Of a DNA stretch of 64,000 nucleotides, positions 1 through 64,000 are shown one piece after another. The first letter of the stretch is position 1, and the number at the start of each line of letters is the position of its first letter. Both the position numbers and the translations under genes were made by a program. Source of the DNA: Nemertoderma westbladi (Eukaryota > Animalia > Xenacoelomorpha); contig JAUCBJ010001668.1 in NCBI GenBank assembly GCA_032718475.1, positions 1 through 64,000 of the forward strand, read 5' to 3'. The notes under the pieces are model-generated. The model saw only the letters and a list, made by a program, of their open reading frames with translations. It was not told the origin of the DNA and did no database searches.

Positions 1-4
1 AGGG

Positions 5-1892
5 CTATATATACGGCCTAACAAGCTACTGCGGCCTCTTAAAAAAAAGAGGCCATTATTTACATTCGCAGCATTATTAATTATTGTCCCCGTCGTAACA
101 ATTATCCACCCCTATAGCGCGAACTTTAACGATCTGGAATATATCATTCATCACAGATAAAGTTTCCTTTAAGAGAGAAGAAGCTATTCAATTAACTACT
201 GGGACGCCACGAACAACATACTGTATGCCCCTCTTTAGACTCACAACCATGAAACATAAAATCCCAGTGTATAAGGTACCTTCGTCATTAACACCAACGA
301 AATCGCCATGATTGTAACTAGCCTCAGGTTGCAACTTCATTTCGTCAATCGTAAGTATAATGTCCCTATCACCGTTCTTATCCACCAATATTTTCAATGC
401 TTTGACTGAATCAATTCCACCAACCTGCAGCTTTGCCAACAAACTTAATGATGGTAGTTGTATTTCTCTCTGCAGTAGTCTATAGGATTGAAGTGACGTA
501 TATCGTAACATCAATGCGTACCGAATAACTGATTGTGAGTACGGGGGCCTCGACTGTTTCGGATAATGCTGATAATGAAGCAACTCCTCGAAAATCGATG
601 AATCACAGTTATCTAGATTCTTAAGATAAGTAACAAAACCATCTATTTGTGACGCGCTTTTTACTATGCAGTGATTGGATGTGAACCACTTTGGTAGAGG
701 CACTGGGCGCTGCATTAACTCCAATAAAACATGCATATTCTTGTCTATCCTGATTGCTCCCTTCAATCTCGGCATTCTTTCCTCTAGTGAAAGGTGATAT
801 AATAAAACATCTTCTTCGGTTTTACGAAACAACCAACCGCTAGGGCAATGTTTAGCTGAAATCTCTGTGATCGAGGAAATTGTATCCACTTTGCGAAATG
901 CCTCCATTTCATCATTCTGATAAATGCGCTGAGTTGGTTCCCGTCGTATACTCCTAGGTTCGGGAATAGCTGATTTAGGTGTACCCTGGGCAGCGATGGT
1001 CGGAATTGGAAACAGATCCCAGCGGAGCGTGACATGGCCAGCTTCCGTAGTCTTTAAATAACGTTCCTCAAAGTGGTCTATACAGACTCTCGAATATTCA
1101 GATGGTTCAAAATCCTTACGATTTATAAACTGAACCCAGGTCTTCCGAAGTTCAGGTTTCTTTTCTGCAGGGAACTTGAATTTCGTTTTGTCGGTATGCC
1201 CACTATATCCACTCTTGCAATTAACGACGCAACATTTATTCACCATATCCTGATATCTGATATATAACAGTATAACTGATACAATACAGTTGACAGTCTT
1301 ACCTATAGGCAGATAGGCCCAGTTCAGCATTTAGAACACACTCAAAAGGTTTATGGGTACATTACGGTTGCCGTACGCGTACAGTAACGATACTAGTTCA
1401 TAGTTCAGCATTAAGCATATGCATCCGGCCCGGCAGTCCGACAAGGCATAGCACTGTAGCGTAGCAGCTGCAGTAGTAGGCCTATAACACAGAAACAATC
1501 TACCCAGCTATCTATATACCATACCTATATACAGGTATACCTACCACTGTGGTGCAGTTTACCTGTTTGTTGTTGTTTAAGTTTTTAAATTTCCCGCGTT
1601 TCTGTAATTACTGTTTTTAATTGTTTGTTATAGTGCCTATAATTGTGTTTGTATTTCTGAAGGTTTTTATTATTTTGTGAATAAATGAGGCTTGTAAGGT
1701 ATACCTACCACAGTATCACGACTGTACTGTCAGACTGTGTTATGTACGAACAGATCAGTGTAAGCCAACTGCAAACTGCAGTACAGACTGCCACCTCAAT
1801 AGGCAACTGCTGTACTGTACTGTTGAAATGAATGGCCTCTTTTTTTTAAGAGGCCGCAGTAGCTTGTTAGGCCGTATATATAGTAGGCCATG
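5..1892 (-). mobile_element. Internally deleted P-element-family (THAP) DNA transposon
   Basis: Inverted repeat CTATATATACGGCCTAACAAGCTACTGCGGCCTCTTA8GAGGCCATT at 5-57 matches 1831-1883; right end continues ...TAGTAGGCCATG (1892). Encloses a THAP plus P-transposase ORF. Left end is at the window edge, so the TSD cannot be checked. Confidence 0.8.
188..1246 (-). pseudogene. THAP-domain P-element transposase, C-terminally truncated
   Basis: From ATG at 1246: MVNKCCVVNC..FKFP..W..VCIDHF..PIPTI (THAP C2CH zinc finger), then LPSLSLL and LTIDEMKLQ typical of P/THAP9 transposases; stops after the first catalytic D region. Confidence 0.85.
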
Positions 1893-2960
1893 GCCCTACA
1901 CTGCTACAGTGGTGGGCTAGCAGCTAGATAAATTTAATTATTACCATAGAACTGTCATTCGGATCTGTCAATCCGTGGATAAGCCGCCTACCGCAGTCTG
2001 AACATTTCAGCATTTACTGATTTACTGTATACGGCCGTGTACTACCGGTACTGTGTATCTAGGTATCAGGTACCTACCGGCCACACAGTATCCAAATCTA
2101 GTCCTTGATCCAAAATACAGCAATTAATTCTGCAATTCAGGAATTAATTTACAACATACATACGACGACAAAACGCTCTGCTACCATTGTCAAAATAATT
2201 AATTCCAACTCTTTACTAATAACTTCTGACTGTATAACAGTATACTCCAGCAATATGACCAAATACAAACCACACACAAAAGACCGAATAACCGTACCTG
2301 TACGGACAACCTCCACCAAAATATATCATACACAGAATATATATTAGGCCATGCCTTATAACCTTTGACACAACTCAAGTCACACCGATCAGCTGACTGC
2401 CATTAGCTGATAAATGAATGCATGCAACGTCTATAAGTCCAGTTGCTCTTTAGTTTGCTACTCCTGTACGTACCTATCTGTAAGGTTTTTTACTTAACTT
2501 GGTTTAGGAATTAAAATTAAACAGCATATCCTTTTAACACGTGTTAACTTCCGAATTAGTTGTTAGGAGCTTCAGGGCTACAATGTTGGTCCAGTTCTAA
2601 AACTGACAGGACCATAGGCAGAGTTAAGAAAAAATGAGAGGGCCGGATTTCAAAATGCCCCGATCGAGACAATTTAATCCAAAAAATATCAATTTGTTTT
2701 GTGTCCCTGGTGTAATATTTTTTCAAAATTTAAAATTTTAGGATGGCTAAAAATTAAATTACAAAAAACAAATATACATCACTAATAACTGTAATATTAA
2801 AGTAATGAAAAGTAAATAACTATACAATAGAAGTAGTAGTTTTCTTATATACAATTGCTGCATATAAATAATAAGGGAAAGTTATATAATGTAAATTTAT
2901 TATCGAAGGCAATAGTAATATGATAGACATAGAAAGTAATAATAAAACAATTAATATTAA

Positions 2961-4352
2961 CCCTATTAAACCCGGGGGGGGGGGCGTCATTATGACCCCC
3001 CCGTGGTTTTTTTATTATAATTCTGAAACAAACGCAGTTGGGAATCTGAAATTTTATGATTTTTCCTAAAAATCTATTGTCTTCCTAGTAGTGAAAACCG
3101 TTTTCAAAAATATTGGGTAGTTTTCGAGTTATAGCACCATTTTTTAACCCTACTTTTGGCACTTTTTTTGAGATGTTTTTTGAAAATTTCATTTCATTAA
3201 ATATTAATTGTAACATCTCTATTTTTGATTTATACCGGTTTTTTGGTGTTAGCAATTGGATGGAATTCATATAAATTGATTTAGAAATTTCAAACTTTTT
3301 TTTTTCGCCGGGTGCCAAATTTTGGTGCAAGCACCAAATTTTGAAATATGTCAATTCTGTAAATTAATTGTTTGAAACTTGTTTGTTATGCAATTGGGGT
3401 TTTTTGGGGTTCTGGTTTCGATGAAATATATACGAGTTGCACCAAGCGTATCAAACTTGTATTTTTCGGTGCTGTGTGCAAATTTTGGTGCTAGCACGAA
3501 ATTTTGAAAATCCATTCAAAAGATAAAATTGTTTCTGACAATTTATTTCTTGCATTTTAGAGGTTTATGGCTGTTCTGAATTAAATGGAATATATAATTA
3601 TCGAATTAGACATCTCAAACTTGTATTTTTCGGAAGTGGGTGCAAAATGTGGTGCTAGCACCAAATTTTGAAAACCATCAAATATATCAATTGATTGTGT
3701 CACCTTGTTTCTTGCGTTATACGGGTTTGTGAGGGTTCTGAATTAAATGGAATCAATAAAAACAGCACTGGACATCGCAAACATGCACTTTTTGGTGATG
3801 GGTACGAAATTTGGTGCTAGCTCCAAAATTTCCCAAATTACGCCGAAAAATACAAGTAGCAATGATCTGGCATATTAGAAATGTATTCCATTAGAATCAG
3901 CGCCCTAGACAACCTATAAATGTGAATTTATAGCATCGTATAAGTGAATAAAAAATTTTGTGTTCAAACTGAAAAGTGCTGGTTACTTGTTTTTTTCATT
4001 TTTTTCCTACGCAGATAGGACTAAACAGCCATTTATAGTAATCACATCATTTTTAAATATTTTCCAATGTTTTTACTCACCAGAAAACCTGTATTGAAAT
4101 ACAATTAGCTGAAAAATGTAACTTTCAAATTTTGTGAAAATTGTGCACTACTTGTAATTTTGGTGCTGCAATATAACCACCCCAGTACATTTTTTTGAAA
4201 ATTTTGTTTTCGGTCTGATCCGGACTAATGATACCTACGTACAAACAAAAAATCAGACGTTTTCTTAAAAATTTGTAGATTTTAGAGGGGGGGTCAATAT
4301 GACCCCCCCCCCCAGTATTTGTACAACATTTTACAGCCCAGTACTAATAGGG
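2961..4352 (+). mobile_element. piggyBac-type non-autonomous element (MITE), copy 1, with internal deletion
   Basis: TTAA|CCCTATTA...TAATAGGG|TTAA. The empty TTAA site is seen at 13660-13663 in the duplicated region. Near-identical to 15352-16934 and 53693-55263 but about 180 bp shorter. Confidence 0.9.
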
Positions 4353-4399
4353 TTAAAATTTAACCAATTTTTATTTGTCTCATAGGTGTTGATCCTCTA

Positions 4400-4715
4400 G
4401 CCCCCCTCCCCCCTCCCCCCCCCCCCCCCACCCCCGCCGGCGCCCCTGTCGGCGGCACCCCTGTCGGCGGTGCCCCCATCGGCAGCGCCCCCATCGGCAG
4501 CGCCCCCGTCAGCGGCGCCCCTGTCGCCGCCCCCGTCGGCGTCGCCCCTGTCACCGCCCCCATCGGTGTCACCTCCGTAGCCGCCCCCATCAGCGTTGCC
4601 CCCGTCGGCGTCGACCCGTCGCTGCCCCCGTCGGCGTCACCCCCGTTGCCGCCCCTGTCGTCGCCCCTGTCGCCGCCCCCGTCGTCACCGCCCCCATCGG
4701 CGCAGCTGCCGACCG
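4400..4715. repeat. GC-rich 12-15-bp minisatellite (GCCCCCRTCGGCG-like) with poly-C head
   Basis: Visible tandem units; shorter version at about 13720-13835 preceded by (CATAGT)n. Confidence 0.85.
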
Positions 4716-5322
4716 GCTGGTTGCGAAGAATAGACGAAGGGAATAGAATAATTGTAATTCTAAGAGGAATATAATTTTCTTTTCTTTTTTGGAATAATTA
4801 AGTGGTGGTACTGGATAGTGCTGAAATCCGATAAACTATTGAATTTTGTGGTATCTTAGTTTTAAGTCTTAAGTTAATAAGTAGATTGCGTTTGTAATTA
4901 ACAGCAGAATTTAAATTTATTATTTTGGTACTGAATTATAAAATTCAGTAAAATTTTATTTTTATATTTAATTTTCTTTTCAGTGATACGTTTGATACGT
5001 TTGCAGTTGTTAGTGAAACATCAATGCAATATGAAAAATTCTTCTGCGGTGAGCTTATGGGGGTCGGTTCCATTATTACAATCAATGAACCCACATATTG
5101 TGGAACCAACATAACCCATCGATAACCATAAATGATAAAGTGAAGGTGGTCATGTACCCACCAGACCTGCGCGGCCTACATAATAATGATTAGAAAGTTG
5201 CTAAACATTATAATATACTTTCCAAGTTTATCCCTGGCTACATAAATTGTTGAGTATTATGCATAATAAAGCTTAATTAATATAATGTTTTATATTTATA
5301 GATCAATATGGTTTATCTTTAT

Positions 5323-5833
5323 GGTGTGGGGCAGTATGTCGTAGAAACTACTACGAGAGGGTATGCCCCTGCTATCATGGGTTACACCCTATGTGGTGTG
5401 GGGCAGTATGTCGTAGAAACTACTATGAGAGGGTATGTCCCTGCTATCATGGGTTACACCCTATGTGGTGTGGGGCAGTATGTCATAGAAACTACTACAA
5501 GAGGGTATGCCCCTGCTATCATGGGTTACACCCTATGTGGTGTGGGGCAGTATGTCGTAGAAACTACTACGAGAGGGTATGCCCCTGCTATCATGGGTTA
5601 CACCCTATCTGGTGTGGGGCAGTATGTCGTAGAAACTACTACGAGAGGGTATGCCCCTGCTATCATGGGTTACACCCTATGTGGTGTGGGGCAGTATGTC
5701 GTAGAAACTACTACGAGAGGGTATGCCCCTGCTATCATGGGTTACACCCTATCTGGTGTGGGGCAGTATGTCGTAGAAACTACTACGAGAGGGTATGCCC
5801 CTGCTATCATGGGTTACACCCTATGTGGTGTGT
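5323..5833. repeat. 72-bp tandem repeat, about 7 copies
   Basis: Unit GGTGTGGGGCAGTATGTCGTAGAAACTACTACGAGAGGGTATGCCCCTGCTATCATGGGTTACACCCTATGT; yields 24-aa repeat ORFs; only 2 copies in the paralogous region (about 14228-14378). Confidence 0.95.
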
Positions 5834-8800
5834 AAAGGCATTATATAATATAATCCGGTTATATATGTATATTATTTACAGAGCAGTCGATTGAGGTTAA
5901 AAAGGATAGATCTGAAGGAGGAAAACCAATGTAAAATAAAAAAGCTTATGGAAAACTTAATGAAAATGTTAAAGTAGCTGGGCAGATTCATTAATTGATG
6001 TGTGCAAATTTAGCTAATTTATTGTTCGATTCCACTCACAATAAAAAATAAAATCGTCTGCATATTGAAATAAATATTTTCTAATTTTAAATATTCCATT
6101 GTGAAGGCGCTGCTGGCTTTTCGATAAAATGGTGCCGACACAACTTCCTATCACATCGGTCTGATAGATGTTAGGACAATTGAGACCCGGACAATTGTGA
6201 CTCCGAAATTTGCGACTCAGACAATTGCGACCCGGTAAATTGCGAGTCATGATTTTATAAAAAATTGATGATTCGTAATATGGAGCCTTCCCACACATTT
6301 TTCTACAAATTTTAATGAATTTGCATGGAATTTGAAATAGGGCTAGTTTCGCCTCCCCTACCTATGAAAGATCTTTTTACAGAACACAAGCGAAAACAGT
6401 GGAATAGAAAGAGCAGGTTCTCTGTTAGGAACCTTTTATGACATATAACATTAGGGATCTCTGGCCATGTGTTAACCATCTTTAACTCTAGTTTTAATTT
6501 ATTCCAGGTCTGATCTGATAAGAAATGAATATTTAATATCGCGACAATTTAATTCTATAATTACTTATAGAAATGTAACAATTGACTAATTTTATGTAAA
6601 CGTAGGTACCCTGTGTTATTTTTTTGTTGTCATTGTGTTTTGGACTTTGAGTGTTTTTGGAGGTTCTTCGGATGTGTTTGACGGTGATCGAATGTGTTCG
6701 GTCATGTTTGTCTTTAAGTACCTTCCCTAATAATGAATTAATTTATATTTTAGACAACAATAAAATCAACTCATCGTGGGGTCTATGGTTATTACAACCG
6801 ATGCCCATGTTTTTCATCGCAAATAACGAAGGACATTCGTTGAGTAATTCAAACTGATGTTCTTCTCGAAAATGTTCCAGTAAACACAGAGGGAAAATCA
6901 ATCCGGCAGGGTGTTTTTCACTCCAGTCGATTTACCTCGCTTTTCTTGGGACAGGGAGCAATGAACGTTTGTTAATTATAATATTTAATTTTATTACATA
7001 ATTTAAAACCTTAAATAAAATATGATACAATGTAATTAAACATAAACATAGATAAATAAAATAATTTTTTATTTCGTAGGTCCAAGAAAAAGCTCAGCCA
7101 TACAATACAGCTCACCCCTTCTGCCTATCTGGCTTCTGCGGCTGCATGTGCTGAACTTACTGGCTGTCTTTTCACCGCCACTGCGCCTACTCCATCTCGA
7201 AACACCTTAACTGATCACTTAACTGATTATTATCTTTCTTTCAATGAAATGCACACTGCAGAAATGTACATGGAATAGTTTTTAGTATCCAAGGCCCTGC
7301 CAGGCCGAGACTTACAATTCATTTTTTTTAACCTAACAGGATAAAATAAAATTTTCAAAATTATCTGTTTTTCTTTTCTTTTATATTCACTTTTCTAGAG
7401 CATGTTATAACAGGGTTTAAATATAGACTGCTCCTGGTAGCAGTTAGGTGAAGATAATGTATGTAAGGGCGGAGGTCTGGTTTAAGTGGTTTAAGTTACA
7501 ATAATATAAATTCGGCATCTTGCCACCTTCATGAGTATGGTTGTAAATTATAAAGAATTAATATTGCGGCAAATTGCCACATTTCGGGTTGTTACGGAAA
7601 CGGTTCATATTATGTTTTTCCTTACGTGATAAATTAATTTTAATTCTTTTTTTTATTTAGTCCAAAACTCAGACATTAACAAATCACCAAGTGCGGCAAC
7701 ATGTCAATCAATAAATACAACAATACAATGGACAATGGAATGTGGTTGGATGGTCCAAATCGAGCAGTTTTGGAGCAGATAAAGAAGGGGGGACAATGTT
7801 TGACTCCTCAAAATTGCACATAACGTCTGTTCGACCCATTGGACAGTATCAGTTTCAGCTTCTCGAAGGTAAGCTATTTAATTAAAAATAGTTTAATAAT
7901 TTCTGTTAATGATAACGATCATTAGCACTTTGAGTATCAAAAACAGTATGATGGACCAATATAAATTTGGTTATTATATTATAAACAATCTAGTCCTATG
8001 AAAAAATTTATAATTTATAATAAATATGTAATATATTTCGCTATTTAAGAAAACTTTTAGTGAAAATTAAAAATTATATATGTAAAAGTTGAAGAGTATC
8101 ATATACTTAGTCCAATGGGAAATAATTTATTTTTTTCATTAATTTTAATTAGCCAATCAAGTCCTTACCGATAGATATGTACAGCAGTAGCGAAACTGCA
8201 CCGATATATGTTGGATGCAATCAGTGATCAGCTAACGGCAGTCAGCTGAACGGTAGGTCTCACCTCACAGTGAAAGGCATTATGAAGAGTCCAATCCTGG
8301 AAATGACCGTGAGGGTGAAGTCCGAAATGGGAGAAGGAAAGGGAGCGTTACATAATGAAGATTGTGTGTAATATTAACTAACCAATATGGGAAGCAGCAA
8401 CACAAACTTGGGAGGCGAAACCTACCGATCAGCTGACTGCCATTAGCTGATAAATGAATGCATGCAACGTCTATAAGTCCAGTTGCTCTTTAGTTTGCTA
8501 CTCCTGTACATACCTCTCTGTAAGGTTTTTTACTTAACTTGGTTTAGGAATTAAAATTAAACAGCATATCCTTTTAACACGTGTTAACTTCCGAATTAGT
8601 TGTTAGGAGCTTCAGGGCTACACTGTTGGTCCAGTTCTAAAACTGACAGGACTATGGTGGCCCATGAGTATCATAACAAAAAAATATATTTATATATTTT
8701 TAAATGAAATAAAAAAACTCATTTTAAAATGCATATGAAAAAAAATTCAAACAAAAAATAAAATGCAATTTAAAATGTATTTTAAAGTCGATTTCAAAAC

Positions 8801-9460
8801 GATTTTTAAAAGGCATTTTAAAACGCATTCACGACACGCAGCCCATAGAGTATCATAACAGACTGTCGTAATGGTAGCTGGCCCGGGAGTATCATATCGA
8901 ACTGGCAGAGGATAGGCCTAACATGCGCATGCGCGCGCATGCGCATACGGCAGGCTACCTAGTTCCCTTGCTGCCAGCTGTAGAGTACCGGTAGTGCACT
9001 ACTGTTGAACTGCACTAGACAGAATCAGAACAGCAGAAGTCAGCTAGTGCAGTAGTGGTATCGGTTCTGCGGTTGTGGCACTTGTGGCAAGGCCCTAGGC
9101 GTACCGGTACCTGTAACTGAATAAGCTCTTTGCTTTGAGTATGCTGAGCGTAGAAAAGCACTATAACTAACTGTATAAGACTATGGCAGTTCGCAGTATG
9201 GCTATATAAATACAGAAATACCCTATATAGGCTATTATTAGCCTATAGCACTGTAGCAGTATAGGGCTGTAGGGTGACCAGTGACCACTGATAGATTGCA
9301 GGTACCGGTCACCGGTACGTCTGTACGTTGTTTGACTTTGTGCCAATGCTGTTATCTGTTCTGCTGTTATTCAGAAACTGCTACCGGTAGTAAACCGCAT
9401 ACATTGAAATTTCATTATTATATTTATATTGGACGACATCGATTGCCTCGCTATACTGCT

Positions 9461-10667
9461 ATGCCACCACGAACAGAATGGAAGGATGACAAGATTCTTA
9501 AAGCGGCTTTGGCTTGGTATGTAAAGAAAAACTACAAAAAAAACGGAGATTCTTAACTACATGGAACGCGATTTTGATGAATATGCATGGAGTTTGGCCA
9601 CATTAAGTCGCCGCATGAAGCATTTTGAAATTAGGTATATAGATGACTGTGATCCGCAGATCGTTATGGCTGCTATAGTTAGTGAGTTAGACGGCCCTTC
9701 TCAGAAACTTGGATATAGAGGAATGCATCAAGTTCTCCGTGATAAACATAACTTAAAAGTTCCACGTAGCCTAGTTTCGGACATACTACGAGACGTTGAT
9801 CCAAGAGGTACTGAAGAACGGACACCCAGGTTTAAAGATAAACGTGTGAGAAGTCTATTTGAAAGTGGTGGTTCTTTTCAGACGCTGAGTATAGACGGCC
9901 ACGACAAATTATGTGGATACCAAAACAGTACATTTCCCCTGGGGGTCTTTGCGTTTTTAGATACTTATTCTAGAAAAGTACTTAAAATCAATGTTTTATT
10001 CTCCAACTCACAGCCTTTAGCTATCGCCTCACTATATTATGATTTACTTACTGAAATAAAGTGTATGCCAGTGTTCATTAGGTGCGATAGAGGTACCGAG
10101 ATGGGTAAGCTAGCTACATTGCATTCATACCTTATAGATCAACAAGATATTATGGATGACCCAACAGAAGCTATAATATTTGGGCCTTCCACGACCAATA
10201 AAATTGAACGATGGTGGAGGGATCTTCACGAACGCATGGTAATGTATTATAAGGATCAACTTACAGATCTGTTAGTTACGAATCAATACGATCCACATAA
10301 CGCAAATGACAGGCTTGTTATGGCCTACGTTTACATACCCATTGTGCAGAAGGATTGCGATATGTTCGTGTCAAACTGGAACTCACATAGAATTCGAGCA
10401 CAGAAGATAGGATTACCAACGGGAATTCCAAATCATATGTTTGATTTTCCCGAAACATACGGTGGCCAGAAATACTCGCTCGATTTTGATTTACATGACT
10501 TGCAACTGGTTGCAGAGCAACTAGGTATCACTGACTATAGTAAGACCCGTATTATGGACTGTGAGGTTATAAGAAAGTGCACTCAGATATTGCCAGAACC
10601 CGCTAATATTAAGAGTTGTGATGCTAAGGAAGTCTTCATTTATCTTAAAGAAAAAATTAAAGAATAG
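9461..10667 (+). CDS. IS3EU DDE (integrase-like) transposase; +1 frameshift in A8 run at about 9536-9543
   Basis: MPPRTEW..YKK joins ..EILNYMERDF if one A is removed. Motifs LGYRGM, SIDGHDKL, RCDRGTE, KIERWWRD, WNSHRIR, GIPNHMF. Confidence 0.85.
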
Positions 10668-11213
10668 TTAAAAGAGAAACATATATATTTATTATAATTA
10701 TAAGGCTATAGAGGGAGGGATGTAACAGATTGGGCATTTATTTTCATTGGCAATCCGGACGGCTAGTACGTAAATTGTATTAACAGTTAACACGTTATTT
10801 TCAATGATAATCCAGATTGCTGAATACCCTATTGGAATCATGGATTTTCAAGGTAATTATTAAATTTCAACTAAACTACTACAACTAACAACTAAAAAAG
10901 TTAAAACTTAAAGCGAACACTAAAACTAAAAAAACCAACAAAAAAAAAACAGTAAAACCAAAAATGTATAAGTTTCGCTGTATGGAATAGAACGTAGGTG
11001 AGTTACCCCGGTATTAATTTCATTGCAATTTAGATAATTTACCAAACCAGATATTAGTATTATTCAATGTTAGTAACCCTAGCACAAACCCAAACTAGCT
11101 GCCGGCTAAAATGTATGAAAAACTAAAGAACTTATGCTAAAATAAAAAAGCAAGTTATAGTTATAAGCAAGTTCTATTGCATGAGTCACATGACGAATGA
11201 TATGATAGGCCTA

Positions 11214-12524
11214 CTAAGTGTTTTCATGGAGGTGCATAATTTTGCAATAACGGTTGCATTTATGGGATAGGAGGAAGTTTTCAATACCGATCACTGAGCA
11301 ATTCCCTGTGCAAAAGTATATCTCTTGGTCGTCATACGTTAGTTCTCTACTGGCGATCTCAGGGTCATACAATCGCAGATCTGTGCCCTGAATATCTAAT
11401 AGCATTATCTTCTTCTTCGTATGTATATATGAGTAATGGGCGAGCGCCTGTGCCTTATCATAGTTATCCAGCTTGTAATTGCTGAGGTCTTGGTCACTCG
11501 TATCTGTTACTGTGCCGCAGTTGTTTATGTATTTAATAAATGTGCCAGGTACATGCTCCTCTACTGTAATAAATTCCATCTCAGATGAATCCATCACCCC
11601 AAACCAAACCTTATTGTAGACGAAAGTTTCTCCAAAATCTTCGTCGAAATTACTCACACACTTCGAGAATGAATCAGTGATTGTAGAAGCAACGGTATGC
11701 ATTTGTACCTGTTTTCGAGTGTGATATTCGACGGTTGTTCCCAGTTCCTCAGTTAACATTGCTTCCACACTGGGTTTGCATTTTTTCACAACAAACTTTT
11801 CATTGCCATCGCAATTGTAGGCCATATGGGCAGATCTAAACCCACCCTCCGCAAAAGGTACTTTGGACACCTTGTATCTGCCGGCTTTCTCTATATTCCA
11901 AGTGGAGTGCTCAATATCAAATTCTTCACGACATATAGTGACAGCAATGTATTTATCATCTACTATAACTTTACCTGCCTTTATTAAGCATGACACTGAT
12001 ACAGATTTTGGATAAATCTTCGGACTCTCAACTGCCCGTGAAGAAATTGGTTCTAAATCCTGCAGTGCGGTACTCACTTTACCACCTGCAGCAGCATCAC
12101 TACCGGGCGTGGTAGGTTGGCTACTAGTACTAGGTCTACTACTACCACCAGTAAACCTGACAAAGTAAATCTTCTTACATCCCAATTGTTCGATGTCAGA
12201 GCAGCTTGGGCCCCTCTCACTAGCCAAAACATCACAACTTCCCTCGGGTTCACCATAGTATGCCTCACAGGCAGTCTTTATGTTAGTGATGCGTAGGTCC
12301 TCATAGTCAGCTTGGAAAGGTACAAAGTGGCGAGGCCCAATCGGTTCGTATTTAGATAGTCTACCTCCAGAGTGTTCAGATAATTTTTGTACAGTTAGCC
12401 ATTGCGGGGATTTGAGTCTACCGGTAGCACCTTGTTGCACTCTCTTCGTGCGTTTCGCTGACAGTCTCGCCTCCAAATTGCCGATGTTTGTTTTTCTTCC
12501 TTTCTGTCCCGCAACTCCTGCCAT
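11214..12524 (-). CDS. Alpha-kinase (eEF2K/MHCK/TRPM7-type atypical kinase) cargo
   Basis: Intact intronless ORF with PFAEGGFRSA, VVKK, TVEEHVPGTFIKYINN, AQALAHYSY, LLDIQG, LYDPEIAS, GNCS..GI..F, and zinc motif HKCNRYC. Confidence 0.92.
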   Translation of the reverse strand: MAGVAGQKGRKTNIGNLEARLSAKRTKRVQQGATGRLKSPQWLTVQKLSEHSGGRLSKYEPIGPRHFVPFQADYEDLRITNIKTACEAYYGEPEGSCDVLASERGPSCSDIEQLGCKKIYFVRFTGGSSRPSTSSQPTTPGSDAAAGGKVSTALQDLEPISSRAVESPKIYPKSVSVSCLIKAGKVIVDDKYIAVTICREEFDIEHSTWNIEKAGRYKVSKVPFAEGGFRSAHMAYNCDGNEKFVVKKCKPSVEAMLTEELGTTVEYHTRKQVQMHTVASTITDSFSKCVSNFDEDFGETFVYNKVWFGVMDSSEMEFITVEEHVPGTFIKYINNCGTVTDTSDQDLSNYKLDNYDKAQALAHYSYIHTKKKIMLLDIQGTDLRLYDPEIASRELTYDDQEIYFCTGNCSVIGIENFLLSHKCNRYCKIMHLHENT

Positions 12525-15351
12525 ATCCAAGACATACGCATAGGCCTATATACACAGTGCAATACTGAAATATATCTCAGTCCAGGATTTTTAGTAGGGC
12601 CTATGCTATGCTATGCAGTAGGGGTATGCCTCCTATCAGCTTATAGGCCTATCTCTGTATGTGTTAAGTTCAGATATTGCAGTATTGCCTAACTTCATTG
12701 AACTTATATCCTACGGTATTACTATATTGCCTGTTTAGTAGGCCTACCCGTCAGCCCGTACCCGCGTAGCGTATCCAGTATGTGAGTATCGTTACCGTTA
12801 CACGTGCACTCACATTTCCTTCTCATAGATTTCCTTTTCATTTCTTTCTCATAGAGCAGTAGAGGAAGTCTACAAATGCGAACTGTACAACTACCGGTAC
12901 TCTACACCTTCAGGTCACAGAAATGAACGAGTCATACTGCCTGACTGCTGTACCGTACCAGTAGTCAAGTTCCAGTACTGTATCACAGTAACAGTAGGCA
13001 TCGGATGTTAGGCCTTGCTGACTTCTGCTGTAGTGCAGTACAACAGTAGTGCACTACCGGTACTCTACAGCTAGCAGCAAGGGAACTAGGTAGGTAGCCT
13101 GCCATATGGGCATGGGCATGTTAGGCCTATCCTCAGCCAGTTCAATATGTGAATGCGTTTTAAAATGCCTTTTAAAAATCGTTTTGAAATCGACTTTAAA
13201 ATCCATTTTAAATTGCATTTTATTTTTTATTTGAATTTTTTTTCATATGCATTTTAAAATTAGTTTTTTTATTTATATTTTTTTGTTATGATACTCATGG
13301 GCCCCCATACAGGACCATAGGCAGAGTTAAGAAAAAATGAGAGGGCCGGATTTCAAAATGCCCTGATCGAGACAATTTAATCCAAAAAATATCAATTTAT
13401 TTTGTGTCCCTGGTGTAATATTTTTTGAAAATTTAAAATTTTAGGATGGCTAAAAATTAAATTACAAAAAACAAATATATATAACTAATAACTGTAATAT
13501 TAAAGTAATGAAAAGTAAATAACTATACAATAGAAGTAGTAGTTTTCTTATATACAATTGCTGCATATAAATAATAAGGGAAAGTTATATAATGTAAATT
13601 TATTATCGATGGCAATAGTAATATGATAGAGATAGAAAGTAATAATAAAAAAATTAATATTAAAATTTAACCAATTTTTATTTGTCTCATAGTCATAGTC
13701 ATAGTCATAGTCTCATAGTCGCTGCCCCCATCGGCGTCCCCGTCGCCGCCCCCGTCACTGCCCCCGTCGGTGTCGCCCCCGTCGCCGCCCCCATCGGCGT
13801 CGCCCCCATCGTCGCCCCCGTCGGCGCAGCTGCCGACTGGCTGGTTGCGAAGAATAGGCGAAGGGAATAGAATAATTGTAATTGTAAGAGGACTATAATT
13901 TTCTTTTCTTTTTTGGAATAATTAAGTGGTGGTACTGGATAGTACTGAAATCCAATAAACTATTGAATTTTGCGGTATCTTAGTTTTAAGTCTTAAGTTA
14001 ATAAGTAGATTGCGTTTGTAATTAACAGCAGAATTTAAATTTATTATTCTGGTACTGAATTATCAAATTCAGTAAAATTTTATTTTTATATTTAATTTTC
14101 GTTTCAGTGATACGTTTGATACGTTTGCAGTTAGTTGTTAGTGAAACACCAATGCAATATGAATGATTCTTCTGCGGTGAGCTTATATAATGTTTTATAT
14201 TTATAGATTAATATGGTTTATCTTTGTGGTGTGGGGCAGTATGTCGTAGAAACTACTACGAGAGGGTATGCCCCTGCTATAATGGGTTACACCCTATGTG
14301 GTGTGGGGCAGTATGTCGTAGAAAGTACTACGAGAGGGTATGCCCCTGCTATCATGGGTTATACCCTATGTGGTGTGTAAAGGCATGATATAATATATAC
14401 GATTGCCAGAAGTGATGGATTTGGAGGGGCAGAGAATAGCCCCACACTTCTTCTCAAACATCGATTTCAGTCTGTTGTTATTCAACAAAGCAGATATAAT
14501 TGGATAGAAATAAATAATACAAATTACTGATAGATATCTCAATTACTGTATGTAATTCATATTCATTTTCATAAAATATTGATACATTTTATGGTTCACT
14601 TTAATTCAGAGGCCATGATTCAGGGCTTTTTTTTTAATATTTTCATTTACATGGGATAAGATCTATAATGTTTAAAGTTTAAATTGAAACTTGTATAGGA
14701 AAAGCAATTCAACATTGCTTTGTCAGAGGTGCGGCGGTACGTGAAGTGTGATCTCCAGCGATATGGGAATCGCCATTGGATTCTCTTTGGTTGGGTGAAG
14801 AGTCAGATGCTCCTCCAGGTGTGGGGGCAGATGCAGCACCAGCACATTAAAGGGACTCAGTTGGCTTCTTTCGACTCATTTTGATTTAGTTTGTTTTGAT
14901 ATACTGTTATAACAATGTAAGAGCAGATTTAGTTTCGTTCATTTTGTTCTACTGTACTTTATTGGTTTTGCTTTATCTGTTATGTAATTTCTTATATAAT
15001 ATTTAATTCTAATATTATGTAGATTTTATTCACCCTCACGTAACTCATTAAATATTCTCGACAAGTATGACAGATTTGGCTAAACGGTTTTCATATTTGG
15101 AATCTGGAATCTGCTCTAGATAAAATAGAAAAAACATTTTGAAAAAAGAATTGAAAGCCACCCACTTAAATTAAATCATGAAATAGTGTTTATAGTTGTT
15201 TTAAGGGCTCCTGAAATATTTCCTTTTGTATTTTTAAGGGCCCCTGCTAATTAATATGGCATTTTGAAACCGTCATTGCAATGAAATGAAATGTCATTGC
15301 TAGGTACCCAGTTTAAAACCAATCAGGAAATAGTGATTCTCGTTGTTTTAA

Positions 15352-16934
15352 CCCTATTAGTACCGGGCTATAAAATGTTGTACAAATACCGGGGGGGGGG
15401 GGGGGGGGGTCATATTGACCCCCCTCCCCCCCCCCCCCCTCTGAAATCTACAAATATTTACGAAAACGTCTGATTTTTTGTTTGTACGTAGGTATCACTT
15501 GTCTGGATCCAACCGAAAAAAAAAATTTTCGAAAAAATGTACTGATGTACTGGGGTGGTTATTATGCAGCACCAAAATTACAAGTAGTGCACAATTTTCA
15601 CAAAATTTGAAAGTTACATTTTCGGCTAATTATTTTTCAATACAGGTTTTCTGGGGTGCAAAATACATTGGAAAATATTTAAAAATGATATGATTACTAT
15701 AAATGGCTGTTTAGTCCTCTCTGCGTAGGAAAAAAATGAAAAAAACAAGTAACCAGCACTTTTCAGTTAGAACACAAAATTTTTAATTCACTTATACGAT
15801 GCTATAAATTCACATTTTCAGGTTTTCGAGGGCGCTGATTCTAATGGAATACATTTCTAATATGCCAGATCATTGCTACTTGTATTTTTCGGCGTAATTT
15901 GGCAAATTTTGGTGCTAGCACCAAATTTCGTACCCATCACCAAAAAGTACAAGTTTGCGATGTCCAGTGTTGTTTTTATTGATTCCATCGGATTTAGGAC
16001 CCTCATAAACCCGTATAATGCAAGAAACAAGGTTTACTTATCAATTTGCATAATTTCCAAAATTTGGTGCTGGCACAACAATTATCACCCACCGGCGAAA
16101 AATACAAGTTTGAGAACTGTTATGAAATTTTTACTGATTCCATTGAATTCAGAACCATCACAAACCCGTATAACGCAAGAAACAAGGTGACACAATCAAT
16201 TGATATATTTGATGGTTTTCAAAATTTGGTGCTAGCACCACATTTTGCACCCACATCCGAAAAATACAAGTTTGAGATGTCTAGTTCGATAATTATATTT
16301 TCCATTTAATTCAGAACAGCCATACACCTCTAAAACGCAAGAAATAAATTGTCACAAGCAATTTTACCTATTGAATGGATTTTCAAAATTTCGTGCTAGC
16401 ACCAAAATTTACACACATCACCGAAAAATACAAGTTTGATGCGCTTGGTGCAACTCGTATATATTTCATCGAATCCAGAACACCAAAAAACCCCAATTGC
16501 GTAAAAAACAAGTTTCAAACAATAAATTTACAAAATTGACTTATTTCAAAATTTGGTGCTGGTACCAAAATTTGGCACCCACCGAAAAAAACAAGTTTGA
16601 AATTTCTAAATCAATTTATATGAATTCCATTCAATTTCTAACACCAAAAAACCGGTGTAAATCAAAAATAGAGATGTTACAATTCATATTTAATGAAATG
16701 TAATTTTCAAAAAACGTCTCAAAAAAAGTGTCAAAAGTAGGGTTAAAAAATGGTGCTATAACTCAAAAAGTACCCAATATTTTTGAAAACGGTTTTCACT
16801 ACTAGGAAGACAATAGATTTTTAGGAAAAGTCATAAAATTTCAGATTCCCAACTGCGTTTGTTTCAGAATTATAATAAAAAAACCACGGGGGGGGGGTCA
16901 TATTGACCCCCCCCCCCCCCCGGGTTTAATAGGG
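15352..16934 (-). mobile_element. piggyBac-type MITE, copy 2 (inverted)
   Basis: TTAA|CCCTATTAGTACC...GTTTAATAGGG|TTAA; reverse complement of copies 1 and 3. Confidence 0.9.
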
Positions 16935-16939
16935 TTAAG

Positions 16940-19640
16940 GGTTTCTGTGGTCGTTGTGGTGAATTCCGTCAGGCCTAAGCCAAGTTGAGACAATCTCACA
17001 ACCTGTAATTTATGGTATGGATAAGTATGGTCTATCCAGTTCTGTCTCGTCTTATGTTTGGTCAGTAAGTCCCCCTTCCCCTCCCAGTAGTCATGCAGTA
17101 TTAATCATGCAGTATTAAGCGTTGCTCTGCAATGGCGCCGAGAATGGTGGGTGCCGATTTATTGTCTGGTGGTTCGGTTGACATGGTCAATGCTACTACC
17201 GGTTAGAGGGCTGGCTCGGTGTACGCAGTCTTCCTTGAAAGTTCCTTTGTGGATGCCCCCAGCCATCCGCTTTTCTGTGAGTTAGATCCTACAACCCTTC
17301 CATCCACAGACCGTAAAACTGTTCAGCATATGGTCCAGGCTGAGGATCTAAAAGAGCTCAGGGGACTTTTCCACCACCTAAATGGAAAGGTCATTTCTCA
17401 CGAGGAGAAACTGGTGCACATAGCCCTTCAGTATTTATTGGAAGTCGCAGCTGAGGTTGGGAAAGGAATTAATGCCCGTGATTCGAAGGGGGAAGATACT
17501 TCTCGGCAACCCTGATCTTCTGATCGATCTCCACAAATTTGTGCATCTCAAAGTGCTTATGATCGGGACCAAATCCCTCAGAGTTTGTTAGCGAAGCAGA
17601 CCATTTCCGCTTCATTGCACTCCCCTTCTAAGGGAGATAGTAGTGGGCTGGGTTCTTGTCCCGCCCTCCCTGTTACAAATCGTGTGGTTCAAAATGGTTC
17701 GAATTGCGCATCATATCGTGTCCTGGGTTCCACTGTCCAGTCAACCTAGCAAACCTGTCATTCGGTCATCGGATGTGGTACTGGTTGTATTGAGAGGAAA
17801 TAGAGCGGCAACTACATCTGTCATTGCGGCTGGTGGATCTGGCCAGCATTCGCCTCCCTCGATTAATTCTTGCCAGAGAATAGATTCCGTTGGTTTTATT
17901 GTTCTCTTATGAAAGAAACCGGAAAAGAGCTGTTGGTATCGGATCGGGGAAGTTTAATACCTCCCTCGGGAACTCCCAACTTCATCACGCTCCTGCAAGG
18001 GGCAGTCGAGTTTTTGTGTCTCGTTTTCAACCGTCCACTAGAGTCGAGGATATTGTGGCATTTCTGAAAGATGAACATGAGCTTGTTGTGAACATTGAGG
18101 AGAATCTGGATCGAAAAGAAACTTCATATGTCTTTTATCCTTACTGGGAAGAGCGATGGTGAGGTGGCTAAGACACCTGGCCTGACACCTGGCCAGAGGG
18201 GACTATTGTTAAACGTTATGGTTATACGGGTGGGAGTGGTGGGCGCAAGTGAGGAAAACTGTAATAACAATGGCCCAATATGATAAACTGAAGATTTGTT
18301 CTTATAACTGCGAGGGTATTAGAAACAACCTAAAACGTGATTAAGGAATTGTGTAGTAATTATGATATAATTTTTTTGCAAAAAAACTTGGATGTACAAA
18401 CAGGATATTTGTAATTTTAATAAAATTCACCATGATTTTTTAGGTGATGGGTTGGCAGCAGTCGATCTAGAGGATGGTCCACACCGTGGTCGCCCCATGG
18501 TGGACTACTAGCCATCCTTTGGAGGGAGACTTTAACCTCTTTAATTACAATCAAAAAATTCAACAGTAATAGGTTAATGGGAGTAACAATAGCTACTGAT
18601 ACTCAACCGATATTGTTGATAAATATATATGTGCCTTGTGACTCAACAGACAACATTGACTATTTTATGGAACTGCTAGGCAAATGTTATACTATTTTCT
18701 CTGATTTTTCTGGCTCGCAATGATGTAGTTGGTGAATTTAATGCCAACCCAGATTGTAATTTTGGTAGAGAACTATAATCTTTTTGTACTTGGTCAAGTT
18801 TTATACTCAAGTGATATGGTTAACCTTCCTCGTAATACTTTTATCTATATCAGTCATGTCCATGGTACTACCTCGTGGCTGACCACGTTGTTTCTACAAC
18901 TTCCTTCCATCAATCTATTTCTAATTTAGTAGTTAATTATTGATATGTCGGTTATTGATCACATGCCAGTCGGTTTTAACATTTGTGCTAATTTTTCCTA
19001 TCCAATTGATAGTAATAATAACTCTGAATTTTTTGTCACTGGTAGGCGTAGACCCAATTGGGTAAAAGCTACACCAGAAATGAAAAACAATTATTTCTCA
19101 GTTTCTAATAATTTACTTAAGAATATTTTTGTTCCTTAAAAAAATTATTACGTGTAGTGATACTCATTGAACAAATGTTATGTTGATGTCATTGAATGTT
19201 TGACCAAGACTACAGCCAGCTGTATTCCGAGTGCCAAACACGATTCTAGTACTGGTTGTCATGGTAACAAAATTCCGGGGTGGAATGATATTGTGAAATC
19301 GAAACGTGAATCGGCGCTGGAGGCCTTTCGGATTTGAAAGGAGAATGGGTGCTCGAAGTCGGGTATTGCTTGGGAAGTTAAAAGTAAGACTGCAGCACAA
19401 TTTAAATTGGCATTACGAAACTGTAGGAAAAATGAAAACCAAATCCGCGCGGACAAACTCGCTGATTCTTTTGTGACGCCACCGAAAGTTTTTTTGGAAA
19501 GTTTCAAATTCGAAAACTCCACGTAGTAAATCGGTCGGTAGCACCCACACTGATCCTGATATTGTAGAGCTATTCAAAAGTAACTATGAGACTATTTTTA
19601 ATTCTGTTGGTGCTGACCCTATTGATGTTACTTTTGTAAA
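16940..19640 (+). mobile_element. Degenerate non-LTR retrotransposon (CR1/L2/RTE-X-like): ORF1 plus APE endonuclease, RT missing
   Basis: ORF1-like RVFVSRFQPSTRVEDIVAFL (about 18005); APE fragments KICSYNCEG, YDIIFLQ, GRPHGG, INIYVPCDS, GEFNA, DHMPV; linker IPGWNDIVK. Many stops and frameshifts; ends approximate. Confidence 0.7.
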
Positions 19641-19895
19641 GCTAAAATTTGATGACTGGAATGGATCTGGGCGGATCCATATTGGTCCAGGTAATATACT
19701 GGTATATATATACTGGTATATTGATCCAGGTAATTTGTAATTGTATTCACAGTACTGTGGTTTCCTATACCTGTAATACACAATAGGCGGACCTGCCATA
19801 TAAGAAGAGACTGTAATACAACCACCACAAAATAACTATCAATAACATGTTCTGTAACCCCCTTTATAAATAAGTTTTCACTACTGAAATTTCTC

Positions 19896-20057
19896 TCACA
19901 GACCAGGAATGTTGTCCTTCAGGAACTGTAAGTTGTGTGATATACGGGAATAAACTCCAGGATAACCCCGATTACCGCAGCCAGCACCCCAGCTAGTGAC
20001 TCCCACTAGTTCCCAGACACCACCATTGTTACACACAAGTGGTCCGCCAGAGTCTCC
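19896..20057 (-). CDS. Last coding exon of host trypsin-like (S1A) serine protease, gene A
   Basis: ttgtag|[53 protein letters not shown]; catalytic Ser motif and phase-0 acceptor. Not in the ORF track. Confidence 0.93.
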
Positions 20058-20824
20058 CTACAAGAAAATAAATGCAATCGGGTTAAATACAATCTGGGTG
20101 GAAAATGTTATAAGTAAATTTAATGAAGATATCCTTGGAAAAAAATAACCCAATCCTGGGCATTTTTCTTTCCAAGTGTGGCAGGGGAGGGGGTGGGGGA
20201 TGGGGATGAATGGCTCCAATGAATTTTAATGAGGTCATATTTATATGGGAGTAGGAATAGTTATAGTGGAGTGGCTTAGAGAGATAATAAGGTGAAATTG
20301 TGACAATAGTATCAATCGTGCCTTTCAATTTCATTTTCCTTAGCAACATTGATTTTACATAGCAACAAGGTAACAACTAACTATTGCATAGGTGAGATTA
20401 TTTCCAAAATTATGGAAAACAAACTTTAGTTCAATGACTTCTACATAGTTACCAATTTAGTTTCCGGAGAAATGGAGACTAAATAAGCTCATTATATTTG
20501 CCGAACTCAAAAACACTTGTTCCAAAAACATTGATACGTTATATCATAAACTATAATGGTTTTTGAAGGGAGGGGGGGGGGGGGAAGACACCCTGGTGTT
20601 TTTTTTAATTGGTTTATATCTCCAAGGTGGTTGAAAAGGGCATTGAAAACGATACACCATCTAAAAGAGAATCATCAAAACTAAAAAAAAATTTGAAAAA
20701 AATTGTTTCCCTAGCGGCTGAGAGCGGCCTGAGATAAAAATTATAAATTAATTAATAAAAAATCGCTAAAAAGACTACTCGTTATTTTCCATTTTTAGTC
20801 TCCATTACCATGGCACTTCCCCAG

Positions 20825-21030
20825 CCTTACATTGTTTTCCCCGTGAGGACCAGCCAGTGCATAATCTTGTACTTTGGCAGCCTCATGGAGTGAATGATCA
20901 TGGTGGACAGCCCATGACTTTCTTGAGACGCATCTTAAAGGACACTGGCCTAGAAGATGCGAATGATCTACCTAATATCATGGGTGATATGGAGTTGTGT
21001 CGCCGCAATTTTGTCAGCTGCACAACATTC
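20825..21030 (+). mobile_element. 3' fragment of an RTE-type LINE in the protease intron
   Basis: HC..EDQPVHNLVLWQPHG...ILKDTGL..MGD, resembling the C-terminus of RTE ORF2. Confidence 0.5.
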
Positions 21031-21538
21031 TTTAAAAAAAATAGATATAAATAATGCAGCTGCATATGATAGACATGGAGTTATATTATGGTGATGTTTA
21101 GTGGAATTAATTGAATCCTATTTAGAAGACGTATATTACACTACACAGTGTAGTGTACTACAACATTGAAAGGGTAGCTTTTAACTCATCACAAACAACT
21201 TCGATATCTAGGAAATTAAGGTATATAGCATTTTTTATTTTAACATTACGTGTTTGCAGAAAATACTTTATTTGCTGAGAACAGTACCAACAATGTCGTT
21301 ACCGGACTACCTGTGAGACAGAAGGAAGCCTACCCGTTCTACCTTCAAAAATGCTTAACCAATTCTTCATGGTTTCATGTAAGTATATATTTTAGACGGT
21401 GTGGATTAGGATTCCTTAATTTCTACGTTCGCTTATTTGTTCTACTGTATTGTGGTTCTTTATTCTACTTTATTGTTCTTGTGTGTCCTGCTGACCTGAT
21501 ATTATTCTGATAAAAAATTGTTTGATTTTAATTATTAC

Positions 21539-21559
21539 CTTGCAAGAATCCCTTCCACC
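21539..21559 (-). pseudogene. 3' part of penultimate protease exon (GGRDSCK), split by the Polinton
   Basis: Minus strand GGT GGA AGG GAT TCT TGC AAG|gtaat; splices in phase to the GDSGGP exon; the GG codons are the Polinton TSD. Confidence 0.9.
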
Positions 21560-21874
21560 AGTAGTATAGGATGCTAGCCCCTCCGCACAAAGTCACCCGT
21601 AGCCCATCATTACCATCCATTTCTGGTACTGCAGCCAATCAGAAGCCACCATTTCAACCTTTTGCAGTGGTCGTTATTATTTCAACCAATCAGATGTCAG
21701 CATTTCATCCATAACCATGGTAACTTCTCAAGTTCCCGCATCTTCCGCTAGAGGCGTTATTAGTCACCCAACGCTAGTACTGCATCCAATCACCAACCTT
21801 TATTTTACAGGTGTTCGAGTGTCTACACTTAGCATCAGGTAACTTCTATTATTTTTCAAATCGCTATTTTTCAC
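21560..21874 (+). repeat. Polinton left TIR (315 bp)
   Basis: Reverse complement of 40063-40377 with 2 mismatches by eye; contains several CCAATCA boxes. Confidence 0.95.
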
Positions 21875-22455
21875 CAACCATTCCATATTCATCTTCACAT
21901 AGCCTAACCTCACGATGCATGGCTAGCCCCCATCCCATCGCTACTCAATCCACAGCTGTTACCCACCCAACCACCCACCAACCAACCAATCAACGGCGAT
22001 GTTTGCCTAACCCTACAGTTATTCACCTTTTCACAACGTTACCACCACTGCCACGTTACCACCACCACTGTATACTGTATATGGTGACGACGTGGCCACC
22101 AACTACACGCATCGTGCATATATTATATCGATTGCCAAATCCACGACTGCTCTCGCCAAATCAACAAACCAACTAGTATGATACATGAGATTCCGTCACG
22201 TTCTAGCTACGCGTATACGAGTATTAGTGATCATTATTACGCAATAATTTTTTTGTTTATACAGTAGTTCCCTACCAGCTAATCAACCAATCAATAAACC
22301 GAATTTAGGCTATTTCTCAGTTTAAGACCTGTATTATTTTTGAAAATATCTTATATATATAATCTCTTGCTTTAATCGCAATTAATCATTTGTAATGGTT
22401 TTAGTTTAAAAGTTTTTACTTTGTTTGTTTGATTTACAATAAAATAAATTAAATA

Positions 22456-22902
22456 ATGTCTTCTGATTCCAATATGGTTATGCCAATGGTAAGGCATTCA
22501 TTTTTTGCAGAAGATGGTCAAGCCTATATTGTTATTGATTATACAATTTACCGTCAGGGAGATGATAAATATAAAATTGAATTTTCTGAAAAAGCCAGGA
22601 AAGTTTTAAGCTCAATTGATATTGATGCTTCTGATAATAGTATTCATCTTTTAGATTACAACCTGAAAGCTGAGCATGGGGGAGGAAAATTAAGCAACAT
22701 TTTACTATTATCCATGATAGAGGGATTTATTGTTATTACACAATACAACGAAGCTGGTGAAAAGTTTGAAATACGGCTAAATCGGCATAGCCCCTACGAA
22801 ATTATGTCTTTCTTTATTGTAATGATTTCAAAAGAATCCTTTGTCGAACCTGAAGAATCAGCGGATAATGTTGAATATGTTGATAATATCATTGATTCTT
22901 GA
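22456..22902 (+). CDS. Polinton hypothetical protein with acidic C-terminal tail
   Basis: Intact 148-aa ORF with a TATA-like run about 100 bp upstream; no recognised family. Confidence 0.6.
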   Translation: MSSDSNMVMPMVRHSFFAEDGQAYIVIDYTIYRQGDDKYKIEFSEKARKVLSSIDIDASDNSIHLLDYNLKAEHGGGKLSNILLLSMIEGFIVITQYNEAGEKFEIRLNRHSPYEIMSFFIVMISKESFVEPEESADNVEYVDNIIDS

Positions 22903-23071
22903 CTTTTCCCTCTATATTATAAATATTTTATGATTATATATAAAATTTTGTTGTTTTTAAATAATCGAAAATTGTAGTAGTATTTGTATATACAGTATAA
23001 CAGTTTTGTTTGTTTGTTGTTGTTGTTGTGTATTGTGGTAATTATTTTCAATTTACTTTAAAATTTGGAAA

Positions 23072-23527
23072 ATGGATATTTTAAATGAAAAATGTCCAGT
23101 TTGCTATTCTAAGTTATTGCAACAACATCGAGATTATTATAAATGTGAAAATAAACATGCAACTTGCGTACAATGTATTGTACAATATTCCAAAATGAAT
23201 AATTATTGTTCTAAAATTTGTCCTATTTGTCGCGCATCCATATCTAAGTTTAATATAAAGTTGGCAAGATACCAACCCTATTATTGGAAAGAGCTTCGCA
23301 ATATAACTTATATTTCTGCGAAGAAAAGTAATGATCCTGGAGATTTATTTACAATATTGGAGAATATTTTTTATAGAAACGTAGTACGACGCTGTTGCTA
23401 CTATATTCCTTATTTTATTAGCAGCGAACATAAAAAAATCATTAGCGCGAAATTCTCGGGAAGTGATTTCCAAACCGCCGATGTTACCTATCATTATTTC
23501 GCGTATAAAGATGCTCACCATGCTTGA
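23072..23527 (+). CDS. RING-finger (C3HC4) protein, putative E3 ligase
   Basis: CPVC...CENKHATCVQC...CPICR. Confidence 0.8.
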   Translation: MDILNEKCPVCYSKLLQQHRDYYKCENKHATCVQCIVQYSKMNNYCSKICPICRASISKFNIKLARYQPYYWKELRNITYISAKKSNDPGDLFTILENIFYRNVVRRCCYYIPYFISSEHKKIISAKFSGSDFQTADVTYHYFAYKDAHHA

Positions 23528-23740
23528 AATTACATCAGTCTATACTATAATTGGAAATAGCACCTTTTGCTGCAGCGAGCGTCACATACTGTAGTTGTGT
23601 CATATGTTAATTAAATATACAGTACTCTAATATTATTGTAGTTCCAACAATTATTGTTATATACATAGTAATGGTGTTGGTTTATTGATATTGATATTAT
23701 ATTATATTATATTGTTGATATATCTTAATAATAATAATAA

Positions 23741-24421
23741 ATGGCTGACTTTAATTCAGGCCCATATAATTTAAACTTTCAAATGGGTACAAGTATGATA
23801 ATTTCAGGGCCATCTGGTTCCGGAAAGTCAACCTTTGTGGGGAATTTAATTAAACACAAGAATGGTTGTTTCAACGAAGCCCCCTTGCGAGTATTGTATT
23901 GTTACGGGAGCAATCCCCCGACTATTCCTGGTATTACTCACCTTTACAAAGGCTTGCCTGAAAATATAGATAGTTTAGTCAATAGTCGAGATTTATTAAT
24001 TATAGATGATTTGTTAACAGAAACTGAGTCCAGTACAGCTTTAACTGTATTGTTTACTAAGGTGGCTCATCATTCCAATATATTTATTTGTTTTATAACG
24101 CAAAACATGTTTTACGGTGGGAAGCATAACCGCACAAGATCAATTAATAGCCATACTTTAGTATTAATGAAAAATCCGAGAGACAGTCTATCGGTTTTAA
24201 ATTTCGCGAAGCAGATGTTACCAGGGCAGACCAAATTTTTAGTTGATTCCTATCAAGATGCGACAATTCAACCATTTTCACATTTCTTAATTGATTTACG
24301 ACAGGAAACACCCGAACATTTAAGATTTAGATCTGATATATTTCGTAATCATAATTGTTACATTAAAAATTACACTGACTATAAACGTAGCGAAAATAAT
24401 AATAATAATAATGATAAATAA
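23741..24421 (+). CDS. A32/FtsK-like genome packaging ATPase
   Basis: Walker A GPSGSGKS, Walker B LLIIDDL, ITQN, RTRSINS, KNPRD, LIDLRQ..LRFR. Confidence 0.93.
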   Translation: MADFNSGPYNLNFQMGTSMIISGPSGSGKSTFVGNLIKHKNGCFNEAPLRVLYCYGSNPPTIPGITHLYKGLPENIDSLVNSRDLLIIDDLLTETESSTALTVLFTKVAHHSNIFICFITQNMFYGGKHNRTRSINSHTLVLMKNPRDSLSVLNFAKQMLPGQTKFLVDSYQDATIQPFSHFLIDLRQETPEHLRFRSDIFRNHNCYIKNYTDYKRSENNNNNNDK

Positions 24422-24450
24422 TTAATATTTTGTAACAATTAATAGTAACA

Positions 24451-24832
24451 ATGAATAGACTTGTGCAGAAATATCGTAACGAACTGGAATTTCTACGCAG
24501 CGCTACCCCTCAACAAAGAACTTATTTTATTAACCATACCGCCAGTAACGAATTAATACGGCTCATTGTAAATACTGCATTAAATGTTCTAAAAGGTAAT
24601 GTACAATTGACCCCTCATTCATTTAGAAATATTCGCCGCTATAAGAAGGTAGAAATCACTCAACCGTAAAACAAAAAATATATCAAGTTACAGAAAAAAG
24701 TTAAGCAATCAATCTGGAGGCATACTACCGTTTCTAATACCCTTACTCGGCATTGGTGCGAAACTTGCCGCGAGTGCCGGTGCCGCTGCCGCGGGGGCTG
24801 CTATTGCGAAAAAAATTAACCGTGGACGGTAG
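24451..24832 (+). pseudogene. Polinton small virion protein with GG cleavage site and hydrophobic/amphipathic tail; frameshift at about 24650
   Basis: ..ALNVLKGNVQLT.. continues in the +1 frame as KSLNRK..NQSGG|ILPFLIPLLGIGAKLAASAGAAAAGAAIAKKINRGR*. Confidence 0.75.
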
Positions 24833-24838
24833 GTAATA

Positions 24839-25009
24839 ATGGTTAAAACGGGAGTAACATTTAGAAAATTATATTTAGTATCGAGTAAACCGTTAGCTAC
24901 TGATTTAAAACCACAAGATATACCTAGAGTAAATACTACAAAAAGAAAACCCTTTAAAACATCAACTTCGAAGAAAATAATTAAAAAATTTCAGTTGTTC
25001 TTACGGTGA
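24839..25009 (+). CDS. Small basic Polinton ORF (56 aa)
   Basis: MVKTGVTFRKLYLVSSKP..KKFQLFLR*; fills the gap between neighbouring genes; TAATAATG start context. Confidence 0.45.
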   Translation: MVKTGVTFRKLYLVSSKPLATDLKPQDIPRVNTTKRKPFKTSTSKKIIKKFQLFLR

Positions 25010-25060
25010 TGCCCTTTATAAGAGATTTGAATATACATATTACTTGCGGTTGTCGAAAAG

Positions 25061-26151
25061 ATGCCTCGCAAGATGAAACCGATTTTAACCCGAAGCTTAG
25101 ACAAAAAACTGTTAAGAATTTATTTAGATCCTTCATCCCCTGCGGGATTTGCAAGTGTTGCAAAATTAGCAAAAGCTGCAAACATCAAACCGGCGCAAGC
25201 CCAGAAATGGTTGAGCGGACAAAAGACATACACCCTTCACGCTCCACGTAGACAACATTATCCAACATCTAAAATATTTACGGGAGGCATAAAAGATATA
25301 TATATGATAGATCTGGTGGATATGCAGCAATATAAATCGCAAAATAATAATTATAACTATATATTAACGTGCATTGATGCCTTCAGTCGGCTTGCTTTTG
25401 CCTATGCTATGAAAACAAAAAAGGGTGTTGAAATTATTAGTATATTGCAAAAAATATTCCAGAAAGGAAAACCAAACAGAATCGCCACGGATCAAGGTTC
25501 TGAGTTTCTAAATAAATCTGTAAGGAAATATTTAGATACGTAGGTATACAGTATTACGTAATGTATTCTGTGAATAAGGCGGCTATTGTCGAGAGATTCA
25601 ACAGAACCTTAAAAACAAAGATGTTCAAAATTTTCACGCAAAGGGGAAATAATATTTGGATAAAAATTTTACCTAAGCTTATCTCGGCTTATAATAGGTC
25701 GTATCATAGAACAATACAAATGACACCTATTGAAGTTAATAAATTTAATGAAACTGAATTAATGAATAGATTATATGGGAAATATAGACAGATAAATCAC
25801 AAGAAAATAAAATTTAAAGTTGGAGATACAGTACGATTATCTATTGCTCGTACTGCTTTTGCTAAAGGCTATCGAGAACAATGGACACGTGAATTATTTA
25901 TTATTCATCGGGTCAGGTTGGATAGAGTACCAGCGGTAATGTTCGATATTAAGGACAGCACCGGAGCTATAATAAAGGGCTCATTTTATTCTCACGAACT
26001 CCAAAAGGTCCACCCGAATAGTAATATTTATCTAGCAATTGACAAAAAAAATATTGGCAAACTTAAAGAACGTGTACGCAATGGGAAGAAAGAATATTTA
26101 GTCCGATTCATCGGATCCAAGAAACAGTCCTGGGTACAGCATATTCAATAA
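25061..26151 (+). pseudogene. Retroviral-like (rve) integrase with chromodomain-like end; 1-bp frameshift at about 25541
   Basis: YMIDLVDM, CIDAFSR, TDQGSEF, VERFNRTLK, YNRSYHRTI, FKVGDTVR, EYLVRFIG..SWV; the two ORF pieces are in different frames. Confidence 0.93.
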
Positions 26152-26400
26152 GCTTAGGTTTATACTGTATATTAATTCATTTTGGTCGCATATGACCGTA
26201 ATTAATCAATAATATTAACTCGAATGATATTACTATATCTATAGTTCATCCGCTTTAAATAAAGCTAGTAAAATATTGATCCCTCACATATACTGTAGAA
26301 GATGCTGGCAATGAACGTGGTCACAGATGTCTATAATTTAACATTATACTGTATGTACAAAGGAGTCAAGTAGAGAGAGCGAGCTTAAATAATAATAATA

Positions 26401-27273
26401 ATGGCCACAGATACATATATCACTCTACTTTCAGATAGCTCATTGAACACTTATCCCAATAATAATCCTAGTGAGTTTACTGTTGATTTAGCCGAAGAAT
26501 TATATATTGGTCCAAACGCTAAAATTGGACTTGCCGAACTTCAATATCAAGCAACATACAGTAATATTACGCTGCAAACTCAAATCTCACTGTCAATCGG
26601 GGTAGATGCAAAAGATGCCAAATTATATAGTTTATTTCCTGGTATGCATAACTCTATTCAAGTGATTATTGATGATATAAATAAACTGTTTAATTCTGAA
26701 GCGAAATATAGAGATTTCGAATTCATTTTTAATACAAATAATTCTAGAATTAAATTTAAATTTCCTAAAAAGTTGAAAAAAATACAATTAAGTCTACGCG
26801 GCGATTTAATACAAATTCTAGGCTTAAAACCGTTATTGGATCGGAATCATCCGGATATTCCAAATTGGGATATATACAGTACCACTACAGTTGATGAATT
26901 AAGCAATATAGAACAGCCGATATTAATTTTAAATTATAGCGGGCCAAAAATTTCGGAAATTGGCATTTTAGATTTTCCAGCTCCCACGAATATAACACGT
27001 AATAAAGACACTATCTTTATATACACAGATATTATTAAGAGCTCATTTGTTGGCGACGCTTTAGCTCCACTCTTAAGAACCTGCCCTTTAACCCAATTAA
27101 ATCAAAAATATATTAATCACGAATACGAGAGCATTTGCTATTTCCCATTGTTGAATAAAAAACTAAAAACAATCTTAATTACTTTACGTGACGGCCAAGG
27201 CCAATTAATTAACTTCAGCGGAGGTCGCACTGTTATAACACTTAAGTTAATACGGGGTGGCGGCGATGGATGA
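26401..27273 (+). CDS. Minor capsid (penton-like) protein 1
   Basis: YITLLSDSSLNTYPNNNPSEFTVDL, IGLAELQY, IFIYTDIIKSSFVGDALAPLLR, ITLRDGQGQLINF. Confidence 0.85.
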   Translation: MATDTYITLLSDSSLNTYPNNNPSEFTVDLAEELYIGPNAKIGLAELQYQATYSNITLQTQISLSIGVDAKDAKLYSLFPGMHNSIQVIIDDINKLFNSEAKYRDFEFIFNTNNSRIKFKFPKKLKKIQLSLRGDLIQILGLKPLLDRNHPDIPNWDIYSTTTVDELSNIEQPILILNYSGPKISEIGILDFPAPTNITRNKDTIFIYTDIIKSSFVGDALAPLLRTCPLTQLNQKYINHEYESICYFPLLNKKLKTILITLRDGQGQLINFSGGRTVITLKLIRGGGDG

Positions 27274-28111
27274 GTTCTACGTTAGACTACCAAGTAATTC
27301 CTGTCCAATTGATTTTCCCCGCAATAGCGCTAGTAATTATCAGATAAATTTCCACGGCGCCTTACCTATAAATCCAAACGAAAACTGGGTGGTAGGTATA
27401 AAAAGTATATTTTACTTAGCAACGTTGCCGTCCATGTATAACAATGTAGAGAATGTTATTTTATTAAAAAAAGGGAAAAAAATTTTTGAGGATACACTTC
27501 CATCTGGTTTATTCTACAGTATCAATGACATTATAGATTATTTTAACACGGGGGCGTTGAAAGATAAATTACAAATAGTTGAAAATACTCAGCAAAATAG
27601 ATTGCAATTTATTTTAGGGAAAACTGTGCGAGAGTTATTTATAGGTCAACAATTAGCCTATTATTTTGGAATAACTGAAAATAATCTCGGTGCGAATTTA
27701 AATCCAAATTTTAAAATTATTTTGAAGACGAAAAATAATATAAAGGGTTATTTAATAAAGGTTATCGGAAATGGAGAAAAGGCTTACCAGATGGTATTTT
27801 TATGCCCTCAACCACCCAACTCTATTCCAGAACCTAAGTCGAACATGTACGTGACTACTAATATAATTGAAAATCAATATATTAACGATTTTGGTTTAGC
27901 TTTACTTCGTCGTGTTGCGATACCTGATGATGTGAAATATGGTAGCGTAATAAATAAAGAATTTGTCAAGGATACAATTCATTATATCCCTGTAAAAAAA
28001 TCATATAAGATAACATACATTCATATTGAAATAACAGACAAAGAAGGAAAAGATTTGAATTTTGAATACGGCACAACTTCTATTACATTACACTTTAAAC
28101 GTATAAATTAA
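27266..28111 (+). CDS. Minor capsid (penton-like) protein 2
   Basis: MDEFYVRLPSNS..FPRNSASNY, WVVGIKSI, MYVTTNIIENQYI..LLRRV, IEITDKEGKDLNF..ITLHFKR. Confidence 0.85.
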   Translation: MDEFYVRLPSNSCPIDFPRNSASNYQINFHGALPINPNENWVVGIKSIFYLATLPSMYNNVENVILLKKGKKIFEDTLPSGLFYSINDIIDYFNTGALKDKLQIVENTQQNRLQFILGKTVRELFIGQQLAYYFGITENNLGANLNPNFKIILKTKNNIKGYLIKVIGNGEKAYQMVFLCPQPPNSIPEPKSNMYVTTNIIENQYINDFGLALLRRVAIPDDVKYGSVINKEFVKDTIHYIPVKKSYKITYIHIEITDKEGKDLNFEYGTTSITLHFKRIN

Positions 28112-28112
28112 A

Positions 28113-28624
28113 ATGGATTCTGATTTATTTCAAAGATACAGTAAACCTCAATATGGGGGTTCAGACTCTAATCTTGCTGTTTTTAAAGGCGGAAGAAGTA
28201 CCAGAGGCTCGACGCAAGTTCCTGTTTTTCGTGGTGGTTCATATATTGACCCTTACGGTCAACAAATTGGCACATTTGGTCCAAACTTAAAACAACATCG
28301 TTTTCAGCGTTATCGTAGAGGTATGCAGGCAAATCAACACGGAGAGTTTTACGGAGAGTTTTACAGAAAGCTTTACCATTTACCACAAAATTTATGAGAC
28401 AACACGTAATACCAAAAGGTAAGCGGGTCTTACATCAGCAGGCTAATACGGTTATTAATAAAGCATTAAATAAAATGAAACCGTCAACAAGGTCGGTTGT
28501 AGAAAAAGTTTATAGAGATTTAAAGCGACCCGCTAGACCAATGTCTATGAACATACATCATCGACGTAGTAAAAAGAGAAATATAAAAGGCAAACTGAAA
28601 CACTGCGAAAAAAGTATTTTTTAA
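28113..28624 (+). pseudogene. Basic core-like virion protein; frameshift at about 28343
   Basis: QYGG, VFKGG, VFRGG motifs; ..QHG continues in another frame as VLRRVLQKALPFTTKFMRQHVIPKGK.. into the 28394 ORF; Arg/Lys-rich. Confidence 0.65.
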
Positions 28625-28626
28625 TA

Positions 28627-29886
28627 ATGTCAATTATTAAGGAATTAGATTTATTTTCTACACAGCCAATACAGACTGAATTTAAAGCAAAGCATTATGA
28701 AACAATTTACCCCGTATCTAATCTCAGAAGTGAATCTAGGGAGGTCACCTTCCTTGTACCCAGATCCAATGAATTCTATACGAAACTGCAAGACGCGTTA
28801 TTAATTAGAAAATGTACAGTACGTTGGGATAGACGACTTGAAAACTCCCATATTTATATGCTGAATTACCCAGCTGAAACTATATGGAGTGATATTAAAA
28901 TAGACCTTAATGAGAAGCAGGTTGAAAATAGCAATAACCATTATTTCTACAAGTCGTACTTATCCAATTTATTATTTACAACTTAAGAGGATAAAAATGG
29001 GCTACTGGGTGCGGGTGGCTTTCATCAACCTTTATCTGAACACGGAAATGAAATTGATCCCGGCGCGCATCCTATTGCCGATGCCTTTAGTAAACAAATG
29101 CAATTTGTAAGTGGATTGACGATTGATTTTGATACTGAAACTAAAATAATACAACCTGGGTATGATTTAAGAATGCATTTTAGAAAAGTATCAAATTCGT
29201 TTATTTTTAAAATCACTCCAAACGCAAACGCCGTGACAAATCTTCGACTAGAATTAGATGAAATAAAAATTCTAATCCCTAGAATGGAGGTTAATCCAGT
29301 AATAGAAAGCAGTCACCTAAAAGGTTTAGAGAGCTACGATATTGAATATCAATTTCAAAAGAAAGAGGTGACTACATTTACTATTCCCGCTCAAACCACA
29401 AATTACACCCAAACAAACATATTTGATGGTAAAAAACCCAAATTAGTTATTATTGGCTTCATAACAAATAACGCTTATTCGGGAGAATTAATTAGCAATC
29501 CCTTGAAATTTGAACATTTTAACCTTAGACGCGCGGAACTGATTGTAGACGGTCTTCCAGTAGGGGGTGTAATATACGAGCCTAATTTTACAGATGGAAC
29601 ATATATTTTTGAGTATACTCAATTAATGAAAAACATTAATACATATATTAACGGTTATGGAGGTAATAATATAGACCATGAAACCTACTTAGGTAATTGC
29701 CCCCTCCTATCCTGGGACCTAACCGCCGACGGCTACGTTAGAGATCCGCAACCCTCGATATATACTAACGGTCAATTAAAATTAAGATTTGCCGAACCGT
29801 TGGTTGAAACCATAAATGTAATCGTTTTTAATATTTATGATCAATCATTAAGTTTAAATAGGAGGAAAGAAATACATATCGATTAA
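28627..29886 (+). pseudogene. Major capsid protein (double jelly-roll/hexon-like); in-frame TAA at 28984
   Basis: ELDLFSTQPIQT, YFYKSYLSNLL, PKLVIIGFITNNAYSG..NPLKFEHFNL, WDLTAD, LRFAEPL; both ORF halves share a frame (about 419 codons). Confidence 0.9.
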
Positions 29887-29888
29887 GT

Positions 29889-30341
29889 ATGTTATCTACA
29901 GAGGACCTTGATATGTTTCCAGTGGGTGGTCACTATTTGGGCGCGTTTCCAGCTAATAAATTACCTAAATTAGATAATAATAAGCGGCAGGATTATGGCT
30001 TGATAGTAAATACTGATAGAGAGCATCTGCCCGGGATTCATTGGATCGCGATATATATACGAGATAATGAGGCCGAAGTATTTGACTCGTTTGGACCAAA
30101 ATATCCAAACAGATGCATCGAAAAATGGCTTGAGAAAAATTCCGCAAGGTGGCGTACTACACGCAAACAATTTCAAGACCCCAGGAGGACCACATGCGGT
30201 CTATACTGTCTTTATTATTTGGTAAATCGTATTCACACAATCTATCCAATGAGAGCGTTTACAAATAATGTGGAAATCAATGAAATTATATTATATAAAT
30301 GGCTTGTTAATTATTATAAATTAAACCAACAAACTTTGTAA
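29889..30341 (+). CDS. Adenain-like cysteine maturation protease
   Basis: IVNTD..PGIHWIA (His), FDSFG (Asp), QFQ..TTCGLYCLYYL (Cys). Confidence 0.93.
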   Translation: MLSTEDLDMFPVGGHYLGAFPANKLPKLDNNKRQDYGLIVNTDREHLPGIHWIAIYIRDNEAEVFDSFGPKYPNRCIEKWLEKNSARWRTTRKQFQDPRRTTCGLYCLYYLVNRIHTIYPMRAFTNNVEINEIILYKWLVNYYKLNQQTL

Positions 30342-30372
30342 TTAATCATTTAACTTTTGTTTATCAGATAAA

Positions 30373-30972
30373 ATGGATAATATTATTTTTGTTGATTTTC
30401 AATATTATAAGATAGACAATAAGGAGTATCCTGTAGTATTTAAAGAATTTGCTATTTTCGATTCTAATTACACCAAAACTAATGTAAAGACGTTTTTAAT
30501 TAAAGGCCCGTCTAATATTAAGTTATCAGCTTTAGATGCAGCTCACGTAAACAATTTACGGGATATGACTTCTCACTTGCCCTGGGACTACGGGGACATT
30601 TCTCAAGATGACTTTAAAAAATATATGAAGAGACATTTAAAATATAAAAAAAATATTCATGTATTTGGGTTGCTGAAACGGGCAATATTAGTTTCCCAAC
30701 TCGATGTTCACGAGCCAAATTCGGTGGAGAAATTGGGAATATATAAGCAATATCACGATTATTTAACGCCTTGTCGATTTCACGACCGATTCACTACAAT
30801 GGAAAGTAAATGCACGTTCCACTTAAACATAAGGGATAACTGTCTGCGATACTGCTCAGCAAAACGCGTTGGCGGGTATGAGGCTCTACACTTTTTCATG
30901 AGAAAGCGTTTAACTGCGACTGATGATGATGATAAACAGAAAGAAATAACTGCGGTGGAAGATGTACTGTAG
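30373..30972 (+). CDS. DEDD-exonuclease-like Polinton accessory protein (possibly inactive, DxQ)
   Basis: IIFVDFQY..FKEFAI, LPWDYGDI, IHVFG..K, C..H..C; family assignment by motif recall only. Confidence 0.55.
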   Translation: MDNIIFVDFQYYKIDNKEYPVVFKEFAIFDSNYTKTNVKTFLIKGPSNIKLSALDAAHVNNLRDMTSHLPWDYGDISQDDFKKYMKRHLKYKKNIHVFGLLKRAILVSQLDVHEPNSVEKLGIYKQYHDYLTPCRFHDRFTTMESKCTFHLNIRDNCLRYCSAKRVGGYEALHFFMRKRLTATDDDDKQKEITAVEDVL

Positions 30973-31324
30973 GTTTACTCTAAGCATGTAATGTGATGGG
31001 ATAATATAATTTTATTTTAGTGATGATCTTGATGTTAATATAAAAAATATAATAAAATATAATTTTTTACAACAAGTTCTCTAAAAAAGAGTCAATTGCG
31101 CTAGGTTAACTATACACATTTAACAATATGATGTAGACGTAACATGTACAGTAAGTATTCTCGATATCATTCTAATATAGATGTACTGGTATTGTGAAAC
31201 AGCCTATACATCGCAAACTAATAACACATACAGTAGTTGACTAGTAATATTAGTCAGAAAATGCAACATAATCTGTATAGGGTGTAATGATAACCTGTTG
31301 GTACCGGTACTGATAAATTATAGG

Positions 31325-32490
31325 CCTATCTACAACTGTCATCCACTTTATCAGTACCGGTAGTGTTTTACTCTTCCAACACTGTAGTTTCTGTCTAGTG
31401 GTATCGGTACAGCAGTAATCTGATGCATGCAGGGGTCTCACATATAGGGATTAGATCACCTATCCAAACAATACAGTACTGCTGTACTGTCGCTGTTCTT
31501 GATGTAACATCATAATCAGATAAAGCATACTGATTTCCTTTGATTAGCATTGTACTGCAGTACCGGTACGACAGTACCTGCAGTAACAAACTAAACCAAT
31601 GTATACAATATCGTGAGCTAGTTACAATCAGATGTGTACGCAGTCAGCCACGTTGCGGGGATGCGGTCAACCTCACAGCTAGCCTCGCAGCTCCTATCCA
31701 CAACTGTCATCCACTTTATCAGTACAGCAGTAATCTGATGCAATAGCATTTGTTTTTTTTCACCTATAAGGATACTGCTGTCTACCCGAACCTTGATTAG
31801 CATAGGCCTACAGCTGTCATAACCTAGATTACATGCAGGGGTCTCACATATAGGGATTAGATCGCCTACCTAAACAATACAGTACTGCAGTACTGTCGTT
31901 GTTCTTGATGTAACAGCATAATCAGATAGAGCATACTGATTTCCTTTGATTAGCATTGTACTGCAGTATTAATGTAACAGTACCTGCAGTAACAAACTAA
32001 ACCAATGTATACAATATCGTGAGCTAGTTACAATCAGATGTGTATGCAGTCAGCCACGTTGCGGGGATGCGGTCAACCTCACAGCTCCTATCCACAACTG
32101 TCATCCACTTTATCAGTACAGCAGTAATCTGATGCAATAGCATTTGTTTTTTTTCACCTATAAGGATACTGCTGTCTACCCGAACCTTGATTAGCATAGG
32201 CCTACTGCTGTCATAACCTAGATTACATGCAGGAGTCTCACATATAGGGATTAGATCACCTACCCAAACAATACAGTACTGCAGTAGGCCTACTGTCGCT
32301 GTTCTTGATGTAACTGCGTTGTCAGATAGAGCATACTGATTTCCTTTGATTAGCATTGTACTGCAGTACGGTACCGGTACCACAGTATTAATGTAACAGC
32401 ACCCGCAGTAACAAACTAAGTCATTGTATACAATATCATGAGCCGGATATAATCAGATGTGTACACAGTCATGGGATGCGGTCAACCACG
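31325..32490. repeat. Three imperfect ~400-bp direct repeats between the convergent Polinton gene blocks
   Basis: ACAACTGTCATCCACTTTATCAGTAC at about 31332, 31700 and 32094; AACAAACTAA..GTATACAATATC at about 31585, 31991 and 32410. Confidence 0.9.
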
Positions 32491-32680
32491 CAGTCAGAGC
32501 AGCATCGCTGCCAGCCTCGCAGCCAGCCTCGCGGCACGCAGCAGCCTCGCAGCCAGCCACCCTCGCGGCACGCAGCAGCCTCGCAGCCAGCCACGCAGCC
32601 AGCCTCACGGCGCGCAGCAGCCTCGCAGTTGATCATGCAGTCAGCCAGCCAGCTACGCAGCTAGGCACGCAGTCAGCCCG
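32490..32680. repeat. GCAGCC/CTCGC low-complexity repeat
   Basis: Repeated GCAGCCTCGCAGCCAGCC-like units. Confidence 0.8.
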
Positions 32681-32766
32681 TGAGAGTCATACTTATTCAA
32701 ACGAGGTTAGTTTTCCCTAACTACCGATAGATTGATTGAAAAATAATAATGTTTAATTTTCACCTT

Positions 32767-33312
32767 CTAATCACCAACACCTAAAGTCACAACACCAAAC
32801 ATTAATAAATAATTAACAAGTTTACTAAATATAGGGTAATAAATATGAAATTTGCTAGGTGAACACATTAAAGTACATTTACCGGTATGAAAGCAGCAAA
32901 TGACTACGGTATTATTTATTCTTATTTTGCAATTATTAAAAATTTCAGGTTCATATATAACTTGAAGTTGCACATTATCAAAGACAACATAAAACCCGGT
33001 ATTGTTTATCAATAACCTATAGACTACAGACTTAATACTAAAAATATAAGTACATAAATTAACAGATTTTAAAATCAAATTAATACTAGTTTTATCAAAT
33101 ATATGCTTTTTTACTTTTTGGAAATTATACTTACTGCCTAATAATGTAATACGACCATTTTTAAATATTAATAATGTGGCACCAAATATCTTATATATAA
33201 ACTGATTTGGTTTGAGTATGTGTTTACCAGATAATTGATTTTTTAATTCTTTAAAATTAATCGCTGACACTTGCTGGCAACTTACATTCTTATTGACTAT
33301 CTGATAGTTCAT
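32767..33312 (-). CDS. TATA-binding protein (TBP)-like protein encoded by the Polinton
   Basis: Two TBP half-repeats: YQIVNKNVSC, ATLLIFKNGRITLLGSK (cf. TTALIFSSGKMVCTGAK), YEPEIF (cf. YEPELF), ICCFHTGKCTL (cf. LLIFVSGKVVL), YYPIF (cf. IYPIL); 181 aa matches TBP core size; intact. Confidence 0.8.
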   Translation of the reverse strand: MNYQIVNKNVSCQQVSAINFKELKNQLSGKHILKPNQFIYKIFGATLLIFKNGRITLLGSKYNFQKVKKHIFDKTSINLILKSVNLCTYIFSIKSVVYRLLINNTGFYVVFDNVQLQVIYEPEIFNNCKIRINNTVVICCFHTGKCTLMCSPSKFHIYYPIFSKLVNYLLMFGVVTLGVGD

Positions 33313-36300
33313 TGTTTGGTTCCCGATAAATAGGTATATTGTTTTTCTTTATCGGTTTTTCGACCTTTGTTTGATAGTGACCCCAGGGAAGCGAATGATT
33401 TTTATTAACCCAATAAAGTTTATCATCAAATGCGCTGAGAGCAAACTTATCACGTGCTATAGTATACACTTTGTGTAATTTACTTTGAAATTGATGTATT
33501 TCTTTTGAAATTTCTTCGTTTGAGTTATATGCTCTTACATAATCTTCGTGGCAAATATTTTTATCCACAACAGCTCTTGTTATTCCTTTCGCCCGTCGTA
33601 TATTGGATTCATTGAATTCCAAAATTGAATATAATTTTGGTCTTAAAAATACCGCTTGTTTAATTTCACGTGAGGCTAGTTCATCTTTACAGTAATAGAG
33701 CCTGGATTTATTTTTATCGCTGTAGAGTGGGTGATCCTTGGGGTAATTGGATGTATCTAAAATATTATTTTTAATTAATGCTTTTAAGAAATTACTCTGC
33801 GATGTATTATAGTAACAACCTATCAATGAGTCCGTATCTGATGCTACAATTTCAATACGGCAGTTTAATTCTAGCAATTTATCGTAATACAGCTGATACA
33901 TATCCAATTTAGCCAAGTCCAAGATAGTACTACCTATATAGACCGGCTTATCGAGAGTTACAGAGTCTTTTACTAATAAGTGACCCTAGAAGGAATCGTT
34001 ATAAATCATGAAATTTTCGTGATTTATACGTTTGACTAATTGGTCACATTTTTCTTTACTATTAGCGATACGAAAGTTGCATCGGTCCCTTATTTTTTCA
34101 ATCGTTTTTCCAAATAACGAATTATTCAGAAGCTTCGCGACAGCTGTTTCAATATACGTTTTTGCTATTCTCCTTTGATTAATATTAAAATCTATATAGG
34201 GTTTAAATACAAAGTCTTGATGGAAAGAATACAATTTATGGAGCTTAGTAACAATTAAACCTTGTTTTATATAAAATTTTAACAGTTTTAAATTTATATG
34301 ATAGAATTCCTTATCGAATTGTGTCAACATAAGTTTTGGTGCACACATCTTATAATTGCTATTAGTGCCTCTTTGTTTACAAACATGATTATATTGTTCC
34401 CTCATATATGGTGAAAGCATTGTCTCATTTATACTTAAATGTTCTGGAGCTAAGGGTAGTTCTAATGTACGATCGTGAATATCTTTGGGATATCGCAAAT
34501 TAAGAAAAACCCAATATCCCCTTCAGTATCAAGATTTGATAAATATTTTATTAGTTCTTCTGGAGCAGCATTCTCTAAATATGTAACGTTGACTTGTTCA
34601 AACCCTGAAACAGGTAGCTTTTTACTTAAATTACCAGAATACAAGGAATTAAAATCTATATTGAAAATATGACACTCTTCCTTGCTTGGATCATAATTAT
34701 CAGTATCTGGTATATTTGATTCTATGTAATGCTTTCGACAGAATGAAACCCCTCCTCTAATAGATGCTTCAAAATCTCTATATGTTTGGTAATCTTTTAT
34801 TAATGCTAACTTACATTTATTGTATTTCAGGGCGCAATCATAAGTGAAAGCTGCGATACTGCAATAATAAACTACTTCTAATTCGTAGTTTTGTCTACAT
34901 ACTCTCCTAAAGTTCTCAAATATATCAGCGTGGAGACAAACATCGAGTTTTAAGTATGCTAAAAGATAATCCTTGAGATTCACACAGTCAAACTGACTCC
35001 ATGATGCGTTGGCAAAACTATATTCCTCGGGAGTACAGGTATTTTGTGTTAATTTACTATAAAATTTGTCTATTGATGGTAATTTCGAATCATTGAATTT
35101 ATTTAAATCTGACAGATACTCGTAGGGAAATATACCTTTTCGTTTAATTGTTGCATTATTTAAATTTGGATAAAAATGTTTCATTTGCTGTTCAGTAATT
35201 GGTAGAACTGATGTTATATCCTCGCTGTCTATATCCTTTGTTGAACAATCAACTAAAGTACTTAGGGAAAAGGATAAAAATTGATATGTGTCTAAGACAC
35301 GTAGCTCGATTTTTGTTTTTTGTTCTTTCACTGGTATATGCATACTCAGTGAAATATACCTTTCAGAATTTTTAGGGATTACCTTTATATCCCAATCGGA
35401 ATATTTGTTATTGCTAAACCCAACTTGCAAAAGAAAATGCAAATCGTAGAGATTGCAGTTGTGTGCAGCGAGTATATACATGTGTCGTTTCAACGATAAA
35501 GAGCGGTTACATGCGTTACAAGCGGCTGCTATATAGTTACCAGTAATATGTGAGTGATGTTTATTTTTCTCAGACTTATCCTTAAATAAAACATTGCAAT
35601 AAAAGCAAGTTTTAGCTTTCCAAAAACTTAACTTATCTACTTCGTTAAGTATAATCTTCTCTCGCGTATGGGTTTCTGCCTACTTATATAATTGGGTGAT
35701 GTCATTATATACAGAGTCTAAAAAGTCTTGAATACAGTTGTTGTCGATTGTTTTTGTAAAGGTCTTCAAATAAAATTTTGGTGGATTGATTAATTCACTA
35801 CTAGGAACAATTAAATAACTTACAGCGCATGGAATATGATTCTGAATAAATTTACTGTTGGTGGCTGGCTCCAAAATAGATTCTATGTCAAAATATATTA
35901 CAAACAATGCTGGTAATGTTCTGTCTAAATTTCTAAAGCTAATGTGAGTTCTTTTTTCAGACGGTAGCTTCTCAACTTGACTTTTTCCTCGATAACAAGC
36001 AAGACGGTGACGTTCTAGAACATTTCTGTAGAAATGCGACAAACACCGTTCGCAATATTTCCTACATCTAATATGCTTACCTGTTGTATTCATCAAACGA
36101 TTCAAGTTAGTTATGCAAACATAATGTGATTGTTTACTCGTATTCTTATTTTTTACAAGTAATATATTCAATAACTCTTTATCTGGAGTGATTTTACTAA
36201 ATGGAGCCTGTCTTATATAGATACTCGATTGTTGTCGTAGAGTAATAAATTAATTATATATGCTGAATTCTGTTTTTCAAAAAGTTTAATTGCAAGCTGC

Positions 36301-37286
36301 CATTCTGTTGGATAATCTTTGTTCCCATTGTCAAAAATAAAATGACTCATATAATTTTTGTACTGCGAAGTACGATATTTGTTGTTCTTCACTTTGCTAC
36401 TAAATTTTGTGGCTATAATTGCCCATTTAAAACAATCATTATCAGCCGTTTGTATATTTATAACACATCGTTTACTCGATAGAGCCTTAGGTAACTCCAT
36501 ATAACCGTGACCTTTATATTCCAGTGACTTACACTTGGATTCAGCTACTTTAATTTCCACTCTTAATAAAGATTTAACGCGCCACCCTGAGCCACGAGTG
36601 TTAAATATGGCTATTTTTTGCATTAATTTTTCTAGTACATACTCAAACCATGTGTCAAAACTTTCATGTGAATCTACGGTATTAACTGAACCACCTGGAG
36701 AACTAAAATAGAAAGTTTCTTCTTGGTCACCCTCTGAAAAATGTGATCGATACATGAGTATATTCACACCTAGCCAGGGTCTAAGTACATTCATTTTGCT
36801 AAGTTTTCCTAATAATAGGTTTTTGATGTGTGGTAGAATATGAACTATGGATGAATGAATATCAGGAAAATCTTCATCATTTGGAAGATTGTAAACATAG
36901 ATTTCTAAACGGTTATCGTGTGCGGATCGTTCGATGCTAAAAATTGATGGACCTTGACCAGATTTCAGTCTTTTTCTAGATGCTACAGTATTGTTTTGGT
37001 TCCGTTGTGATGGTCTAACATGATAATAACGTTGGTGGCAGTCGTGACGTAAATAATTCTCATATAAATACTCTTTATTACAAGTAGGGCAAGTTTTTTC
37101 ATACACGTAAAGCTTCATTTCTTTACATCCCGTAGTTGTTTCATGTCGTTTGCATATTTCTTCACGTGAACATTTCACATGACAATTAAAACAATTGTGT
37201 TCTTCAAAATGAGATTTCACGTGTGTTAAATAATTTCGTTTAGAAATTTGAAGAGGACAAAATGGACATTTCAATTGTTTATCCAT
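33290..37286 (-). pseudogene. Protein-primed family B DNA polymerase with HNH/EndoVII-like insert; 2 frameshifts and 2 in-frame stops
   Basis: N-terminal Cys/His fingers, GSGW, INIQ..CFKWAI; Exo motifs YFDIES, AHN..YDLHF, YLKLDV; CFYC..KHHSHITGNYIAAACNACN (about 35500-35610); Pol motifs DFNSLY, KLLNNSLFGK, SDTDS, RPKLY, KG. Breaks at about 36213, 35680, 34490 and 33986. Confidence 0.95.
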
Positions 37287-37840
37287 CTCTTTATTATCCT
37301 AAAAACAATTTAAAATTAATATGAATATTGTTATATATATAATCAAAAAAAATTCATAAGCTACTCAACACAAATAAAATATAATATCTAAACTTTAATT
37401 AATTTAATATTTTCAGAATGAGCTCGATTGAATCAGTTGAGCTCTTTATATATATATATATTTCAAGTTTCTACTTATACCAACCAATCATAAATAACAG
37501 TTACACTGGAAACTAATATCATAAATAAAGTTGCTTTTACAACTGAATTCTTTATAATAAAATCAAGTCTAAACCAAGATGTGCATAATGCGTTTTTAAT
37601 TTTCATTGATAAAGTAGGTTTTACATGCTAATGTTTTATTATGGTGGTGTAAACTCATGCATTTACATGCGAATGTTTTATACCTAATCCCATGCTCACA
37701 TTAAATATAAACTATCACCAATATTTACTCAATAAAGTCACCTTTACATGCAAATACTTTATAATAATCACGCTTTGTGATAAAAAGTTACCTTTACAAG
37801 TTAGTGTGAAACTGAAAAAAAGTCTCTAGTTAATAATAAA

Positions 37841-38884
37841 TCAATCTGATACTGTTTTTATATGTTCCTTATTGTAATCTGCTACCTCTTCACTTGCTTT
37901 TGTAACTTTTATTTTCTTTGTAGGTATAGAATCATTGTTGGGAATGGAAGATGTTTGAGATGTAGATCTGCGCTTTCTATCACTCGAGGTCTCTTCGATG
38001 TATGTCTTTGGATTAAATGTGGATGAAACTACTTCTGGAAATGACTTATTAACCTTAAACTTCCAAGTTGGTGGATATAGAATCGCGAAACCGTCTGCTA
38101 TATCAGTTGATGAAACATTTAACATCATATCGTAGAGAAACTCTATATATGGTATGTCTTTATCGTAATGTAACTGTAAATATTTGCTTTCCTTGTCTGT
38201 AATAATTACTTTTTTTTCTTGTACATTTATTTTTACTTTAAGTCGGTCAGATAAAGCTTTATCGTCCGTATCTAGCTCTGAAAAGACACCTTCGTTACTA
38301 ATTTCATAATTCCACTCATACCACAATGAATTTACTTCCGATGCTGTTAAGTTAAACCCATTATAATACCTAAGACCAATAGCATCAGAATATCTAGCTG
38401 AAATCTCCCATAGTCCCATATAAGTCGCTCCTTTATATTTGCTTACAAAACCAACAAAAGATGGGTTGGTTAAATTAACAACAGAACACTGATTTATTAT
38501 TTCGAGTGGTGGTGATAACAATTCTAATATTTCTGTCTTACTCTGAAGCAATAAATTAATGAGTGATTTGTTTAGAATTTGACATTTGCCTTGCTTCTGA
38601 ATATATACGTTTTCAGTAATAACACAGGTGGAAATATTTAACTTTCCTCTTGTAAATTCTATATTAGGATAAATATTACCTCTTGAAACTGGTGATTCCT
38701 TTTGTCGGTTGATTAATATTTCTAAGACGTCTAGAAGGTAGAGTGTATCCTGGTAAGAGAAGCACGTTGTTACATTGCTATCGCTTGAGAGTAATATAAG
38801 GTACTTGCCATAAACAATACTACAGGTATATTTATTAAATGTAAATTTCCAAGTATTGCTTGAAGTTTTTTTAAATAAATCCAT
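37841..38884 (-). CDS. Polinton hypothetical protein, possible PC4-like ssDNA-binding/coactivator domain
   Basis: Intact 347 aa; VSKYKGATYMGLWEI..NGFNLTASEVNSL resembles PC4 (V..FKGK..IDIRE..KGISL..EQW..L); basic NLS-like KRRS/PTKKIK near the C-terminus; TATAAA about 70 bp upstream. Confidence 0.55.
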   Translation of the reverse strand: MDLFKKTSSNTWKFTFNKYTCSIVYGKYLILLSSDSNVTTCFSYQDTLYLLDVLEILINRQKESPVSRGNIYPNIEFTRGKLNISTCVITENVYIQKQGKCQILNKSLINLLLQSKTEILELLSPPLEIINQCSVVNLTNPSFVGFVSKYKGATYMGLWEISARYSDAIGLRYYNGFNLTASEVNSLWYEWNYEISNEGVFSELDTDDKALSDRLKVKINVQEKKVIITDKESKYLQLHYDKDIPYIEFLYDMMLNVSSTDIADGFAILYPPTWKFKVNKSFPEVVSSTFNPKTYIEETSSDRKRRSTSQTSSIPNNDSIPTKKIKVTKASEEVADYNKEHIKTVSD

Positions 38885-39321
38885 AATTAGAATGAAAACT
38901 ATTTTGAAAAATAAAAACTAAATAAATGATTATTAGAATGTAAAACTTCGGTTTATATGCTTGCTTTAATAAAACAGAGTGACTTACAGTGAGGAATATA
39001 GTTGCTTCGTGTAACAGATGCAACGTGTACAGCTAAATTTATTACATTAGCGTGAGTTAGAGAGTGAAATAGCAGTAACGTGTAACAGATGCAACGTGAT
39101 CAATGCTAGCCCTGTCATTCTAACTTATATTCAACTTAGTTGATCGACCAGTTACATCGATAAAAGAAATCGATTATTATTAATAGTCGAATTAATGTAT
39201 TCTACGCTATAGTAATTATGTTAAGGAACTAGAAGCTATTTATAAACATCTGCTACCTGTGATGAAGATGAAGAATTCAATGACTATGGTATAACTCAGA
39301 TATTTATCGCCTTTTTCTCTC

Positions 39322-39397
39322 GAGGTTGGATGGAAGAGTGATTGGTGAGTTGTGAGGAGTTATATCGGTCCCGGGTTCGAACCCTGTTGAATATTTT
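39322..39397 (+). ncRNA. Candidate Pol III (type 2 promoter) small RNA unit
   Basis: A-box-like TGGAAGAGTGA (39331), B-box GGTTCGAACCC (39374) in a T-arm-like stem, TTTT at 39394; no complete cloverleaf. Confidence 0.35.
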
Positions 39398-39398
39398 G

Positions 39399-40183
39399 TT
39401 ATCTGAAAAATTGCAAAATTAAATTTAGTTACTAGTGAAAAATAGCGATTTGAAAAATAATAGAAGTTACCTGATGCTAAGTGTAGACACCCGAACACCT
39501 GTAAAATAAAGGTTGGTGATTGGATGCAGTACTAGCATTGGGTGACTAATAACGCTTATCTGAAAAATTGCAAAATTAAATTTAGTTACTAGTGAAAAAT
39601 AGCGATTTGAAAAATAATAGAAGTTACCTGATGCTAAGTGTAGACACTCGAACACCTGTAAAATAAAGGTTGGTGATTGGATGCAGTACTAGCGTTGGGT
39701 GACTAATAACGCTTATCTGAAAAATTGCAAAATTAAATTTAGTTACTAGTGAAAAATAGCGATTTGAAAAATAATAGAAGTTACCTGATGCTAAGTGTAG
39801 ACACTCGAACACCTGTAAAATAAAGGTTGGTGATTGGATGCAGTACTAGCGTTGGGTGACTAATAACGCTTATCTGAAAAATTGCAAAATTAAATTTAGT
39901 TACTAGTGAAAAATAGCGATTTGAAAAATAATAGAAGTTACCTGATGCTAAGTGTAGACACTCGAACACCTGTAAAATAAAGGTTGGTGATTGGATGCAG
40001 TACTAGCGTTGGGTGACTAATAACGCTTATCTGAAAAATTGCAAAATTAAATTTAGTTACTAGTGAAAAATAGCGATTTGAAAAATAATAGAAGTTACCT
40101 GATGCTAAGTGTAGACACTCGAACACCTGTAAAATAAAGGTTGGTGATTGGATGCAGTACTAGCGTTGGGTGACTAATAACGC
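39399..40183. repeat. 5 x 157-bp tandem array overlapping the inner end of the right TIR
   Basis: TTATCTGAAAAATTGC at 39399, 39556, 39713, 39870 and 40027; nearly identical units. Confidence 0.95.
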
Positions 40184-40377
40184 ATCTAGCGGAAGATGCG
40201 GGAACTTGAGAAGTTACCATGGTTACGGATGAAATGCTGACATCTGATTGGTTGAAATAATAACGACCACTGCAAAAGGTTGAAATGGTGGCTTCTGATT
40301 GGCTGCAGTACCAGAAATGGATGGTAATGATGGGCTACGGGTGACTTTGTGCGGAGGGGCTAGCATCCTATACTACT
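40063..40377 (-). repeat. Polinton right TIR
   Basis: Inverted copy of 21560-21874. Confidence 0.95.
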
Positions 40378-40503
40378 TCCACCTTCAAAATAACCGGCAC
40401 AAATCATAGAATCATCTATATCATCTTCATCATAATGAGGTGCAGGTTGTCTGGGGAATGATGGGCACACGGACTTCCTGTAGAATTGTCCCGTCTTGGG
40501 GCC
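40378..40503 (-). pseudogene. 5' part of penultimate protease exon (gene A), frameshifted
   Basis: ttattag|..PQDGTILQEVRVPIIPQTTC [frameshift] PHYDEDDIDDSMICAGYFEGG, continuing at 21553 as RDSCK. Confidence 0.9.
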
Positions 40504-41699
40504 CTAATAATAATATGTGGTATAAATAAAATAATCTGGGGAAATATATACAATGGATATTCAAATGAAATGATAGATCAATTGGATAATCAAATAATTA
40601 AAAAGTTTTATAACAGACCTGGTATATATAAATGAATATACAACTAGACTTAGGCAAAGGCAAGCAGGTAAAAAGATCATTGAATGATCTATCCAGGATT
40701 TGTAAATCACATACAATAAATCGGAATCTCAAGGTTTCATTAATTAGAGCAGCAGTAGATCCAGTACAGGAGTCCATTCTATGCTCTTAGTGCGCTATGG
40801 ACACACTAAGGATACACTGTAATGCTACACCCAGTTCATTGTGTCAAGCGCAATGAACAAATCTCTAGCCAGACACTATATAGCATTGGTGTTTCATATG
40901 TCCCTTTTGCCAAGTGTTTCATTTGATACTTGATTACTCTGAAGTTGGTGTACCTGTACCATTTAGATAAGCTTATTAATAAATATAAAAAATAAAAATA
41001 AAAAATCACAGGGTGGGGGTATATTTTGCAAAAGTTACCAGATTTCAATCTTGCAAAATTGAATTTTTCTTAACAAATTTTAAAATAATTTCAACTGCAT
41101 TAAATTATTATTTCGGTTAAAATTTCAAGTGGTGGGTCTTCAAGAGGAACACGATATATTTATTATATGTAGCGTTGGTGTTTCACAGATACATCGGGCT
41201 TTAATGTAGTAAATACACCCCCATGAAGTATTCTGTAGATAATATATATTGTAATATACACCCCCATGAGGTAATATGTCTATATGTCGGTCGAAATTTA
41301 ATTTAATTTATTATTGGTCTATAATTATCTGATTATAATATTATTATCTTTTGAACAATAAACTATACTAACTAACTAGAGCAGAAATTCATATAAATAC
41401 ATTTAAATATTATTATAGAAACCTCAGCCCAATATAAGGCTACTTACTGTATTGTAGAGTATGTTTGGATAATGTAGCATAGTCTGTTGAATGTTATAGT
41501 GGTAGGTGTATTACTTATCTATTCAGAATGTTAGTGGTTGGAATTTGTGTAGAGTACATATCAAGCTAGTTGTTATCTAATTTTTACAATGGCTACACCC
41601 TATATGGTATGTGTACTGTGTAGTGGTCTAATATTTAGAAACTTGAAAAATTCTCACATTGTTGGACGTTCATAGGTAGTAGTGAGCTACAATTGATTT

Positions 41700-43170
41700 T
41701 CGGAATAAATTGAAATAGTCCTAAATAACAGGATATTAAGTCCAGCACTGCAGCTCCTCATTAAAATATCAACCAATAAGGAAGTGCTGGAGTTGTGAGT
41801 AAAACTTGCACTGGATCCTTATTGGTTATTCTTCATAAAATGACGAATGAAGTAATAGCTAGTAAATTCAATTAGTCAAAAGATTTCAGCCAATAACTTT
41901 CAAAATTTTCCAAATAGGAAACAGGATAATAGGAAATAGGATTCCTACACTAAGAGGTTGTAGATCAAAAATGGATCTCTTAAAAAAGTGAGTCCTTTGG
42001 CAAAAGTTGTTGTGGTTAATTATATTGTCAACAATGTAGATTGTAAAGTATATGAGTAATTTTTTAACTCAACATCAGAAGCAGTGGGAGAAATTGTGGG
42101 TTACTTATATTGGCATCAATATGAACAGCGAGTACAGTACAGTATTAGGCCTTTGCATTGTTTGATTTTGTATTATGAATGGGAGATGCTCTTAGTCTCA
42201 TTAAGTCAAGGAATTAATCTTCACCACCATGGGTGATCTTCCACAGTAATCCCTTCCACTATTGTTTGATTTTGTATTATCGAACTATGATCTAATAGGC
42301 AGCTAGGTTATGGTATAACCTTGTACTGTAGTGGCTAGGCATACAATAACTTTTAAATATCCATACAGACAGCAGAGTTCACTGAAAATTGTTGGGTATG
42401 ATACTGTTACTGACCATGAGGCAGAGAGTAATAGTAGTGATACGTAAGTAGTGATACAGATTCAGATTCCTTTTTTTCTATAGTTAATTTTATGGAACTC
42501 ATATCTCTAGAACCCATTGCCTAATATCTAGGATCCCTGCCATCGTCACCATCATAATCCCTTCGCAAACTTTGTGGTTATTTAGAAGAGATCGAAACAT
42601 CTCTTCTTTTCGATGATTCCTCTCTTCCGCAACAATGCGATATCTCTATATGTGCGGCATCTTTGTCATAAAGTTTCTCCATGATTTGTGTAAATATTCT
42701 CACTGATTATCCATCTGCTGTTGCATAACAGTACTGAATGAACATTTGCGCAAAGTCAGTTGCCAATCTGTATCACGCACCTCCTTCAGCACCCTTCTAT
42801 GTCTGTTTCGATTTTTTTCTCCTCGCTCATTGCTGCTTGTCTAATCTCCTTGTGATAATTAACTTTAGTTTCTTCGGCAGTTTGAGGAGTAACACGCTCC
42901 AGTTCTGCTACTTAGATCACAACCCACCACTAAAATTATGTTAAACATAAGCCTGTAGATAGATCGTAGTGTAGGCAGCTGGTTCGACCTCTGTAAAAGG
43001 CAGAGATAACTCCCTCTTAGGATTCACCAGTCATATCAGCCTAGGCTGAGAACATTACTCAGTCGTCTCAGCCTAGGCTGAGAACACTCCCCAGTTATAT
43101 CAGCCTAGGCTGAGAACACTCACTTAGGCCGAGATGACTCCCCTTAGGCTGAGATGACTCCCTTAATTGA
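41700..43170. mobile_element. Highly degenerate DNA-transposon remnant (Harbinger-like?) with CAGCCTAGGCTGAG repeats
   Basis: Palindromic TCAGCCTAGGCTGA repeated 3x at about 43036-43113; weak Myb-like fragments on the minus strand. Confidence 0.3.
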
Positions 43171-44899
43171 GTTATAATTCATATCCGTACCTGTGTTATT
43201 TTCGTATATTGGAAAAATAAATCTGTAACCTATGTTATTGAGTTATCGTTTATTGTTTTGGTTAGAAAAGCCCACCACTGTAACCTGTTCCTTTCCGTTA
43301 ATGAAGAAATATAGGGAGACACTGGTGTGTGTTCTCAGCCTGTTATACCTCCATGTAAAAGATCTCTCATTTGCATCAACGCGATCATATCAATAATGTA
43401 GTTACAGTATTTGCTTATATATCTCTACATGACAAAAAATGTAAAGGCTATAATGCTATTGGTACTGCTATATTCCTATTACACTTCTACTTATACACAT
43501 AACATCTCTTTCAGTTGGTGTTATCTGTGGTATCATGCATCTGACTGCATGATACCAATTACTTTATTATTATACATTATATGTAGCACTACTAGAGTAT
43601 ACTAATGTATTTCCGCATAATATTCTGTTCCAGTCCCATCATATCATTACAGACAACATACCAGATAATAGCAAAATAAAAATATTTACACTTGAAGTTG
43701 TAGACCTTGCATTCTATAGTTGCATACTATAGAGTTAGGAACCTGTTTGGAACAATAGTGCAATCATATATCACGAGAGATTAATTGTGACTGTCCATAA
43801 TATCCCAATCAAGGGTAGTTTGCAGTCAGCCATAAAGGAAGTCACTGCCATTTCAAAACCAATTATTTACTGATGATGTAATTAACCTAAGCCGACTTAC
43901 TACTGGTATAATCTCACCTCATCAAGTTAATTTAGACTTTCTGTTTCAATCTATAGGATAACCCCTATAGATAAATCTATAGGATCTACATAGGATAAAT
44001 AATAATTACATACATTGAATTTATTGGCAGTTCTGATTACATTTTCGGCGTCTAAGAATCTAGACGGCTGCAAAGTAGAAGTACAAGGTTGGAGTGTATG
44101 TACAGTAATTGGGGACTTCGCGCAACACGTGAGAAGCTTTATGTTAAGAATGAACTCGAAAGGATAGAAAACCACATATTCACAGATTTCCCTTGATCAA
44201 TTTTTCCTACTTGCACATAGACTGGGCAACTACGACCAGGCTCTAAGCCCTGACAAAAACTCAGTCTGAGGTCAGTTACCAAGTCAAAAGGATTTTAAAT
44301 AACAATATGAAATAAATGGCAGAAGGTTGTTCACATTTGGTCCTCTATCAGTATACTAAAAACTGTAAATGGATGAACTTCACAGAAATTTGTTGGATTT
44401 CGTTGGATTTTGTTGGAAAAGTTGGATTTAAAACATGAATATTGGCATATGGAATTACACATTGATAGTCAAGATTTAATATGTTTCATTACATATATAT
44501 TTTCATTTTCATTTGCAATATATTTTAAGCATCTCCAATGGGGTTTTTAGTAACTGGAGATGCCTACAATCCTTGCTGTGTGTGATCGTGCTCTTGAAGG
44601 TATTACATCTCCGCAAAATTTTTTTGATGATATCCTTATATATAATAATATATCATAGTAATATTGATGATCATGTAAACGTGGAGTATGCAATGAGATG
44701 CATATGCTGAATAGTTGCTATAGAGATTGGGTTGTTTTATTCTTAGTTACAGTGTTTACTAGTGATAGGCCTACAATGTTTTGAACATGTTTACTTTACC
44801 ATGAACAATGTTTATTTATTGAGACCAAAAATATTTTATTGTCAGAACTTATTATCAGACAAGCTCTTTTAAATTGACTTCATTTAAATTTATCCACGA

Positions 44900-45808
44900 A
44901 TATCCAGGTGTGGAAGTCTCTACCAAAACTGACATTTTTACGTTTAATTGAGAAGTTTGAAAGAAACAAAAAAAACTTTACTTCATAAGTCAGGTTCTGG
45001 GTGGCGAAAGTAAAGTCTTAGTTACTAATCCGGAAACATCCTTATTTCCCTTGCTGCAAATGTCAGTAGAAGTATTGTTCAGACGGTTGTAAAGGCCCTA
45101 CAGTTTAGACCTTACAAACTACAACTTCTACATGGTTTCAAGCCAACCGATTACTTAGAGTTACAGCCTCTGAACTCATGTTGTTGTTTTTAAAAGACAA
45201 GAATTCTAGTAAAGTTTTCTGGAGCGATGAGGCCACTTTCGTTAAAGTGGTCATGTAAATCGATGGAACTGTCGCATATGGGGTACAGAAAATCGACATA
45301 AGGTAGTATAAGAATTTCATGACACTCCGAAGGTCTGGGCTGCTATGTCAGGAAACACTTTTATTGGTCCATATTTCTTCGAGTCTGCTACTGTCAACAG
45401 CACTAACTATCTGAATATGAGGAAGACATTCTTGCTTCCGAATCTTGTTGATGGCACTGAACACTCTATAACAAGATGGTGCTCCTGTGCATTGGGATCT
45501 GAGTGTTAGATCATTCCCTAGACTATACGTTTCCTGGGCGCTGGATAGGAAGAGATGGGCCAATTCCATGGCCAGCACGATCCCCAGATGTATCACCCTG
45601 CGAATTCTATCTCTGGGGGTATGTCAAGAATTGCGTATACAGTCAGCCGCTTCAGAGCTTGAACGAACTACATAATTACATTACCATTACAACAGTGTTT
45701 AATGCTATTCCCGAGCATCATCTGTTGAGATATTATTCTGAAACAATTTCATGTCGCAACAAGGATAAGAATAATAGAGGTGCTCATGTGGAAGTTTACA
45801 CTCCTTAA
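44900..45808 (+). pseudogene. Tc1/mariner transposase remnant
   Basis: FWSDEATF, NCRIWG, IGPYFF, QDGAPVH, FPGRWIGR..WPARSPDVSPCEFYLWGYVK; a mariner-like end GTGGGACACCCTG|TA lies at 48103. Confidence 0.85.
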
Positions 45809-46849
45809 ATCACTTAACTTTTATATTTCAATGTCATTTATATTTGTTTGGGCTTTTGAATTTTTGTTTGCAATAGGTTTTATACTGTAGCAACAGTAAA
45901 GTAACAGTGAAATTAATCAATTTCCCTCATCATTCATTATCAATCATCAACCTATAAAATTCCTCAAAAACTGACAAGCCGACTTCAGGGAATTATTTGA
46001 AACATACATTATGGATTATCTCTCCTCTAAGGCAGGCAGGTTGGGGTCTAAAACTCAACGAATCAACAAGAGGATATCTTGAGTCTAGATTTCGGTTTCA
46101 TTCCAACACGTCAGCAAACAGAGCAGGACGTTTTAGACGCGCAAACCTCGGTTGCGGGCCTTGCAATGAGACTGCGGAATAAAGCACGGAACCTGGAGAG
46201 AGCAGCAGACACCTAAATTTACCTACCAGAGACTGGCGCTGTTGTTCTCAACCGGGACATCGAGCTGCATAATGGCTCGGATGTCTCTTTTAACGATGAA
46301 ACACCGAGAAATACAGTGTGCTATCTACCATTCAACCATATTGATGATGTAACGCAGTGTTTAACCGGACTGAGCAATGACGTATCGATTTTAAGTAGAG
46401 ATTGCCTTCGGATGTCTTTAAACGGTCCCCATGGTGGAAGAATGGAGGCGGTTTCTAGTCAGTTGTTCCCATCTGATAGTTCTGGTTTTGTACACACACA
46501 ACCATCTGGTATGTCAACACCCATCTCAGACCTCCCAGTTCCGGCTGGAGATGTTGTTGGAGATACTCCTCTTCGGCAATTAGATCCTAATGGAGGAGTC
46601 TTGATTTTATCAACTCCCATTCGTCAAGAGACAGATCTTTCGGTGGCATCACGGATAATGCTCCCTACGCCTCCTTTAGCTAGATCTGTACCAGGTGTAA
46701 ATTCCAACCTCATTGTGTCACAGACTAGGCCTCAGTTCACCTTATGAATGCCCTAGGATACCTACAAAACACAGATACGTGGCTCCAAGATCCCAAAATG
46801 ATAACATTGAGGCATTTATTAGTGACCTACACAGCAGCATTGATAGATC

Positions 46850-47630
46850 GAGGCTGGTGATTATTAATCAACGATTTAAACCTAACTTAAAGGTTGACCA
46901 TTTACAGGGGTAATGGGCTCTTAGGTCGGACATATCGATATCGATTGTGAAGGGTGACAAGATGGGTAACGTTATTATTATTGACACCACGCTCAAAGAT
47001 ATGGAGATTCTGAGATCTTTAGAAGATGTGGACATTTACCGTAAACTAGATTGTGATCCATCGAATCACTTTCTCGCTGAGCTTAAATGCGCAGTTCGAT
47101 CCCTGGATCTCGAGGACGAGTGAGTATCTGCGGCGTTACCTTCTACCTACCCATCCATCGATTGGTTATGTGTTCCTCCCTCCTGAAAGAGCACAAGGAT
47201 CCTTCTGAGTGGATCAGTTGGGGAGTTGACATACGTCTCCCGAAGGCGAGGTTGATCTTATCCACGACCGGGACCCTGGTTGAACCTTTGGGGAAGTTAC
47301 TAAACTCCATAATCCAACCAGTCCTTAGCAGAATGCCTCACTACATTCCAGACTCAGCGGCTGCTAAGAGGGATTTACCGAGAGGTAGTTTTCCATGTGT
47401 CACATTCATGTCAATTGACGTGGTTGACATGTACCCCAGCGTGGATCTGGATTTGGTGAAATCAGCTTTAAACTACGTCCTCCAGGATAACCCCGACCTT
47501 TTGGAGAACTCTGGATTCTCAGCAACACAAGTTATCATCATTTTTAATTTTGTCATAACCCATAATTATTTTAAGTTTAAGAATAATTTTTATTTAATGA
47601 TTAAAGGTGTTGGAATGGGAGTTCCCTACT
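46850..47630 (+). pseudogene. Penelope-like reverse transcriptase fragment
   Basis: IVKGDKMG, KEHK, RLILS, SIDVVDMYPSV, NYFKF..FY..KGVGMG; truncated before YxDD. Confidence 0.8.
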
Positions 47631-48205
47631 GGTATTTTGACTCTATTGTTACAAATATATGCAAATATATACAAAATTATAAATTGATATTAATTTATAA
47701 ATAGTTGGTTTTTAACACTTGAAAAAGATATACATTATATCGAAAGCTAGTGATAAAGTGATATTTGAATTTCTTTCTGTGGTCGATCTAGGTTCATTTA
47801 AAATAATATTTTCTTTATTTATTATTTTATGCTTACAAATATATATACACTAAACCGGATCCCTTTTTTCGGTTTGTATGCGGTTTCTTATATAATATTT
47901 CGAGAAATATATCTTCTTACAATAATGCATATATATGCAAAGTATATATATACAAATATACAAATAATATTTGCATGACAACCAAATTAATTGAAATTTA
48001 ATCAACATAAAATAGATCATATTTTCCAAGAAATTGTATTTTCATCCGCATTTGAGGGAGTTATTAAAAAATAAAATCGTATCAAATTTTGTGGGACACC
48101 CTGTATAACTCGAAACGGATGTATATTATTACTGTATAACTTTATTTTATACAACTGATTAATTTCACCACAGTTGAAAACAATTAATATGGCGGATGAG
48201 ATATA

Positions 48206-50015
48206 TACGTAACCCCTAAAGGGACATGAGAAATTTTCGCTAACTCGTGCAAACGACTTAGTATGTTGTGCGAACGACTTCCTAAGTCGTGCAAACGACT
48301 TACTAAGTCGTGCGAACGACTTAACTAACTCGTGCGAATGACATACTAACTCGTGCGAACGACTTAGTACTAAGTCGTGCAAACGACTTAATAAGTCGTG
48401 CGAACGACTTAACTAACTTGTGCGAACGACATACTAACTCGTGCGAACGACTTACTAAGTCGTGTGCAAACGACATACTAAGTCATGCGAACAACATGCT
48501 AAGTCGTGCGAACGACTTAACTAACTCGTGCGAACGACATACTAAGTAGTGCGAACGACTTAACTAATGCGTGCGAACGACTTAGTAACTCGTGCGAACG
48601 ACTTAGTAACTCGTGCGAACGACTTACTAAGTCGTGCGAACTAATAAACTAACGCGTGCGAACGACTTAGTAACTCGTGCGAATGACTTACTAACTTTAC
48701 TTTGATTGGCTAAATAATACTGGTAATAAAAGTACAACATTTTTAGCGGGATTCTCAATTCAATCTACAGCATTTGTTGATGACATTATTGGTTGATAAT
48801 ATTATTATCAATGGCTGAACGCGCTCTGTTAATATCGATGTACTTTAACTTAGGCCGACAATACAACCGACATATTGTACTGTAGCAAATTATAATATCT
48901 TTAACATATTAATATTATTTTAACTTATTCAGTAAATAGCTGTATTATCTACGGTCAGCGCTGTTATATAAGCTGATTATAGTGCCAGGTGTTGTTGCTG
49001 TGTTGCTAAGCAACATTCCCATCTCACTATTGTATCGAACAGCAGCTGGAGTCGAAATCTCAGGTTTTGGGGGGAGGTGAGATAGGTCCTACTATTTAGA
49101 GTATTGTACAATATTGTGACTCTGCCACAATATTCGCTTTAAATAAAGTACGTACCCGTATTTCACTTTCCGGCTCTCGTTTCATATTTCACTCAGTTGC
49201 TTACGCTCGTTCTTAATAAAATTAATTTGAATAAGTAATGCGTAACATCCCTAATGAAGCCAGTGGGTGCATTGATGGATATTCCCGGAAAATGATTTGG
49301 TTGAACGTGTATAACACCAACAATGACAGTAAATTTATCTGGGGCTACTTCCTGTCCGTATTATTATCATTCATTAAATCTGACATTAAATCTGACATCT
49401 GACATTAAATCTGTCCGTATGTTAGGCCTAAGTTAAAGTACGTCGATATTAACAGAGCTCATTCAGCCATTGATAATAATATTTTCAACCAATAATGCCA
49501 TCAACAAATGCTGTAGATTGAATTGAAAATCCCGCTAAAAAGGTTGTACTTTTATTACCAGTATTATTTAACCAATCAAAGTAAAGTTAGTAAGTCGTTC
49601 GCACAAGTTACTAAGTCGTTTGCACGCGTTAGTTAAGTCGTTCGCACGACTTAGTATGTTGTACGCACTACTTAGTAAGTCGTTCGCACGAGTTACTAAG
49701 TCGTTGCACGCGTTAGTTAAGTCGTTCGCACGACTTAGTATGTCGTTCGCACGTCTTAGTAAGTCGTTCGCACGACTTAGTAAGTCATTCGCACGACTTA
49801 GTATGTCGTTTGCACGAGTTAGTTAAGTCGCTCACACGACTTAGTATGTCGTTCGCACGACTTAGTAAGTCGTTCGCACGGGTTAGTTAAGTCGTTCGCA
49901 CGACTTAGTATGTCGTTTGCAAGACTTAGTAAGTCATTCGCACGAGTTAGTTAAGTCGTTCGCACAAGTTAGCAAAATACAAATTTTTTTGTCATGTCCC
50001 TTTAGGGGCTCCGTA
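48206..50015. mobile_element. Non-autonomous IS3EU-type element with ~600-bp TIRs made of 21/25-bp hairpin repeats
   Basis: TACGTAACCCCTAAAGGGACATG...CATGTCCCTTTAGGGGCTCCGTA; 6-bp TSD GATATA (48200-48205, 50016-50021); inverted arms to about 48856 and from about 49425. Confidence 0.88.
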
Positions 50016-50299
50016 GATATAGGACTACATTTACAGTTGGCCAGATACCAGCACATGAGCAGCTGTATGCAATAAGCTAGGGTACAGGCAATTCTCTGCA
50101 CCTTCTGGTAATTATCTACAGCTTCGGGTAAATCCATAGTAATATATTTTCGATACCTCAATTCTCTACAGCTGCGGGTAAAAATCTGCACTCTTAGTTA
50201 GAGGAAGGTAAACAAGTTTATCCACACCTTTTTCTGCAATTTAAAGTTACAATGGCCACTTTTATGGAAGTCACGCAATTGTAAAACTATCTTTTTAGA

Positions 50300-50990
50300 A
50301 ATATCTTTGATCCAATTACTGAATTTACCGTCGATATTGTTTCAATCACGAAGGTATTATTTACTTGGCTGACCTTCTCTAGTGCGCATTGCACCAAAAG
50401 GCAGACTTACTCAGGTCGAAGTTCTTGTGATGGTTTCGTTGGCGTATTTGGCATCCAGCGACTATCAAAAGAGTGTGGGCGATAACTTTGGCATCAATCA
50501 GTCCAATGTTAAATGAATTTTGGAGAGTTTCCTAAAATTCTTTGTGTCAAAAGATTTTATTAAATTTCCAATTTCAGGCAACTAGCAGTGAATAAATATG
50601 CGAGTATTTTTATACCAAGGCTAGATTTCCACAAGTAATCAATTGTACACATGTCAAAATTGGTGCCCCAAGTTTGAATGGAAACGATTACATTAATCGA
50701 ATGTGTCAACATAATTTGAATATACAAGCAGTGTGTGATTTTCGAGGGAAATTTACGAATGTTGTTGCTAAATGGCCTGGTTCGAACCATGATTCATTCA
50801 TTTTGAAAAACAGTGAACTGTGGAATGCTTTCGAATCTCAATGATTGTCTGTTGTACATATTTTGGTGGGTGACTCTATGGCTATGCTCTACATTGGCTC
50901 CTTGCTCCATTTTTGAGTCCGCAAACGGAATCTCAAGTTTGCTACAATTCAGCTCACCAGTGTTCTTAATCGAACAAGATTTTGTTTTTA
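50300..50990 (+). pseudogene. PIF/Harbinger (HARBI1-like) transposase remnant
   Basis: CTHVKI, YINR, NIQAVCD..FTNVVAKWPGSNHDSFIL, LVGDS; fragmented. Confidence 0.8.
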
Positions 50991-52192
50991 TAATACCTAC
51001 ATACTTTATTATATATAGGAAAATAAAATTTTGAAGTCAACCATTTTTGGCACTTTATTATTTTATAAATTTCAATATACAGTCGAGGTCCCATAATGCA
51101 TCTGTTCCCGACTGTACGTGTACATATCAATAAAACACCATAAAATAAAATTGTAACTGAGGAGAAGACAACCCAGGCTGCAGGAGCTCTTATGGGGGGT
51201 CATATAAGTGTGGAGCAATTAAACACTCAAACACCCAATGGAATAAAATACACTGGCAGATATGTTAAAATAAGGTAAAATATGATTATGAAATAAAATT
51301 GTGATCACAGTTGATGATGATGGTTCAACGATTAAATTTACAATATGACATAAAGTCGAAACCTAGTAACCTATGGGAAAAAATATACCTATTTTTAGAG
51401 TTAACAATATATTCAGGTATGGCCTTCTAAAGTGCAACAACACGATTAGAAAATGAATATTTACAGATTTGAAGCCTTGATATTTTTACAAAGTTTTCGA
51501 CTGTTGCCTCTTAGGCCTTGTCTAGACTGGCGGCTAAAAAAAATAATTAAACTGACCAGATTGACCAGATTTATTTTTTCCTCTGCAGTTTTAATTCACC
51601 ACGATGTTCCGGAAAAAGGAGGTATTTCGTGATTGGTTCTTAAGAGAGGGGATGATGACGAGTTTGAGTCACAGCAGAAGGAAATGCTTAGAGTAAAAAT
51701 TTTTATTTTGGTATTTTTAAGAAAATAATGCCGTTGGAAAAGAAGACCAGTAATTAATAACTTGGTGGTAAATTATTTATTACAGTTGTCGTAAAATGAG
51801 TGTACCCCACTTAACGATCTGTAGGTGTTGGTGGGTCTGTGCCTGTGGGTGAGGGTAGTCTGGAGATTGTGGGTACAATTCTCCACACAGATTGCATATG
51901 GATTTTACCTGAACCTGAAGGTGAGGATAATACTATGTACCCCTAGCTGCAGTTAACATATTGCATGTCTGCTGATACCGGATGAATCATCAATTTCTCC
52001 ATATGTATTGTATATCTACCATATGTATACCTTTAATTTTCAAATAAAATCGTAATCTAGTACTACTACTGTAGATTTCAGTAATAAGAACACAATATGC
52101 AATCGGGACAAACAAGAGACTATAACCACAAATAACAGTAACATTGTTCTGTTCAGTAACACCCTTTATAAAGAAGTTTTCACCAATTTCTT

Positions 52193-52354
52193 TCACAGAC
52201 CAGGAATGTTGTCTTTCAGGAACTGTAGGTTGTGTGAGACCCGGGAATAAACTCCAGGACGATTCCGTCCCCCGCAGTCGGCACCCCAGCTAGTAACTCC
52301 TACTAGTTCCCAGGCGCCACCAATACTACACACAAGAGGTCCGCCAGAATCTCC
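52193..52354 (-). CDS. Last coding exon of a second trypsin-like serine protease paralog (gene B)
   Basis: ttgtag|[53 protein letters not shown]; 3' flank similar to that of gene A. Confidence 0.92.
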
Positions 52355-52384
52355 CTACAATAAAATAAATAAAATTAGTTAAAT

Positions 52385-52553
52385 ATATTATTAAAATAAT
52401 AATAAATTATTTATTATTAAAATAATAATAAATTATTTATTATTAAAATAATAATAAAATATTTATTATTAAAATAATAATAAAATATTTATTATTAAAA
52501 TAATAATAAAATATTTATTATTAAAATAATAATAAAATATTTATTATTAAAAT
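52385..52553. repeat. AT-only ~26-bp tandem repeat
   Basis: (TTATTATTAAAATAATAATAAAATAT)n, about 6 copies. Confidence 0.9.
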
Positions 52554-52969
52554 TAGATTAATGTAAGTAATTGGAATGAGAATGTTAAGGAAAGAAAATA
52601 AAACCTATCTCTACTCCTGAATGTTTTAGCCGTCCCACAGCATGGGAGAGATTACTGGCCACAGGAATTTTACTACACCACATATTTGTTATATATTTGA
52701 AATTTAATTGAAATGAGAGATATGTATAATTTCTATGGTGCAAGGGAGTTATTGTTGAGTTTGTAAATTGTATTTTATTCTCGGATATTATATAAGTTTT
52801 ATGTTTATCATTTTGTTTAATGATTTTTTTATTTTGTAATATTTTTTACTGTTATTTTAGCTTACAATTATAATCAATCATTTTAATTATATACAGGTTT
52901 TTATGATAATTTATGGCTATTTTTATGATAATGTATAATGATGTCTGATTTAGGGTTTTGCATGCAACC

Positions 52970-55400
52970 TTGGGACACTATTAAATGAACACTCCTTGAC
53001 TTACAATAGGACAAAGGATCTGAAACATACTTCTGAAATTTCGGCGAGTAACATTCACTTGAGCAAATGGTGAGTAGGTTTCAAAGGTATAGTTTGAGAC
53101 CATTTGTGGACTATTTGCTTGCACCATGAATCATCACTTTTTTTGAAAAAAGTTGGCAAATGCTGCAATGTCTCCAATTTAGAGAAGCGTAAAGCAAAGG
53201 GCTCCCGTCTTATTTAGATAGAAATGGCACAACGTTTTAAAACTATGGAATTTTCAGTGATCCCTGGGTGGAAATTATGCCCGAAATGTGTAACTGAATA
53301 CAGTAGGTTGAATATGAATAGTCATATTACAGACGTTCCAGCTACTGAAGATTCAGAAATCAATAGCGCTGATTCTGAAATAAGCTAAATTAACAAAGAA
53401 ACAAAAATCAAGAGAGAAGAAATCAGTGGAAACTCTAAACAAAATGTCCGAACAAACTGACATAAACTATAAAATTGCACAGTCAACCTTTGGTAGAATG
53501 ATATGCCGTAAAGTACAGTCACTTAAACGATCATTTGGAAACGCATTTGACATGCCTAGTAAGTACAAGCTTTGACAGTACTAGTAACTCCACAATTCCT
53601 TCTGGTCATCTTAAACAACTAAAAACAACTTCTAATGATTTTGAAAAACTTTTGTTAAGAGTTAAAAAACAAGATCAATACACCTGGCTTAACCCTATTA
53701 AACCCGGGGGGGGGGGGGTCAATATGACCCCCCGTGGTTTTTTTATTATAATTCTGAAACAAACGCAGTTGGGAAGCTGAAATTTTATGACTTTTCCTAA
53801 AAATCTATTGTCTTCCTAGTAGTGAAAACCGTTTTAAAAAATATTGGGTCGTTTTCGAGTTATAGCACCATTTTTTAACCCTACTTTTGGCACTTTTTTT
53901 GAGACGTTTTTTGAAAATTAAATTTCATTAAATATGAATTGTAACATCTCTATTTTTGATTTACACCGGTTTTTTTGTGTTAGCAAGTGGATGGAATTCA
54001 TATAAATTGATTTAGAAATTTCAAACTTGTTTTTTTCGGTGGGTGCCAAATTTTGGTGCCAGCACCAAATTTTGAAATATGTAAATTTTATAAATTGATT
54101 GTTTGAAACTTGTTTTTTACGCAATTGGGGTTTTTTTGGGGTTCTGGATTCGATGAAATATATACGAGTTGCACCAAGCGTATCAAACTTGTATTTTTCG
54201 GTGCTTTGTGTAAATTTTGGTGCTAGCACGAAATTTTGAAAATCCATTCAAGAGATAAAATTGCATGTGACAATTTATTTCTTGCGTTTTAGAGGTTTAT
54301 GGCTGTTCTGAATTCAATGGAATATATAATTATCAAACTAGACATCTCAAACTTGTATTTTTCGGATGTGGGTGCAAAATGTGGTGCTAGCACCAAATTT
54401 TGAAAACCATCAAATATATCAATTGATTGTGTCACCTTGTTTCTTGCGTTATAAGGGTTTGTGATGGTTCTGAATTCATTGGAATCAGTGAAAATTTCAT
54501 AAGAGTTCTCAAACTTGTATTTTCGCCGGTGGGTGAAAATTGTTGTGCCAGCACCAAATTTTGGAAAATATGCAAATTGATCAGTTAGATAGTACCCCCT
54601 TGTTTCTTGCGTTATACGGGTTTATGAGGGTCCTGAATCCGATGGAATCAATAAAAAGAGCACTGGACATCGCAAACTTGTACTTTTTGGTGATGGGTAC
54701 GAAATTTGGTGCTAGCACCGAAATTTTCCAAATTACGCCGAAAAATACAAGTAGTAATGATCTGGCATATTAGAAATGTATTCCATTAGAATCCGCGCCC
54801 AAGAAAACCTATAAATGTGAATTTATAGCATCGTATAAGTGAATTAAAAATTTTGTGTTCAAACTGAAAAGTGCTGGTTACTTGTTTTTTTCATTTTTTT
54901 CCTACACAGAGAGGATTAAACAGCCATTTATAGTAATCACATCATTTTTAAATATTTTCCAATGTATTTTGCACCCCAGAAAACCTGTATTGAAAAATAA
55001 TTAGCTGAAAATGTAACTTTCAAATTTTGTGATAATTGTGCACTACTTGTAATTTTGGTGCTGCTGTATAACCACCCCAGTTCATTTTTTCGAAAATTTT
55101 TTTTCGGTCGGATCCAGACAAGTGATACCTACGTACAAACAAAAAATCAGAAGTTTTCATAAATATTTGTAGATTTTAGAGGGGGGGGGGGGGGGGGGTC
55201 AATATGACCCCCCCCCCCCCCCCCGGTATTTGTACAACATTTTATAGCCCGGTACTAATAGGGTTAAAGAATAGGAAAAATAACTCTAAACTTTGACACC
55301 ATCTTCATGGTCATGGTCAAAGGATGCTGAATTCTTTAATGTTTCTGAATATATTATGGTTAGGCAAGCTCGAAGTGTCCATGTTGAAGCAGGATACACA
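52970..55400 (+). mobile_element. Degenerate DNA transposon 5' part (Sola2-like?), interrupted by a MITE
   Basis: Fragments KCCN.., IPGWKLCPKC before the MITE and LTPSSWS..AEFFNVSEY..VRQAR after it; family from motif recall. Confidence 0.4.
53693..55263 (+). mobile_element. piggyBac-type MITE, copy 3
   Basis: TTAA|CCCTATTAAACC...GTACTAATAGGG|TTAA. Confidence 0.9.
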
Positions 55401-57499
55401 AGTACAAACTCGAAACATTTCGACACAGAATACCAAAGACATTGTAATATATTTTATCAAGAATACCAAAGACATTGTAATATATTTCTATCAAGAATAC
55501 CAAAAACATTGTAATATTTTGCTATCAAGATGATTGATATTCTCGTTTAATGCTAGGGCGCAGCGGAAAGATGCAGTAAGCATTATAAGCAAAAAGGCTA
55601 AAACTCGGTAAGCAATATTCTTGCTAAATGAAGCAATATTCTTGCTAAATGATCAAATTGTAGGCCTAACAATGTCTCTTCGCTCTCAAACTCACCACAT
55701 CGTTTTTGGATATTCTAATGAATTATTGGCCATGTAAAACGTCAAAATTGCATCAGGAGTGGAATGTATGAGTCATATAATGTTCCTTAAAAAAAAACAA
55801 TGGCAACACAAACCTTTGGCAAGAATGTGGAGATTGTTCTAAAACTTTGTTCGAAATCTGGACGAAGGCTTCCATTCCTTCAGTTTCATCCTTAAATACT
55901 GTAGCCAATACACTTATTTAAGGTAAAGATAAAGGAAAAGATTTAAACCGGATTTCAAAGAAACGACGAGCTTCAGTAAACACCAAGTTGCAGATTGAGA
56001 AATACCAGAAAGAACTCGGGAGTCTGTTCGATTTCGCTGCATGTAAGTGCAAGAGTTTTCTAAATTGTTCATGTGATGTGGTACGCAAGGTCCCCAAAAG
56101 TGAGTGGGCTTTCTTGGAAGACCAGCGATCAAAGAGTAGGATGATAATTTCATCAGTTGATACAGAAATGACAAAACGTATTGTTCGATATTAGAAAGGA
56201 ATCTAGGAAACTGCAGTAATCTTCAAGCACAAAAGAAATATTAACAGAAGTGGACTCTGACTCTATTGGTAGCACTAGTAGTTTCAGATCGAGTGACTCA
56301 GATGACTTCATTCCTGGTAAATCTGGAGGTTATGGAATAGTAAATAGAGATATTAAATTACCAAGTGTCGCTAAAATGGCTGATCGGTATGAATTGAGTT
56401 GTAGCCATATGCAGCAGCAGCAGCAGCATCCATATGTTCCACTACCTTGCATGACATTGGATGTGATGAAGTTGTAGATAGGAGTAAAATTCGGAGAGAG
56501 AAAGAGCTCAGAACATCGATTAGAGAAACTGTTTTGAAATCACAGCAAGTTGGTTTGTATTTTGATGGCAAGAAAGACACAACATTGGTAAGTCCTGGAT
56601 GTCTTACAAAAGAGGATCATTAAGCACTGGTAGAGGAACCAAATTATGTTTTTATTGGACATGTTACTCCTTGCTTTTTTTTTTGTACATATAAATATCA
56701 CTAAAAAATCTAATTTTACATAAAAAAAATTAATTTTAAGTAAATAAATTATTGTAAATAAATAAATAACAAATTCTATAATACTTTCTAATCATACCTT
56801 GTTGTTATATATGGCAACTACTGTATTTTTAATTATTTCTTAGTATATTTGTATAGCTATTACTAAATAACTATTGTTTAATACAGTGCTTATACATACA
56901 GTACCTAATTATTTTTATACTGTATATATATCACTAAACCACCATAATTTATATTTTAGCTAGGTGTGATAATAGTACTAATGTAAACACCGGTTGGAAA
57001 GAAGGAGTTCTAATAGATTTAGAGCGTTACTTGGAAAGACCATTACAACATGTTGTTTGCTTACTTCATATAAATGAATTACCCCTGCAACATATGATTA
57101 TTGAATTAGATGGCCCTACCACTGGAAACAATAGCTTCTCGGGACCCTTAGGGAAACTGTTGCCAAATTGCCATACTGTTAAATTTGCTTCAATTATTAA
57201 TCCCATGTTTCTGGATATCTCAGAGGATATTGCGTCAAATTTCTCCACTGATCAGAAATATCTCTTAGATATGTGTTATGCAGTAAATGTAACGAAATTC
57301 AAATTTCTCTACTGATCAGAAATATCTCTTAGATATGTGTTATGCAGTAAATCTAATAAAGGGTTGGCGAACCGCATTCCTGGGCGTATTGTAGACTCAC
57401 GTTGTCTTACAACAGCTTCACGATTCCTCCGTCCTTATATTAGCACCTCATCACCAGCTCCTCCATTAGAACGAATATGTCTTTATATTATTAAGATGT

Positions 57500-60378
57500 G
57501 ATAGATGATCTCCATTTAGAACTACAATCAGTGAGATAACAAGAAGGGTTCTCTAGATATCCATGAAACCATTTTTTTGCCATTCATAATTTAGGCAATT
57601 TCTCTACTAAATAAAAACTGATACCCAGAAGTTAATGATACTAGTTCCAATTAATGCATAACGTTCACAGAAGCAACACAGAAAATTTCAGCCAAAACCA
57701 TTCAGGGGTTCTTCAGATATAGGTACATGAGCAATCCATCCTTCGCGAAAACATGATTCCAAGTAAATCAAGTTTAAAGTTCGGAGTTTAGAAAAAATGA
57801 CCAAGAGTAAAATATAACATATATAATGCGATTTCTCAAGATTCAAGAGGTATTAGGTGATATAAATTATGACTATGATGACTGAGAGAGCTGTTGATAA
57901 AGGATGGTTCAACATTATTAACTAGAATTGACCAGCCCCATATTCACTAGGTATCATCTTCTTCATTGACTCGCTTCTTCCTTTTGTTGTCTCCTTTTGA
58001 GGAAGATTCTATCTTAAATAATTCACTATTGGCTTTGTCTACTCGAATTCTATCAAGATAAGAGAGACCATTCATACAATTAGATCCAGGCATCTGCTCA
58101 GAAGAGTGACATCTGAAAGGTCCCTGGAGATAGGCCTTAGCTCATCCATAATAGCAATTGGTATGCTATTTTTATGGGAATATGCTTCTCCAGTAACCAA
58201 GTGTTTATTATATGGGCACCAGGACTGAAGATCCTGTGGACAAAGGCCATGTTGTGGATTATCATCAGTAGAGAGCTTGTAGAAACGAATGGCCTGGACA
58301 GCTCGCCTCATTTCTCCTAAATCATGAGTATTTCTTCTAATAGCCATCCCATAGTAAAGCTGCAAAGAATTTATCACCGAATCTGTGAGTCGATTGTGCC
58401 CACCTATAGGTTTCCCATCAGCCAACTTTGTACCTCTAAGTGAAGCCTTCAACCTTCGAAGTCTGCACCCCATTATCTTTTGGACATGTCCAACGCACTC
58501 AAGTTTTTGAATAGAACAACTGTCACCATAGGGCAAACTATTTGCAACAGTGCTGAATCAACTGCTATCTCCATCTCCTAAGTATTTAGTATATCGGGCC
58601 CCATGTTTATCCACTGAACGCAAAAACATCATTTTAGCACCTGCTACTTCCATTCCTCTGCTTGTCCCCTCATAGTTTCGAACACAAACATCTTTATGTC
58701 TATCTATGGCAACTTTATCATCCTTTGGAATTCGAATGCAAGTATTACAAAACTTGGATATACACTGTATATCAATGACTTTCCCTACATCGACAGATAT
58801 AACAAAAACAATTCCATTGAGTGACTTGTGGCCACGCTTCTGCCAGCTACCATCGATACTAACAGCTAAATCAGTTTTGATTTCCGATTCAGTGTTTTCA
58901 GATATGGCTTCTTTGGCAGCTGCAGCCATTGATTGTTCAGCCACAGATTCAACATGAGGGAGAATATGCTTATAAATGCGTGAAATATGCAGAAGTGGTG
59001 GTGGCAAACCTATAATTGCTGCAAAGGTACGGGATCCATGATCACCAAGTCCAACGCATCTCATAGCATATGCAAACCTTACATTACTCTCATAGACTGG
59101 TCTGCCTGGTTCAGAATGTGGAAGTTTTGGGGAACCATTGCAGGTGGCATTTTGGAAACAATTGTTACACTTTGCTGAAATATTGGTAGCTAAGCCAGTT
59201 GATTCCCCAGTCTCTATAGATATATTTTTGCTGGAGCAGTGCTGGCAACACAATATTTCTTTCAGGCAAATGCTCAGCAGCTCACAGTCTATCAGATGAA
59301 AACCAGTCCTAGAAGTTTCACTATCCCGGGCTAAACTAATAGATAGTTTTTTTGATGATGCAGACTGTATAGTGGGTGTAAAACATCCAGTGAAACGATT
59401 ACCGTGAAAGGATCTATTAGTCTTTCGAAAGCTCAAACTTCGAGGCATTATTTAAATGCAATTGTTTGGCAATAAACTGAGCAAATAAAAATTATTATTT
59501 GGAAATATGGCCCATACAAAGACCGTTTTGGTTATATAGAGTAAATAAAATAGAAATAGGGTGGAATAATGGCCCTTAGAAGGGCCGTTTTGGTTGAGTA
59601 ATGATATCAAATAACAAAATGTTAGATGAGTGCTTATCAGATAGCACTCCAGGGGAATACAAAAGACAGTTGAAATATCCAGTGAGATTGTAGAGGTTGA
59701 AAACAATAGAAAAATCCAGAATACTAAAATAAAACAAATATTGTCGTCCTATGCAACAGAATGAGTGTTCAACGATGTGGAACTGCTTTATATACAGAGT
59801 TCTCATGGATGATTAGCCAATAGAATGATTTCACTACCAAATTAGCAATCCAATCAGCAACTGTTTTCGGTTTTGTTTCGGAAAGATACACACAGAGTGA
59901 TAGAATTTATCATTATTTCATAAAGCAGCTAAAATGTTTCTGTATTAGCTTTCTGTAATTATTATTTAGGCAGTTTGTTACCTTGACATATATTGGTACA
60001 TACATAATATACCATTGAATTCTTACACAATATTAATTCTACATAATACTAATTGAAATGCCTTGATTTAAATATAAATCTGCATTCTCGTTTACAATAC
60101 TTTTTAATAAAATTAACAACCTTATTTTAACTATATAAGGCTTCAGGAGGGGAAGCAAAGGGCTTTCAGTGGAGTTGAGCGGTATCAATAATCTACGGAC
60201 ATATAATATTTTTGGATCGGAGACATGCGACTAGCTTCAATTGAAGAGGAATATCTCGAGTTTGAGAAAAGATATCGAAAAACGGATTTCACCAGAAGAA
60301 TCAGCATACAATTTTCACCTAAATTAGCTTAAAATCGAAAATTTCATTTTTTAGTCATATAATTATGGTCTAGTGCCC
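57500..60378 (-). mobile_element. Kolobok-like DNA transposon (one end retained)
   Basis: Minus-strand 5' end TTAA|GGGCACTAGACC at 60378; encloses a DDE transposase; the other end was not found. Confidence 0.6.
58072..59448 (-). pseudogene. Kolobok-type DDE transposase; in-frame TGA at 58558, C-terminus truncated
   Basis: SIDGSWQKRGHKSLNG, SKFC..C, NYEGTS..ME, YLGDGDSS, KLECVGHVQK, YYGMAIR, HGLCP..WC. Confidence 0.8.
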
Positions 60379-60382
60379 TTAA

Positions 60383-61727
60383 CCCCTTAAGACCGGGAAC
60401 ACAACCCCATTATACACCCTAGGAGCCGGGACATTTTAGAGAAATTTGTACTTTCAAGTTAAATGTTTTAGCACCCTGGCCATTGTGTAAATAATGGTTT
60501 AGATTCTTCAGAATGAGCAAGGAAGTCTACCTATAGTATATAAATATATTATACGACTATTTATTTATATATAATATAATAAATTAATTATATTATATAT
60601 ATAAATAAATAATTATATATAATTTACTCAAGATCAGCTGACATATTTTTTTACAATTACAATATTTATTTATTTAGGTACCGGCACTCTAGTTATTTAT
60701 TTAGAATATTTATTGATTCTGTATATTCATTTATTTATTCTATTTATTTATTTATTATGATATTTATTAGATTATAACCTTAAATTTTGTATATTACAAA
60801 AAAATTTGCAAAATATTTGTTTAAATTTTATGTTTATGGATAGTAGCTAATGAAAAGATAATTATCACATTATATACTTGCAATTTATTACATTTGACAC
60901 ATCATACTCTATAAATCCTAAATAGGATTATAATCTAGGATCCGTGGGTATCTGTGTGATACAGGATCTGTGGGTGAGGTGTCCTGCTGTTCGAAATATA
61001 ATCGCGATCTGACATTGGTCCATTCAGCCAGAGAAGAAAAAACTACATCTGGAAAGAAAACCTTCAAGTAATCCAGTTCACTAAACTCCAAAGTATCAAC
61101 TCCCTTCCAGCCGGGATTGCCAATAAACGGGATTGGATTATTCTAGGAAATATAGCGGTCCTCCTCCGGTGTTACGAACTTCCACCCCGGATCCACAGAT
61201 GGTCCTGTCGGTTGCCGTTGCGATGATGAACCGCCAACTGATCCCGGTTGAGTTGGAAGTGGATCCTCAATCTCGTCTGACTCCGCATCGTTGTCGTAAC
61301 TATCGCTGGTATCGGTATCAACACTCTCAACATCTTCGCGATCAATGTCGTCCTCGCTATCGCTGTCCATTGTGTTAAACCCATAGTACTTCACCGGTTT
61401 TACTGTCCGTCTTGGCCGACCACTGCTGTCCATTGCTTCACAGTTATTAGTACGCATGTATAGTGTTAGCCTATGTTATATGCTATACTGTTATACAGTA
61501 ACTATAGATTATCTTGACAGGCAAGCAAGTAAGCGAAAACCGGTACCGGTACTGTGTTAGGCCTACTGCAGAATGTGTCTAAGGCACGGGGAATTGAAAA
61601 ATGCACCGCCAGTAAGCACCGGGACATCGCCAGACAAGGTAGAATGACATTAATACTATGGCTCATACGTATGAGCCCCCGCGCATATGAGCATGGCTCA
61701 TACGTCTGAGCCCCCGGTCTCAAGGAG
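60383..61727 (-). mobile_element. Internally deleted piggyBac transposon
   Basis: TTAA|CCCCTTAAGACCGGG...CCCGGTCTCAAGGAG|TTAA; minus strand has an acidic N-terminus (DSDSEDD..) and PFIGNPG..LDYLKVFFPD..EWTN. Confidence 0.82.
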
Positions 61728-62599
61728 TTAAAGAAGCCTAAGCGGAGAATTTTTTAGAAGCCCAATATAACCTGTGCTGAGACATCTCTAGTTGATTTCT
61801 TAACTCCACCATACTATGTACCACCTCTTTTAGCTAAGATACCATTATATGAACTGTATTCTAAACTAGAACAAGGACCTATAGTTTGGGAGTTTCCTTG
61901 CCATACTGCAGATGATTGTACAATGCATCAGCAAGGCATCTTAAAGGGTATGTGGCTCCACAAATAGAGATGGTTTAATCCGATCTCAGCTTAAGAGTCA
62001 AGCAGAAATGCCATTGTTCTCTTCAAAGAAGCACTTCTGTTTAAAGCGCAAAATAAAGTAGACTTTATCTGACCTTCCTGATTTAAAGGCTCTAACTCTG
62101 AACTACTGTCTGTGTAAGGAACAATTTGTACAAAACATAGATATGTTGAATAAACTACTTGTCACCCCTTTGTGTTTTGTTAAATATATTGCATTTCTCA
62201 TTTTTCTTAATAATAATTCATTGAGAAACGATGTCTTGACATGCCTTGAAGATGCGGATGAACTAGCAAATGTCATGGGTGTTAGTGTGTTGTGGTGGTG
62301 CAATTTTGTTCGACAAGCCAGTACAGCATTCTTAAAAATGTAGCTGCATGCCGATCCTAATAGTAGTATCCCCTTCGAAAGTCAAGAAAATGTATAGGCC
62401 TACCGATACAAGTACCAGTATTACTAGTAGTGCTCTACCTGAAGAGGTAGTAACTCAAAATCCACCAGCGATCAGGGAAAAGATCATTTCTAAAAAACCC
62501 ACTTCAACATCAAATACAGCTACTGGTAAATCAAAATATCTGCATAAAACTGGTCAAATTGAAGAAGATATTACTAGAGTTCATAAAGTTGAATAAAGA

Positions 62600-64000
62600 C
62601 ATAGGTAATAGGTATGGCCCTAACCCAACATTTCCATGTATTTATGATGGTTTGCCAAAGATAATTGGTCCACTTACTGACTTATACGTTTTTAAAGTTG
62701 TTACTAACTGGGATGTTCTACTTGAGATAGTTTGTTTCTGTTCAATCTAATTTATATGCAACTCAGAATGGGCGTAATTTTATAATAATTAATAGTGAAG
62801 AGTTCAGTGCGTTTTTTGGTTTACACTTTGTAATGTCATATATAAAGATACCAACTTTAAAATATTATTGGTCAACATCTCCAGATTTTATTACTCCTAC
62901 AATTTCCCATGTCATGACTCATTTTCGATTTGCTGATATTTTAATGAATCTACATGTCTCAATTAATGAACTGGAAATACCAAGGGATCAAGAAGTCCAT
63001 GACAGAGCTGCAAAAGTTCGGCCCATGATTATTCATTTGAACCAATCATTTTTACAATGTAAAAATCTCTTGAGCAGGCAATTGATGAACACATGGTATA
63101 ATTCAAAGGCCATCAAATAATGAAGCAGTATGTTAAAGGTAAGCCAATAAGATATGGTTTCAAAATGTAGATAGTGTTCGGCGAAAACAGGTTATGTTGA
63201 GAAGATGGATATATATACCAGTAAGAAGAAAGGAGGTCCTGAACTGGGATTAGGTGAGTCAGTGGTTCCACAGCTTGTAGAGGAGTTACACAACAGCTTC
63301 ATTACTTTAGCTTGCTCTTTTATGCCTCCAAATTTAGTTACACATTTAACAGAACGTAAAATATATGTTGTAGGAACGTGCTGAATAAATCGGAAGAATT
63401 TCCCTTTTGACCTTTTTAAATCAGACAAGTCAATGAAACGTGGGGATATTGATTGGAGAGCAGCAGGTCCAATGGTTGCTACAAAATGGGTGGACAATAG
63501 GTCTGTATGTATGTGGATAACTTTCTGAATCCAAACTCAACTGTAACTGTTTTGCGGTGTCAACAAGGGAGCTCATAGAAATTGTCTGTCACTTGTCCTA
63601 AAACTATTCATGTATATAACCAACTGATGGGGGTGCGGACTTATGTGACCAACTGAAAGCGACCTGATATGAGGTAGATAGAAAATCCAAAGTAATTTTA
63701 TCTTCGTATTATTTTCGATCTTTTGGATGTCGCCATGGTGAATGCCTTTCGCCTCCAGGAGTTGTTAACTGGGGTAAAGAGTTCTCTAATTACTTATAAA
63801 CGAAGTGTTGCTCTTGCTTTAATTGAAGGTTTATCTTGGCGTACACGAGCGCCACCACATCAGTTTAGCCTCAACAGATCCAGACCATTGATTTCTTCGT
63901 CACATACAAGTATTGCATTTACCTGAGATTGGTGAATGTGGTCGCTGTGCTAACTGTTCAATGTATAAAGTTGAAAATAGAATAAATATCCGCTGCAAAA
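62600..64000 (+). pseudogene. piggyBac (PGBD-like) transposase remnant
   Basis: YYWST, MTHFRF..I..NLH, DRAAKVRP, IDEHMV, QYVKGKPIRYGFK, KWVDNRSV, YNQLMG, LDVAMVNAF; many breaks; runs off the window. Confidence 0.85.

Follow-up and report, generated by a model that had tools for sequence, protein, structure and literature searches.

Transposons of the IS3EU/GingerRoot group, whose reported hosts include fish, corals and further invertebrates, encode an integrase-like DDE transposase and have TA..TA termini, 6-bp target-site duplications (TSDs) and terminal inverted repeats (TIRs), of 100-150 bp in GingerRoot (Kojima and Bao 2023, PMC10045372; Cerbin et al. 2019, PMC6839031). Each element is credited with 'two proteins', as cited in the accessible part of PMC8232023, and the word kinase is missing from the accessible main texts of PMC10045372 and PMC6839031. 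For fungal IS3EU elements, a transposase gene and an oppositely oriented alpha-kinase gene are described (PMC12730594, section 4.1). The TET+ elements of rust fungi (IS3EU-7_PSt, IS3EU-3_PCor; Kojima 2025, PMC12730594) have TAYGG..CCRTA ends, 6-bp TSDs, TIRs of more than 30 bp and this opposed gene pair. In the accessible sections of that paper the kinase receives one passage, which describes neither its domains nor its function. Among the papers examined, the pairing of IS3EU with an alpha-kinase is stated in PMC12730594 alone, and Repbase entries may describe the animal kinase.

The window analysed here (positions 1 to 64,000 of Nemertoderma westbladi contig JAUCBJ010001668.1; 64,000 nucleotides) contains an IS3EU-type element at 8653..13309 with termini TATGG..CCATA. 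It shares with the rust-fungal elements the TAYGG..CCRTA ends, the 6-bp TSD, the TIRs and a DDE transposase with an alpha-kinase on the opposite strand, but it resides in an animal, has its two genes side by side with no intervening TET/JBP gene and measures 4.7 kb, against 9.3 kb in one consensus row of PMC12730594. Its TIRs, at about 300-400 bp, are also longer than those of GingerRoot. The features of the locus are as follows.

2384-2960, plus strand: paralogous copy of the target repeat that lacks the insertion (empty site), with one CAGGAC at 2607-2612
8647-8652, plus strand: left TSD, CAGGAC, which the empty paralogous site has only once
8653-9047, plus strand: left TIR, first letters TATGGTGGCC; it includes short palindromes and an AT-rich spacer
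8841-8899, plus strand: terminal motif repeated twice in the interior of the left TIR, at 8841 and 8881
9461-10667, plus strand: IS3EU-type DDE transposase gene, intronless, with a +1 frameshift in the A-run 9536-9543
11214-12524, minus strand: alpha-kinase gene, 436 aa, ATG at 12524, stop at 11214, unbroken, tail-to-tail with the transposase gene
11223-11954, minus strand: alpha-kinase catalytic domain, about aa 191-434 (P-loop, K247, D377, Q379, D387)
12141-12410, minus strand: predicted beta-grasp (ubiquitin-like) domain, aa 39-128, pLDDT 91.8
12411-12524, minus strand: N-terminal segment, basic (K+R 32% versus 13% in the rest of the protein) and predicted to form a helix
12575-12862, no strand assigned: low-depth variant; 288 bp of the window copy stand in place of 17-22 different letters in the majority contigs
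13005-13309, minus strand: right TIR, last letters CCATA, interrupted by a gap of 61 bp; position 6 of its terminal motif is changed
13310-13315, plus strand: right TSD, CAGGAC, the same 6 bp as at 8647-8652

The repeat at 2384-2960 is 98.3% identical to the left flank of the element (8424-8655) and 97.7% identical to the right flank (13309-13663), and an empty site also occurs in one contig of run X3, in which 8652 is joined to 13317. The first-pass annotation had recognised the TIRs, the TSD and the empty paralogous copy, and had placed the kinase within the mobile unit, tail-to-tail with the transposase; its coordinates proved exact on re-checking, and both genes lie within 8653-13309. The TIR arms, about 395 bp on the left and about 305 bp on the right, are identical in 280 of 292 aligned columns. 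The right arm lacks the 61 bp that hold the two inner terminal-motif copies, which probably serve as extra transposase-binding sites. Contig depth bearing on the presence of this segment in both arms of sister copies was about 270 versus 139 in run X1 and 267 versus 165 in X2, but 412 versus 474-549 in X3. The window element is compact, with two intronless genes, and has near-identical sister copies. It is a two-gene DNA transposon of the IS3EU/GingerRoot kind, and a young copy that inserted recently.

The transposase open reading frame at 9525-10667 matches Pfam rva_4 (E 4.4e-19). Its catalytic residues D124, D188 and E228 are kept in 50/50, 50/50 and 49/50 homologues, respectively, and the first catalytic Asp falls within the 100-300 residues from the N-terminus that characterise IS3EU. 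The N-terminus, starting at the ATG at 9461, is in a different frame from the remainder, and homologues are matched in two frames. Contigs of all four runs compared have one base fewer at 9536, and a homopolymer assembly error is a possible source of the frameshift. The first-pass annotation described neither this frameshift, nor the gap in the right TIR, nor the in-frame deletions of the kinase gene. The window copy, with its frameshifted transposase and shortened right arm, is decaying, and could be mobilised only by proteins supplied by sister copies. No relatives of the transposase were found in viral contigs (43 stretches tested) or in prokaryotic genome contigs (132 stretches tested), nor were relatives of the kinase found in viral contigs (75 stretches tested).

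That the second gene encodes an alpha-kinase is borne out by the Pfam search proposed in the first-pass annotation, which gave a match to Alpha_kinase (PF02816) with E 1.4e-28 and a score of 100.7 bits, where the cut-off is 21.3. The catalytic and zinc motifs are retained, as had been claimed: all 11 positions tested, including the zinc ligands H363, H421, C423 and C427, are intact in the window kinase, and all 11 are intact in 79/83 homologues. K331, H363, D377, Q379 and D387 are invariant in 83/83 homologues and K247 is present in 82/83. The C-terminal glycine-rich loop is conserved as FC[AST]GN[L]S (FCxGNxS) where alpha-kinases have GXGXXG, with the middle Gly alone kept, and appears to be a family-specific variant. 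The absence of introns, claimed for the kinase gene, stands for the unbroken window copy but not as a general trait, since breaks of more than 50 bp are present in the kinase gene of 6/22 related elements and in the transposase gene of 17/22.

With the host kinases TRPM6/7, MHCK-A, eEF2K and ALPK1 the window kinase shares the fold, the catalytic Lys and Asp, the zinc finger and a Ser/Thr-rich linker ahead of the catalytic domain. The fold matches that of the TRPM7 kinase 1ia9 (Foldseek E 1.8e-16). Identity in fold alignments is 17-22% to TRPM7, MHCK-A and eEF2K and 13-16% to ALPK1, and sequence identity is 24-27% to nine fish TRPM6-type channel kinases; these nine were the only longer (fused) relatives retrieved, which is weak evidence. 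The window kinase differs from the host enzymes in this low identity (13-27%), in its loop, in being transposon-borne and in its modules. The host enzymes have channel, WD40 or calmodulin-binding modules, whereas the 436-aa protein consists of a basic tail, the beta-grasp domain and the kinase, and ends at the zinc finger without an eEF2K-type C-terminal targeting domain. By accessory domains and sequence similarity it does not qualify as an orthologue of eEF2K, ALPK1 or TRPM6/7.

The K+R comparison for the basic segment was scored in 77 of 84 rows, and an NLS-like N-terminus, by motif match only, was seen in 66 of the 77; the segment may serve in nuclear localisation or DNA contact. The domain at aa 39-128 matched no Pfam family, and no usable match came from the ESM Atlas when this N-terminal domain was the sole query. 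Its assignment to the beta-grasp fold comes from Foldseek and its re-alignment, where the best E was 2.7e-3 and the top rows were nearly all ubiquitin, SUMO, ISG15 and PB1; the model aligns to ISG15 with Z 6.9 (below 8) and an rmsd of 2.6 over 73 residues, a shared fold that shows no function. Mean conservation is higher in this domain (0.59) than in the kinase domain (0.51), which could be read to mean that the protein is a structural partner of the transposase, held through its ubiquitin-like domain, with catalysis secondary. The invariance of the catalytic residues, superfluous if the role were structural only, makes this very improbable.

How firmly the kinase belongs to the element can be judged from related loci, which were recruited with the kinase as query, so that the share of IS3EU transposases without a kinase lies outside the counts that follow. 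A transposase was matched at 59/80 kinase loci, on the opposite strand in all 59 and downstream in 58. After dereplication to 47 clusters, a tail-to-tail transposase was present in 23 of the 24 independent clusters with at least 1.5 kb of downstream sequence, the exception being L036/L037, where 2.9 kb of downstream sequence contains no transposase. The terminal 10-mer of the left TIR was present at 24/80 related loci; at 20 of these it precedes the kinase gene on the upstream side, and the flanks differ between sister loci. None of the related loci examined had both termini and a TSD, because their contigs are short. Kinase and transposase distances co-vary (Mantel r 0.76, p 1e-4, 22 elements) and the two gene trees have seven small clades in common, although deep branches differ and L075 changes place. 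The alpha-kinase is therefore a fixed, co-inherited second gene of this transposon group. The first-pass annotation had called it 'cargo', a description at odds with the tail-to-tail clusters and co-varying distances, and had allowed for incidental capture should other copies lack the kinase; since the kinase is present in other copies, it is no incidental capture.

The pattern of selection depends on the depth of the comparison. Relative to majority contigs, the window kinase has 5 synonymous and 14 non-synonymous differences (pN/pS 0.77) and in-frame deletions of 54 and 6 bp. Across eight pairs of sister copies, dN/dS is 0.66-0.93 for the kinase and 0.39-0.99 for the transposase. In pairs with dS of about 0.2 or more, the kinase dN/dS is at most 0.3 in 23/33, the pairs being non-independent; in the remaining 10/33 it is 0.36-0.67, and several of these include copies with stops. 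Where both genes were measured their values track each other (kinase 0.12 versus transposase 0.09-0.11; 0.20-0.25 versus 0.13-0.14). The dN/dS check suggested in the first-pass annotation thus has a split answer, as both genes appear to drift near-neutrally among sister copies yet to be mostly purified between subfamilies. Genes selected through transposition are expected to decay neutrally in place and to show purifying selection between lineages. The fixed layout, the co-varying distances and this drift followed by purification point to a core gene selected for the spread of the element.

Near-neutral drift among resident sister copies argues against host selection on those copies, and so bears on the proposal in the first-pass annotation that the kinase modulates host defence or translation. 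Alpha-kinases do have such roles in other organisms (PMC2827801, in its accessible part), IS3EU elements capture other genes such as TET/JBP, and L036/L037 has a kinase with no nearby transposase; a captured host gene kept for ALPK1-like immune signalling or eEF2K-like translation control could account for these. Against this, the position of the kinase is fixed, its tree is congruent with that of the transposase, identity to eEF2K and ALPK1 is low, and no close host donor was found, the longer relatives retrieved being the nine fish TRPM6-type kinases at 24-27% identity. Retention for host benefit is accordingly an improbable explanation.

The window locus is an ordinary, slightly damaged IS3EU copy, and the question it raises is one for the family: why a cut-and-paste transposon should conserve, among its core genes, one for a protein kinase with intact catalytic residues. 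Probably the kinase, as a standing co-inherited second gene, promotes transposition of its own element. The transposase would bind the terminal and inner TIR motifs, cut, and insert at a target staggered by 6 bp. For the kinase, the prediction is that the basic N-terminus takes it into the nucleus and the ubiquitin-like domain recruits a protein substrate, whose phosphorylation would favour transposition. If so, a host chromatin or silencing protein is, by a modest margin over even, the expected substrate, with the transposase complex a less probable but sizeable alternative. Cleaved TRPM6/7 kinases phosphorylate histones (PMC13143021, in its accessible part), a precedent for a chromatin substrate, and alpha-kinases dock substrates through extra domains (PMC2827801).

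Selection at the level of the element would fit equally well if the kinase kept it in the genome by another selfish route, for example by damping host stress, apoptosis or translation responses in those germ or stem cells in which the element operates. Folds of the ubiquitin-like and PB1-like kinds typically serve signalling proteins as docking modules. The NLS-like N-terminus suggests nuclear action instead, and the missing eEF2K-type targeting domain also tells against response damping, which we consider unlikely, if somewhat less so than host benefit. As to how general a role in transposition might be, the two Styx/REP9 papers mention no element-encoded kinase and the word is absent from the main text of the GingerRoot paper, so some relatives may transpose without one.

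The pairing of kinase and transposase is already in print for fungal IS3EU (PMC12730594); added here are the evidence from animals, the conserved predicted ubiquitin-like domain without a Pfam family, and a suggestion about cnidarian genes. Two database homologues of the window kinase (P0039 and P0060, 39% identity) carry the name 'TRPM6-like', as does the top ESM Atlas cluster. Cnidarian kinase-only 'TRPM6-like' genes have been flagged as misannotated (PMC13143021), and the accessible text of that paper, with no occurrence of the word transposon, makes no transposon link for them. Judging from the related loci, these cnidarian genes would be IS3EU genes. A wider proposal, possible rather than probable, is that the IS3EU superfamily depends on its own ancient kinase, common to animal and fungal elements, whose ubiquitin-like domain docks host chromatin or silencing proteins so that phosphorylation lifts silencing, and that most cnidarian and tunicate kinase-only 'TRPM6-like' genes are transposon genes. 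An IS3EU origin for the TRPM6/7 kinase itself was considered and dropped, as synteny and shared introns indicate an ALPK2/3 ancestor (PMC13143021). In the ESM Atlas ranking, a cluster from Basidiomycota (0.97) comes ahead of the chordate TRPM cluster (0.82), which serves as a lead only.

The first-pass suggestion that transposons have spread alpha-kinases gains support in this form: many of the kinase-only alpha-kinase genes of invertebrates are likely to have arisen by transposition. Many invertebrate 'TRPM6-like', 'eEF2K' and 'vwkA-like' calls are then likely to be transposon genes, and kinome counts that include them would be inflated.

The termini, target-site duplication, empty site, terminal inverted repeats (TIRs) and facing ORFs of the IS3EU copy are together far beyond chance, and the element is a real feature.

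8653-13309, IS3EU element, ends TATGG..CCATA, hexamer CAGGAC flanking on either side

The target repeat has a paralogue at 2384-2960 that aligns with both flanks at ~98% and contains CAGGAC once; this is therefore an empty site. The flanks are also joined directly in one contig of X3, a sequencing run compared with the window. The TIR arms are identical in 280 of 292 aligned columns. Of the two long ORFs, which face each other, one encodes a DDE transposase (E 4.4e-19 to Pfam rva_4) and the other an alpha-kinase of 436 aa (E 1.4e-28 to PF02816). The first-pass annotation, which placed an alpha-kinase inside a mobile unit, was correct on both counts. The copy is nested in a MITE-like high-depth repeat (8139-8560, 2384-2960) with imperfect inverted arms (72%).

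Database searches found 218 kinase homologues (best ~40% identity; the named ones are from cnidarians and a tunicate) and 116 transposase homologues. Among the best 80 of 269 confirmed stretches from a profile search of metagenome contigs with the kinase, an opposite-strand transposase is present in 59 and lies downstream of the kinase in 58. Clustering at 90% nucleotide identity reduces these loci to 47 groups; where 1.5 kb or more follows the kinase, 23 of 24 groups have a tail-to-tail transposase, and so do 8 of the 23 groups with less. Because the kinase served as the query, kinase-less relatives would be absent from the sample and fall outside the 23/24 and 59/80 counts. Of the 80 loci, 24 contain the terminal 10-mer TAYGGTGGCC, 20 of them upstream of the kinase. 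Flanking hexamers differ between sister loci, which indicates separate insertions.

Some loci depart from this layout. In L002 the transposase is upstream and head-to-head with the kinase (2-946 and 1000-2256), contrary to the other 58 loci, and may reflect adjacent elements or a rearrangement. L036/L037 have 2.9 kb downstream of the kinase and no transposase there; they are likely to be a decayed or non-autonomous derivative, because dN/dS against L079 is ~0.7. Intron-sized breaks at common positions (~aa 249, 285, 341) interrupt the transposases of L013, L015, L018, L021, L027, L028, L053, L054 and L060; none is present in the window's clade (window, L059, L074, L032). In five kinase genes a long break directly follows the ubiquitin-like domain described below.

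Kinase and transposase distances are correlated across 22 elements (Mantel r 0.76, p 1e-4; 22 of 29, seven being dropped for short coverage, with L038 and L045 near-duplicates). The two trees have seven small clades in common; their deep branches disagree. Between sister copies kinase dN/dS is 0.66-0.93 (47 pairs in all, non-independent), but at dS of ~0.2 or more it is ≤0.3 in 23 of 33 pairs and 0.36-0.67 in 10: drift among sister copies, and mostly purifying selection between subfamilies. The transposase pattern is parallel where measured; these values come from short-read contigs of repeats, in which chimerism is possible. We read the pattern as selection on both genes through transposition, not host selection on resident copies. 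The earlier proposal that the kinase is cargo, able to modulate host defence, is unlikely, given transposase pairing in 23 of 24 groups, co-varying distances and the drift of resident copies. The kinase is probably a core gene serving transposition.

The AlphaFold model of the kinase (mean pLDDT 85) has four parts.

N-terminus, basic helix, K+R 32% (model and composition)
aa 39-128, folded domain (model)
between aa 39-128 and the kinase domain, disordered Ser/Thr-rich linker (model)
alpha-kinase domain, best Foldseek match TRPM7 kinase, E 1.8e-16

The catalytic motifs reported as retained are indeed so: the 11 residues tested at catalytic and zinc positions are all intact, and 79 of 83 homologues likewise keep every one of them. 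PMC2827801 describes a GXGXXG loop in alpha-kinases, in place of which this kinase has a conserved FCxGNxS. Folded separately, aa 39-128 is modelled confidently (pLDDT 91.8), and ubiquitin, SUMO, ISG15 and PB1 folds make up nearly all of its top matches (Foldseek E 2.7e-3; on re-alignment a Z of 6.9 and an rmsd of 2.6 across 73 residues, a moderate match). A Pfam search of this domain in 32 members gave no family matching more than one. It is predicted to be a ubiquitin-like (beta-grasp) domain, and its mean conservation is higher than that of the kinase domain.

The observed anatomy, linkage, co-inheritance and selection pattern can be extended into a mechanism. The transposase would cut at the TIRs and insert with a 6-bp stagger. 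The kinase, presumably nuclear, would dock its substrate through the predicted beta-grasp domain, and phosphorylation of a chromatin or silencing protein, or of the transposase complex, would raise transposition; the identity of the substrate is a guess. Precedents are the phosphorylation of histones by cleaved TRPM6/7 kinase (PMC13143021) and the substrate-docking domains of other alpha-kinases (PMC2827801). The fullest version, in which IS3EU depends on its own ancient animal/fungal kinase that docks by a ubiquitin-like domain and lifts silencing by phosphorylating chromatin or silencing proteins, and most kinase-only 'TRPM6-like' genes of cnidarians and tunicates are transposon genes, is possible but rather doubtful as a whole.

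Published work already mentions the kinase-transposase pairing briefly. In the section of Kojima 2025 (PMC12730594) on fungal TET+ IS3EU families, transposase and alpha-kinase genes lie in opposite orientation between TAYGG..CCRTA ends with 6-bp TSDs, as in the window element (TATGG..CCATA). The available portions of PMC10045372, PMC6839031, PMC8232023, PMC10853768, PMC11934779 and PMC13343696 name no kinase as a second gene. PMC13143021 describes cnidarian 'TRPM6-like' genes as kinase-only misannotations and makes no mention of transposons in the text available. As a lead, the ESM Atlas places the window kinase in a kinase-only 'TRPM6-like' cluster (0.98) adjoining Basidiomycota kinases (0.97). 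The genes so annotated are likely to be IS3EU kinase genes. To what is published the present analysis adds quantitative data from animals in favour of a core gene, the prediction of the ubiquitin-like domain and a likely identity for the genes annotated 'TRPM6-like'.

The window copy itself is imperfect. The transposase N-terminus (ATG 9461) aligns to homologues in one frame and the remainder in another, and contigs of all four runs compared are one base shorter at 9536; there is therefore either a frameshift here or a homopolymer error in the assembly. The right TIR arm lacks a 61-bp stretch that carries two internal copies of the terminal motif. Relative to the majority contigs, which carry the prevailing variant, the kinase gene is missing 54 bp and 6 bp, both in frame, and shows at least 19 substitutions among the 40 of 191 differences listed (5 synonymous, 14 non-synonymous; pN/pS 0.77). 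At five well-conserved columns (78, 186, 233, 249, 406) the majority-contig residue is the commoner among homologues, and at column 416 the window residue is. Depth of element-interior contigs is 139 (run X1) and 165 (run X2); a contig specific to the window variant has depths of 9 and 25. This difference hints at a multi-copy family, although depth is not equal to copy number. Contigs of X3 differ from the window at 5 of 1932 bases in the transposase half (8978-10909) and 24 of 1589 in the kinase half (10953-12574; Fisher p 4e-5), a mosaic possibly due to recombination between copies or to chimeric contigs. A similar split is seen between loci L009 and L013.

The window holds further mobile elements. 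A Maverick/Polinton-like endogenous element lies at ~22400-39000.

23741, P-loop ATPase
25031, rve integrase, E 1.6e-10
29862, adenovirus-type protease, E 2.8e-5

Its fragmented ORFs include some that we take, from motifs, to be DNA-polymerase-B-like and capsid-like; a Pfam search of these gave no match. A pair of inverted repeats (21560-21874 / 40063-40377; 315 nt, 99%) may form its ends. On the minus strand, a stretch at 188-1330 with a THAP domain (E 3.5e-13) and a weak P-element-type transposase domain probably extends past the window start, and a Mutator-like transposase at 58072-59451 consists of two successive ORFs with a stop between (Pfam Mutator, E 3.7e-42 and 4.3e-14). A foldback- or MITE-like element of ~1.7 kb (48219-49952) has long inverted arms (48576-48864 / 49417-49705, 92%) of 21-bp repeats, and a 72-bp tandem repeat occurs at 5245-5904 and 14150-14449, once in each copy of the duplicated region.

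Follow-up and report, generated by a model that had tools for sequence, protein, structure and literature searches.

A TBP-family gene kept beside pPolB in a Polinton/Maverick family, and a candidate promoter motif in the same element

How Polintons control when their capsid genes are expressed, and whether these elements count as true viruses that have an early and a late programme, is the question raised by a short ORF in the stretch of DNA analysed here (64,000 nucleotides, referred to as the window). The initial annotation had read this ORF as an intact TBP-like gene coupled to the gene for the protein-primed DNA polymerase B (pPolB) of a Polinton, and had suggested that its product may redirect host Pol II or Pol III to the promoters of the element, as a late-transcription factor or a decoy.

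Polinton/Maverick elements are defined by long terminal inverted repeats opening with AGT and by a 6-bp target duplication. The location proposed for the ORF was borne out: inverted repeats of 315 bp that start with AGT enclose 18.8 kb of DNA, a 6-bp duplication flanks them, and pPolB, an rve integrase, a packaging ATPase and an adenain protease lie between them, with pPolB and the integrase broken in this copy. The layout of the element, with capsid positions assigned from gene order and homology to a related locus (L012), is as follows.

21554..21559, plus strand: left 6-bp target-site duplication, TCCACC
21560..40377, no strand: whole Polinton/Maverick element, 18,818 bp, ends AGTAGT...ACTACT
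21560..21874, plus strand: left terminal inverted repeat, 315 nt, 99% complementary to the right one
22456..22902, plus strand: orf1, 148 aa, without family match
23072..23527, plus strand: RING-finger-like ORF, 151 aa, under the Pfam cut-off
23741..24421, plus strand: packaging-type P-loop ATPase, 226 aa, below the Pfam cut-offs
25061..26151, plus strand: rve integrase, split over two frames
26401..28111, plus strand: two paralogous ORFs, 290 and 281 aa, in the minor-capsid position
28627..29886, plus strand: ORF in the major-capsid position, in-frame stop at 28984-28986
29889..30341, plus strand: adenovirus-type cysteine protease (adenain), Pfam Peptidase_C5 24.6 bits against a cut-off of 21.3
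30373..30972, plus strand: orf199, without family match
32767..33312, minus strand: TBP-like ORF, 181 aa, two TBP repeats, ATG at 33312, stop TAG
33290..37286, minus strand: pPolB, broken by two frame changes and two in-frame stops
37841..38884, minus strand: orf347, without family match and without Atlas match
40063..40377, minus strand: right terminal inverted repeat
40378..40383, plus strand: right 6-bp target-site duplication, TCCACC

The minus-strand arm comprises orf347, pPolB and the TBP gene, the plus-strand arm everything from orf1 through orf199. Polintons typically encode a double jelly-roll major and a single jelly-roll minor capsid protein. The ORFs in capsid positions have neither a Pfam nor a PDB sequence match; they match ORFs in the same order in L012 (E 1e-20 and 5e-13), the major-capsid one pairing with an ORF of 439 aa, and gene order together with this homology suggests that they encode capsid proteins. 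The two minor-capsid-position paralogues match each other (E 1e-13), and a single one is found in L012. When compared by tblastn with full-length relatives, pPolB occupies three frames, changing frame near 36230 and 34505 and interrupted by in-frame stops at 35680-35682 and 33986-33988. Its C-terminal frame is matched by 96 longer proteins, the best 45% identical and several carrying Pfam DNA_pol_B_2; its relatives include mollusc and aphid proteins, which, taken with THAP and Mutator transposases flanking the element, point to an animal as host. Because no RNA polymerase or TFIIB gene was recognised in the 18.8-kb element, it would depend on host machinery.

Several further features of the element were recorded. 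Both orf347 and orf199 are unbroken, with no Pfam or NCBIfam match for either, and orf199 has an N-terminal acidic motif that we take to resemble that of DEDD nucleases. At the inner edge of the right inverted repeat, a 157-bp unit is repeated five times in tandem with 99% likeness (39399-40183), and a 121-bp part of this array mirrors 21754-21874 of the left repeat. The converging arms are separated by a 1.8-kb spacer (30973-32766) with duplicated blocks of about 400 bp, several TACAGTA cores and, immediately downstream of the TBP gene, a GC-rich CAGCC tandem block (32498-32628).

The TBP-like ORF reads without interruption, with zero internal stops between 33312 and 32767 on the minus strand, as annotated. 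Its start overlaps the pPolB stop (TAA at 33290-33292) by exactly the 23 nt given in the initial annotation, the overlap being with the last fragment of the broken polymerase gene. Since pPolB, the integrase and the capsid-position genes are broken in the same copy, the intactness of this one ORF alone proves little: at the lesion density of this Polinton copy, about 7 per 12.3 kb of coding DNA, a 546-nt ORF would be left undamaged with a probability of about 0.73. Its description as intact does not carry the sense of special retention, and intactness in this copy was rejected as evidence of domestication.

The homology to TBP was upheld by Pfam PF00352, which scores 36.1 bits against a cut-off of 22.9 (E 5.7e-9) and aligns in two stretches, in agreement with the two half-repeats originally noted. 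Our own TBP HMM, built from 80 ORFs picked by a TBP motif (78 TBPs, with 2 non-TBPs left in), aligns residues 15-149, spanning both repeats, at E 1e-7 in a search of one sequence, and a single TBP in the sequence comparison matches both halves of the protein. Two NCBIfam TBP models match weakly, far under their cut-offs. In the Atlas, the three clusters that match best are TBP-domain ones (0.95), 50-67% viral; at a recognition value of 2000, below the tool's 2300, this counts as supporting evidence and not as independent proof. These sequence comparisons confirm 32767-33312 as the coding region of a predicted TBP-family protein, in which the following residues stand out: N7, F38, L48, F50, N85, Y120-E121-P122-E123-I124-F125, R131, F141 and G144-K145. 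The phenylalanines reported at three DNA-intercalating positions, in LIF (F50), EIF (F125) and CCF (F141), are present.

Identity to 52 TBPs, hand-picked from the 80 motif-selected ORFs, is 16-27%, two eukaryote-type ones giving 16% and 22%. For the comparison of single residues we used the yeast numbering of Table 1 in PMC12529657. Kept are N69 (N7), L114 (L48), F116 (F50), F190 (F125) and F207 (F141). The fourth intercalating phenylalanine is possibly, and probably, F38, which would make four of four: both the HMM and MAFFT pair it with F99, on an ambiguous register that needs a deletion of 3+2 residues, five in all. N7 falls in an invariant column; N85 matches N159 by repeat symmetry read by eye, where MAFFT places Y89. 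None of the eight TATA-reading positions is identical (V71>N9, V122>T56, T124>L58, V161>C87 or F91, P191>N126, L205>C139, V213>T147 and T215>M149), and the favourable register retains 7 of the 16 DNA-face positions. According to the available text of PMC12529657, the TBP proline at position 191 favours T at the first TATA position, and acidic residues of the stirrup are critical for TFIIB. The latter are printed there as E184 and E188; the paper's own numbering of L189 and F190 puts the glutamates of YEPE at 186 and 188. An acidic C-terminal stirrup of this kind can be recognised in the sequence as Y120-E121-P122-E123, in a comparison whose TBPs were themselves picked by that motif.

On the fold, the outcome was divided between two models. 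The one computed without an MSA has a pLDDT of 41.9 and shows the strand-helix order of two TBP repeats; Foldseek returned no match for it at E 0.001, and VIA-align gave a best Z of 5.7, with TBP absent from the best 50 rows. Its residues 17-80 align with the RNase H3 N-domain, which we take to be a TBP-like fold, at Z 5.1 and 4.9, under the meaningful level. The model built from a TBP alignment reaches a pLDDT of 78.7 and does match TBPs, in a comparison that is circular as a test of TBP identity: Foldseek gave 44 matches at E<=0.001, with TBPs in all listed rows at a TM of about 0.45, and VIA-align gave 38 TBP rows at Z 8.7-11.0, the next fold scoring 7.4. The rmsd of about 7 A leaves the lobe geometry loose. 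In both models the region of helix H1' is predicted as strands.

In a tree of 32 rows, among which the host TBP is not included, the protein sits on a branch of 7.3 and has no placement. Because of this branch length, recent capture is excluded; no donor is named. Apart from this protein, seven loci on viral contigs of 34-166 kb (L082, L083, L089, L091, L092, L095 and L104) form a well-supported clade of divergent archaeal-type TBPs, and two others (L088:869-2566 and L107:5584-7281) encode a 566-aa viral protein with a degenerate N-terminal TBP domain and repeated basic segments.

To what extent is the gene a regular part of this Polinton? The 1.3 kb around it was recovered in 980 contigs of run X1 and 470 of X3, from >99% to <90% alike; such a spread is what many variant copies give, contig depth not being taken as copy number. 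Contigs bridging TBP and pPolB occur in X1, X3, X4 and X5, which bears out the linkage in other copies. A subfamily about 83% identical (X4, X5) retains the TBP ORF adjoining pPolB, and a still more distant one (X1, X3) also bridges the two genes. It should be noted that X5 is labelled as a second organism and has low depth, so that a relative and contamination are indistinguishable there. The adjacency of TBP and pPolB is conserved and the exact overlap is not, because 105 other letters replace 87 at the junction of the divergent subfamily. The coupling to pPolB proposed in the initial annotation stands as adjacency kept in the copies, and the 23-nt overlap was rejected as a conserved coupling device.

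The variation among copies indicates selection on the protein. Among the 40 variant sites listed out of 185, 16 fall in the TBP ORF, 12 of them silent and 4 non-silent, and none of the four listed indels lies within it. For one divergent contig, covering residues 18-92, 33 of its 40 differences are listed; pooled with 14 sites from a second divergent contig, 33 of the 47 listed sites are third-position changes (p 3e-7). At these listed sites of the two contigs, silent changes account for 21 of the 39 altered codons, where 19% would be expected, and no stops occur. A rough Nei-Gojobori estimate over 54 codons gives a dS of 0.81 and a dN of 0.15, hence a dN/dS of about 0.18 between subfamilies. 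Because of this excess of third-position and silent changes, together with the dN/dS, we conclude that the TBP gene is under purifying selection within the Polinton family. Among the changes listed for the divergent contigs, none replaces F38, F50, N85, F125, F141 or E123, and position 121 remains acidic. The possibility of a one-off capture, which the initial annotation had considered, does not agree with many variant copies and a divergent subfamily that keep the gene beside pPolB under purifying selection.

Outside the family, comparison with 41 candidates close to the protein in length, with 383 longer ones (E up to 10) and with 1.84 billion representatives gave no sequence relative. In viral contigs 31 pattern matches for the protein were obtained and 0 confirmed, and PDB sequences returned one non-TBP match only (E 0.12). 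Among 80 metagenome loci with a related pPolB, encoding 1,730 ORFs, none has a TBP (best E 0.13); 58 of the 80 extend at least 700 nt beyond the match, and gene order is different in most. Viral contigs contained no related loci with the full pPolB relative, a capsid-position ORF or the ATPase as query, and Polinton genes were found near 0 of 29 viral loci with the TBP motif. As TBP is kept within the family and absent from the 80 pPolB loci, it is an accessory gene of certain Polinton lineages.

If the protein acts at promoters, the upstream spacers of the element may hold its binding sites. A candidate, TATACWGTA, was first spotted by eye and then tested by an unbiased 8-mer search with one free position, in which ATAC.GTA ranks first with a score reached by 0 of 200 shuffles. 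The window contains 18 matches to TATACWGTA against 2.2 expected. Six distinct sites (8 strand matches) fall in 937 bp of upstream spacers, or 8.5 per kb, against densities of 0.13 per kb in the host flanks and 0.16 per kb in coding parts; this spacer set omits the 391 bp at 24670-25060, which look like broken coding sequence and have no site, and two spacers of about 30 bp. The motif stands ahead of four plus-strand genes; these sites, and one nearer the left inverted repeat, have the following positions.

22071..22079, plus strand: TATACWGTA site, palindromic, about 200 nt inward from the inner edge of the left inverted repeat
22258..22266, plus strand: TATACWGTA site, 198 nt upstream of orf1
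22989..22997, plus strand: TATACWGTA site, palindromic, 83 nt upstream of the RING gene
23586: shorter ATACTGTA, near the site upstream of the ATPase
23616..23624, plus strand: TATACWGTA site, 125 nt upstream of the ATPase
26161..26353, plus strand: three TATACWGTA sites (26161, 26289, 26345), preceding the first minor-capsid-like gene by 240, 112 and 56 nt

Read along the plus strand, each of the element's 9 sites gives TATAC; 3 are palindromic, and the asymmetric ones are aligned with the plus-strand genes in 6 of 6 cases. The 970 bp upstream of the minus-strand genes pPolB and orf347 contain none, the two inverted repeats and the area near the right end are free of the motif, and no exact site lies close to the major-capsid-position and protease genes. 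In the host flanks the motif core occurs 6 times against 1.3 in shuffles, about four-fold. Ahead of the minus-strand genes there are ordinary TATA-like runs, TATAWAWR having 14 matches against a shuffle mean of 3.1.

The explanation that we prefer, and to which we would give about an even chance from what the sequence holds, is that the ORF encodes an old, element-adapted TBP that likely binds TATACWGTA and, by prediction, brings host TFIIB and Pol II to the genes of the packaging side. The protein would be made early, together with pPolB, from the minus-strand arm. Its phenylalanine pairs would kink the DNA, the more polar face (V71>N, V122>T, V161>C, P191>N, L205>C and V213>T in yeast numbering) would accept a motif containing G:C, and the YEPE stirrup would dock host TFIIB; Pol II might thereby be brought to the arm bearing TATACWGTA, giving an early/late switch. 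The promoter-factor role of the initial annotation stands as far as a candidate motif and a retained TFIIB stirrup carry it. Against a core-promoter role, the distance from motif to ATG ranges from 56 to 240 nt and the sites occur in clusters, as would equally be expected of an upstream activator site; enrichment of the motif core is seen in the host flanks too, so a host factor may be its reader; orf1 and the RING gene, two of the four genes behind the motif, are not structural; and the major-capsid-position and protease genes lack an exact site nearby.

An alternative is that the viral TBP is functional at ordinary TATA-like boxes, with TATACWGTA read by a host factor or by another protein of the element, such as orf347 or orf199. 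The excess of TATAWAWR upstream of the minus-strand genes speaks for it, as do TATATATAA at 53, 137 and 102 nt upstream of pPolB, RING and orf1, respectively, and the presence of an enriched TACWGTA core in host DNA. We nevertheless consider it unlikely: with 7 of 16 DNA-face positions kept, the protein points to a changed specificity, and canonical boxes could already be served by the host TBP. A decoy or repressor that ties up host partners or blocks promoters, dampening transcription of host or element, appears rather unlikely. Besides TFIIB, the partners of TBP include NC2, Mot1 and TAF1, and a protein that keeps the acidic stirrup, with strands predicted in place of H1' in both models, may have lost some partner surfaces; a TFIIB binder that does not enter TFIID could be dominant-negative. 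A pure decoy, however, need not keep intercalating phenylalanines, yet these are unchanged between subfamilies, and the element has an oriented motif of its own.

The tight and conserved linkage to pPolB would equally suit a DNA-bending protein that works with the polymerase at the element ends, in replication, integration or packaging, and has no role in transcription. The palindromic site at 22071 near the left end could be taken in the same sense, and TBP-like folds do occur in proteins that have no part in transcription: RNase H3, RdgC and Rep proteins all appear in the structure searches. The inverted repeats and the right end have no site, however, most sites lie in spacers upstream of genes, and the TFIIB stirrup is retained, so that we regard this as quite improbable. 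A neutral, recently captured fragment of host TBP, or a chance ORF, would account for the failure to find relatives outside the family and for the 0 of 80 related-pPolB loci with a TBP; it is opposed by purifying selection between subfamilies, by the low identity to the 52 TBPs (eukaryote-type ones included), by the long branch and by the lack of introns, and we think it very improbable indeed.

Were the element-adapted TBP with its own promoter motif to be correct, the viral-TBP strategy of herpesviruses and giant viruses would extend to an integrating virus that is small and has no RNA polymerase of its own, and the protein would be a natural example of a conserved TBP saddle that changes DNA specificity and yet keeps the contact to TFIIB. 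The boldest form of this reading, which we put forward tentatively and think somewhat doubtful, is that an 18-kb integrating virus has a private late switch made of a single protein, a TBP that reads TATACWGTA and docks host TFIIB; no smaller viral pre-initiation system would then be known, and the protein would be a naturally occurring TBP of altered specificity.

How does the protein compare with known systems? With cellular TBP (PF00352; PDB 1ytb, 1cdw and 1mp9) it shares the two-repeat build of about 180 aa, three and probably four of the paired phenylalanines, perhaps the asparagine pair, the YEPE stirrup and the FxxGK/R turns. It differs in its low identity (16-27%), in the replacement of most base-reading hydrophobic residues, in an apparent 5-residue deletion of the first stirrup, in predicted strands and about 9 additional residues where TBP has helix H1', in the lack of an N-terminal extension and in its residence in a mobile element. 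The element itself resembles other Polinton/Maverick elements (adintoviruses) in its inverted ends, 6-bp duplication, pPolB, rve integrase, ATPase, adenain protease and capsid-position genes, and differs by carrying a TBP, in contrast to all 80 related-pPolB loci, L012 among them, which shares the ATPase, the integrase and the capsid-position genes. The adintovirus criteria given in the available text of PMC8502044 include an OTU domain at the PolB N-terminus and an Alpha or Beta class.

A TBP in the Polinton circle is not wholly new, and the novelty is lower than the initial annotation suggested: the legend of Fig. 5 in Starrett et al. 2021 (PMC8502044; bioRxiv 10.1101/697771) labels a TBP gene in a MELD virus with an adintovirus-like PolB, a virus that, like the present element, is of middle size and belongs to the Polinton/adintovirus circle. 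The section concerned deals mainly with non-animal datasets and offers for the TBP label neither an analysis of residues nor a test of selection, a promoter motif or a function, and the searched part of the supplement has no match for TBP. In our literature search this legend was the sole link between TBP and the Polinton circle, and supplements beyond those searched, Repbase and subscription papers may bear on novelty. The main text of 10.64898/2026.06.19.733378 does not mention TBP or TATA.

The closest functional parallel is the vTBP of beta- and gammaherpesviruses (KSHV ORF24), which, in the available text of PMC12529657, keeps four phenylalanines, has a polar DNA face and reads TATTWAA late promoters. 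Judged from that text, the two resemble each other as viral TBP mimics: Phe and Asn are conserved, the DNA face is more polar, and a variant TATA motif goes with the protein, on late promoters for ORF24 and as a candidate for the element. By this analogy the element TBP may work like ORF24. It is not a member of that group: ORF24, as described there, is a multidomain protein of 752 aa, with an N-terminal domain for direct binding of Pol II and a C-terminal one for DNA; it depends on five further viral factors and does not have the TFIIB acidic residues, whereas the element protein is a stand-alone core of 181 aa that keeps the TFIIB residues YEPE. The Nucleocytoviricota and mirusviruses also encode divergent TBPs (BFVD matches; available text of PMC10132985), but in large genomes with their own RNA polymerase, for which no counterpart was recognised in the element.

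Other mobile DNA was observed in the host flanks. An element at 8707-13274 has inverted arms of 126 nt (98%), an ORF with an integrase core at 9561-10667 (Pfam rva_4) and an alpha-kinase ORF at 11214-12524 (Pfam Alpha_kinase, E 1e-28); it is possibly a DNA transposon carrying a kinase. The flanks also contain a THAP-domain transposase (188-1330, minus strand) and a split Mutator-like transposase (58072-59448, minus strand).
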